NCBI GenBank assembly: GCA_002269645.1
Contig: NIVC01000292.1
Span: 1 to 64,000 of the forward strand
From: Macrostomum lignano
Lineage: Eukaryota
Direction of reading: 5' to 3'
Length of the DNA: 64,000 nucleotides
Positions 1 through 64,000 of the stretch are shown in pieces; positions within the stretch are counted from its first letter, which is position 1; every line of letters begins with the position of its first letter. A model generated the notes under the pieces. That model was not told where the DNA came from. It did no database searches and saw nothing but the letters and a program-made list of their open reading frames with translations. The translations under genes and the position numbers were made by a program.

Positions 1-3000
1 CTGCGTTAAATGCGTTAACGATACGTCGCTTACTCACTCGTCGGCGTCGGCGGCGGACTACTTTTCGGCGGACCACGCGCTTGCGATCACTCGTCGGCAG
101 AATGCGCTTGATCACACGTTTTGTCACGCGTCGTCCTTAATGACTCGGCGTCGGATGATGCGCTTGATCACGCGTCGTATCTGCGTCGGCCCTTAGTCAC
201 TCGTTTGCGGACGACTCGTCGGATGATGCGCTTGACCTTGCGGACGCTGCGTTTAATGCGTTTAACGATACGTCGCTTACTCACTCGTCGGCGTCGGCGG
301 CGGACTACTTTTCGGCGGACCACGCGCTTGCGGATCACTCGTCGGCAGATGCGCTTGATCACACGTTTTGTCACGCGTCGTCCCTTAATGACTCGGCGTC
401 GGATGATGCGCTTGATCACGCGTCGTATCTTGCGTCGGCCCTTAGTCACTCGTTTGCGGACGACTCGTCGGATGATGCGCTTGACCTTGCGGACGCTGCG
501 TTTAATGCGTTTAACGATACGTCGCTTACTCACTCGTCGGCGTCGGCGGCGGACTACTTTTCGGCGGACCACGCGCTTGCGGATCACTCGTCGGCAGATG
601 CGCTTGATCACACGTTTTGTCACGCGTCGTCCCTTAATGACTCGGCGTCGGATGATGCGCTTGATCACGCGTCGTATCTTGCGTCGGCCCTTAGTCACTC
701 GTTTGCGGACGACTCGTCGGATGATGCGCTTGACCTTGCGGACGCTGCGTTTAATGCGTTTAACGATACGTCGCTTACTCACTCGTCGGCGTCGGCGGCG
801 GACTACTTTTCGGCGGACCACGCGCTTGCGGATCACTCGTCGGCAGATGCGCTTGATCACACGTTTTGTCACGCGTCGTCCCTTAATGACTCGGCGTCGG
901 ATGATGCGCTTGATCACGCGTCGTATCTTGCGTCGGCCCTTAGTCACTCGTTTGCGGACGACTCGTCGGATGATGCGCTTGACCTTGCGGACGCTGCGTT
1001 TAATGCGTTTAACGATACGTCGCTTACTCACTCGTCGGCGTCGGCGGCGGACTACTTTTCGGCGGACCACGCGCTTGCGGATCACTCGTCGGCAGATGCG
1101 CTTGATCACACGTTTTGTCACGCGTCGTCCCTTAATGACTCGGCGTCGGATGATGCGCTTGATCACGCGTCGTATCTTGCGTCGGCCCTTAGTCACTCGT
1201 TTGCGGACGACTCGTCGGATGATGCGCTTGACCTTGCGGACGCTGCGTTTAATGCGTTTAACGATACGTCGCTTACTCACTCGTCGGCGTCGGCGGCGGA
1301 CTACTTTTCGGCGGACCACGCGCTTGCGGATCACTCGTCGGCAGATGCGCTTGATCACACGTTTTGTCACGCGTCGTCCCTTAATGACTCGGCGTCGGAT
1401 GATGCGCTTGATCACGCGTCGTATCTTGCGTCGGCCCTTAGTCACTCGTTTGCGGACGACTCGTCGGATGATGCGCTTGACCTTGCGGACGCTGCGTTTA
1501 ATGCGTTTAACGATACGTCGCTTACTCACTCGTCGGCGTCGGCGGCGGACTACTTTTCGGCGGACCACGCGCTTGCGGATCACTCGTCGGCAGATGCGCT
1601 TGATCACACGTTTTGTCACGCGTCGTCCCTTAATGACTCGGCGTCGGATGATGCGCTTGATCACGCGTCGTATCTTGCGTCGGCCCTTAGTCACTCGTTT
1701 GCGGACGACTCGTCGGATGATGCGCTTGACCTTGCGGACGCTGCGTTTAATGCGTTTAACGATACGTCGCTTACTCACTCGTCGGCGTCGGCGGCGGACT
1801 ACTTTTCGGCGGACCACGCGCTTGCGGATCACTCGTCGGCAGATGCGCTTGATCACACGTTTTGTCACGCGTCGTCCCTTAATGACTCGGCGTCGGATGA
1901 TGCGCTTGATCACGCGTCGTATCTTGCGTCGGCCCTTAGTCACTCGTTTGCGGACGACTCGTCGGATGATGCGCTTGACCTTGCGGACGCTGCGTTTAAT
2001 GCGTTTAACGATACGTCGCTTACTCACTCGTCGGCGTCGGCGGCGGACTACTTTTCGGCGGACCACGCGCTTGCGGATCACTCGTCGGCAGATGCGCTTG
2101 ATCACACGTTTTGTCACGCGTCGTCCCTTAATGACTCGGCGTCGGATGATGCGCTTGATCACGCGTCGTATCTTGCGTCGGCCCTTAGTCACTCGTTTGC
2201 GGACGACTCGTCGGATGATGCGCTTGACCTTGCGGACGCTGCGTTTAATGCGTTTAACGATACGTCGCTTACTCACTCGTCGGCGTCGGCGGCGGACTAC
2301 TTTTCGGCGGACCACGCGCTTGCGGATCACTCGTCGGCAGATGCGCTTGATCACACGTTTTGTCACGCGTCGTCCCTTAATGACTCGGCGTCGGATGATG
2401 CGCTTGATCACGCGTCGTATCTTGCGTCGGCCCTTAGTCACTCGTTTGCGGACGACTCGTCGGATGATGCGCTTGACCTTGCGGACGCTGCGTTTAATGC
2501 GTTTAACGATACGTCGCTTACTCACTCGTCGGCGTCGGCGGCGGACTACTTTTCGGCGGACCACGCGCTTGCGGATCACTCGTCGGCAGATGCGCTTGAT
2601 CACACGTTTTGTCACGCGTCGTCCCTTAATGACTCGGCGTCGGATGATGCGCTTGATCACGCGTCGTATCTTGCGTCGGCCCTTAGTCACTCGTTTGCGG
2701 ACGACTCGTCGGATGATGCGCTTGACCTTGCGGACGCTGCGTTTAATGCGTTTAACGATACGTCGCTTACTCACTCGTCGGCGTCGGCGGCGGACTACTT
2801 TTCGGCGGACCACGCGCTTGCGGATCACTCGTCGGCAGATGCGCTTGATCACACGTTTTGTCACGCGTCGTCCCTTAATGACTCGGCGTCGGATGATGCG
2901 CTTGATCACGCGTCGTATCTTGCGTCGGCCCTTAGTCACTCGTTTGCGGACGACTCGTCGGATGATGCGCTTGACCTTGCGGACGCTGCGTTTAATGCGT

Positions 3001-6000
3001 TTAACGATACGTCGCTTACTCACTCGTCGGCGTCGGCGGCGGACTACTTTTCGGCGGACCACGCGCTTGCGGATCACTCGTCGGCAGATGCGCTTGATCA
3101 CACGTTTTGTCACGCGTCGTCCCTTAATGACTCGGCGTCGGATGATGCGCTTGATCACGCGTCGTATCTTGCGTCGGCCCTTAGTCACTCGTTTGCGGAC
3201 GACTCGTCGGATGATGCGCTTGACCTTGCGGACGCTGCGTTTAATGCGTTTAACGATACGTCGCTTACTCACTCGTCGGCGTCGGCGGCGGACTACTTTT
3301 CGGCGGACCACGCGCTTGCGGATCACTCGTCGGCAGATGCGCTTGATCACACGTTTTGTCACGCGTCGTCCCTTAATGACTCGGCGTCGGATGATGCGCT
3401 TGATCACGCGTCGTATCTTGCGTCGGCCCTTAGTCACTCGTTTGCGGACGACTCGTCGGATGATGCGCTTGACCTTGCGGACGCTGCGTTTAATGCGTTT
3501 AACGATACGTCGCTTACTCACTCGTCGGCGTCGGCGGCGGACTACTTTTCGGCGGACCACGCGCTTGCGGATCACTCGTCGGCAGATGCGCTTGATCACA
3601 CGTTTTGTCACGCGTCGTCCCTTAATGACTCGGCGTCGGATGATGCGCTTGATCACGCGTCGTATCTTGCGTCGGCCCTTAGTCACTCGTTTGCGGACGA
3701 CTCGTCGGATGATGCGCTTGACCTTGCGGACGCTGCGTTTAATGCGTTTAACGATACGTCGCTTACTCACTCGTCGGCGTCGGCGGCGGACTACTTTTCG
3801 GCGGACCACGCGCTTGCGGATCACTCGTCGGCAGATGCGCTTGATCACACGTTTTGTCACGCGTCGTCCCTTAATGACTCGGCGTCGGATGATGCGCTTG
3901 ATCACGCGTCGTATCTTGCGTCGGCCCTTAGTCACTCGTTTGCGGACGACTCGTCGGATGATGCGCTTGACCTTGCGGACGCTGCGTTTAATGCGTTTAA
4001 CGATACGTCGCTTACTCACTCGTCGGCGTCGGCGGCGGACTACTTTTCGGCGGACCACGCGCTTGCGGATCACTCGTCGGCAGATGCGCTTGATCACACG
4101 TTTTGTCACGCGTCGTCCCTTAATGACTCGGCGTCGGATGATGCGCTTGATCACGCGTCGTATCTTGCGTCGGCCCTTAGTCACTCGTTTGCGGACGACT
4201 CGTCGGATGATGCGCTTGACCTTGCGGACGCTGCGTTTAATGCGTTTAACGATACGTCGCTTACTCACTCGTCGGCGTCGGCGGCGGACTACTTTTCGGC
4301 GGACCACGCGCTTGCGGATCACTCGTCGGCAGATGCGCTTGATCACACGTTTTGTCACGCGTCGTCCCTTAATGACTCGGCGTCGGATGATGCGCTTGAT
4401 CACGCGTCGTATCTTGCGTCGGCCCTTAGTCACTCGTTTGCGGACGACTCGTCGGATGATGCGCTTGACCTTGCGGACGCTGCGTTTAATGCGTTTAACG
4501 ATACGTCGCTTACTCACTCGTCGGCGTCGGCGGCGGACTACTTTTCGGCGGACCACGCGCTTGCGGATCACTCGTCGGCAGATGCGCTTGATCACACGTT
4601 TTGTCACGCGTCGTCCCTTAATGACTCGGCGTCGGATGATGCGCTTGATCACGCGTCGTATCTTGCGTCGGCCCTTAGTCACTCGTTTGCGGACGACTCG
4701 TCGGATGATGCGCTTGACCTTGCGGACGCTGCGTTTAATGCGTTTAACGATACGTCGCTTACTCACTCGTCGGCGTCGGCGGCGGACTACTTTTCGGCGG
4801 ACCACGCGCTTGCGGATCACTCGTCGGCAGATGCGCTTGATCACACGTTTTGTCACGCGTCGTCCCTTAATGACTCGGCGTCGGATGATGCGCTTGATCA
4901 CGCGTCGTATCTTGCGTCGGCCCTTAGTCACTCGTTTGCGGACGACTCGTCGGATGATGCGCTTGACCTTGCGGACGCTGCGTTTAATGCGTTTAACGAT
5001 ACGTCGCTTACTCACTCGTCGGCGTCGGCGGCGGACTACTTTTCGGCGGACCACGCGCTTGCGGATCACGCGTCGGCAGATGCGCTTGATCACACGTTTT
5101 GTCACGCGTCGTCCCTTAATGACTCGGCGTCGGATGATGCGCTTGATCACGCGTCGTATCTTGCGTCGGCCCTTAGTCACTCGTTTGCGGACGACTCGTC
5201 GGATGATGCGCTTGACCTTGCGGACGCTGCGTTTAATGCGTTTAACGATACGTCGCTTACTCACTCGTCGGCGTCGGCGGCGGACTACTTTTCGGCGGAC
5301 CACGCGCTTGCGGATCACTCGTCGGCAGATGCGCTTGATCACACGTTTTGTCACGCGTCGTCCCTTAATGACTCGGCGTCGGATGATGCGCTTGATCACG
5401 CGTCGTATCTTGCGTCGGCCCTTAGTCACTCGTTTGCGGACGACTCGTCGGATGATGCGCTTGACCTTGCGGACGCTGCGTTTAATGCGTTTAACGATAC
5501 GTCGCTTACTCACTCGTCGGCGTCGGCGGCGGACTACTTTTCGGCGGACCACGCGCTTGCGGATCACTCGTCGGCAGATGCGCTTGATCACACGTTTTGT
5601 CACGCGTCGTCCCTTAATGACTCGGCGTCGGATGATGCGCTTGATCACGCGTCGTATCTTGCGTCGGCCCTTAGTCACTCGTTTGCGGACGACTCGTCGG
5701 ATGATGCGCTTGACCTTGCGGACGCTGCGTTTAATGCGTTTAACGATACGTCGCTTACTCACTCGTCGGCGTCGGCGGCGGACTACTTTTCGGCGGACCA
5801 CGCGCTTGCGGATCACTCGTCGGCAGATGCGCTTGATCACACGTTTTGTCACGCGTCGTCCCTTAATGACTCGGCGTCGGATGATGCGCTTGATCACGCG
5901 TCGTATCTTGCGTCGGCCCTTAGTCACTCGTTTGCGGACGACTCGTCGGATGATGCGCTTGACCTTGCGGACGCTGCGTTTAATGCGTTTAACGATACGT

Positions 6001-8705
6001 CGCTTACTCACTCGTCGGCGTCGGCGGCGGACTACTTTTCGGCGGACCACGCGCTTGCGGATCACTCGTCGGCAGATGCGCTTGATCACACGTTTTGTCA
6101 CGCGTCGTCCCTTAATGACTCGGCGTCGGATGATGCGCTTGATCACGCGTCGTATCTTGCGTCGGCCCTTAGTCACTCGTTTGCGGACGACTCGTCGGAT
6201 GATGCGCTTGACCTTGCGGACGCTGCGTTTAATGCGTTTAACGATACGTCGCTTACTCACTCGTCGGCGTCGGCGGCGGACTACTTTTCGGCGGACCACG
6301 CGCTTGCGGATCACTCGTCGGCAGATGCGCTTGATCACACGTTTTGTCACGCGTCGTCCCTTAATGACTCGGCGTCGGATGATGCGCTTGATCACGCGTC
6401 GTATCTTGCGTCGGCCCTTAGTCACTCGTTTGCGGACGACTCGTCGGATGATGCGCTTGACCTTGCGGACGCTGCGTTTAATGCGTTTAACGATACGTCG
6501 CTTACTCACTCGTCGGCGTCGGCGGCGGACTACTTTTCGGCGGACCACGCGCTTGCGGATCACTCGTCGGCAGATGCGCTTGATCACACGTTTTGTCACG
6601 CGTCGTCCCTTAATGACTCGGCGTCGGATGATGCGCTTGATCACGCGTCGTATCTTGCGTCGGCCCTTAGTCACTCGTTTGCGGACGACTCGTCGGATGA
6701 TGCGCTTGACCTTGCGGACGCTGCGTTTAATGCGTTTAACGATACGTCGCTTACTCACTCGTCGGCGTCGGCGGCGGACTACTTTTCGGCGGACCACGCG
6801 CTTGCGGATCACTCGTCGGCAGATGCGCTTGATCACACGTTTTGTCACGCGTCGTCCCTTAATGACTCGGCGTCGGATGATGCGCTTGATCACGCGTCGT
6901 ATCTTGCGTCGGCCCTTAGTCACTCGTTTGCGGACGACTCGTCGGATGATGCGCTTGACCTTGCGGACGCTGCGTTTAATGCGTTTAACGATACGTCGCT
7001 TACTCACTCGTCGGCGTCGGCGGCGGACTACTTTTCGGCGGACCACGCGCTTGCGGATCACGCGTCGGCAGATGCGCTTGATCACACGTTTTGTCACGCG
7101 TCGTCCCTTAATGACTCGGCGTCGGATGATGCGCTTGATCACGCGTCGTATCTTGCGTCGGCCCTTAGTCACTCGTTTGCGGACGACTCGTCGGATGATG
7201 CGCTTGACCTTGCGGACGCTGCGTTTAATGCGTTTAACGATACGTCGCTTACTCACTCGTCGGCGTCGGCGGCGGACTACTTTTCGGCGGACCACGCGCT
7301 TGCGGATCACTCGTCGGCAGATGCGCTTGATCACACGTTTTGTCACGCGTCGTCCCTTAATGACTCGGCGTCGGATGATGCGCTTGATCACGCGTCGTAT
7401 CTTGCGTCGGCCCTTAGTCACTCGTTTGCGGACGACTCGTCGGATGATGCGCTTGACCTTGCGGACGCTGCGTTTAATGCGTTTAACGATACGTCGCTTA
7501 CTCACTCGTCGGCGTCGGCGGCGGACTACTTTTCGGCGGACCACGCGCTTGCGGATCACTCGTCGGCAGATGCGCTTGATCACACGTTTTGTCACGCGTC
7601 GTCCCTTAATGACTCGGCGTCGGATGATGCGCTTGATCACGCGTCGTATCTTGCGTCGGCCCTTAGTCACTCGTTTGCGGACGACTCGTCGGATGATGCG
7701 CTTGACCTTGCGGACGCTGCGTTTAATGCGTTTAACGATACGTCGCTTACTCACTCGTCGGCGTCGGCGGCGGACTACTTTTCGGCGGACCACGCGCTTG
7801 CGGATCACTCGTCGGCAGATGCGCTTGATCACACGTTTTGTCACGCGTCGTCCCTTAATGACTCGGCGTCGGATGATGCGCTTGATCACGCGTCGTATCT
7901 TGCGTCGGCCCTTAGTCACTCGTTTGCGGACGACTCGTCGGATGATGCGCTTGACCTTGCGGACGCTGCGTTTAATGCGTTTAACGATACGTCGCTTACT
8001 CACTCGTCGGCGTCGGCGGCGGACTACTTTTCGGCGGACCACGCGCTTGCGGATCACGCGTCGGCAGATGCGCTTGATCACACGTTTTGTCACGCGTCGT
8101 CCCTTAATGACTCGGCGTCGGATGATGCGCTTGATCACGCGTCGTATCTTGCGTCGGCCCTTAGTCACTCGTTTGCGGACGACTCGTCGGATGATGCGCT
8201 TGACCTTGCGGACGCTGCGTTTAATGCGTTTAACGATACGTCGCTTACTCACTCGTCGGCGTCGGCGGCGGACTACTTTTCGGCGGACCACGCGCTTGCG
8301 GATCACTCGTCGGCAGATGCGCTTGATCACACGTTTTGTCACGCGTCGTCCCTTAATGACTCGGCGTCGGATGATGCGCTTGATCACGCGTCGTATCTTG
8401 CGTCGGCCCTTAGTCACTCGTTTGCGGACGACTCGTCGGATGATGCGCTTGACCTTGCGGACGCTGCGTTTAATGCGTTTAACGATACGTCGCTTACTCA
8501 CTCGTCGGCGTCGGCGGCGGACTACTTTTCGGCGGACCACGCGCTTGCGGATCACTCGTCGGCAGATGCGCTTGATCACACGTTTTGTCACGCGTCGTCC
8601 CTTAATGACTCGGCGTCGGATGATGCGCTTGATCACGCGTCGTATCTTGCGTCGGCCCTTAGTCACTCGTTTGCGGACGACTCGTCGGATGATGCGCTTG
8701 ATATT
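1..8705. repeat. 249-bp tandem array, about 35 copies, nearly homogeneous
   Basis: Identical line starts at 241 and 5221 (20 x 249). The only substitutions noticed beyond position 181 are T>G at 5070, 7062 and 8058. Confidence 0.97.
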
Positions 8706-9131
8706 GCGACACTTGCAGATCATGTTTCCGTGAATTGTTACTGGGCTTCTGCGTTTTGGGATTCGGATGGGCTTTTTTGCTATTTGAGCCGCCCGTCGGG
8801 ATATGAATCCTTTTCTGAAGAAAGCGCGTTTAACAAGCCTTAGTCTGCGTTTTGTCAGTGGCTTCTTTTTTAGCTTTCGCATGACTTTTCGCTGGAACCT
8901 TTTGTTAATCTTTCTGAGCTTTTTTCCGAATCGCGTCTTTGCCTTGACTATCTTCTTTTTGAATCGCTGAACTCTGCGCTGGAGTCTGGCCTTGTACCTG
9001 AGGCGCATCTTTTGAAGAAACTTCTGGTACAACTGCTTCTTCTCTCGCAGCCTCTGGCGGTAGAGACGCAGCTTCATCAGCAGCAGCTTAGTGTTGTAGC
9101 GGGCCTTGTATATCCGCTTGGCAGCAGCCAT
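168..9131 (-). CDS. Giant Arg/Lys-rich (protamine-like) tandem-repeat protein: about 140 aa unique basic N-terminus plus about 34-35 copies of an 83-aa unit; probably continues past the window start
   Basis: ATG at 9131 in context AAAATCATGG, with TATAAA about 85 bp upstream. The frame is open through about 430 bp of unique sequence and then the array. Unit composition by hand count: R34 K14 V16 I12 T2 G2 S2 C1, no acidic residues. The stop at 168 follows indels in the first ~180 bp. Confidence 0.7.
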   Translation of the reverse strand: MAAAKRIYKARYNTKLLLMKLRLYRQRLREKKQLYQKFLQKMRLRYKARLQRRVQRFKKKIVKAKTRFGKKLRKINKRFQRKVMRKLKKKPLTKRRLRLVKRAFFRKGFISRRAAQIAKKPIRIPKRRSPVTIHGNMICKCRNIKRIIRRVVRKRVTKGRRKIRRVIKRIIRRRVIKGRRVTKRVIKRICRRVIRKRVVRRKVVRRRRRRVSKRRIVKRIKRSVRKVKRIIRRVVRKRVTKGRRKIRRVIKRIIRRRVIKGRRVTKRVIKRICRRVIRKRVVRRKVVRRRRRRVSKRRIVKRIKRSVRKVKRIIRRVVRKRVTKGRRKIRRVIKRIIRRRVIKGRRVTKRVIKRICRRVIRKRVVRRKVVRRRRRRVSKRRIVKRIKRSVRKVKRIIRRVVRKRVTKGRRKIRRVIKRIIRRRVIKGRRVTKRVIKRICRRVIRKRVVRRKVVRRRRRRVSKRRIVKRIKRSVRKVKRIIRRVVRKRVTKGRRKIRRVIKRIIRRRVIKGRRVTKRVIKRICRRVIRKRVVRRKVVRRRRRRVSKRRIVKRIKRSVRKVKRIIRRVVRKRVTKGRRKIRRVIKRIIRRRVIKGRRVTKRVIKRICRRVIRKRVVRRKVVRRRRRRVSKRRIVKRIKRSVRKVKRIIRRVVRKRVTKGRRKIRRVIKRIIRRRVIKGRRVTKRVIKRICRRVIRKRVVRRKVVRRRRRRVSKRRIVKRIKRSVRKVKRIIRRVVRKRVTKGRRKIRRVIKRIIRRRVIKGRRVTKRVIKRICRRVIRKRVVRRKVVRRRRRRVSKRRIVKRIKRSVRKVKRIIRRVVRKRVTKGRRKIRRVIKRIIRRRVIKGRRVTKRVIKRICRRVIRKRVVRRKVVRRRRRRVSKRRIVKRIKRSVRKVKRIIRRVVRKRVTKGRRKIRRVIKRIIRRRVIKGRRVTKRVIKRICRRVIRKRVVRRKVVRRRRRRVSKRRIVKRIKRSVRKVKRIIRRVVRKRVTKGRRKIRRVIKRIIRRRVIKGRRVTKRVIKRICRRVIRKRVVRRKVVRRRRRRVSKRRIVKRIKRSVRKVKRIIRRVVRKRVTKGRRKIRRVIKRIIRRRVIKGRRVTKRVIKRICRRVIRKRVVRRKVVRRRRRRVSKRRIVKRIKRSVRKVKRIIRRVVRKRVTKGRRKIRRVIKRIIRRRVIKGRRVTKRVIKRICRRVIRKRVVRRKVVRRRRRRVSKRRIVKRIKRSVRKVKRIIRRVVRKRVTKGRRKIRRVIKRIIRRRVIKGRRVTKRVIKRICRRVIRKRVVRRKVVRRRRRRVSKRRIVKRIKRSVRKVKRIIRRVVRKRVTKGRRKIRRVIKRIIRRRVIKGRRVTKRVIKRICRRVIRKRVVRRKVVRRRRRRVSKRRIVKRIKRSVRKVKRIIRRVVRKRVTKGRRKIRRVIKRIIRRRVIKGRRVTKRVIKRICRRVIRKRVVRRKVVRRRRRRVSKRRIVKRIKRSVRKVKRIIRRVVRKRVTKGRRKIRRVIKRIIRRRVIKGRRVTKRVIKRICRRVIRKRVVRRKVVRRRRRRVSKRRIVKRIKRSVRKVKRIIRRVVRKRVTKGRRKIRRVIKRIIRRRVIKGRRVTKRVIKRICRRVIRKRVVRRKVVRRRRRRVSKRRIVKRIKRSVRKVKRIIRRVVRKRVTKGRRKIRRVIKRIIRRRVIKGRRVTKRVIKRICRRVIRKRVVRRKVVRRRRRRVSKRRIVKRIKRSVRKVKRIIRRVVRKRVTKGRRKIRRVIKRIIRRRVIKGRRVTKRVIKRICRRVIRKRVVRRKVVRRRRRRVSKRRIVKRIKRSVRKVKRIIRRVVRKRVTKGRRKIRRVIKRIIRRRVIKGRRVTKRVIKRICRRVIRKRVVRRKVVRRRRRRVSKRRIVKRIKRSVRKVKRIIRRVVRKRVTKGRRKIRRVIKRIIRRRVIKGRRVTKRVIKRICRRVIRKRVVRRKVVRRRRRRVSKRRIVKRIKRSVRKVKRIIRRVVRKRVTKGRRKIRRVIKRIIRRRVIKGRRVTKRVIKRICRRVIRKRVVRRKVVRRRRRRVSKRRIVKRIKRSVRKVKRIIRRVVRKRVTKGRRKIRRVIKRIIRRRVIKGRRVTKRVIKRICRRVIRKRVVRRKVVRRRRRRVSKRRIVKRIKRSVRKVKRIIRRVVRKRVTKGRRKIRRVIKRIIRRRVIKGRRVTKRVIKRICRRVIRKRVVRRKVVRRRRRRVSKRRIVKRIKRSVRKVKRIIRRVVRKRVTKGRRKIRRVIKRIIRRRVIKGRRVTKRVIKRICRRVIRKRVVRRKVVRRRRRRVSKRRIVKRIKRSVRKVKRIIRRVVRKRVTKGRRKIRRVIKRIIRRRVIKGRRVTKRVIKRICRRVIRKRVVRRKVVRRRRRRVSKRRIVKRIKRSVRKVKRIIRRVVRKRVTKGRRKIRRVIKRIIRRRVIKGRRVTKRVIKRICRRVIRKRVVRRKVVRRRRRRVSKRRIVKRIKRSVRKVKRIIRRVVRKRVTKGRRKIRRVIKRIIRRRVIKGRRVTKRVIKRICRRVIRKRVVRRKVVRRRRRRVSKRRIVKRIKRSVRKVKRIIRRVVRKRVTKGRRKIRRVIKRIIRRRVIKGRRVTKRVIKRICRRVIRKRVVRRKVVRRRRRRVSKRRIVKRIKRSVRKVKRIIRRVVRKRVTKGRRKIRRVIKRIIRRRVIKGRRVTKRVIKRICRRVIRKRVVRRKVVRRRRRRVSKRRIVKRIKRSVRKVKRIIRRVVRKRVTKGRRKIRRVIKRIIRRRVIKGRRVTKRVIKRICRRVIRKRVVRRKVVRRRRRRVSKRRIVKRIKRSVRKVKRIIRRVVRKRVTKGRRKIRRVIKRIIRRRVIKGRRVTKRVIKRICRRVIRKRVVRRKVVRRRRRRVSKRRIVKRIKRSVRKVKRIIRRVVRKRVTKGRRKIRRVIKRIIRRRVIKGRRVTKRVIKRICRRVIRKRVVRRKVVRRRRRRVSKRRIVKRIKRSVRKVKRIIRRVVRKRVTKGRRRYDA

Positions 9132-9211
9132 GATTTTGCGCTTATCGATGGCGCACTGCTCAGGCGACCGCTTTGTAGCTGGAAACGCGGGTTTCTGGTT
9201 GTTGGCACAAG

Positions 9212-9219
9212 GTTTATAA
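9212..9219 (-). promoter_or_regulatory. Candidate TATA box of the basic-protein gene
   Basis: TATAAA on the minus strand about 85 bp upstream of ATG 9131. Confidence 0.4.
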
Positions 9220-9652
9220 AATAATTTTTATCATATTTAAAGCTGAGATTGGCAGCTTAGTAGTCTTTTGTCTACCTCTGAATATGTAGATTGGCAATTG
9301 CGACAAAACTATGTACTATATAACGTTGTGCTTTCTTTTTTCGAAAGCAACGTGCCTTGGATTTGATTGCGTCCCATATTTTGACATTCTGTGGCAACGC
9401 CAGCTGGAAAGCTTAAACTATTTGAATAAGCTCAGATTCCATTCGACAAATTACAGCTCGTTTTTTGACAAAGGGGATGTTAAACTTAAGAGTCAAATCC
9501 GACCACTTTAGCATTTGGGATCTGTATGGGGAGAGGGCCGGCAGCTCGGACAGGTGGGGCTCCTCCAGTTGCTGTTGGGCCAGTGTGGGGATGAGATGGA
9601 CTACGGCTCAGGGTTGGTGTTGGGGTTCAGGGACAAGCTTAGGGTTTATGGA

Positions 9653-10070
9653 ATGGAGTTTAGGGTTCAAGGGATGGAGTTTAGGGTTCAAGGGATGGAG
9701 TTTAGGGTTCAAGGGATGGAGTTTAAGGTTCAGGTGGTGGAGTTTAGGGTTCAGGTGGTGGAGTTTAGGGTTCAGGTGGTGGAGTTTAGGGTTCAGGTGG
9801 TGGAGTTTAGGGTTCAGGTGGTGGAGTGTTTAGGGTTCAGGTGGTGGAGTGTTTAGGGTTCAGGTGGTGGAGTTTAGGGTTCAGGTGGTGGAGTTTAGGG
9901 TTCAGGTGTTGGAGTTTAGGGTTCAGGTGGTGGAGTGTTTAGGGTTCAGGTGGTGGAGTTTAGGGTTCAGGTGGTGGAGTTTAGGGTTCAGGTGTTGGAG
10001 TTTAGGGTTCAGGTGGTGGAGTTTAGGGTTCAGGTGGTGGAGTTTAGGGTTCAGGTGGTGGAGTTTAGGG
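9653..10070. repeat. 21-bp minisatellite (GGAGTTTAGGGTTCAGGTGGT)
   Basis: About 19-20 tandem units with minor variants. Confidence 0.93.
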
Positions 10071-10243
10071 TTTTGTCTCTTCTGGACCTTCTGGACACGG
10101 AGAAATGGGATAAATTGGGATTTCATGTGATCGGAAAACTTTCCTGTGTTATTTTGAGTTGAATATGTTTTCATTGTGTTTTCCAGGACTCCAGTATACA
10201 GCCCTTTATGAAACATTGTACCAAAACTTGCCGTTAGTTACGC

Positions 10244-10523
10244 AAGAATGTAAGGCATGCACGTTTAGGAGTGACGGAAGAATGTAAGGCATGCACGTTT
10301 AGGAGTGACGGAAGAATGTAAGGCGTGCACGTTTAGGAGTGACGGAAGAATGTAAGGCATGCACGTTTAGGAGTGACGGAAGAATGTAAGGCATGCACGT
10401 TTAGGAGTGACGGAAGAATGTAAGGCATGCACGTTTAGGAGTGACGGAAGAATGTAAGGCATGCACGTTTAGGAGTGACGGAAGAATGTAAGGCATGCAC
10501 GTTTAGGAGTGACGGAAGAATGT
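10244..10523. repeat. 34-bp minisatellite, about 8 copies
   Basis: ACGTTTAGGAGTGACGGAAGAATGTAAGGCATGC recurs at 10261, 10295, 10329 and onward. Confidence 0.93.
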
Positions 10524-11108
10524 TAAGCGTTAAGTTGTGGTTTTTTCACGTGGAATCCCCATTTATCCAATTTCTCCCCACAGAGATCCCCAAATGCTAA
10601 AGTGGTCGGGCTTTCGGCATAACGGGAGATGTTTGGCTCCAAATGAAGGGATTGGCGTAGAGAAATCGGGACCCAATTATTCAGGCTCCATTTTGACTCC
10701 TAAGTTTACATCCTCTTTAATCTTTATTGACAGTAAATTGTCAGAAAAGGTTGAAGTTGTCAATTTCCTGTGCCAGTTTTCTTAAAAAAGGAACAATATA
10801 AGGAGATCCCATAGATTAGGCTCTTGCATAATCTATGGGAAAAGATACACGAGCGACACGAGACTGGCCACGTATCACTACTTGGTGTGCGCTTGCTGGG
10901 CTTCATAAAAGGAATAACATTTCCACTATTTCTGCTCCAGCGCTATACGGATGCCGTCAGATAGTTATGGGTCTCACTGTGCTTGGTACTCCTACTTTAG
11001 TTGCAAATAGAAGGCTTGGATTTCAAGGCTAGCGTTTGAGCTGGACACTCTTGGACTGCATTTGAGTACGAGGCATCAGGGCACCGTTGGGAAAGAGGCG
11101 GCCGTGTT

Positions 11109-11915
11109 CTAACGGAACTCACCCGCTTTGAAGCCGGTTTTGAGAATCAGGTTGCGCCAGAACCCTCCGCAGGTTTGCACGCGGGATCCGTTGCACGGCT
11201 TGTTGCACTCCGAGCTCTGGGCGCGGCCGTGCCTACCGTAGCTGTTGCCGCACCGGCACTCGTTGCCGTTCTGCACTCCGGCGTAGCTGAACCGCAGCTT
11301 GAAGCACTGGGCAGCGCAGGCCGCAGGCGTCACGGAGCCCAGCCTGGCCAGCTTGGGCAGGTCGCGCGGCTTCGCCTTGTCCTTGAAGCAGCCGACGCTG
11401 GCGGCTTCTTGATTGCCTCTGCGAGGATTTGTTGTGTTACTGAGTTAGGGGGGGGGGGCTTTCTCACCCGGGGATTTCGGTCGCGGTGGACACACTGTAG
11501 GGAAATTCCAGTCCTACAGTGAACATCCCAGAAAGACCGGCATTATTAGCAGTGTATAAAAACCTGTTGCGATAGAAAAGAACAGGAAAGAGTGTCCAAT
11601 GCGGGGGAAGAAGCGTCCAAGGCGGGGAAAGAGTGTCTAAGGGGAGGGAGTGTCCGAAAGACAGGAAAGATGCCCAAAGGACCAGAGGACAGGAAGTGTC
11701 CAAAGAACAGGACAGGACGCAGTGGAACATTTAGCATGCATTTACCGGTATGCATGAGATTCGCCAATAGGCAAGAGATGTGTAAGAGCGATTGAAACAA
11801 AGGACACAGGCTAACACAACAGCTTACTCTTGGCTGGAAGGCTGGATAAGCTGGCACCATTGGCGGACATGGCTGCCCAGACAGCGAGGATCAGCAGCAG
11901 CAGCCAGAGCCTCAT
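11109..11915 (-). CDS. Small secreted WSC-domain protein (copy 1), spliced
   Basis: Exon 11915-11828 encodes a signal peptide (MRLWLLLLILAVWAAMSANG) followed by a GTAAGC donor. Exon ~11418-11109 encodes SVGCFKD..RDL..TPAACAAQC..YAGVQNGNECRCG..CNKPC..CGG (WSC pattern). A possible 27-nt exon lies at 11494-11468; splice phases are not fully reconciled. Confidence 0.85.
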
Positions 11916-13119
11916 GTTGAGTCCGGCCGCCGCTTGCGAAGCAATGTTTGCTGATGACAACCGGCCAGCAATGCAGTTGCCTGGTTGAGATTTTTTGCAG
12001 CAGAGTTTCGTTTGTCAAAACAGACAAGCTGGCTGTGGAGTTTCTCGCTCCGCAGGTTCTCTCTTCTGCCAACGGTTGATCCAAATGGGGGACTCACCGT
12101 GGTTAGCTGGGGGGACTTCGGAGAGAAGTGAGGCTTCAGGCGAAGAGCCAGCTGGCTGGTGGGCCGGCGGTTTTATCGCGCTGCCGATACCAGCATTGCG
12201 GCCTTCGTGCTGCGTCGATCGCGCCACCACCCGCCTGACCGCCCCCCCCCTCCTTACCCTCCGCGGACCATCGCCGTTCCTGCGAAGGAAGCGCTACAAA
12301 AAACCAGCTGGCCTCGAGACCGAGCTGCCGCTGCTTTTGTTTTGCTCTTCCGGAGCCTCCCGGGCTTGCAGCCGTCGACAGCAACGGCGGGGAGGTGGGG
12401 GTGGGGGCACTGCTGCAGTCCTCTACTCTCCGCCCCTCTCCGCCAGGCCACCCACGGCCGAGAGTTGCTGATTCAGCAGGTGGAGCTCCTGGCCAGCCCC
12501 CAAGCCCCCCGCTCTGCAGTAATCGATTCAGCGATACTTCAGCAAGTTGGCAGCCGCAACGCTGCGCTGTCTTGGGTGGTGCCGGAATGACGAGCAACTG
12601 CAACCACTGGCTGCGCCCAGCAGTGCCCAACTCGCATTACCAACCCCCCCCCTCAGTCCAGAGCTGGCAGAGTCCTGCACCCGCAAATTGGAGAACTCGA
12701 AAGTCATAAACAGCGCCAGAGAGAATCGATCAGCCTCTCCCTGCTCAACTCAACCACCCAGAGCTCCAGTTCGAGGATAAATTCCAGGGCATCGAAAGCT
12801 GCCGAAAACAAAAAATAAACAACAACAGAAGACGCAACACTTTAACTGAAAAGTGAACAGCAAACTAAACAAATGCCGTGTGCGGATATCAATATCAAAC
12901 AGTCGCGTTTTATCTGATTATGAATTCTTTAACAAACTCAATCCGTGAAGCAGCTGAATTAACTATCAGCACTGACTAGTTGGGACACTGCGAATGAAAT
13001 AGTAAAACTGCAAGCACTGCGATAGCGCAAGCTTTGAAAATAAGTAGCTCGTAATATCGAATGCTCTTCGCGATTAGTAAGTGCAATAAGAGAAAACTTA
13101 TTGAAACACGGAAACAAGG

Positions 13120-14062
13120 AGACACGAGTGAAACACGAGTGAGACACGAGTGAGACACGATTGACACACGAGTGAGACACGAGTGAGACACGGGTGAGAC
13201 ACGGGTGAGACACGATTGACACACGAGTAAGACACGAGTGAGACACGGGTGAGACACGGGTGAGACACGGGTGAGACACGGGTGAGACACGATTGACACA
13301 CGAGTAAGACACGAGTGAGACACGGGTGAGACACGGGTGAGACACGGGTGAGACACGATTGACACACGAGTAAGACACGAGTGAGACACGGGTGAGACAC
13401 GGGTGAGACACGGGTGAGACACGATTGACACACGAGTAAGACACGAGTGAGACACGGGTGAGACACGGGTGAGACACGATTGACACACGAGTAAGACACG
13501 AGTGAGACACGGGTGAGACACGGGTGAGACACGGGTGAGACACGATTGACACACGAGTAAGACACGAGTGAGACACGAGTGAGACACGGGTGAGACACGG
13601 GTGAGACACGAGTGAGACACGAGTGAGACACGAGTGAGACACGAGTGAGACACGAGTGAGACACGAGTGAGACACGATTGACACACGAGTGAGACACGAG
13701 TGAGACACGATTGACACACGAGTGAGACACGAGTGAGACACGGGTGAGACACGAGTGAGACACGAGTAAGACACGAGTGAGACACGAGTGAGACACGAGT
13801 GAGACATGGGTGAGACACGAGTGAGACACGAGTGAGACACGAGTGAGACACGAGTGAGACACGAGTGAGACACGAGTGAGACACGAGTGAGACACGATTG
13901 ACACACGAGTGAGACACGAGTGAGACACGATTGACACACGAGTGAGACACGAGTGAGACACGGGTGAGACACGAGTGAGACACGAGTAAGACACGAGTGA
14001 GACACGAGTGAGACACGAGTGAGACATGGGTGAGACACGAGTGAGACACGAGTGAGACACGA
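13120..14062. repeat. 11-bp minisatellite (GTGAGACACGA and variants)
   Basis: Direct inspection; it explains the three overlapping Cys/Ser/Val pseudo-ORFs. Confidence 0.95.
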
Positions 14063-14488
14063 GAGGGACACAGTTAGCTGAGTGAGCAAAAGTTGAGCCA
14101 GATAAACAAAAAGGTTGCATTTTAATATTTTAGCAAATAAACAAAAATTTTGTTGAACGGACGCTAAAGCTTACAGAAAAACATTTCTTAGAATCTAAAC
14201 TAAAAGCTAAATTCGCATTGGAATTGACGAGTAAAAAATAAACTGTTAAAGGAACTAATCTACCAGCTAGTGGCAAAAAGGGCAAAAAGTTGAATGAAGA
14301 GTTGTATAAAATTTCTAATATTTTGATAACAAAAATTACTCTCAAGGAATTTAGCTCTGCAAATAAAAAAGAAGAGCTCACGGAGAACTTCCATCCTGGA
14401 ACTATACATAAAATATCTGCTTGGAAAAATGTTTAGAAATAGCAGAATAATAAAGCTGAATGCTAAGCAGCAAAAGTAATAGATAATC

Positions 14489-15357
14489 CAGGTCATAGAT
14501 AGATCCGGTCATACATAGTTCCGGTCATAGATAGATCCGGTCATACATGTACATAGTTCCGGTCATAGATAGATCCGGTCATACATAGTTTCGGTCATAG
14601 ATAGATCCGGTCATACATAGTTCCGGTCATAGATAGATCCGGTCATAAATAGTTCCGGTCATAGATAGATCCGGTCATACATAGTTCCGGTCATAGATAG
14701 ATCCGGTCATAAATAGTTTTGGTCATAGATATCCGGTCATAAATAGTTCCGGTCATAGATATCCGGTCAAAGTTCCGGTCAAAGACAGTTCAGTAATAGA
14801 CAGATCAGATCCGATAAATTTGGTCATGATCGCATTGGTGAAGAAAGATTCGGTGACAGACAAACTGGGTCATAGGAGATAGGGTCATAGACAGATTGGG
14901 TCATAAACAGATTGGGTCATAGGCAGATTGAGCATAAGCAGCTTGGGTCATGGACAGATTGGGTCATAGACAGACTGGGTCACAGGCAGATTGAGTCATA
15001 GGCAGATTGAGTCATAGACAGATTGGGTCATAGACAGACTGGGTCATAGGCAGACTGGGTCATAGGCAAATTGAGTCATAGACAGATTGGGTCATAGACA
15101 GACTGGGTCATATACAGACTGGGTCATAGGCAGATTGAGTCATAGACAGATTGGGTCATAGACAGACTGGGTCATAGGCAGACTGGGTCATAGGCAGATT
15201 GAGTCATAGACAGATTGGGTCATAGACAGACTGGGCCATAGGCAGACTGAGTCATAGGCAGATTGAGTCATAGACAGATTGGGTCATAGACAGACTGGGT
15301 CATAGACAGACTGGGTCATAGGCAGACTGGGTCATAGGCAGATTGAGTCATAGACAG
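14489..15357. repeat. Two related 16-bp minisatellites (CCGGTCATAGATAGAT / GGGTCATAGACAGATT)
   Basis: Tandem units ending immediately 3' of the rogdi stop codon. Confidence 0.9.
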
Positions 15358-15363
15358 TTCAAA

Positions 15364-18300
15364 CTAGGCCGCGCCGCTGAGCTGCAGCTGTCGCAGCTTC
15401 TCGATCAGCTGAGCCACGGTCAGCATGGCCCTGCTCAGGTGCAGCAGCAAGTCGTTCAGCCAGGGCACCACGGCCTGTCCGTGGTAGCGGCCGCTGATGT
15501 CGTAGGATTTTGTCCGGGTGTTGTAGTGCAGGAAGTACACAGCCAGCACCAGGCGGCGACCGCTGACGTACATCGACAGGCTCATGTCGTTGGGCACCGA
15601 GGGATGGAACACCTCCTGTTTGATGTGTTCATCATCAGCACTAATTAAGATCAAGAATATGCAAAATGCTCTCATAATGAATTCTGGAGCAGTCAATGAG
15701 ATAATAGAGAACGCTAGAGAACACGCAACAGAATATCAATTATAACACCGATTATAAAACTCATTAGAACACTAATTAGAACACCGAATACAACATCAAT
15801 TAAAACACTTATTAGATCAGAACACCAATTAGAACACTAATCAGAACACTAATCAGAACACCAATTAGAACACCAATTAGAACACTATTCAGAATACCAA
15901 TTAGAACATTGATCAGAATACCAATTAGAACACTAATCAGAACACCAATTGGAACACTAATCAGAACACCAATTAGAACACTAATCAGAACACCAATTAG
16001 AACACTGATCAGAACACTAATCAGAACACCAATTAGAAGACACTACTAATCAGAACACTTACCAGAACACCAATTAGAACACTGATCAGAACACCAATTG
16101 GAACACTAATCAGAACACCAATTAGAACACTAATCAGAACACCAATTAGAACACTGATCAGAACACTAATCAGAACACCAATTAGAAGACACTACTAATC
16201 AGAACACTTACCAGAACACCAATTAGAACACTGATCAGAACACCAATTCGAACACTAATCAGAACACTAATCAGAACACCAATTAGAAGACACTACTAAT
16301 CAGAACACTTACCAGAACACCAATTAGAACACTGATCAGAACACCAATTCGAACACTAATCAGAACACTAATCAGAACACCAATTAGAAGACACTACTAA
16401 TCAGAACACTTACCAGAACACCAATTAGAACACCAATTAGAACACCAATTAGAACACTAATTATAACACTAATCAGAACACCAATTAGAACACTAATTAG
16501 AACACTAATCAGAACACCAATTAGAACACTAATCAGAACACCAATTAGAACACTAATTAGAACACTACTAATTAGAACACCAATTAGAACACTAATCAGA
16601 ACACCAATTGGAACACTAATCAGAACACTAATCAGAACACCAATTAGAACACTAATTAGAACACTAATTAGAACACCAATTAGAACACTAATTAGAACAA
16701 TAATCAGAACACCAATTAGAACACTACTAATCAGAACACCAATTAGAACACTAATCAGAACACCAATTGGAACACTAATCAGAACACCAATTAGAACACT
16801 AATCAGAACACTAATCAGAACACCAATTAGAACACTAATTAGAACACTAATTAGAACACCAATTAGAACACTAATTAGAACAATAATCAGAACACCAATT
16901 AGAACACTACTAATCAGAACACCAATTAGAACACTACTAATCAGAACACCAATTCGAACACCAATCATAACACCAATTTAAAAATTTACAAGAACAGCCA
17001 CAAGAAAGGCGGGCTTCCCCACCTTGTGCCGGCTGTGCGCGAGCTCCTCAACGGATTTCTTCTGCGGCAGCACCACGTGGTCCCGCGCGGACTTCAGGCA
17101 GGCAAAAATTCGGTCCAGGGTCTCGAGGGTCCGCGCCGGCTCGGACTGGCAGCCGACCTCGCAGGCCTGCTGGATGCAGAGCTTGGCGGCCTGGAGGGTG
17201 CTGCCGCAGCCGATGAGCTGCGGATTTGGCAGATTTGTGGGCGGCTCAGGTGAGCTTCTCAGCGCGAATCCTCTAGATGAGTTCCGATGTCTCTACCGGT
17301 AGATGTGCCCAGATGTCTAGAGGGGAATTACAATCTCATGAAAAATCGCAAGGGCGTCTAAAAAGTTTTCACTGTCTTTAGAGAGGCCGGGCTTAGAGGT
17401 CAAAAGAAGATCTCCAGAGGTCTCAAGATTGTCTTGCGACGTTTCAGAGTCTTTAGAGGGGTCTCAGTCTCGTGTTCTCTGTCCAGATGTCCAAGTGTCT
17501 ATAGATGGGTATCAGTGCTGTCTGTAGATGTTTCCGTGTCTCTAGATGGGTGCCAGTGTTGTCTGCAGATGTCCCAGTGTCTATATGGTATTAGTGTTGT
17601 CTGTAGATGTCCCAGTGTCTATAGATGGATGCCAGTGTTGTCTGTAGATGTCCCAGTGTCTATAGATTGGTGCCAGTGTTGTCTGTAGATGTCCCAGTGT
17701 CTATAGATTGGTGCCAGTGTTGTCTGTAGATGTCCCAGTGTCTATAGATTGGTGCCAGTGTTGTCTGTAGATGTCCCAGTGTCTATAGATGGATGCCAGT
17801 GTTGTCTGTAGATGTCCCAGTGTCTATAGATGGTGCCAGTGCTGCCTGTGGATGTCCCATGGTATCTATAGGCCCCAGAGTACACTGAGTCGCCGGCAGA
17901 ATACTCTATATGCTATATGCAGTGCATGTTTTCAACAGACAAGTATTGTAATCGATAGAGTATTTGCGTGCACAAAAATGCACACAGAAGACTTCTGGAA
18001 GGTTCCAGCACATTCGTAAACAGAGTTCAGCCAGAGTAATAAAAGAGCAGGTTGCTTCAAGGCGCATTGCTGAATTGCGATATGGTTTGAAACTGCTGAA
18101 AGCAGCAGAACCGCGGCTCGTGAGGGTGGCGGTGGGTGTGGGGGCAGAACCGGTCCGAAGCAGAGTTGGGCTGCATTTCTGCTTGCAGTTGCTTCTTTTG
18201 CGACAGATCGAGCGGTTGAGGAGACAAACCCGCAGAGGGCGGTGCAACTGCCAGGGGTGGCGGGGGTTCGGGAGTTCCTGCACAGCTCACTCACAGCTGC

Positions 18301-19175
18301 CCCTACACGCCTCCCCGGCCGAGGCAAGGGCGAAGCCAGCCGGACAGTGCGCGATCCCCAGCAGCGCCCAGTGACAAAATTATAACTCCAAAAATGAGCT
18401 CACCTGCTGCAGCTTGTAGGAACTGCCTTCGGCTATGCCGCAGCGGTAGAACTGCTTGAAGGGGCTCTCGACGCTGATGTCCTGCGGCGCGAGGGAGAGG
18501 TCGGTTCTACATTATTCACACACTGGCGTTGGTCATTCACGCACTGGCTTTGGTCATTCACGCACTGGCTTTGGTCATTCACGCACTGGCTTTGGTCATT
18601 CACGCACTGGCTTTGGTCATTCACGCACTGGCTTTGGTCATTCACACGCTGGCTTTGGTCATTCACGCACTGGCTTTGATTATTCACGCACTGGCTTTGG
18701 TCATTCACACACTGGCTTTGATTATTCACGCACTGGCTTTGGTCATTCACGCACTAGCTTGACCATTCACGCACTGGCTTTGGTCATTCACGCACATGTA
18801 TATCATTCACGCATCCAACTATCGGTCACCATTTAGGAATGAGCATTCACTCTTTGACTAGAAGTTCATTCTAAATACAATAAAGTATAGGCTAAGAGTA
18901 CAGTTGGAACTTACTGCTTCTGTTATCTCGTCTCCATTGAGAGTGACTACTGCTTTGAGACTGCACTGTCTAAAATTTAGCAACACTGAGATTAAAGTTA
19001 AGATAAACAAATTTGCACTGGTACCATTAGACATTCTGGGTACTCACTCATTGGGAGTGAACAGAAATTTACTGGCAGGTTGGGCAAGCTTCTTTTCAGA
19101 CTGGTCCACAATAACTTGCAACTGTTGTAAAGTGGCAATGTACTCACGCTCAAGAAGCCAAGCCAGCTCATCCAT
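15364..19175 (-). CDS. rogdi: Rogdi (RAVE/Rabconnectin-associated leucine-zipper protein), about 235 aa, exons 19175-19048, 18969-18915, 18481-18404, 17217-17023, 15615-15364
   Basis: All junctions are GT-AG with matching phases. The spliced protein has ELAWLLERE..LQQLQ, LKAVVTLNGDEITEAD, YKLQQL, VFHPSVPND..LVLAVYFLH and VVPWLNDLL, which parallel recalled ROGDI motifs (EFRWLLHDE, VKGVLTLQGD, WKLQQI, MFAPALPSD, VIPWLNDAL). An acceptor just 5' of the ATG suggests a further upstream exon. Confidence 0.9.
15770..16968. repeat. 12-bp minisatellite (AGAACACCAATT / AGAACACTAATC) in rogdi intron 4
   Basis: Direct inspection. Confidence 0.93.
17500..17860. repeat. 41-bp minisatellite in rogdi intron 3
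   Basis: TCTGTAGATGTCCCAGTGTCTATAGATTGGTGCCAGTGTTG repeated (17641, 17682 and onward). Confidence 0.88.
18510..18810. repeat. 21-bp minisatellite in rogdi intron 2
   Basis: TCATTCACGCACTGGCTTTGG tandem. Confidence 0.92.
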
Positions 19176-20200
19176 TGCTGTGGATAGAATATTTTAACAT
19201 AAATTTTTTGTATTATTGTACTAAATTTATAAATTTAAACTAAATTGTATTAAAGTGTTTTGCTTTTGTCTTATAAACAAAAATGCTTCCAAAACTCTTT
19301 AAAATTATGTTGAAATGGCTAAAATACATGTCTAGAACAAATAGAAAACTGTTTTCAGTGATAGATATAGTAGTTTGAAAATAAAATATGAAAGAAATCA
19401 GAAATTTTTATTTTGTTTTTTTTCAAATATAGTATACTACCATATAGAATAATCACAATCAGAATTTAATTTTTTAAACAGTTTTTTATCTATCTTTGTA
19501 TAACTAGTAATGGTATATTATTAACTTTAGTCCTCATCTAATATGCTTTTAATCTAGCATAAAATAGTGAAATACAAAAGCTGCATGACATCACCATAGC
19601 CATGGGCTGATAGCATAGCAATTAGCAATGATTAAAAAACAGTCATGTTTACATTGATTGATTATTAGACATTATTAAGGAAGAAAAGTATCATGTCCAG
19701 GCGCAAATTAGAAATTTTTGAACGGGGCGCAGATTACCAAGGTAGTTTTGATTTGATTTGATTTTGATTATTTATTTATTCAATTATTCAGGTCGTATTA
19801 CGCAGAGAAAAGAAAAAACTCTATGGGCGCACACACCCTTTGTGCGCTACCCCTGAATTCACTACTGATAATGTCTTGCTACACCTAAATCTGGAATGCC
19901 TATACTCTTCAATAAGAGCAATATGCACGTTCATTCGGCATTCGCTAAGCGAACATGTCATTAGATAGCGGCTTCCGTTGAAATTCCGTTATTCTGTTAT
20001 TGGGTCTAAGTTATTTCTTAGAAAATCGAATTATTGTAAAGTTTCCGCTATTGAAAACGTTTAAACACATTTGAAGTCATCTCCGAATGTTATGCTCTGA
20101 AATAACCCTCTTGTAATTTTAAATTAATTTTAAACTAATTGAATTACCTTTTGCCATAATCATCAAGAATTACGACCAAATCGCAGAATAGCTCTTTTTT

Positions 20201-20633
20201 GCTTCTGAGGTGGGGGTGGAGAAGAAAGGATATCTGGTCGGTCGGTTTGAAAATTTGCTGACACCAATGAGGTGGGGCGGATTCCTCGTTTGAATTGCCG
20301 CCGGCGTTGTTGAAACACGAATAAAGCCGGAAACTCGCGCAGATAATCTCAATGAATTTCTTCTCCTTTTACTCCGACAGCCGGGTTCTCAAGTCCGGGG
20401 GAGGGTAGTTGTAATCGTAGCGGAGCGGTCGTAGAGCGGCACGGACGTTCAGATGTAGAACACAGGAGATTCTGACTCCGTAAATTAATGCGTCGATGAG
20501 TTGAACTTGTTACTTTTAGTAGGGTAGTTGCTGCCACCACCGTAATTTACGTATTACGGAACGTTAATGTCTCAGAGCTTCTTGGAGATGAGAACTTGGT
20601 TCGTTTTACGCCCCGTGGGCAAATAACTCAAGA
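20201..20633 (-). repeat. Unclassified ~430-bp interspersed repeat, copy A
   Basis: Its reverse complement aligns along its length with 42510-42917 through long identical blocks (e.g. CTACCCTCCCCCGGACTTGAG, AACGCCGGCGGCAATTCAAACGAGGAATCCGCCCCACCTCA). Confidence 0.85.
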
Positions 20634-21654
20634 TAGGCTATGGGCTTAATGAATTAGTTATGGAACAATATAAGCGAAATATTATTATTATTATTATTAT
20701 TGTTTAACTGAATATTATAGTAAAGACGATTATGGCTTAGCAGGCAGGTGGAAGTTAATTAAGCACGACGAAGATAATTACTCGAACAGAGCCGCGGTGC
20801 ACTAAAAGATTAAGATACGACTTATAAAAGTATTACTAAGTCAGTCAGTCGGTCCGGGAGCCGGGCGGAGGCTTCCTTAAAGAAAAGTTGAGAGTGTTTG
20901 AGAGAGGGAGAGCGCGAGTTTGAGCGTTAGTTTTTGAGCGAGAGTTGAGAAGCATGCAAATAAATAGATAACAAAAAAACAAACAATAACAGGGGCGAAA
21001 GTTGGACTGGCAGCTGGGCAACGGGTTGGACAAAAGGTTGGGCACCAGGTTGGACAGAGGCGGTAACGCAGAAAATAAACCGGAAAGAAAAACAACAAGA
21101 GTGGGGAAACGTTGCTTCAAAGGTGGGACAGATGGGAGGAACAAAATTGGGAACGAGAAGACAACCTGTGAAAAAAAATGACGAATTATCAACCGTTGAC
21201 AGATTACGCAAAAATTCCGGGTGTTGGGGCACATGATTAAAGTTCAAATTAGTAAATTGAACAAAAAATAATTCCTATACCAAAGTGGCAACCCGACTGC
21301 CACACTTCCACCACCTTCAAATGAAATGAAATATTAAACATTTTGCGGGACTCAAGTTCGTCAATCTGTGTTAATACACCAAATCGGTCTGTGAATGAAC
21401 TTTATCAAAACGTGCCTAAAGGCCAAAAACAGTGTAAAACAGTAAAATTGCTAAACTTTTTTCATCCAATCACATCGTCACCTATGAAGATTATTAATTT
21501 GTATTCAACTTTTAAATTTTATCATAAACTCGTCAGGCTCTATCTATCTGGCTATCCTCAGTAATTTTAGGTCATTGAGCCATTACTATAATATAGTAAA
21601 AGATTAAATTTCTCAAATTCTGTCATCCATTTGTTCGATCTGGTTTTGTCAAAG

Positions 21655-24600
21655 ATGTCTGGATGCATCAGACAAATAAATACTGTCCTTTTTATTGCAT
21701 TTGTACTTGTCAATTTATTTGCTTTGGATTTGGCTTATAGACCAAAGGTAAGTATAAAGCTTTTTTGTTTTGTTTTTTTTTCATTTTCAGCCTTTTTTAT
21801 TGGAATTGTATTGATTAAAATTAAATTGTGATTAAATTTAAAGGGCCTGTCAATTTGTCTTAGCTTTTAAAGTGGGGTCTGAGTAACCCATGCTATGTAT
21901 ACAAATGATGGGTGCTGGTCATTTTGTCAATTGGTATTTTATCAAATAGTTGACAAAAAAGTGATTATTTGGCAGGGGTAGCAGTATTTGCTATTGATGA
22001 AGTGACCAAGTTTAGAGGTCTTATTGATTGGTCAGTTGATAAAGTGATTAAGAATAAGATCCACACTCCGGATCATGTAGTATATACCCAAACATTTAGG
22101 CATGCATTGGCCTTGTATGCCAAAAGTAGGCATGCATAGTTGGCATATATCACTCCTAAGAAAATATACCTGGCGTGCACTTTGTAGAATCATGCAGAAA
22201 AATTATTGTAGAGTAGAAGAAAGATAAAAAAGTTCATTTTTAAGCATAAATTTCCTGCTTTCCAGGTTTTTAAGCTTGTAATAAGGCATTTAAACAACTC
22301 TTTGCATGTATCAATTTTCCACTATAAATAGTATCACCAAAAAAGCAGAAAAATTAACCAAATTATTTGTCAAAAAGGGTCTATTATGCAATGAAAAAAG
22401 GTAATTTATTGTCACAATACTGGCAGAGTTTTAAGAATGGGTGTACACTTAATTTTTTTGGCATGCATTTGTAACTATCAATTTTTGTTCGGGCATGCAC
22501 CTATCATGATCCAGACTATAGACTAAGATCAATGGCTTCCCAATTGACAAAATGAAATGAATTTTAAATTATAGTTATTCTTGAAATAGCCTTTCTTTTC
22601 TTTTGTTATAGTTCAATGAATTTTTATATTTACAAAATTCAAATATACATACGTATTTTAGAAACAATATGTCAATTGCAGTATGGTACAATTTGAAATT
22701 TATTAACCTGCTTTACCCACTTCATATATGTAAGAGTTTAATAGAAGAATTCTTGGCGCACATCCAGCCATGAACATATACACAATATTGCATTGCATAA
22801 TATATACATAATGCATAATTTATTAAGTGACCATCATTTTAAAGTATTTGAAAAGGTAATTTTTAGTATATTGGACTATAATACTATATTCTTATCTAAG
22901 AATATCTACCTAGATCTAATAAAATATGACATGATTTTCATTTAAGTCTAAATTAAACATTGGTTTAGTAAATTTGTCCAAATGCCCCTTTGTTTGAATT
23001 ACTTTTTCTGTTAACAATATAATCTAGGGTCTAGATTGTATAATTTGGTATATGCTAGAGCTAAAATCCTATCATAGCTAAATGCATACCTATGTATGCC
23101 AAAAATGGAAAATTGCAATCTTTTAGATAACAATCACTAAATAAAGTGACAACCAACTAAATAAATATTTTAAATAGTATAAAGTAGAGCCTTTAAAACA
23201 CTAATCTTATTACAAATAGTTTCTAGATATTCAAGAGTTTAAGCATTCAGGGAGCCAATGATTCTAGCACCTCTTATAAATTAGCACCTTAATGTATTGT
23301 ATTAGTTTGGGATAACAATAACAATCATTATAATATGAAAATTGCCCTAAAATGATTAAGTTGCAAAAGTATAGCTTTTCTTGTCTTCAGCCTTTAGTCT
23401 TGTCTTTAGTCATGCTGAGTCTTAAACCATTTGTATGCAAAAAAAATCGATAAAATCGAGCAACAGAAAAAAGAAGCTCTAATTAAATATTTCTAAATTC
23501 CCACCTAGGCTACAGAATTTGCTGGAGTTCTGCACATCCGCCTGGACTATTACCGGCAGAAGGACCCAAACCACTGTGACCAGGGCCTGCTTGCCATTAA
23601 GGATCTGTGCGATCCCTACTTCATTGTGACTGCTGGCCCTATCGGCAGGAGAGCTCTGACCAGCTTCGAGTCCAAGCCAGTGGACAATGCGCACCGAGTG
23701 CTTCAGTTTGGCAACAAAATCGGACAGCTCTCAAATCCGCTGCGATTCTGGTTTAAAGACTCTGATGAACTGGGTGACCTGCTGGACATTAAGGTGCGGA
23801 GTTGATGCAGCTGCAGGGATGCTGGGGCTGAGTGGTGCAGACACTGATGGGCTGGGGATTGAGGTGCAGAGTTGATGCAGCTGCAGGGATGCTGGGGCTG
23901 AGTGGTGCAGACACTGATAAGCTGGGGATTGAGGTGTGAAGCTGATGCAGCTGCAGGGATGCTGGATATTGAGGTGTTGAGCTGATGCAGCTGCAGGGAT
24001 GCTGGAGCTGAGTGGTGCAGACACTGTTGAGCTGGGGATTGAGGTTTGGAGCTGATGCAGCTGCAGGGATGCTGGATATTGAGGTGTTAAGCTGATGCAG
24101 CTGCAGGGATGCTGGATATTGAGGTGTTAAGCTGATGCAGCTGCAGGGATGCTGGATATTGAGGTGTTAAGCTGATGCAGCTGCAGGGATGCTGGGGCTG
24201 AGTGGTGCAGACACTGATAAGCTGTGCCTAATCCCAATCCTGACCTCTCCCACAGGTCACTGTGAAAGACCACGACCCGCTGACCCCCGACGAGCTAATA
24301 GAGCAGTTCCGCTGGACGCTGCCGCTCGCCAACCTCACAACTGGGGTGCTGGACTCCCGCTTCATCGTCAGCTTCAACGCAACGCAGCCGAGCTCCGCCC
24401 TGCTGACCGGCGCGCTGGCCAGGGGCGACCAGCTGTCCCTGCACGCCTGGGTCTCCTGCCGGCCTGGCCGCGCCGGCCCCGCCTGTCGAGTCGCCTGCAC
24501 GCCCGGTCGGCCGGCCGAGGAGGGCGGCTTCGGCTGCGACTTGGCAACCGGCCAGCGCGTCTGCCTGCCCGGCTTCCTCGACCCCGACGCCGGCTGCTCG

Positions 24601-26820
24601 CGCCGCGACCCCTGCGCCGACGCCTCGGCGGCTTGCCAGCACGGCGGCATATGCGCGGCCAGCGACGCCGGTGACCGACCGGTCTGCCGCTGCCCGGAGG
24701 GCCTCGCCGGGCCCCGCTGCCAGACCGTCCTGCAGCCCTGCGGCGGCGCCGGCGGCCGCACCTGCATGCACGGCGTGTGCGTCGCAGCGCCGGCGGGGGC
24801 CTCGGGCGCCGGCCAGTGCGTGTGCGATACCGGGTATCAGGTGAGCGACCATGGATCTAGTTGGGATCTGTCCGATCTATTTGGGATCTGTCTGATCTAG
24901 TTGGGATCTGTCCGATCTATTTGGGATCTGTCTGATCTATTTGGGATCTGCCTGATCTATTTGGGATCTTTCTGATCTATTTGGGATCTTCCGATCTATT
25001 TGGGATCTGTCCGATCTATTTGGGATCTATTTGGGATCTGCCTGATCTATTTGGGATCTGTCCGATCTATTTGGGATCTGTCTGATATATTTGGGATCTA
25101 TTTGGGATCTGTCTAATCTATTTGGGATCTGTCTGATCTATTTGGGATCTGTCCGATCTATTTGGGATCTTTCTGATATATTTAGGATCTATTTGGGATC
25201 TGTCCGATCTATTTGGGATCTGTCCGATCTATTTGGGATCTGTCCGATCTATTTGGGATCAGTCTGATCTATTTGGGATCTGTCTAATCTATTTGGGATC
25301 TGTCCGATCTATTTGGGATCTGTCCGATCTATTTGGGATCTGTCCGATCTATTTGGGATCTGTCCGATCTATTTGGGATCTGTCCGATCTATTTGGGATC
25401 TGTCCGATCTATTTGGGATCTGTCCGATCTATTTGGGATCAGTCTGATCTATTTGGGATCTGTCTAATCTATTTGGGATCTGTCCGATCTATTTGGGATC
25501 TGTCCGATCTATTTGGGATCGGTCCGATCTATTTGGGATCTGTCCGATCTATTTGGGATCTGTCCGATCTATTTGGGATCTGTCTGATCCATTTGGGATC
25601 TGTCTGATCTATTTGGGATCTGTCTGATCTATTTGGGATCTGTCTGATCTATTTTTCGTCACGATTCGCCCCATAATTCACCCAGGGCGACCTCTGCGAC
25701 CGCGACATCGACGAGTGCCGCCTGGTGTCGCCCTGCCAGCACGGTTCAACGTGCGTCAACACCCGCGGTGGCTTCGAGTGCCGCTGCCAGCCGGGCTTCT
25801 CCGGCCGGCTCTGCCAGCTGCCGCCGATGCTGCTGCCGCCGCCGCAGCCGAAGCCGGTGGCCGCGTCAGCCCTCGACACCGCGGTGAGTCATCATCAGTA
25901 ACTCAATTAGGTCATAAGCGATACATACGTTGAAAGGTAAACGGCGAGAGTAACTTGCCTGTATTTGGAAAGGTCATATGCCTCGCCATCTAAGCACCAA
26001 AGATGCTTTCTAGCTTTTTTCAATATTTCCAGTTTATTTTTCGTTTATAATTTTGTTTAAATTTGCGAAGCAACAGAAGCATTGGAAAGAGCGTTTGCCG
26101 CTTCAGCCGCTTTTCTTAACCGGTTGATTAATCAAGATGAACGCAGAAAGTTGAAAGTGAGGGCTTAATTTAGATTTTTTGGCCCCCACTAGGAGGTCAA
26201 CGGGCAGCTGTTTATGCGCGCATAAAATGGAGTTTGCACTGCCGCCAACTCTGCATCGACTCGCGCTTTTGCCTGTTAATTAGGTCTCATTACACTACTT
26301 ATCTAAATAAGTAGCATTGTAAGCGCATTGCTGTCTTTATTTGGTCTTACTGGTCATAAAATGAACTCAATAATGGGTTCGATTGATTCCGCAGTCCGCC
26401 GGCTCCGCCACGATGCTGACGGCCGTCCTGCTATCCGTGATTGCCGTGCTGGCGCTGGCCCTGCTCTTCGTGCTGCTGCTGCTGCTGCGGAGGCGCCGGC
26501 GCGCTGATGACAGCCCCCGGTTTGCCGCGGTTTTCACGCGTCGGCCAGCTGGCAAAGTTCGCGACGGCGGCAGCGAAAGCCAGAGCTGCTACGACTCCAT
26601 CGAGGACCTGCCGCTGCAGCAGGCCGGCGAGAATCCCTACGAACCGGACTATGGGGATAATTTTCCCAATGCCGCCTACGCCGTTGAAACGGCCCCGCCG
26701 CTGCCGCAGGCGAGACAGTCGCCGCCGCCGCCACCGCCGCCCCGCCTGTCCGCCACCCAGCCGACGTCCTGTTGCGGAGACTCACCAGCAGAGGACTCGC
26801 AGTCCAACTGCTACGTCTGA
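21655..26820 (+). CDS. Delta-like (DSL-family) Notch ligand, about 528 aa, exons 21655-21747, 23509-23793, 24256-24840, 25686-25883, 26395-26820
   Basis: All junctions are phase 0 GT-AG. Domain order: signal peptide, MNNL/C2-like region (NPLRFWF), degenerate DSL (CRPGRAGPACRVAC..CDLATGQRVCLPG), three EGF repeats including a calcium-binding one (DIDEC..CVNTRGGFEC), a TM helix followed by RRRRR, and a C-terminal NCYV PDZ-type motif. Confidence 0.88.
23794..24225. repeat. Composite ~40-bp minisatellite filling Delta-like intron 2
   Basis: GGATATTGAGGTGTTAAGCTGATGCAGCTGCAGGGATGCT and longer variants. Confidence 0.88.
24853..25651. repeat. 20-bp minisatellite filling Delta-like intron 3
   Basis: CTATTTGGGATCTGTCCGAT tandem. 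Confidence 0.95.
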
Positions 26821-26959
26821 AACCTAAACACGATTTCTGCTTGCCTAAAAGAAGGCGAGGTATCACCATAGCAACCGTGAAAATCTCAATGACATCCATG
26901 AAATTTTCACTGTAAAACCCCAATTCAGTTCTGAAAAAAAATCGCCATAGCAACAAGAA

Positions 26960-27362
26960 AGCTACCCATGGAAAGCATAAAGCTATCCATAGCAACCATA
27001 GAGCTACCCATAGCAACAAGAAAGCTACCCATAGCAACAAGAAAGCTACCCATAGCAACAAGAAAGTACCCATGGAACCATAAAGCTACCCATAGCAACC
27101 ATAAAGCTACCCATAGCAACAAGAAAGCTACCCATAGCAACAAGAAAGCTACCCATGGAACCATAAAGCTACCCATAGCAACAAGAAAGCTACCCATAGC
27201 AACAAGAAAGCTACCCATAGCAACAAGAAAGCTACCCATGGAACCATAAAGCTACCCATAGCAACAAGAAAGCTACCCATAGCAACAAGAAAGCTACCCA
27301 TAGCAACAAGAAAGCTACCCATAGCAACAAGAAAGTACCCATGGAACCATAAAGCTACCTAT
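26960..27362. repeat. 21-bp minisatellite (AAGCTACCCATAGCAACAAGA)
   Basis: Direct inspection. Confidence 0.92.
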
Positions 27363-28544
27363 AGCAAGGATATAAATTCGACTGACTCAACATAAGCAGC
27401 TACGGATTGCTCGGTTGATTTTTTTTAATTTATTGATATAGAATCCTCGCAATTGATTTGTTTGTTTTCTTCTACCTCCCAGGTGTAAAAAGTTTCCATT
27501 GGCCGAAACCATCGAATTTCGCAGTACTTTATGAACCTTCTAAACTGGCAGATATTTTATTTACATTCTGATTTGCTTGAAACCGCTGAATGAATGAACT
27601 GCTTGCTTACCTCGAAGCACATTTTTATTGCTTGAATGCGTGTTGTGCTGATATTTTTGCACACTAAATCCGAATATTAATCATTGCATGTTGAAATACA
27701 TATTGAGCCACTACTAATATTAGTGCTAAAAAAGCACTGGTTTTACACTCAGATTTTTCACCACGAAGTTGGCTTAATGCAAGTCTTTGACTATGGCTTT
27801 TGTTCTTATCTGCGCTCGTATGCATACTTGCACGAGTATACAACTTGCTGGAAGTTGAGATGAGGTGTCCTCAGCTGGAGATGAGGTGTCCTCAGCTGGA
27901 GATAAGGTGACCTTGGCTTGAGATGAGGTGTCCTTAGCTGGAGATGAGGTGGCCTCGGCTGGAGATGAGGTGTCCTCGGCTGGAGATGAGGTGTCCTCAG
28001 CTGGAGATGAGGTGTCCTCAGCTGGAGATGAGGTGTCCTCAGCTGGAGATGAGGTGTCCTCAGCTGGAGATGAGGTGTCCTCAGCTGGAGATGAGGTGTC
28101 CTTAGCTGGAGATGGTGTCCTCGGCTGAAGATAAGGTGTCCTCAGCTGGAGATGAGGTGTCCTTAGCTGGAGATGAGGTGTCCTCAGCTGGAGATGAGGT
28201 GTCCTCAGCTGGAGATGGTGTCCTCAGCTGGAGATGGTGTCCTCAGCTGGAGATGAGGTGTCCTTAGCTGGAGATGGTGTCCTCAGCTGGAAATGAGGTG
28301 TCCTCAGCTGGAGATGAGGTGTCTATTGTATTTCCAACGAATGCAAATGTAAATGCTTATTTTATATCTATGGCTCAGTCATGCTTCAATATACAGATAA
28401 GTGAGTCGCAGCCCCAGAGGCTGATCATTTTTCTTTTCTAGCACAAGAGCTAGTACACCAGTAATACAACATTGGTGACAGCGGTAAAAGCGCACTTGGC
28501 GCGAAAGTGCATCTCCGCTGCAGGACAGAGGCGGCACACCAAAT

Positions 28545-29969
28545 ATGAGCCTACTACCTCAGCCATCTCCGTTCGACCCGGAAAAGGATCCATCGAACGT
28601 GGCGAAAAGATGGGAGGACTACCTACAGGAAATCACGCTGTGGTTGGACGCCTGCGGAATAACAGACGACAAAAGAAAGCGATCTGCATTTCTGCTCTGT
28701 GCCGGTGTGAAAGTTCGAAAAATACTAGAAAACCTGGACAACACAGGATCTGACTTCAAAACGGCTCAGACCCGACTGGACGAGTACTTCAAGGACGGAA
28801 CAAACGTGGTATACGAAACCTTCAACCTGCTGCAAATCAGGCAAAAGGAAGGTGAGGCCATTGACTCTTTCCATGGCCGACTGCGGGAAGCAGCGAAATA
28901 CTGCGACCTCGAGGTATCAACCACTGATGCAACAACCAAACTGTCCTATGAAGACCGAATAATTCGCGATCTGGTAGTCCTAAACTGCAACTCAAACAGC
29001 CTCAGACGGAAGCTCATCCAAAAAGGGTCAACTCTGACTCTGAAGAGAGCTATCGAAATAGGAAGATGCTTCGAATCGACGAACAGCCAGAGCGGAGTCA
29101 TTGAGAAGCACGTCTCCGACCCGAGCACCGTCAATTCAGTTGGACAGTCCAAAGGACCAAGAAGATTCCCTAAATCGAAGAAAACTGGAACTGACAGCAA
29201 GCAGTTTCCCAGAAGAAAGTCCAGTGCTCGCGATGTCTGTAGCCGCTGTGGAAGAAGCTCACATACAGCAGAAAACTGCTATGCGCGCAACGATACTTGC
29301 AAGAAGTGCAATAAGGTGGGACATCATGCCAAGATGTGCAGAACCAAACTACCAACCAAAAGTAAACTTCAAGTTTACGAAACGAAAGAATCGGGCGTGA
29401 CTGAATCGTCAGACTTAGAGGAGATTCATACGATAGCAAGCGTCAGCGCGAAGAACGGTGCAACAAAGCAAGCTGTCATCAACGGCAGAAAATGCGATGT
29501 ACTAATTGACTCGGGCTCCAATCTAAATCTAATATCCTACAACACAGTTGCTAAAATGGTGAGTCCGGATCAGATTAACTCGAGATCACATATCAAGATT
29601 TGGTCGTACGGGGCCAGGACCCCCATCGAAACCCAAGGCACAGTACATCTGGAAGTTACTCTCAACGAAAGTACACAGCAAATGAAGTTTCACATAACTC
29701 CAGTAAAGGATGCACGCACTATTATCGGATTTGAGGACGCCTTCAAGCACGGTTTCCTGACATGGGGCTCGGATAAAAGCTGCCTTCATATCGAGAACAT
29801 TCAGCAGCCAACGCAAGTGATTCTGGAAGAGTTCAAGGATGTCTTCCGTGGAATAGGAAAACTCAAAGACAGCAAAGTTAAGATTCGCCTGAAGGAGAAC
29901 GCCAATCCTATTGTTCATCCACCATCGCGTATACCAGCACACCTTCACCAGAAACTGCCGAAGAACTAG
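28545..29969 (+). CDS. Gypsy Gag-protease ORF
   Basis: Two CCHC knuckles (CSRCGRSSHTAENC, CKKCNKVGHHAKMC) and an aspartic protease motif LIDSGS. Confidence 0.9.
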   Translation: MSLLPQPSPFDPEKDPSNVAKRWEDYLQEITLWLDACGITDDKRKRSAFLLCAGVKVRKILENLDNTGSDFKTAQTRLDEYFKDGTNVVYETFNLLQIRQKEGEAIDSFHGRLREAAKYCDLEVSTTDATTKLSYEDRIIRDLVVLNCNSNSLRRKLIQKGSTLTLKRAIEIGRCFESTNSQSGVIEKHVSDPSTVNSVGQSKGPRRFPKSKKTGTDSKQFPRRKSSARDVCSRCGRSSHTAENCYARNDTCKKCNKVGHHAKMCRTKLPTKSKLQVYETKESGVTESSDLEEIHTIASVSAKNGATKQAVINGRKCDVLIDSGSNLNLISYNTVAKMVSPDQINSRSHIKIWSYGARTPIETQGTVHLEVTLNESTQQMKFHITPVKDARTIIGFEDAFKHGFLTWGSDKSCLHIENIQQPTQVILEEFKDVFRGIGKLKDSKVKIRLKENANPIVHPPSRIPAHLHQKLPKN

Positions 29970-30400
29970 AAGGGCAGTTAAGAGAGGACATAATCGAGCC
30001 AGTCAAGGGAACTACTGAATGGGTGTCAAGAATAGTGGCTGTTCCGAAGGCCAACGGTAAATTGAGAGCCACGGTTGATCTCAGAGACCTAAACAAAGCT
30101 ACTAGGAAGGAGCACTATCCACTGCCCAGCATCGACGAACAACTGATTAACGTTGGCGATGCTAAGTACTTCTCCTACTTGGATGGCAATAAAATGTTTC
30201 ATCAGCTAGAACTGCACGAAGACTCCAGGATGCTCACGACATTTTCAACAGGCCTGAAAGACTGGCCACTTATGAGATATAAGAGACTACCAATGGACTG
30301 GGTGAACTCATCGTTTGCACTCCAATCGGAAATGCATCAAGTTCTTGCTGGCATTTTAGGAGTTCTGAATATCCAGGATATCCAGAATATCCAGGATATG
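29955..30400 (+). pseudogene. Truncated Gypsy reverse transcriptase
   Basis: IIEPV..TEWVSRIVAVPKANGKLRATVDLRDLNK..YPLP..YFSYLD lies in a shifted frame. It breaks off near the expected YxDD motif; RNase H and integrase are absent. Confidence 0.88.
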
Positions 30401-31229
30401 ATATCCAGTTCTGAATACCCAGAGGCTGATCATTTTTCTTTTCTAGCACAAGAGCTAGTACACCAATAATACAACAGTGTCCTTAGCTGGAGATGGTGTC
30501 CTCGGCTAATGATGAGGTGTCCTTAGCTGGAGATGAGGTGAGGTGTCCTCAGTTGAAGAAGAGGTGTCCTCAGCTGGAGATGAGGTGTCCTTAGCTTGAG
30601 ATGGTGTCCTCCGCTGGAGAAGAGGTGTCCTTAGCTAGAGATGAGGTGTCCTTAGCTAGAGATGGGGTGTCCTCAGCTGAGATGGTGTTTTCCACTCAGC
30701 TGAGGTGTGACCAGGGATGACCTGTTTGCAAAAAAATAAAGTCACCAAAACAAGTCTGCCAGACTAACCTTTGAAAAGTTCAGATGTTTCTCAAACGGAG
30801 CAGTGGAACTCAACCAGGTGATCGACTTCAAGCTTTATTTGCATTGGGATGGTTGAACAAATAAATCTGAGATGCGACTAAAAATAATTCAACAGGAACA
30901 AAGTCAGGCGGGCCAGAGGAGGCGGTTTGGGATTCAAAAAATGCAGTTCCTCACTCAAGAGCCATCAAGCCCGCCAAACAGGTCGGTGAAAAACAAAGCC
31001 ACAGTTCTCGGGATAAAAATAGTTTAAGAACTAATTTTCCACAAGACATTCAGTTAGAGCGTATTTTGTACTAAAAACAACAAACTCCTTTGTTGAACAG
31101 ATACGGCATTACCATCAGATTGAAATGCTGCGAGTGGATGCGAATAATCCCAGAAGTTGGGATTCCCAGATGGAAAATACCGGAAGTTGGGATTATGGAT
31201 TAGGAATTCCAGGTATCTCAAAATCTGGG

Positions 31230-32219
31230 AATCTAGATGGGAATTTTCCCGGCATTGGGATCCTAGATGGGGATTTCCCAGCATTGGGATTCTAGATGGG
31301 AATTTCCCGGCATTGGGATTCTAGATGGGGATTTCCCGGCATTGGGATTCTAGATGGGGATTTCCCGGCATTGGGATTCTAGATGGGGATTTCCCGGCAT
31401 TGGGATTCTAGATGGGGATTTCCCGGCATTGGGATTCTAGATGGGGATTTCCCAGAATTGGGATTTTAGATGAGTATCTCACGGCATTGGGATTCTAGAT
31501 GGGGATTTCTCAGCATTTGGATTCTAGATGGGGATTTCCCGGCATTGGGATTCTAGATGGGGATTTCCCGGCATTGGGATTCTAGATGGGGATTTCCCGG
31601 CATTGGGATTCTAGATGGGGATTTCCCAGCTTTGGGATTCTAGATGGGGATTTCCCAGCATTGGGATTCTAGATGGGGATTTCCCAGCATTGGGATTCTA
31701 GATGGGGATTTCCCAGCATTGGGATTCTAGATGAGGATCTCATGGCATTGGGATTCTAGATGGGGATTTCCGGCATTGGGATTCTAGATGGGGATTTCCG
31801 GCATTGGGATTCTAGATGGGGATTTCCCAGCATTGGGATTCTAGATGGGATTTCCCAGCATTGGGATTCTAGATGGGGATTTCCCGGCATTGGGATTCTA
31901 GATGGGGATTTCCCAGCATTGGGATTCTAGATGGAGATTTCCCGGCATTGGGATCCTAGATGGGGATTTCCCAGCATTGGGATTCTAGATGGGGATTTCC
32001 CGGCATTGGGATCCTAGATGGGGATTTCCCAGCATTGGGATTCTAGATGGGGATTTCCCGGCATTGGGATTCTAGATGGGGATTTCCTGGCATTGGGATT
32101 CTAGGTGGGGATTTCACAAAATTAGGATTATAAATGGGGATTTCCCGGCATTGGGATTCTAGGTGGGGATTTCACAAAATTAGGATTATAAATGGGGATT
32201 TCCCGGCATTGGGATTCTA
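31230..32219. repeat. 29-bp minisatellite (GGCATTGGGATTCTAGATGGGGATTTCCC)
   Basis: Direct inspection. Confidence 0.95.
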
Positions 32220-32295
32220 CCAGCGCAATTCCACCATGCACCTGAAAACCCCAATCCAGCAGACACAAGCAGCAAAGCGACTGAAAATGGCAGTC

Positions 32296-35200
32296 CTAGA
32301 AATTGTACCGCTTCCCCGCCCGCCGATGCTGCGGCTGCTCTTGGCGGGGGCCCCGGCTGCGCCAGACCGCCTGCTTGAAGTTGGGCACGCCGGCCGGGCC
32401 TCGGTTCGGCTTTCGGGTCACCCAGCCGTCATCCTCAGCTTCCTCGCTGGTCTCCCGATAGTTGACAAGGAAGTCGGGCACCTGCTGCTTGCACGCCTGC
32501 AGGACTTGGAGCAGGCCTTTGCGAATGTCGCCAATGCGGAGGTCGCCGCTGTCCAAGAAGGTGACGGCCCGGCCCGGGCGGCCCAGGCGGCCGGTGCGAC
32601 CGACCCGGTGGATGTACTGGTCCATGTACATCGGGGCGTCGAAGTTCACCACCAGGCCGACGCCGGGCAGGTCGAGGCCTCTGGCGGCCACGTCTGTGGC
32701 GATGAGCACGGAGCTGCGGCCGGACTTAAAGCTCTGCAGAGACAGCTGGCGGGACTGCGGGACGGAGACGAGCAAAACTTCTGGGTTTCCATTCTCATGC
32801 AAACAAACCAAGAGTTTGTCTATTTTTAGAAACCTAGAATTTGGGAATTAGTAGGTGAATAGTAGGAATAGGAGTAATGGGATTCTCTGTAGCGGGATTC
32901 TCTGTAGCGAGATTTCCTGTAGTGGGATTCCCTGTAGTGGGATTCCCTGTAGTGGGATTCCCTGTAGCGGGATTCCTGCAGCGGGATTCCCTGTAGTGGG
33001 ATTCCCTGTAGTGGGATTCCCTGTAGCGGGATTCCTGCAGCGGGATTCCCTGTAGTGGGATTACCTGTAGTGGGATTCTCTGTAGTGGGATTCCCTGTAG
33101 TGGGATTCCCTGTAGTGGGATTCCCTGTAGCGGGACTCCTGCAGCGGGATTCCCTGTAGTGGGATTCCCTGTAGTGGGATTCCCTGTAGTGGGATTCCCT
33201 GTAGTGGGATTCCCTGTAGTGGGATTCCCTGTAGTGGGATTCCCTGTAGCGGGACTCCTGCAGCGGGATTCCCTGTAGTGGGATTCCCTGTAGTGGGATT
33301 CCCTGTAGTGGGATTCCCTGTAGTGGGATTCCCTGTAGTGGGATTCCCTGTAGTGGGATTCCCTGTAGTGGGATTCCCTGTAGTGGGATTCCCTGTAGTG
33401 GGATTCCCTGAAGTGGGATTCCCTGTAGTGGGATTCCCTGTAGCGAGATTCCCTGTAGCGGGATTCTCTGTGCCCGATTCATCGCAAAACAAAGATCAAA
33501 CGCTGCCTAGCTGAGCTCCGCAGCATCGCAGACGCCATCCTCCCCATCTCGGACTCACGTGCTGCTTCATATCGCCGTGGATGGTCGCAGCGGAGAAGCC
33601 ACTAGCCAGCAGGCGGCGGTGCAGCCGGTCGGCCCCGGCTTTGGTCCGCACAAACAGCAGGCACCGCTCGCCTTCACCGAGTTCGGCCAGAAGGCGCTGC
33701 AAAGCCTCCAAGCGCTGAGCTTCGCCCCGGCTGATCAGGCGGAGCTCCTGGCTGATGCCGGCCGGCACGGGCCCGGACTCGGCCCGGCCAGCCCGGACAG
33801 AGACGCAGTCGTCCGGACGCATCAGATTTCGAACTATTCGGTTCACGTCCGATGGGAAGGTCGCCGAGTACAGCGAAGTCTGCCGGTCGGCCGAGGGCGG
33901 CATGCCAAACTCCCTGCTGCTGACGATTCTGCGGATGTCGCGCTCGAAGCCCATGTCCAGGCAGCGGTCGGCCTCGTCCAGCACCAGCTGGCGGCAGGCC
34001 GTCAGCGACAGGATGCCGCGCTGCATGAAGTCCAGCAGGCGGCCCGGCGTGGCCACGGCAATGTGCAGGCCTTCGGTCAGGATCTGCGTAGGGGATTGGT
34101 ATTATCACAACACTGGCATGATCACAGCATTGGCATGATCACAGCACTGGCATGATCACAGCATTGGCATGATCACAGCACTGGCATGATCACAGCACTG
34201 GCATGATCACAGCATTGGCATGATCACAGCACTGGCATGATCACAGCATTGGCATGATCACAGCACTGGCATGATCACAGCACTGGCATGATCACAGCAC
34301 TGGCATGATCACAGCATTGGCATGATCACAGCACTGGCATGATCACAGCATTGGCATGATCACAGCACTGGCATGATCACAGCACTGGCATGATCACAGC
34401 ACTGGCATGATCACAGCAATGGCATGATCACAGCATTGGCATGATCACAGCACTGGCATGATCACAGCATTGGCACACAACACATGGCCACACAGCATGA
34501 CACACACGACCACACAGCATGACACACACATGACCACACAGCATGACACACATGACCACACAGCATGACACACACGACCACACAGCATGACACACACATG
34601 ACCACACAGCATGACACACATGACCACACAGCATGACACACACGACCACACAGCATGACACACACATGACCACACAGCATGACACACACGACCACACAGC
34701 ATGACACACACATGACCACACAGCATGACACACATGACCACACAGCATGACACACACGACCACACAGCATGACACACACATGACCACACAGCATGACACA
34801 CATGACCACACAGCATGACACACACGACCACACAGCATGACACACACATGACCACACAGCATGACACACACGACCACACAGCATGACACACACGACCACA
34901 CAGCATGACACACATGACCACACAGCATGACACACACGACCACACAGCATGACACACACATGACCACACAGCATGACACACATGACCACACAGCATGACA
35001 CACACGACCACACAGCATGACACACACGACCACACAGCATGACACACATGACCACACAGCATGACACACATGACCACACAGCATGACACACACATGACCA
35101 CACATCATGACACACATGACGACACAGGATGACACACATGACCACACATCATGACACACATGACGACACAGGATGACACACATGACCACATAGCATGACA

Positions 35201-36097
35201 CACACATGACCACACAGGATGACACACATGACCACATAGCATGACACACATGACCACACAGCATGACACACACATGACCACACAGCACGACACACATGAC
35301 CACACAGCATGACACACATGACCACATAGCATGACCAGTCAAACAATAACCACCCCCCCACTGACCCTCTGCCGCATGGGCTCGGGACTGAGGCCGCCCA
35401 CCAGCAGGCCGCAGCTGATCCTGGTGAAGCAGGTGAGGCGAAGCAGGTCGGCGAGGATCTGCTGCGCCAGCTCCCTAGTCGGGCAGATGATGAGGCCGCT
35501 AGGATACTGGGTGAGCTCATCGGCCTCCCTAACCAGCTCCATAGCCTGGGCAGGATAGTTGGCAGCCAGCCGGCTGACCAGGGGCACCAGGTAGGCCAGG
35601 GTCTTGCCGCTGCCCGTCTCCGCCTGCACCGTGGCGTCCAGGCCGGCCAGGCCGACCGGCACCGCGCCGCGCTGCACAGGCGTCATCTCGTCCACCCCCA
35701 TGCGGCCGAGCGCCTCCAGCACGCGGGGCTCCAGCGAGTCGGCCAGCTGGCTAAACCGGACAGCCGAGCTGTTGGCAGGCGAGAAGGCGCCCGACTCAAC
35801 CGGGCGGCCCGAGTGGGTGAGCGGCACCTGTGCAAAGTGGACTCGGGCCGCCTCCGACATGCCGCCACCGCCGCCACCGCCGCCGTCCGACTCGATGTCG
35901 CTGTTGAGATTTTTGGTGTCGGACCAGAAACTGGCCGGCCGCTCCACTCGGGCACCCCAGCTCTCCGCTCTCACCAGGCCGCTGGTGGACCGGCGCAGGC
36001 CGCCTCCGCCGCCGCCTCTGCCTCTGTTGTTGTGAAGCGCTCTGGTCAGCAGCGACCAGATGAGCCGCTGATGAGGATGCAACTTGCTCAGGGGATG
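32296..36097 (-). CDS. DEAD-box RNA helicase, PL10/DDX3-Vasa-like and divergent; exons ~36097-35366, 34083-33559, 32754-32296; start codon unresolved
   Basis: Q motif (FSQL..MTPVQ), AETGSGKT, PTRELAQQI, TPGRLLDF, DEAD, SAT, LLFVRTK, IHGDMKQ, ATDVAARGLD, HRVGRTGR. Junctions are phase 0 GT-AG. The N-terminal region is RG/G-rich. Confidence 0.9.
32878..33470. repeat. 15-bp minisatellite (GGGATTCCCTGTAGT) in a helicase intron
   Basis: Direct inspection. Confidence 0.95.
34105..35335. repeat. Two abutting minisatellites (17-bp GCATGATCACAGCACTG, then ~21-23-bp CATGACCACACAGCATGACACA) in a helicase intron
   Basis: The unit switches at about 34472; both share a CACAGCA core. Confidence 0.93.
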
Positions 36098-36144
36098 CTG
36101 CGGGTGGCGGGCGGAATTTGTTGGTCAAATTCGTTACTATAATC

Positions 36145-36419
36145 TAATAATAATAAATAATAATTGATTGCACCTGCCCCAATTGCGCGGCGCATCTGAA
36201 AGCTGCGTATAGCTGCACAGTCCCAGGACTGGGGGTCGCCTCACACACCCTCAATTACCCCAGCTAATGCTGGCACCCATTTTACAGCTGGGTGAACTGA
36301 AGCCATGTAGAGTTGAGTGTCTTGCTCAAGCAAGAACACAAACTGTTTTACAGTTGGATCAGGGATCGAAACCCCAACCTTCAGGTTGTGAGTCCTAGTG
36401 CACAACCTACAATGCCCCT
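36145..36419 (-). mobile_element. tRNA-derived SINE with a CORE-like central segment and (ATT)n tail, copy 1
   Basis: The minus strand shows a tRNA-like head with B-box GGTTTCGATCC, then CTTGAGCAAGACACTCAAC..CTTCAGTTCACCCAGCTGTAAAATGGG, then an (ATT)n tail. It is homologous to 43391-43615. Confidence 0.78.
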
Positions 36420-37476
36420 AGTCTCTAATCTAATCTCTAATCTAGCAATATACAGACTGTTAATTTGAGATAATAGGATTATAATTGGGATTGTATCCAA
36501 TGTAATCTTTGAAGGATCTAGAGATTTTAGGATTGTGATTGCATTGATCATTGATCAAGTTTTGATTCTACAAGCCTTGTCTTATAATTCAGTGAGAAGT
36601 ATTGCATATAATTATAGAAAAGTTTGCCTTGCATAAATTATTTGTGGCAGACTAAGGGTAATTTCCAAAAAAAAAATTTTGGCTAATGAATTTCAGAAAT
36701 TTCATATGTATGATCTGCTTAAATAATGGATCAATATCTAAATAGTTATATCCAATTTTTTTTCTTTGCACTAGACTAGAAATAATTATATATTTTTTAT
36801 TTCTTGTATATTTATACAAAAATACAAAATGACAGAAAGAATAAAGAAAAAATGAAGTTGCAATTGGACCAAGCTAAGCTTATGATATTCCAATATTAAT
36901 CTTAAGAATTATATGGGAGTTAGAGGTGTTGGGGAAAATGGGAAATGAATAATAGAGAGGGTAGGGAAAAGGAATAGCAAGAAAGATAAAAAATGGCATG
37001 AATAAGGGAAGGAATGAAAAGGGATAATAAGATAGATCATAGATAGGAATATTTCACCAAACAAAATTAATAAAGTTATTCTATAATATAATAGCTTTCA
37101 TTTTAAAAACCTTACAAGTATTTAAAATTAAAAACATAATATGAAAAAGAAAAAAACAAAAAAAGTAATTAAAAAATATCCGGATTATTTGGTAAAAAAA
37201 CCTGTGTATTTATTTAAATTGTTCTTTTTAGATTATGAAGCCTAAATGATGACTAAAGTATTTTGTTTTTAAATATTATAAAGAAAATATGAATGATCAT
37301 GCAGGCTTACTTTATTACCATTAAACCAAAATCCAGTAAATTATTGATATCTAATAAAATGTTGACATGTTTAAGCCTTATTTAAAAGCTTCAGGCATTT
37401 CTTGACTTATATATTTATATTATAGATAGAATTATTATACCCAAGATTTCTAATATAGATTTATATAGCAAAGCTA

Positions 37477-38890
37477 CAGTGTTAGGCACGATACTCAAAA
37501 AAGTATCGATGAAAACCAATACTCCAATAGCCTTTCTCAAAAAACTATTGCCAATACCTGAAAGTCCGATACCCAAATTTGAATATTGGCGATACTCAAT
37601 TCTAATACTTTATTCCGATACCCGATTTTTGCCAAAAGAAATGTTTAACAAATATAAATGCATATAATTTAAGCTTGTCAGATCTTCTCCTAGATTTTTA
37701 AGGCAAATAAAGCAAGCTTAGCATTGTTTTAAATGATGAAGCTTTCAGTAAAACAAATAGAATAAAATTTACGAATAAAAACCAACAGTTGCCACTGTAG
37801 TCAATCATTAACTATTTATTATCCTCTTAGTCAATCATTAACTATTTATTATCCTCTTAGTCAATCATTAACTATTTATTATCCTCTTAGTCAATCATTA
37901 ACTATTTATTATCCTCTTAGTCAATCATTAACTATTTATTATCCTCTTAGTCAATCATTAACTATTTATTATCCTCTTAGTCAATCATTAACTATTTATT
38001 ATCCTCTTAGTCATTCTTCTTTACGCCTATTAGTACTGTTTTTGTTTTAGTATAGTGTGGCGGCCTGCCAGTCTGTGATTGGTGCACCTGCAGGGTAACC
38101 TTAGCCTTATTTTTTTGGGTTGGGTGCACTAGCTTACATGTACATATAGCCAGCTGCCAGCCAGACTGAATGCTCCCAGCTGAGATACTGACTTTAAAGC
38201 CTTACCTCTGATTGGGCAACATATCCACTTTCTATACATATAAACCTAAAGTAAATTGTATCACTTCTTTTCCCTTTACTCTTTGGCCTTGCCCAATATG
38301 TGCACCCAAAATAGTGGATTTATTTATTTATTTCTGTTCTATACATGAATGTTTGCATGTACGCATTGTTCACTAAATTGCTTGTGTTACTAGTGTAGTA
38401 CTTGTGTATATTATATATTGTAGAAATTGTAGAATCGATTGGCAATCAGTGGCTAGCAGTGAAAGTGTTGCAGAACTTGCAGCATGACAATTTACTAAAA
38501 TAAATTGTCAAAATCATCATTTTGATGATAATTACTAATTAATAACTAAGTGATACTGATAAGGTAAGGGGCAGGCAATTTTAAAAAGTTCTAAAAAGTA
38601 GTTTTAAGGACGAAAATATTATTCATTTCAGCTTCATTGACCAAAAAGTGAAGTATTTATCATTAATTTCTATAAAATTATTCAATTTTTCTTTCATTAT
38701 AACGAAACTTTCATTGTTTGCATGCTCAAAATTAAAAATAGTATTGGACTATCAAAAAAATTTGAAAATTGTATTGAAGTTACCAAAGTCCAATACTATC
38801 AAAAAAGTATCAACTTCTAATACTCCAATACCCAAAAGGTATCGCCGATAGTATTGGAGTATCGGAGTGTCGGAATTGTGCCCAACACTG
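37477..38890. mobile_element. Non-autonomous hAT-type DNA transposon
   Basis: TIRs CAGTGTTAGGCAC / GTGCCCAACACTG. 8-bp TSD CAAAGCTA / CAGAGCTA (7 of 8 match). Subterminal CCRATA motifs. Internal 30-bp tandem repeat at 37798-38012. Confidence 0.85.
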
Positions 38891-38958
38891 CAGAGCTATG
38901 AGGCTAGCTAAGCTAAGGAGTTAGACTAAGGAACTTTCTAAGCAAGAGCATTTGGGGT

Positions 38959-41163
38959 CATACATGCGCAACTTCTGAAATTACGCTGGCCGTGCGACTT
39001 AGTTTTTGATAAAAAATGCGACTTACCTATGAAAGAGCAAAGCAAAAACTTTAGGTAAACGGCAGGAGTAACTATGACCATAATTTAAAGCTAATTGCCT
39101 CGCCAGCTAGTTAGTGCTGCGTGCAGATTTCGCGTTTTTATAACAGCTAATCAGTATGTCATCTAGTGGCGGCATGAAGCAATTAGTAAATTGTCAGTAC
39201 AGTGTAGTGAGCATACTACAAAAGTCATGATTCATGAATGTCCAGAAGTAAGTGAAGAGAATACAGTGTGACCTATAGCTCAAGAACGATTTGCTAGACG
39301 ATTTGGCATGGAAGATGAGAGCCCTGATTCAGATGGCTCATCAGATGCAGAATACGAATCCAGTAGAGATACAAGCTGTGAAAACCCACAGATTTTTAAA
39401 CCACTGAATTCTAATTCCCGGAACTATTTTTGCATAGATTTTAAATTTGAAGTCATGCTCAAACAAAAACTTGTTAACAGTTAGGAAAAAGGCAAAGATG
39501 GGAGTAATGCACGTTAAACTAAGATTTGAGGCCTTTGCAAATTCTCTCCATTCCTCAATCTTCTCATCCTCTTTTTCTTTTCTCTCTCATCCCTTATCCC
39601 TTCTCTCTTTCCTCTCCTCTCCTATCTCTTCTGTCTCCTCTCTACATTATTATCTCTCCTCTCGTCTCTCTCCATTCCACTCTACTCTCTCATCTTATCT
39701 TCCCTCTCGTCTCTCTCCACTCTACTCTCTCATCTTATCTCTCCTCTCTTTTCTACTCTCTCATCTCTCCTCTCTTCACTCTCCTCTCATCTCCTCTTTA
39801 TCCTCTCTTCTCTCATCTACTCTCTCCTCTTTCCTCTTTCCTCTCTTCTGATCTCATCCATCATCTTTTCTTTCCTCTTTCCTCTCATCTCCTCTTCTCT
39901 CTCATCTCTTTTTCCTCCCTCAGCTTTTCTCTCCTCTTCTATCTTTTCTCCCATCGCATCGCTCGCCTCTCCTCTGTTTGCTTATCTCTAATCTTCTATT
40001 CCCTCTACTTTGAAGTAAGAAAATATGCACATATTTTTTCTGAAGATAAGAGGAGAGAAGAGGGCATTGAGGAGAAAGGGTAGAGAGAAAGGGGGAGAAG
40101 AGAGGAGAGTAAAAATGAGACGAGAGAGAAGAGGGAAAAGGGGGAGAGAGAGAAGAGGGGAGGCAAGGTAGAGAAGAAGAGAGAGATGAGAGTTGAAGAG
40201 ACACCAACCTTGCTGGTTAGGAAGTTTCAAAGAGCCCGAGGGGCGAGGGCCAGATAGAGGGGCTTCGCGAGCCGGAGTTTGCCAACCCCTGCTCCAGAGT
40301 TTAAGAAATCAATGGGAAACTGTTGACGTGGGCTTCTGATTTCAAAGATCTTGTCTGTGGTTGAAGGCTTCTATTCTGTTTTTGCTCTCTTGCCACACTT
40401 GCACCTACTACCCCCTGATTGCCTCTGATTGTGACTTACTTCCCTCTTATTGCGACTTAGTTGCTTCTTTTTGCAACTTACCTAATCCTTTTTGCGACTT
40501 ACCTAACCCTTTTGCGACTTACCTAATCCTTTTGCGACTTACCTAACCCTTTTGCGACTTACCTGATCCTTTTTGCGACTTAGTTTGCTTCTTTTGCGAC
40601 TTACCTGATTCCTGTTGCGACTTACCTGATCCTTTTTGCGACTTAGTTTGCTTCTTTTGCGACTTACCTGATCCTTTTTGCGACTTACCTGATTATTTTT
40701 ACAACTTAGTTTGCTTCTTTTGCGAATTGTTTTTCTTTTGCTTCACCATTTTCCCTGAACTGCTCTTTCTTTCGCTTTCCTCTTGCCTTTCTTGGTTCTT
40801 GTGTTTTTCTGTTTTTGGTTGACTCAATTTTGCGACTTACCCCTGGTCAGCCACGATTTACGGTGGCCGGATCGGCCAGGTCGGCCAGCAGTTGCGCATG
40901 TATGCATGCGCAACCTCCAAAATTTGGTCGGCCATGCGACTTAGTTTTAACAAAAATGCGACATAGTTTTTGGCCAAAAATGTGACTTACATGTAAAAAA
41001 ACCCAAATCAAAATTAACGCAACTTTGGGTAAACGGCAGGAGTAACTATGACTGTCTTATTAAGCTGAAATGCCTCATCAGCTACTTAGTACTACTACTT
41101 TGGTGTTTTTTTGGGTGGGCATTTTTGCGACTTCCTTGGTTGGCCGATTGTTGCGCATGTATG
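38959..41163. mobile_element. Non-autonomous TIR transposon (8-bp TSD, hAT-like): head-to-tail dimer of a 1.9-kb and a 0.26-kb unit
   Basis: Perfect 14-bp TIRs CATACATGCGCAAC / GTTGCGCATGTATG and a perfect TSD TTTGGGGT (38951-38958, 41164-41171). An internal fused right-TIR/left-TIR junction lies at 40891-40914. There are many TGCGACTTA subterminal motifs. Confidence 0.88.
39540..40291 (-). mobile_element. Charlie-like hAT MITE with a CT-rich low-complexity interior, nested in the 38959-41163 element (left boundary uncertain)
   Basis: The end GTTTGCCAACCCCTG is the reverse complement of CAGGGGTTGGCAAAC. The subterminal CGCGAAGCC..CTCTATC..CCCTCGGG.TCTTTGAAACTT is shared with 46243-46330. Confidence 0.6.
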
Positions 41164-42509
41164 TTTGGGGTATTGGCAATCTTTTTATAGAATTATATAC
41201 CCCTACCAAAAAATTCTAAAAATTTTAACTAAAAATGATTTTTCAAATAACAAATAAGTTTAATGTATAATTTTTACCCTAAAATAAAATCAATTTATCT
41301 TTAAAATATTTTTTTAAATATAATACAATTTTATTTTGAATTTGTATAACAGCAATTACTGTATTTTCTCTGTACTTTTATTTGATAATAAGTCAATTGT
41401 GACTGATTGACCAGGCTTAGTGACTTAAATAAACCTTATTTATTAATTATTCAAACAAATTTACTTTAAAATTAGCTTTTTTACTTTGTTTTTAGTGTGA
41501 AAAGTGAGCTAAATTAATTTGAAAATTATTTTTAGTTGAAAAAGTGCATTTTTGGAATTTACAGAGGGTACAGAAGGATTTCCAGGGCATTTCTTCTAAT
41601 TCTTCATTGCAAGCAATGTTTAAAATAGCTAGCCTAATAGGTTTATAATATTCATAGGTCCATATAGATTTAGGTGATATTATATTTTCATTATATAGAT
41701 AGGCCTATTCAATCAGTTGCTTATGATAAAGAGTCTGTCTAGGTCAATCAACTTTCTTTTAAGAATGCACGGCTATGCACGGCACGGCACAGCGGGTGGT
41801 CTAGCTTGGCACAAGCATCAGCTTCTTTCGTGAGTTTCCGTTTGCGATTCTCGTTTCGGGGAAAAAACTATAGAATAGCGAACTCTGTTATAACAAAAAA
41901 CTTGTATATTCAAATGACCAAAAAGCAAGTGTGGCAGGCGGGTTGCCACGTAAGATGCGATGACTGGAATTTGGCATGTTTAATTTTTTTTGCATGTGCA
42001 TGGTGAACCGCTGCGTTTCCCCCTTTATTGGAGTGACATCACTCCCGATGTTGGTTTCTGTCTATACCCGCAACGTGTACTGCTTACACGGAGTTGGATG
42101 TGTGCCGTAATTTTGTTTTTTTTTCTATGTGTTTAAGCCGCCCTTTTACGTGATTTTTCTCTCCCACTGTGCATGCCCAGCCTCTGTCCCCACTGCGTGA
42201 CCAGTCACTCCCCTCTATTTAAAGCGATGATTTACATGACTGCTCCTTCAACTGCTCCTTCAACTGCTCCTTCAACTGCTCCTTCAACTGCTCCTTCTAC
42301 TATTTTTCTACTACCGTTTAAATTTAGTGCTACAGTTTTCTGCTCGTTTAAGCCCAGTCGAAACATTTTCGACCTCGGCCCGCGTCTCATCCGTGTAGTG
42401 TCGTGTAAAATTTATTTTATTATCCAGCCTGCTCGAAATAAGTCAATATAATAAACTCCAACCATTAGTATTTATTTTATTGTACTAAAGCCATAGTATT
42501 TCTTGAGTC

Positions 42510-42917
42510 ATTTGCCCGTGGGGCGTAAAATAACCAAGTTCTCATCTCAAAGAAAGCTCTGGGACTCATACGTAAATTACGGTGGTGGCAGCAACTACTG
42601 AAAGTAACGAGTTCCGATAGTCGACGCATTAATTTTCGGAGTCAGAAATCTCCGGTGTTTTCTCCGCTTTGAACGACCGCGCCGCTAACGACCGCTCCGC
42701 TACGATTACGACTACCCTCCCCCCGGACTTGAGGACCCGGCTGTCGGAGTAAACAGGAGAAGAAATTTCGTTGTGATTCGTCTGCGCGTTTTTCCGGTTT
42801 TATTCGTGCGAACTCAACGCCGGCGGCAATTCAAACGAGGAATCCGCCCCACCTCACTGGTGTCAGCAAATTCAAAACAACCGTGCTAAGAAAGATCTTC
42901 TCCACCCCCACCTCACA
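42510..42917 (+). repeat. Unclassified ~430-bp interspersed repeat, copy B
   Basis: Homologous to the reverse complement of 20201-20633. Confidence 0.85.
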
Positions 42918-43390
42918 AGGATAAAAACTAATTCCTGTGAAGTCTATTAATTAGTTTGTTAACTTTTTAATTTTTTGCAATAATTTTTTGGCGTTGTCGT
43001 TTTCCTTATCGCCAGTTTAGCAACATTCTGTACTGAATTAAAAATTACTACCCCAAAATAATTTGACTGTTCTTTATTTTAAGACTGTTTACTTTTTGTT
43101 TAATTGCTTGTAATGGTGAAAATTTAATTACATAATTAAAGGCGGGAAAAGTGACAGCCGTCGGCAACAGTGATGCCAAGCTCCACCCGCTCTCATTTCG
43201 CTCTCACAGCATGTCCTCAACCATGCGACGATGCCGGCAATGCGGTGAGTGGCTGAGCCTAAAAAACTTCGCTCGCCATGTGAGGCGCCGCCACTGAGGG
43301 GTAAGCAATGCAGTGCCACCATGATTTTCTTTGATTTTTAAACAGCTGCTTATTAGTCAACTGCCCAACTGGATAATTACTACTGCTCGA

Positions 43391-43615
43391 AGGAGGTTGT
43401 AGCCTAGTGGTTAGAGCGTCGGACTATTCGGACTCTGGGTGAGCTTCAGTTCACCCAGCTGTAAAATGGGTGCCAGCGTTAGCTGTGGTAATTGAGGGTG
43501 CGTGTGGCGCCCCCCACCGAACAGCCGTACGCGGCCTTCAGATGCGCCACGCAATAGCCACGACTGAGCTGTCGGTTAGGGCAGATGTAGTATTAATTAT
43601 TATTATTATTATTAC
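43391..43615 (+). mobile_element. tRNA-derived SINE, copy 2 (internally deleted)
   Basis: A-box TAGCCTAGTGGTTAGAGCG; GCTTCAGTTCACCCAGCTGTAAAATGGGTGCCAGC is identical to copy 1; (ATT)n tail. Confidence 0.78.
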
Positions 43616-44988
43616 AAGCGTAGTATCGTTGAGAGTTTCAAAACGAAACTATCTTATTCACGAGACACTGCAGTCACATCTCGTGTCCATTTTTTCTTTC
43701 CCTGCCTCAACCGAGCTCATACTTGACCTTCTCAATTGCTGAGTTTTCTTGGTTTCTTTTCTTGGCACTCCTGCATTAGATTCCCTGTATGATGCATATT
43801 CGCACTCAGACAATTATCCGCTAAGCTTCCTGAAACCAAGCAGCAGGGACCGAACTCTGTGACAAGCGTCGCGCCGAGCGCCGCGCCGAGGAGCCAGGCC
43901 CCGCGCTCCGAGCCGTTCAAGAGAAGTGCCCCGCTAAAGAGGTAATATCAAATTAAAATCTAATAGAGATACCAAAGACATCGAAATAAATGCAAGCCGA
44001 TGTTTCAACAAAGGACAAGTCACTTGCGCCAAGCCTGCACTGCACTTTTCACTGCAGGCGGCATGAAACATCAGAAGAGGCTGAGGAATATTTTGTCGCT
44101 AGAGTGCAAGCGGCCGCTAAGGTGAGTGCAGCCACTAGAAATATGGACTGTTTCTGACTAGTAACCTGTTTATATAGCTACTCCATCAAGCCGACACGCT
44201 TTACTCATTCTGGAATCAATTTCAGGAATTTTGCCAAATCAAGAGACCAAGAAGGGTTAAAGATCAGGCGACACAAGCAGGAGAGGAGGTCAGTTGTTAT
44301 ATGTTATATATATATGTATGTTATATATAATTATATTATATACAGTTGTTACATATGTTAATGTTATATACAGTTACAGTGGTCCTTGGCTTTTTCGTTC
44401 AGACTTTTTGTGTTTGCACTCTTTAGACACCATGACCTATACGTAGATTTAATGTTGAGTTTTCGAGCATTTCTACTATAAGTAGCGTAAAGCTGTTGAA
44501 TAGCAATTTGTCAGCCGGGCCAAAGAACTTATAAAGTCAAACTACTAAGTTTAACAAACTTCGGGTGCAGTAAATATAGCTAATTATTTATTAATGAACT
44601 TCAACTGCAAGCCGCTTCTTCGACTTGTTTATTCGACAGAGGACAGAGCCGCACGGTGTGAGATAATAATGGTATTTATAGGTCGCGTCGTGGCAAAAAC
44701 AAAAACTAATTAATGGAATAGTGATACTAAAAGTAACAAAGGTAACAGATCGGTTAAATTTTGGCCCGTATACAGCGGCCGAGCATGTAAATAGCAAGAG
44801 GGGGTGCAGAGCTTCCAGGCCCTGGTCCATCAACTGCATGGTCAAAGCCGACCTTCGGCCATACAATGAACACCAAACAGCATGGATGTTGGGGTACGGA
44901 GGGGAGAAAACAAATGAGGAACGAATGCCGGTATTTGTCATTTGTCACACAAAAACTCCTTCAGTCAGTATTTGGCATGGACTCGATC

Positions 44989-45690
44989 TCAGCGGCGGCC
45001 GGCGGTTCGTCCACCGCGGCGGGCGTAGCTGAGGCCGCGCTGGGTTCGAGCAGCAGTGCCTCTGGCAGGCGGTCGAACGGGTTCCTCGGCGTTATTGGTA
45101 GAGGCGTCATTGGTAGAGGCGTCAGCCTCCTGAAGGCCTTGGGCTGAGGCGGTGCTGGGGGGCCAGCCGAGGATGTGGACCGTGTCGCCTTCCACAAACA
45201 GCCTTTCGGGGCGCTTCTCTACCGCGATGTCCCAGAAGGCTCGCAGGTGGGGCAGCCAGCCGTTTTGGAGGTGCCCAGCCTCCCAGTAGGCGATGGCCAT
45301 TAGTAGTGCCAACGCGGGGCACGGCTGGCCTCTCTGGCGGACGTAGTCATCCGCTCGCTGGAGAAATTCATCGAGCGTTTCGCGCGTCGCGGCCGGGTCC
45401 ATCTGCTGGCACATCAGTCTCCAGCGGGCGTCAACATCGACTTCTTCCTTGGTGACCGCCCGTTGGTAGGCCTCTTCTAAGTCTGCGCGCAGCTGGCGAA
45501 GGGCTAGTGGCAAGTTTGTCCCGGTGGCGGCGGCAACGAGGGCTCTCAATAAGGCGTCCTCGTCTGGACGAAGCCATGGAGCGCGGACTGGCTGGGCGTC
45601 TGTTCCGGACTGGCCGCTGCTTGGAGCTAGCTGGTAGAGGTACCCAGCTGCCTGCTGGTCGTCTTCGGGGGACATGTGCTCGTCAGCCAT
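44989..45690 (-). CDS. Intronless orphan ORF, 233 aa (MADEHMSPEDD...), unknown function
   Basis: GCCATGG Kozak context at 45690, TATAAAA at 45818-45812, AATAAA about 360-400 bp downstream of the stop. The sequence is non-repetitive and globular-looking. Confidence 0.55.
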   Translation of the reverse strand: MADEHMSPEDDQQAAGYLYQLAPSSGQSGTDAQPVRAPWLRPDEDALLRALVAAATGTNLPLALRQLRADLEEAYQRAVTKEEVDVDARWRLMCQQMDPAATRETLDEFLQRADDYVRQRGQPCPALALLMAIAYWEAGHLQNGWLPHLRAFWDIAVEKRPERLFVEGDTVHILGWPPSTASAQGLQEADASTNDASTNNAEEPVRPPARGTAARTQRGLSYARRGGRTAGRR

Positions 45691-46242
45691 GGCAGGTAGT
45701 GAGCAGCTGAGCAATTGAAATGGAATTAAGCAGAATCAAGGAAACGGAGATTTGACACAAGATGAGGGGCGCTCAAGAATAGAATTTCATTCTCGGATAG
45801 AAAATCTCGCATTTTATACCCTGGCTGGTCCATCCGATGGAAAAACGGTTCCCACACGATTGAACAAAGACCGCCAACCCGCGTGCACTCTAGCTGAGGT
45901 CACGCCCGCGGAGGTGGGTGAGTGGAATAAGTTTATGCGTTAAAGGGGAGCGAGGCACAGCTCGAAGCAATAAATAATAGTTTAGACTCGGTAAAGAGTT
46001 TACAAATGAACCGAGAGGGGCGGTGTTGGGAAGCAGAACTGTTCCCAGGGCCCAAAGCAAAGCGGGCACAGGAGTCCCTTGCTGTTCCTTACAGATTTCC
46101 CAGTAAACTGCAGGCTTGATAAGGAGCAGTGACAGTGCCTGACTCATCGCACGATAAACAGTTGGTGCCGGAGCTTTCCCAAAAACTGGTGGGCCCAAAA
46201 AGGACCCGCATAACTCGCATGGGAGGACAAGGTTTTACGGTG

Positions 46243-46722
46243 CAGGGGCCGGCAACCTCCGGCCCGGGGGCTGAATGCGGCCCGCGAAGCCTCTCTATCC
46301 TGCCCTCGGGTCCTTTGAAACTTTACAATAGCAATCCGCTCAGGGTTTGTGTGTTTTCTAAGTTGTCTCCTCTCTCTTTTTCTTCGCTCTTTTCTCATCT
46401 CTCATCTCCTCTCCTCTCTCCTCTCATCTCCTCTTCTCTCTACTCTCTCCTCTCAGCTCCTCACCTTTTTTCTCTCCGCTCTCATCTCTCTCTTATCTTC
46501 TACTCGTATCTACATGAACATATCTCATTCTATCTTCTACAATACGAGTATCTTCTATCTCATCTCTTCATTTATCGCGTCTCTCATCTCTCCTTTCTTT
46601 TGTCATCTCCTCTTTCTTGTTCTCTCTCTCTCCCATTCTATCTCCTTTCCACTCTCATCTGGCCCGCAGCAATGATCTAAACTCTTTATCTGGCCCTGCA
46701 AGTAAAAATGTTGCGCCCCTTG
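46243..46722 (+). mobile_element. Charlie-like hAT MITE with a CT-rich interior
   Basis: Left end CAGGGGCCGGCAACCTCCGGCCCG..CGGCCCGCG; degenerate right end GTTGCGCCCCT(T)G; no clear TSD. Confidence 0.65.
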
Positions 46723-47451
46723 TTTTAGTCTGGGCTTTTAAACACCTTTTATTGTAGAAGAGGATGCTACATTCGTCATTTAGCGCAGGTGCTAAGACTT
46801 AAAACTAGTACGAGCTATCACTTTTCACCTGAAAGCCTAAGGATGAGAACAAAAAAATTAAATTTCAGCACTTTACTCGTTGATGATAGCAGAGAAAGTT
46901 TGCAGTTAATAGCAAACTGGGAAATAAAGCTTTAACGGCTAGAAATGAACTCGCGATATTGCCTACTTACAGTAGCGCGCCTAAAAGATTTCAGTAAAAC
47001 ATTTCAGGGGCACTCTCACTTTTAATTCGTATTTTATTACCGTTAAATTTCGATCTCGCCTCCGATAGCAGGCAGATCCGGGTCTCCTAGCAGAACTCTG
47101 GGGTGTCACAGGCAGGGGTTCGAACAGTCGTTGCTATCTTGTCCCATTTCTGATGATCTTCAAGGAGACAGGTGAAAACCTATTTAATGTTTTATTGGAA
47201 GCACGAGAATTGCCCGCGATCGAATTGCCCGCAATGCTTTTTCATGCAACGCATTTTGTACCCTTTTGTCTATGGTTTCCGGCATTCATACTTGCGGTAA
47301 CAATTTAATTGTTTGTCGGCTTTTTTCGATTGTTGCCGGATTTCAGACGAATGTATTTGGCTATCAAAACAAGGAACAACAATAGCAACACGGCGAAAGT
47401 GTTTCATAGTCACAAAAAGTTCTTAAGAACAAACCGATCGAATCAATTGTT

Positions 47452-47817
47452 TTACTTTCCGTAAAAGTTGAATGTGCAGTTGTGGAACTGACCACCACAG
47501 AGGCTTCTCGGCAGGTCTTGGCCGCCCTCGGGTGCTTTCATCAGCTCGCCTCTATCAGACCCAATTGTCACACTTTCGATGGTGGATTCCGCATCGTCGT
47601 CAATCTTGGTGACTTTGGACCCATAGGCAGCCAGACAAGCGCTCATTCGGGCCACACAGTCCATGTCTCGCCGCTTGTATACATCCACTGAGCTCGAATT
47701 CTTGTGTCCCGTCATTAGTGTAATCGCTTGATTATCGATCCAGGTTGTCCATCTCCAGAACGTAGCGCGTGCTCGACTCTCGGGTGACAAAAGCCAACTC
47801 GTCCGTGGAGAGTCCAC
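47452..47817 (-). pseudogene. Crypton-like (DUF3504) tyrosine-recombinase C-terminal remnant
   Basis: RARAT...ITLMTGHKNSSSVDVYKR and a terminal FHNCTFNFYGK resemble the GH-x-S-x-x-S-x-x-x-Y catalytic motif and tail of Crypton proteins. Upstream sequence is broken. Confidence 0.5.
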
Positions 47818-48970
47818 ATATTTCTCCGCCAGGAATGTTTGCGTAGCGAATCATAGCTACTTTTCCTATTTGCACTCCGAATAGGAGAATTAATTCAAGC
47901 TCAAAATCAACTTGAGAATAAACTCATGGCAGCCAGGCTAGCTGTCTTCACTGTCCTTTAAATTTGCCATAAACGATTAATTATCTCTACAACCCTTTCA
48001 TTTAGAGAGCAACTAAATTTGCCATAAACGATTGATTATCTCTACAACCCTTTCATTTAGAGAGCAACTAAATTTGCCATAGACGATTGATTATCTCTAC
48101 AACCCTTTCAAAGCGCATTCCGGCAACAATCGCATTTCATACTCAGCATCCGCACTATGTCTGGGCCATAGACAAGGGAAGTCAAAAGGGTACAATAATG
48201 ACATGTACCGATTTTTTTCGGCAGCAATTGCTCTACTAAGCTTCAGCCGCTACGCGGCTTCAGCTTACGCAATTGCTGCCGAAAAAAATCGGTATATATC
48301 GTTACATTGCCACGCGTCAGATAATTCATATTCTTCTGATTGGTCAAGAGTCTTAATAAAGAGATTTACCCGAATCAAAACATATTTTTCTTGTAGGTCT
48401 TCTTGTGTAAGAAATGTTGTTAGGCAAAGTTTAACAGACTGCACGTACAACAAATGTCAAAACGCTTTGCCCACTGCAAGTTAGTGATAGAGAGTATCGA
48501 AAAAACAATTGCAAAGGGGCACGATCACTCGTTATTACGACTAGTAGTGCAGGACTTCTCCCTTAGTCAGCATCGCATAGACTCTAATTGATCATGCGAA
48601 TTCCGTTGGCTCACAAATCCAAGTCTCACAGAACTGTACGAGCGGCTCAAGCGACTCAAGCTGCTGCTCTGGGATCTGAAATGCTGCTCGAGTTCTGAAT
48701 GCAGTGGGAATACAGTAGCTGAACTGCCCCCCCCCATGCTGAAGTGGCAGCGAAAGCGAAGCTCAAGAGGTGCGAAGGGGCAATTGTCGGGTCGGTGACC
48801 GAAGGGGGGGAGGTGTAACGGTGGTGAAAGTCAAAGCAGCTGAAAACTTCTTTAAAAGCCGTCAAAACGTCAAAACGTCAGCAGTTGCTTGGTAGCCGAG
48901 GAACTGAGCTGTCTCTCTAAGCTGTCAAACTGATAGTGCACTGCTTGCTGCTCAACTTCGATAACCGAAG

Positions 48971-51382
48971 ATGCGACTGGCAGTCACTGGGCTGCTCCTG
49001 ACCGGCCTCCTGACACTGGCGCAGTGCCAGGCTGACCGACTGACCGATGGTCTGCGGCCTGAGTTCTGTAAGCTTCTTGAGCTCTGAAGCATTGCCTGTT
49101 TACACTGAAGCATTGCCTGTTTACACTGAAGCATTGCCTGTTTACACTGAAGCATTGCCTGTTTGCAGTAAAGCATTGCCTGTTTGCAGTAAAGCATTGC
49201 CTGTTTGCAGTAAAGCATTGCCTGTTTGCAGTAAAGCATTGCCTGTTTGCAGTAAAGCATTGCCTGTTTGCAGTAAAGCATTGCCTGTTTGCAGTAAAGC
49301 ATTGCCTGTTTGCAGTAAAGCATTGCCTGTTTGCAGTAAAGCAATATGACTGACTGACTGACTGACTGACTGACTGACTGACTGACTGACTGACTGACTG
49401 ACTGACTGACTGACTGACTGACTGACTGACTGACTGACTGACTGACTGACTGACTGACTGACTGACTGACTGACTGACTGACTGACTGACTGACTGACTG
49501 ACTGACTGACTGACTGACTGACTGACTGACTGACTGACTGACTGACTGACTGACTGACTGACTGACTGACTGACTGACTGACTGACTGACTGACTGACTG
49601 ACTGACTGACTGACTGACTGACTGACTGACTGACTGACTGACTGACTGACTGACTGACTGACTGACTGACTGACTGACTGACTGACTGACTGACTGACTG
49701 ACTGACTGACTGAATTTCAACTTTTCAGACCGCCAAACAACCATGAAGACTGGCTCTAGCCATCACAGCAGACGTCGGTTCACTTGGCAGGCAAAGAAAT
49801 TAAAGACCATAAAGTTTCCAGAAAGGAGGAAAGGACGGAACGGCGTAAAAGAAAAAACTCGGATGCAAAAAAAGAAAAACAGAAAGTTCAAAGGAAATAA
49901 GGGAACAAAGAAAGTTGGAAAGAGGAAAAGCCTGAGGGCCGGAAAGAGAAGACCGAGGGTTAGAAAGAGCAGGGTATGCATATAGAGAAGTCCCTGGAAA
50001 GAGGATGAGACTGAGGGCCGGAAAGAGGAGAAGACGGAAAGGACGGAAGGTTGGAAGGAGGAATGGCCGGGAGGGTAGGACACAATGAAAAAACGATTTT
50101 AACCCTGGTTTCTAATTCTCTGAATTAATGTTTCGATTTTCGACAATTTCAGCTGGGAGCACCGCCAGCGGCTATGAGACGAAGACAGTTGTGTGTGAGT
50201 GGGCTTCACAGCTGCGCCTGCTTCCGGTGCCATGCTCACACTAGCTCCCATCACACCAGCTCCCATCACACCAGCTCCCATCACACCAGCTCCCATCACA
50301 CCAGCTCCCATCACACCAGCTCCCATCACACCAGCTCCCATCACACCAGCTCCCATCACACCAGCTCCCATCACACCAGCTCCCATCACACCAGCTCCCA
50401 TCACACCAGCTCCCATCACACCAGCTCCCATCACACCAGCTCCCATCACACCAGCTCCCATCACACCAGCTCCCATCACACCAGCTCCCATCACACCAGC
50501 TCCTATCACACCAGCTCCCATCACACCAGCTCCCATCACACCAGCTCCCATCACACCAGCTCCCATCACACCAGCTCCCATCACACCAGCTCCCATCACA
50601 CCAGCTCCCATCACACCAGCTCCCATCACACCAGCTCCCATCACACCAGCTCCCATCACACCAGCTCCCATCACACCAGCTCCCATCACACCAGCTCCCA
50701 TCACACCAGCTCCCATCACACCAGCTCCCATCACACCAGCTCCCATCACACCAGCTCCCATCACACCAGCTCCTATCACACCAGCTCCCATCACACCAGC
50801 TCCCATCACACCAGCTCCCATCACACCAGCTCCCATCACACCAGCTCCCATCACACCAGCTCCCATCACACCAGCTCCCATCACACCAGCTCCCATCACA
50901 CCAGCTCCCATCACACCAGCTCCCATCCCACCAGCTCCCATCACACCAGCTCCCATCACACCAGCTCCCATCACACCAGCTCCCATCACACCAGCTCCCA
51001 TCACACCAGCTCCCATCACACCAGCTCCCATCACACCAGCTCCCATCACACCAGCTCCCATCACACCAGCTCCAATCACACCGACATTCCAGCGGAGGCC
51101 CGCAGCGTCGGCTGCTTCAAGGACTCGGCCAGCCATCGTGACCTCCCGGTGCGCGGTGGCAGCGGGTCCGCAATGACAACTGAAAAGTGCATACAGTCGT
51201 GCACCGCCAAGATGCACAGGTACTTCGGCCTGCAGTCCGGCACCGACTGCTGGTGCGGCGACAGCTACGGAAAGCATGGCCCGGCTGTGGATGCCAAGTG
51301 CGACAAGAAGTGCGGCGGGAACGGCGGCCAGCGGTGCAGTGGCAGCCTGTTTAACAGCGTCTTCGACGCCGGGAAGCCCTGA
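48971..51382 (+). CDS. Small secreted WSC-domain protein (copy 2); exons 48971-49067, probably 50153-50194, and 51093-51382
   Basis: Signal peptide MRLAVTGLLLTGLLTLAQCQA followed by a GTAAGC donor. The last exon reads EARSVGCFKDSASHRDL..MTTEKCIQSC..YFGLQSGTDCWCGD..CDKKCGG..CSG. Phase-1 junctions are consistent. A possible extra exon from 49729 is unresolved. Confidence 0.85.
49085..49712. repeat. 21-bp minisatellite (49085-49345) followed by a (GACT)n microsatellite of about 91 units (49347-49712)
   Basis: Direct inspection; lies in WSC copy 2 intron 1. Confidence 0.96.
50244..51082. repeat. 15-bp minisatellite (CCCATCACACCAGCT), probably intronic in WSC copy 2
   Basis: Bounded by a GTGAGT donor (50195) and a TTCCAG acceptor (51092). 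Confidence 0.93.
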
Positions 51383-51860
51383 GCTTCGATTGAATGAAAA
51401 AAAATCTAAATGAAACTTTTAACTATCCGAGCATATACGCAAAAGAAAATTCATGCTTATACTCGTAAACCAGTTAAAAAATGTTTAATCTTATTTGAAA
51501 GGCATAAGCCGACGTTTTGCTCTGAGAAGACTTGCTACATTAAGTAACAGTTACTAAGAAATCAAGTAAGCGACTTCTAAAATGTACTTTTAAAAACGTG
51601 GCTCAGAGAACTTCGACAGCTAGCTGGCTTAGCGGGGAGGAAACTTCAGTCTATGGCTGTCAGTCTGGCCAGCCTCAAAGCTGCCGTCTATGGCCGAAAG
51701 CGCGCGGCGCGGCCTGTAGCAGTCGGACCCTCCCTAGGAGCCAGAAACCAGCGCTCGGTTGCAGTCAAACAGGAGCAGCAAGCCCAGGAAGGCCAAGGCC
51801 CCCCCTTAAGCCACAGCAACACTTCAGTCGATCCCGAAAGCAGTCGGACCACAAATCGCC

Positions 51861-52319
51861 ATGTGCCGCCAAGTCGCCCTGAGCTGGAGGCCCACCCGCT
51901 GCGGTGAGATCCCCGACCGAGCCATCATCCTGGGCTCCAGCGTGCACATCGGCCGGGCCAAGCACGAGAACGAGGTGATCCCCGGCACCGGCATCCACGG
52001 CCAGCTGTACGTGCCCTACTGCGGCGAGGAGCACTGCCACGAGGACTACGAGGTGCTCTGCGACACCGCCCTGCAGTGCTTCGGCCAGGGCTACGAGTGG
52101 TGCCCCATCGACGCCAAATGCGAGCCGGTCAACGTGCCGCCCACGGCCGTCATCGGCGGGCACACGGCCTGCAAGCAGCCGATCTACATCGCCAGGGCCT
52201 GCATCAACGGTGAGTGGTGCGTCGGCAAGCTGAGCGAGGGCCAGTCCATCGCCTGCTTCCCGTACGGCGGCAAGGAGGTGCCCCTGGAGGAGTACGACCT
52301 TCTGGTGTACTGCCCCTGA
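51861..52319 (+). CDS. DM9-repeat (DUF3421) protein, 152 aa, CDS intronless
   Basis: Two repeats of W...G.IP..A..G....IGRA.H....PG / YG..E....YEVL; GC3-rich codons; no signal peptide. Confidence 0.85.
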   Translation: MCRQVALSWRPTRCGEIPDRAIILGSSVHIGRAKHENEVIPGTGIHGQLYVPYCGEEHCHEDYEVLCDTALQCFGQGYEWCPIDAKCEPVNVPPTAVIGGHTACKQPIYIARACINGEWCVGKLSEGQSIACFPYGGKEVPLEEYDLLVYCP

Positions 52320-53559
52320 AGTGGCGGCCGCCGCGGCGCGAGATTTTCTGTTTGACCAAGATCCGCCCACCCGCTGGGCTTCAGTGACTGACAACCAAGA
52401 GACTTTAAATGACCGAAAAAACATTTTTATGTTGTCAACAAACAAAAGAGGAAGGCGGCTGTTTCGAATACACAGAACTCTTTTGCTGTGATTTGATTTT
52501 TTAAACAGTTTTTTAAGACTTTGACTCCTTTCCAGATTTCAAAAATAGAATTGTCTCTAGGGGCCAGCCGTAAACTTACCTGCCAAGTTGAAACTCTAAA
52601 CGGTTTTGAGTCAATCCTGTGTACAGCCTGCTTTTGAAGGCCAAACTTGACTAATTCAGATCGGGTTCAAGGGGTTCAAGGACATCCTGGAGGTTAAAGG
52701 ACGCTCGGAATTCCACGGATCGGGGCTTTGGGATCAGAGCTCAGGATTGAGCTATTCGGGGTCAAGAGTTGCTCCCACGGAGCTGGTGGGTTCTAGGTTC
52801 AGGTATTCAGGATTCTGCGTTCAGGTGGGACGGTCTTGCAGTCTACCCTACCGGCGAGGACAGACGCGCACTCGGGTTTGGTTTTCAGGGGGTCAGAGGT
52901 ACATCAGGGGCTCATCAGAGGTTCCTAAAAGGCTCATGAGGGCTCAGAGGTTCCTAAAAGGCTCATGAGGGCTCAGAGGTACATCAGGGGCTTATCAGAG
53001 GTTCCTCAAAGGCTCATCAGGGGATCAGAGGTACATCAGAGGCTCATCAGGGGCTCATCAGGGGCTCAGGGGTTCATCAGGGGCTCAGAGGATCATCAGG
53101 GTTCCAGAGACATAATTTTTGGTCCCGTGCTGGCAAAGCGAATTCGAATGCCGCTGAGATATTTAGCAGTGCATTATCATAGCAGACCTATCAGTTAGCG
53201 CTGATGAGGCACTCAGCATCCGCAACGGGGCCAATCTCGTGCCCCAAAGCGACCGGACCCCGCAGCCTGGTCAAGCACCTCTCCCAGGGGACCTGGCTGC
53301 CTCTCCTCGCTTCTCCAACTTGCAACGAAAGCTTCAGCTACCCTCCGCGATAAAAATGTAAATTTACCGAGGCGAAAAAGTTAGTGAGAGTATAGCTGAG
53401 GTCTCAAATTGCTCAGCCCCTGCTCACGTTGAGCGCCAGTTACGTTTGAGCAGGCTTACTCAGCCAGCACTGAGCCGTTGCAGAGCGCGCAGCTCAGATC
53501 TGGGCGACATCAAAAGCAGCCGAAAGCTGGCAGTCGTCAAACTTAAGTCCGAGAGGGAG

Positions 53560-54370
53560 ATGGGAGCGAGAGATGGGAGATGTGAGTTAGAGGGGAGATG
53601 GGAGTGAGAGGGGAGATGTGAGTAAGAGGGGAAATGGGAATGAAAGGGGAGATAGGAGTGAGAGGGGAGATGTGAGTTAGAGGGGAGATGTGAGTGAGAG
53701 GGGAGATGTGAGTAAGAGGGGAGATGGGAGTGAGAGGGGAGATGGGAGTGAGAGGGGAGATGTGAGTGAGAGGGGAGATGTGAGTGAGAGGGGAGATGGG
53801 AGTGAGAGGGGAGATGGGAGTGAGAGGGGAGATGTGAGTGAGAGGGGAGATGGGAGTAAGAGGGGAAATGGGAATGAAAGGGGAGATAGGAGTGAGAGGG
53901 GAGATGTGAGTGAGAGGGGAGATGTGAGTGAGAGGAGAGATGGGAGTGAGAGGGGAGATGGGAGTGAGAGGGGAGATGGGAGTGAGAGGGGAGATGGGAG
54001 TGAGAGGGGAGATGGGAGTGAGAGGGGAGATGTGAGTGAGATGGGAGATGTGAGTGAGAGGGGAGATGGGAGTGAGAGGGGAGATGGGAGTGAGAGGTGA
54101 GATGGGATTGAGAGGTGAGATGGGAGTGAGAGGGGAGATGGGAGTGAGAGGAGAGATCGGAGTGAGAGGGGAGATGGGAGTGAGAGGTGAGATGGGAGTG
54201 AGAGGGGAGATGGGAGTGAGAGGGGAGATGTGAGTGAGAGGGGAGATGTGAGTGAGAGGGGAGATGGGAGTGAGAGGAGAGATCGGAGGGAGAGGGGAGA
54301 TGGGAGTGAGAGGGGAGATTGGAGTTAGAGGGGAGATGGGAGTGAGAGGGGAGATGGGAGTGAGAGGGTT
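53560..54370. repeat. 18-bp purine-rich minisatellite (GAGAGGGGAGATGGGAGT)
   Basis: Direct inspection. Confidence 0.93.
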
Positions 54371-55062
54371 AGTGGAGAGAAGGTAGAGAGAGGGTGCTAC
54401 GAAAGGTAAGAGAATGGCAGAGATCGGGGAGAGGTAAGGGAAGAGTAGGGAGGGAGATGGGATAAATGACTGGTAGTGTGGGTTAGAGAGATGGAGGTAG
54501 GGGCCGAGGGGAGAAATATGAAGAAGGGAAAAGGACAAGGAGAGGGGAGATTGGAGGGAGAGGAGAAGGGAGGTGGGATGAAAGGGGGTGAAGAGATGGC
54601 AGGTTGGAGCGGCTTGGAGACTTCACAGATCTTGGCAATGCCCGAAAGCATTATGAAGTCCCTTTACTTCAGCGGGAGAGAAATGCAGATTAACAAAGAA
54701 AAGGCTAAATGGTCAATTTTTCATAAGCTAATGATAGAACACGCAGGCAAACAGCTGCCTGTCGGGGCGCATCTTCTCTCGGATTCGCCGGGACCGGGCG
54801 ATTTGCATTTCTTCAGCCGGGACTCCCGAGGGACTCCCGCTTGATGGCGGGGAGACAAATTTTGCAAATTTTTATGCCCTCGCGAAGCAGCAGGGAGCGG
54901 CGCTTGCCCGTTTTTTTCCAGATAGATGAAGCTGGTCGGGGGAGGCTGGGATGATGGATGATTGGCGCGGCACCCGAGCTGGGGGCTCCTGTTGAATTTC
55001 GGCTGTTTAAATATAAAAATGCCAGGAATTGAGAGACTGCGGGATCCGACTGACAGCTCATC

Positions 55063-63312
<8,250 letters not shown>

Positions 63313-63394
63313 GTGAGTTGCCTAAGCGCTTCTCGTGACTTTATTTAATGACTTATTGGTGTGCGCCTCTCTAATTTGTATGATCTCAATAATC

Positions 63395-64000
63395 TACTCT
63401 CACCTGTCTACTCTCACCAGTCTACTCTCACCTGTCTACTCTCACGAGTCTGCTATCACCAGTCTACTCTCACCAGTCTACTATCACCTGTCTACTCTCA
63501 CCTGTCTACTCTCTCACCAGTATACTCTCACCTGTCTACTCTCTCACCAGTATACTCTCACCTGTCTACTCTCACCAGTCTACTATCACCTGTCTACTCT
63601 CACCTGTCTACTCTCTCACCAGTATACTCTCACCTGTCTACTCTCACCTGTCTACTCTCACCAGTCTACTATCACCAGTCTACTCTCACCAGTTTACTCT
63701 CTCAGCTGCCTACACTCACCTGCCTAATCTCACCTGCCTACTCTCACCTGTCTAACTCTCACCTGTCTACTCTCTCACCAGTATACTCTCACCTGTCTAC
63801 TCTCACCTGTCTACTCTCACCAGTCTACTATCACCAGTCTACTATCACCAGTTTACTCTCTCAACTGCCTACACTCACCTGACTACACTCACCTGCCTAA
63901 TCTCACCTGCCTAATCTCACCTGCCTACTCTCACCTGTCTACTCTCACCTGTCTACTCTCACCAGTCTACTCTCACCAGTCTACTCTCACCAGTCTACTC
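63395..64000. repeat. ~14-16-bp minisatellite (CTACTCTCACCTGT and variants) in neprilysin-like intron 10
   Basis: Direct inspection; runs to the window end. Confidence 0.92.

Follow-up and report, generated by a model that had tools for sequence, protein, structure and literature searches.

Reversible adhesion in flatworms is described by a charge model, in which a polycationic cohesive protein is displaced by a secreted anion, and in Macrostomum lignano the role of the polycation has so far been assigned only to the KR flanks of Mlig-ap1. Mlig-ap1 is the cohesive glue protein of this species; its KR regions A-C extend over more than 3,600 aa with a pI above 14, and they have been proposed to work by charge because heparin blocks function (PMC6410801). 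Tmed-ap3 of Theama mediterranea is a secreted polycation of 3,700 aa, and Mile-ap3 of Minona ileanae is of the same type (PMC9229212). M. lignano also has 76 prostate-limited transcripts, the Mlig-pro seminal-fluid candidates, with small secreted WSC proteins among the commonest classes (PMC5977470). Here we describe a locus in a 64,000-nt stretch of M. lignano DNA (the window), in which a minus-strand reading frame runs through a tandem array of extremely basic 83-aa units. An initial annotation had taken this frame for a whole gene, encoding either a sperm poly-protamine or a polycationic granule or structural protein. We find it somewhat likely that the frame is the 3' exon of a real gene, and that the product is a secreted WSC polycation whose array of at least 34 units acts by charge.

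Tandem Repeats Finder reports one array at this end of the window, with a period of 249, 35.0 copies, 99% matches and a score of 17337, and the minus-strand ORF that opens at an ATG within the last exon runs to 2,987 aa and reads through 34 complete units (Table 1). The initial estimate of at least ~2,990 aa with 58% Arg+Lys thus agrees with what we count, and the unit has exactly the composition first given (R34 K14 V16 I12 and one Cys, to which we add T2 G2 S2; 57.8% K+R), with no acidic or aromatic residues. The claim of about 35 identical units stands for the 34 complete ones, of which 31 are identical in DNA and 3 differ by a single synonymous CGA>CGC change, with no other variation in complete units. 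It does not extend to the 35th, which is partial and carries indels that, like its one mismatch, all lie in the first ~180 nt of the window. The first of these is an A deleted at unit position 51, near window position 182, which leads to ...KGRRRYDA and a TGA at 170-168. The same deletion is present in 4 units of L001 and 5 units of L002, the two other genome copies of the locus, so it reflects either genuine variation among units or an artefact of the consensus. Because the 35th unit resembles a poorly polished contig end, it does not establish the C-terminus; moreover, since all three copies hit the sequence end inside the array, the copy number, the C-terminus and the stop at 168 are to be read as unreliable. 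Array, frame and composition of the initial annotation therefore hold, and its status as a whole gene, its start and its stop do not.

The frame of the last exon is open upstream of the ATG at 9131 as far as an AG acceptor at 9180-9179, with the first in-frame stop further upstream at ~9230, and the basic ORF is joined in frame by canonical splicing to two upstream exons, one for a signal peptide and one for a WSC domain (Table 1). The splice junctions in the window are canonical GT-AG and the reading phase fits. We called the signal peptide by eye, from an n-region MR, a 14-residue hydrophobic core and A-x-G ahead of the cut; its exon is identical in L001 and L002, and the UniProt entries A0A1I8F1Q9 and A0A1I8GNH5 map to it by tblastn. 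Pfam recognises the WSC domain (PF01822) in the translation of 11124-11423(-) at 69.9 bits and E = 2.2e-19, against a cutoff of 27.8 and over profile positions 2-82 of 82, and the eight conserved cysteines lie between SVGCFKD and TCGGFW. In a three-locus alignment the window reads CC at 11401-11400 where the two other genome copies read CCC. With the annotated acceptor the missing C shifts the frame, which breaks after about 58 aa, and the frame is restored either by adding the C or by using an AG two bases downstream. With this one-base difference corrected, the fused product as read in the window has 3,131 aa and a net charge of +1,719.

Table 1. Features of the WSC-polycation locus in the window
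Feature	Position	Strand	Details
First coding exon	11828..11915	-	Start codon and signal-peptide-like N-terminus MRLWLLLLILAVWAAMSANG/ASLSSLPAK (slash, cut); donor AG/GTAAGC
WSC-domain exon	11123..11418	-	8 Cys; acceptor ...ctcgcag/AGG; donor GCGG/GTGAGT
Intron 2	9179..11122	-	GT...AG borders; two minisatellites and a TATA-like stretch
Minisatellite in intron 2, 34-mer	10236-10523		Copy number varies among the three genome copies
Minisatellite in intron 2, 21-mer	9654-10072		Copy number varies among the three genome copies
Unique part of last exon	8700..9178	-	ATKRSPEQCAIDKRKI then 144 aa (40% K+R); internal Met at 9131
ORF from internal ATG	168-9131	-	2,987 aa
Tandem array, period 249	1-8708		35.0 copies
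34 complete 249-bp units	234..8699	-	In frame with the unique exon part; each encodes KRIIRRVVRKRVTKGRRKIRRVIKRIIRRRVIKGRRVTKRVIKRICRRVIRKRVVRRKVVRRRRRRVSKRRIVKRIKRSVRKV, net charge +48
35th, partial unit	1..233	-	Runs off the window; 5 single-base homopolymer indels and 1 mismatch

The unique part of the last exon, for which about 140 codons had been proposed and 144 are counted, has 0 stops in the coding frame as against 2-12 in the other five frames. It aligns with L002 over 479 nt without indels, shares 97% identity with P0002 and agrees with the P0005 variant, and AlphaFold2 predicts residues 1-90 after the internal Met as one long helix (pLDDT 84-97). M. lignano models in UniProt and GenBank link MRLW...SANG and the WSC domain to ATKRSP..MAAAKRIYK, and both databases already list truncated models of the gene as "WSC domain-containing protein" (Mlig029036, its transcript cluster in Mlig_3_7, for which the minus-strand array exon is the 3' or last exon). 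Because the basic ORF is spliced to these upstream exons, two earlier statements, that its start is an ATG preceded by a TATA box and that it has no signal peptide, hold for one exon only: the ATG is an internal Met, the TATA-like stretch is intronic, and the signal-peptide exon lies 2.7 kb upstream, spliced in frame.

The WSC domain of this gene is also represented in published proteomics. Its peptides FSYAGVQNGNECR, LGSVTPAACAAQCFK and VQTCGGFWR occur in Dataset S2 (footprints), each unique to one transcript (PMC6410801). The mass-spectrometry database entry for that transcript has 280 aa, 32.5095 kDa and a pI of 11.78, and our fusion protein, taken from Met1 to about N280, computes to 32.50-32.52 kDa and pI 11.8. 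The published de novo transcript of the gene is only 840 nt long and is labelled as having a 3'UTR (PMC6410801). When we compared it with a possible truncated, stop-containing paralogue, L001-type translations with the stop did not fit the mass and pI, and uninterrupted ones came within 7-9 Da, though not exactly. Peptides from the basic part are absent from the published footprint mass spectrometry, in which trypsin would shred it. The unit lacks Asp, Glu, Phe, Tyr, Trp and Leu, so V8 and chymotrypsin would leave it uncut, and elastase and thermolysin would cut it at Val/Ile. The same dataset also includes VCP, histone H4, RPL12 and tektin (PMC6410801), so that presence in the footprint sample is no proof of secretion.

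Taken in order, the predicted product comprises a cleavable signal peptide, the WSC domain, about 160 aa of unique basic sequence and at least 34 acid-free 83-aa units. Given the signal peptide, the WSC domain and the highly positive units, it looks like a secreted polycation (of glue, mucus or seminal fluid) and not like a sperm protamine, and the alternative first offered beside the protamine, a polycationic granule or structural protein, fits the evidence of a signal peptide and of WSC peptides in the footprint proteome. We infer secretion, translation of the whole array and polyanion binding, with adhesive or mucus glands, or prostate glands, as the tissue. In the mechanism we propose, the protein would enter the secretory pathway and work as a very long polycation, extracellularly or within secretory granules. 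The WSC domain may provide a glycan anchor, and the array would bind and condense polyanions (sulfated or acidic glycans, glycocalyx, mucus) by charge, with paired Val/Ile, one Cys per unit and the N-terminal helix possibly supplying hydrophobic, disulfide or helix-helix cohesion. The KR regions of Mlig-ap1, and ap3 too, have been proposed to act in this way in flatworm glue. The initial annotation had read Val/Ile alternating with Arg/Lys as suggesting extended beta-type DNA binding, which finds no support here. The hydrophobic residues recur instead as pairs every ~4.6 residues (a spectral peak at 78 degrees), the hydrophobic moment of the unit lies below shuffled controls for beta-type periodicity (z = -2.5) and above them for helical periodicity (z = +3.8), and AlphaFold2 models the basic part as helices with zero strands.

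On our best reading, the likeness of the product to ap3 and to the Mlig-ap1 KR regions is one of analogy, not of homology. The product shares with the KR regions its species, secretion, a length of thousands of residues in tandem, extremely basic low-complexity repeats, the presence of a carbohydrate-binding module, and a refractory behaviour towards trypsin in mass spectrometry. However, there is no sequence similarity: the Mlig-ap1 KR motifs KSRKVN (x84), SRKPRRKNRKSRKP (x56) and KNNKRRVRKARKNN (x25) are absent from all six frames of the window, the repeat peptides SRKPRRKN and KNNKRRV are likewise missing from it, and where Mlig-ap1 combines K/R with N, S, P and G, the present protein combines R/K with 34% V/I. 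Its carbohydrate module is a WSC domain, with no C-type lectin, vWD, C8, TIL or EGF domain upstream of or within the array, a check that covers the sequence up to and within the array, the far side lying outside the window, L001 and L002. Mlig-ap1 is moreover on a different scaffold, scaf1170, and with motifs, scaffold and the domains up to and within the array all differing we rejected identity with it. The initial annotation had dismissed the adhesive analogy because no signal peptide was seen; that ground falls away with the upstream exon, and the remark that lectin, vWD and EGF modules are missing stands for the sequence upstream of and within the array.

The nearest match in size and architecture is ap3, which is likewise a stand-alone protein with an N-terminal signal peptide (called by eye in our case) and thousands of residues of polycationic low-complexity repeat. 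The two differ in composition, ap3 being rich in G/R/K/H/S ('GRKHS' 88%) whereas the present protein has 2.4% G, 0% H, 2.4% S and 34% V+I, and ap3 has no WSC domain and no detectable homology to our protein. Expression in adhesive glands has been demonstrated for ap3 (PMC9229212), as against three WSC peptides in a mixed footprint dataset here. The prostate-limited WSC transcripts, at 700-1,100 nt, are similar in size to the 840-nt transcript of the present gene, but no protein with a polycationic repeat tail has been described among them, and we found no identifier or sequence link between them and this gene (PMC5977470). Protamines share the Arg-rich, acid-free repeat and the regularly spaced Cys, and differ in having tens to a few hundred residues as against at least 3,131 aa, in the absence here of an H1 or protamine domain, in the one third of Val/Ile, and in the signal peptide and extracellular WSC domain that lie upstream in the present gene.

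Searches for relatives returned little outside the locus itself. An exhaustive phmmer search of 1.84 billion representative proteins gave only the two M. lignano models, and when the search was seeded with the WSC-containing model the only extra match was an unrelated protein that has two WSC domains and lacks the basic tail; protein homology searches thus gave no basic-tailed relative outside M. lignano. With the repeat unit only, none of 8,000 word-sharing candidates reached E <= 0.001, a search that is uninformative as composition bias probably masks matches. Neither the basic part nor the repeat matched any Pfam family at E <= 1, protamine and histone H1 included, or any PDB chain at E <= 1. 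An exact sequence look-up found no entry on record for P0001, P0002 or the 2,987-aa ORF, and none in the protein collection for a 164-aa gene model annotated within the array. In the literature, 'Mlig029036' is absent from the searchable main texts and from the supplements of PMC5816591, the 249-bp repeat was not found in work on satellite DNA, and no paper was found that pairs Macrostomum with a WSC domain.

On the main rival to a secreted polycation, the functional product is a small WSC protein, secreted and with some 250-300 aa of basic tail, and the array arose when part of the last exon recently expanded as a minisatellite, essentially free of selection; assembly may have inflated or homogenised it further. 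The array would keep the frame by the accident that its unit length is divisible by three, and would be translated incidentally, truncated early, or placed in the 3'UTR behind a real frameshift. We regard this as unlikely, if still a serious contender. Tandem repeats are abundant, with about 40 arrays in the 64 kb and 15% of the genome in simple or tandem repeats; a duplicated exon piece stays in frame one time in three; a given frame of the unit is open about 13% of the time in dinucleotide shuffles; and many other minisatellites in the window also yield ORFs of 300-400 aa. An open frame alone is weak evidence of coding. The identity of the 34 units implies a very recent expansion or homogenisation, which on the minisatellite account left no time for selection to act, and the published transcripts (the 840-nt one and a 213-aa partial model) end before the array. 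The structure of the unit, however, speaks against this rival: it contains an older, in-frame 57-nt sub-repeat, 57 and 249 nt being both multiples of three and in phase, and it resembles the unique basic part (z = 2.6), and its own two halves each other (z = 3.0), beyond composition. Codons for I, V and K in the array are C/G-ending, as preferred in the neighbouring exons.

The other genome copies bear on this rival in both directions. NIVC01001863.1 and NIVC01004115.1 of Mlig_3_7 carry the same gene and the same unit, in arrays of 22 and 37 units, and have diverged from the window by 1-2% in the alignable portions of the introns and the unique part of exon 3; the presence of the array in three diverged copies, with 30-34 consecutive intact units in two of them, argues against an unselected expansion. 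The unique basic exon, on the other hand, differs between copies by 6 non-synonymous and 3 synonymous changes, close to neutral, with dN/dS near 1, and several copies have early frameshifts or stops: one C is missing from the WSC exon of the window, in L001 a stop precedes the array, and P0002 and P0005 are shifted. The recurrent deletion that ends the frame in KGRRRYDA is present in all three arrays. These frameshifts may be PacBio errors or real decay, and most are homopolymer-length changes typical of PacBio CLR assemblies, clustered at contig ends. Further evidence against the minisatellite account comes from the Mlig_3_7 annotation, which was built from RNA-seq with a strand filter. Besides the 213-aa 3'-partial SP-WSC-basic model on the gene, its GenBank version has further models within the arrays on the gene's strand, six of 164 aa and one of 565 aa. 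The three 164-aa models that we translated are all in the R/K/V/I frame, and the raw span of the 565-aa model begins in that frame and then meets stops. All database models stop no later than the first repeat, the available contigs all break off inside the array, and no read or transcript crosses it among the public models and the three genome copies.

A stronger form of our own reading, which we put forward tentatively and consider doubtful, is that the product, more than 3,100 aa long and with a charge of at least +1,700, is secreted intact as a polycation with ~58% Arg+Lys and 34% Val/Ile, forming a so far overlooked, independent and charge-based component of the reversible glue or mucus, or else a component of seminal fluid. 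The WSC domain would then be its glycan anchor and the protein a separately arisen functional counterpart of ap3, and cuts at RRRRRR might release dozens of identical 83-aa hyper-cationic peptides.

Alternatively, the protein may be a polyprotein precursor from which furin-type convertases of the secretory pathway, cutting at RRRRRR/RIKR, free at least 34 hyper-cationic peptides of ~83 aa that might be antimicrobial, or coat sperm or glycans, for example. This we judge improbable. Overlapping R-X-K/R-R motifs do occur once per unit, at residues 61-66 and 75-78 (RRRRRR, RIKR), a signal peptide is present, and the layout of identical units resembles that of multi-copy peptide precursors. However, spacers and acidic pro-regions are absent between the units, the density of dibasic pairs is such that cleavage would yield a mixture of fragments, and +48 in 83 aa far exceeds known antimicrobial peptides.

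That the array has nothing to do with the neighbouring gene, being non-coding satellite DNA whose ORF arose by chance, is very improbable. The unit is open in three of its six frames, arrays in the window often carry long ORFs, and the unit has no homologues or Pfam matches. Against this, the array prolongs, unbroken and in frame, a unique exon in which one frame only is open and which is spliced in phase to the WSC domain, the GenBank models within the arrays share the gene's strand and, for the three 164-aa models that we translated, its R/K/V/I frame, and the two open antisense frames are explained by restricted codon use (TTA, CTA and TCA are unused). A poly-protamine is scarcely credible; it would have to be made from the internal ATG at 9131, without a signal peptide, under a promoter of its own or through trans-splicing onto the 9179 acceptor. 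In its favour, the repeat is rich in Arg and has one Cys in each unit, the ATG lies in good context (AAAATCATGG) and spliced-leader trans-splicing is widespread enough in M. lignano for an independent downstream cistron to be conceivable. Against it, all database models that reach the 5' end fuse the exon in frame to the signal peptide and the WSC domain, and the fused protein agrees in mass and pI with the mass-spectrometry entry. Protamine and H1 domains are absent, the length is at least 15 times that of any known sperm nuclear basic protein, protamines do not have a Val/Ile share like the 34% seen here, and our literature search found nothing relevant tying protamine to M. lignano sperm.

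The locus illustrates how public annotations truncate genes of this kind, and its 83-aa unit combines a charge of +48, one Cys and paired Val/Ile, with no acidic residues, in a compact natural design that may be of interest for work on coacervates and bio-inspired adhesives. For the biology of M. lignano, a second giant polycation, unrelated in sequence to Mlig-ap1 and bearing a WSC domain, would be a new and testable component of the charge model of adhesion; if it is expressed in the prostate, it would be a new component of the seminal fluid instead.

The array at window 1-8708 was reported by Tandem Repeats Finder as a single run with a period of 249, 35.0 copies, 99% matches and a score of 17337. 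A minus-strand ORF of 2,987 aa runs through it, opening with an ATG at 9131 and closing with a TGA at 170-168; its first 144 codons are unique and basic, and 34 complete 83-aa units follow. The repeat described in the initial annotation is real (34 complete units and one partial), and the unit composition is exactly R34 K14 V16 I12 T2 G2 S2 C1 (57.8% K+R), with no acidic or aromatic residues in the 83 aa. At the DNA level 31 units are identical and the other three carry a single synonymous CGA>CGC change each. The array extends past the window start, and in the final visible unit (1-233) there are five single-base homopolymer indels and one mismatch relative to the rest, each about 180 nt or less from position 1; the first of these indels creates the stop of the ORF.

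How much weight should the open frame carry? Three of the unit's six frames are open; in dinucleotide-preserving shuffles (n=5,000) a given frame was open in about 13% of cases, and three or more frames in 2%. One antisense frame is open because the unit uses no TTA, CTA or TCA codons, which the opposite strand would read as stops. Two antisense frames, one R/T/L-rich and the other acidic and D/A/S-rich, are open through the array, one giving a 2,870-aa ORF at 121-8733 (plus strand); these appear to be a side effect of the restricted codon set, not genes. Minisatellites are extremely dense in the window (121 rows from Tandem Repeats Finder, some 40 separate arrays, units of 4-112 bp), and many of the roughly 40 further minisatellites yield ORFs of 300-400 aa, often with two or three of the frames open (such as 12959-14089, 50099-51382 and 61831-62964). 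Long ORFs across arrays come cheaply in the M. lignano genome. An open frame alone is not much proof of coding, and the coding case must therefore rest on context.

That context comes from exons upstream. Searching proteins with the unique part and two repeat units gave only two matches, A0A1I8F1Q9 and A0A1I8GNH5 (UniProt; 'WSC domain-containing protein', Macrostomum lignano), and exhaustive phmmer against 1.84 billion representative proteins found no match beyond them. Both have MRLWLLLLILAVWAAMSANGASL at the start, then the WSC domain, then GFKAATKRSPQQCAIDKRKIMAAAKRIYK. When these models are mapped to the window, both exon junctions keep phase. Pfam PF01822 matches the WSC exon with 69.9 bits (cutoff 27.8), all eight WSC cysteines are present, and across the unique part of the last exon (9178-8700) no other frame is open. 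Judged from this exon arrangement, ORF 168-9131 is one exon of a larger gene. Since the exons join in phase and the unique part is open in that frame alone, the ATG at 9131, previously taken as the start, is an internal Met, the last-exon acceptor joining it to the WSC and signal-peptide exons; the 'TATA box' upstream of it is a stretch of intron 2. The claim that there is no signal peptide holds for this exon examined alone, but not for the gene, which has a putative signal-peptide exon. The C-run at 11401-11400 in the WSC exon is one base short relative to the two other genome copies, which breaks the frame with the annotated acceptor; an extra base, or an AG two bases downstream, mends it. 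With the missing base supplied, the product as read from the window is 3,131 aa with a net charge of +1,719.

Features of the gene and of the rest of the window
Feature	Position	Strand	Details
Start codon and putative signal-peptide exon	11915-11828	minus	donor AG/GTAAGC; UniProt models mapped to window
WSC exon	11418-11123	minus	donor GCGG/GTGAGT
Last-exon acceptor	9180-9179	minus	ttccag/; last exon begins 9178
Intron-2 minisatellites	9654-10072, 10236-10523		one 21-mer with TTAGGG-like core, one 34-mer
EGF-like exon	24262-24900	plus	
Retroelement pieces	28545-30469	plus	gag-like ORF, zinc knuckles and aspartyl protease (474 aa), then reverse-transcriptase fragment
DEAD-box helicase exons	32296-36082	minus	DEAD, Helicase_C; introns full of 15-, 17- and 22-bp arrays
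(TGAC) x92	49347-49713		near-perfect, 100% identity
15-bp minisatellite	50236-51082	plus	56 copies; shares ORF with second WSC exon
Second WSC exon	51104-51373	plus	Pfam 63 bits; 43% identical to first WSC exon
DM9-repeat ORF	51861-52319	plus	downstream of second WSC exon
(TTAG) x65	55250-55511		near-perfect, 98% identity
M13 (neprilysin-like) peptidase exons	55646-56344, 61331-61768	plus	several kb of minisatellites between

The 90% identity cluster of the gene's database protein model (P0002) holds three further entries: PAA63193.1 (GenBank, BOX15_Mlig029036g1) and PAA48566.1 (GenBank, Mlig029036g11), each of 213 aa and '3' partial', and A0A1I8HKC0 (UniProt), which has the window's own variant residues. 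We retrieved the loci behind the two GenBank models from Mlig_3_7 (assembly GCA_002269645.1; contigs NIVC01001863.1, here L001, and NIVC01004115.1, here L002), and both have the same exons and flanking minisatellites as the window. The window is identical to L001 across the 5' flank, exon 1, intron 1 and WSC exon, and its divergence from L002 is 1-2% across intron 2 and the unique part of exon 3; L001 was left out of the comparison for the 3' part of that unique region, where it gave no meaningful alignment. At L001 ~12620-12905, a degenerate, indel-ridden unit stands in place of the last ~40 unique codons ahead of the array (GFISRRAAQ...CRNI), with two 2-nt insertions leading to a stop after KRRLNGLS, and this is either a rearranged paralogue or a poor consensus. 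At residue 13 following the internal Met (window 9095-9093, minus strand) the window encodes Asn, L001 Gln and L002 Lys, three states at one site among copies that are ~1-2% apart in intron 2 and the unique region of exon 3. The intron-2 minisatellites vary in copy number across the three, and L002 has an additional array of ~800 bp in intron 1.

The 249-bp array is also present in L001 (22 units) and L002 (37 units), and thus is not confined to one contig. In L002, 32 of 37 units match the window's unit exactly; many L001 units carry A51C (Lys to Gln), and L001 has many indels. In both the array reaches contig position 1; the window has a like layout, with the array at coordinate 1 and the gene on the minus strand, and its error-dense first 180 nt would be consistent with a third contig end. 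As each of the three copies breaks off within the array, neither its length nor the gene's 3' end is fixed. The window's stop (KGRRRYDA, then TGA) follows a one-base deletion at unit position 51, the Lys/Gln-variable codon, seen again in five L002 units (31-34 and 37) and four L001 units. This deletion may be a real unit variant, the ORF then ending after 30-34 units, or it may be a consensus artefact from mixed AAG-type and CAG-type reads. For this reason the earlier figure of 'at least ~2,990 aa' is firm neither as a minimum nor as a length.

The Mlig_3_7 GenBank annotation, made with TransDecoder on a genome-guided, strand-filtered RNA-seq assembly, gives a 213-aa signal peptide-WSC-basic model at the gene and, within the arrays on the gene's strand, six 164-aa models in L002 and one 565-aa model in L001. 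The R/K/V/I frame is the one read by all three of the 164-aa models translated; the 565-aa model, taken as its raw span, opens in that frame and then meets stops. Three tryptic peptides (FSYAGVQNGNECR, LGSVTPAACAAQCFK and VQTCGGFWR), each specific to one transcript, match the window's WSC exon exactly and are listed in Dataset S2 of Wunderer et al. 2019 (PMC6410801), described there as footprint mass spectrometry. The entry there is an 840-nt transcript giving 280 aa of 32.5095 kDa and pI 11.78; the fused protein from Met1 to ~Asn280 has 32.50-32.52 kDa and pI 11.8, and the signal peptide and WSC part by itself pI 10.2. This agreement indicates that the de novo transcript encodes the fusion too, ending a few codons short of the array, and the entry's 3'UTR label is at odds with the mass match. 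The footprint peptides all come from the WSC part, with none known from the basic part, and the sample is not pure secretion, since it also lists VCP, histone H4, RPL12 and tektin.

Comparison of the window with L002 gives three synonymous differences and one non-synonymous in the WSC exon; the unique basic exon has three and six, with no indels in 479 nt, and 10 gap events were counted over 1,843 nt of intron. These numbers, too small for a firm test, suggest that the WSC domain is constrained and that the basic region is fast or loosely constrained, yet keeps its frame. Within the unit lies an older, in-phase 57-nt sub-repeat (80% identity, no indels); the unit's halves are alike beyond composition (z = 3.0), as are the unit and the exon's unique part (z = 2.6). 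This points to an array that grew as the gene's own coding sequence was repeatedly duplicated in frame. The main rival is that the array is a recent, unselected or assembly-inflated minisatellite expansion in a small WSC gene, the giant protein not being an evolved entity. Perfectly identical units, short published transcripts, frameshifts scattered among copies and a near-neutral dN/dS all fit such an expansion; its presence in three diverged copies, the 30-34 units that are intact in two of these copies, the unit's in-frame history and the same-strand gene models of an RNA-seq-built annotation argue against it. A polyprotein precursor cleaved at RRRRRR is possible but unsupported; the RRRRRR stretch and RIKR motif of each unit do fit a furin-type consensus. 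The 'poly-protamine' label is wrong: it calls for an unsupported independent start at 9131, and the database models contradict it by splicing the basic exon to a signal peptide and WSC domain. The initial annotation's second option, a polycationic secreted or structural protein, is the better one. A pure satellite with a chance ORF is contradicted by the continuity of the array frame with the spliced exon.

The Val/Ile residues, thought earlier to alternate in a beta-type pattern, are instead paired every ~4.6 residues (++hh++hh+++hh; spectral peak at 78 degrees), and against shuffled controls the helical hydrophobic moment lies above (z = +3.8) and the beta-type below (z = -2.5). Single-sequence AlphaFold2 placed one long helix over ~90 residues after the internal Met (pLDDT 84-97), low-confidence helical segments in the units (about 40) and no strands. 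The chain would probably be disordered alone and become ordered on a polyanion.

The product is most likely a secreted polycation anchored to glycans via its WSC domain. The WSC domain would provide the anchor, the polycation would bind or condense polyanionic glycans through charge, and further cohesion would come from the Val/Ile pairs, each unit's single Cys and the N-terminal helix. As for tissue, the footprint peptides suggest glue or mucus; WSC-domain proteins are also a leading class among 76 prostate-limited seminal-fluid candidates of M. lignano (Weber et al. 2018, PMC5977470). The same charge-based action is proposed for the KR regions of the cohesive glue protein Mlig-ap1 (>3,600 aa, pI >14), attachment being blocked by heparin (PMC6410801), and for the flatworm adhesion proteins Tmed-ap3 (3,700 aa with signal peptide; PMC9229212) and Mile-ap3. 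The relation is one of analogy, not homology: Mlig-ap1 repeat motifs are absent from all six frames of the window, the protein is V/I-rich where Mlig-ap1 and ap3 have G/H/S/P/N, and its glycan module is WSC. About 40 kb away on the opposite strand, window 50174-52319 may be a paralogous secreted WSC gene. The databases have the gene solely as truncated 'hypothetical / WSC domain-containing' models, with the repeat part undescribed. We place it, as a variant, with the known giant secreted polycations of flatworms, a placement that is directly testable.
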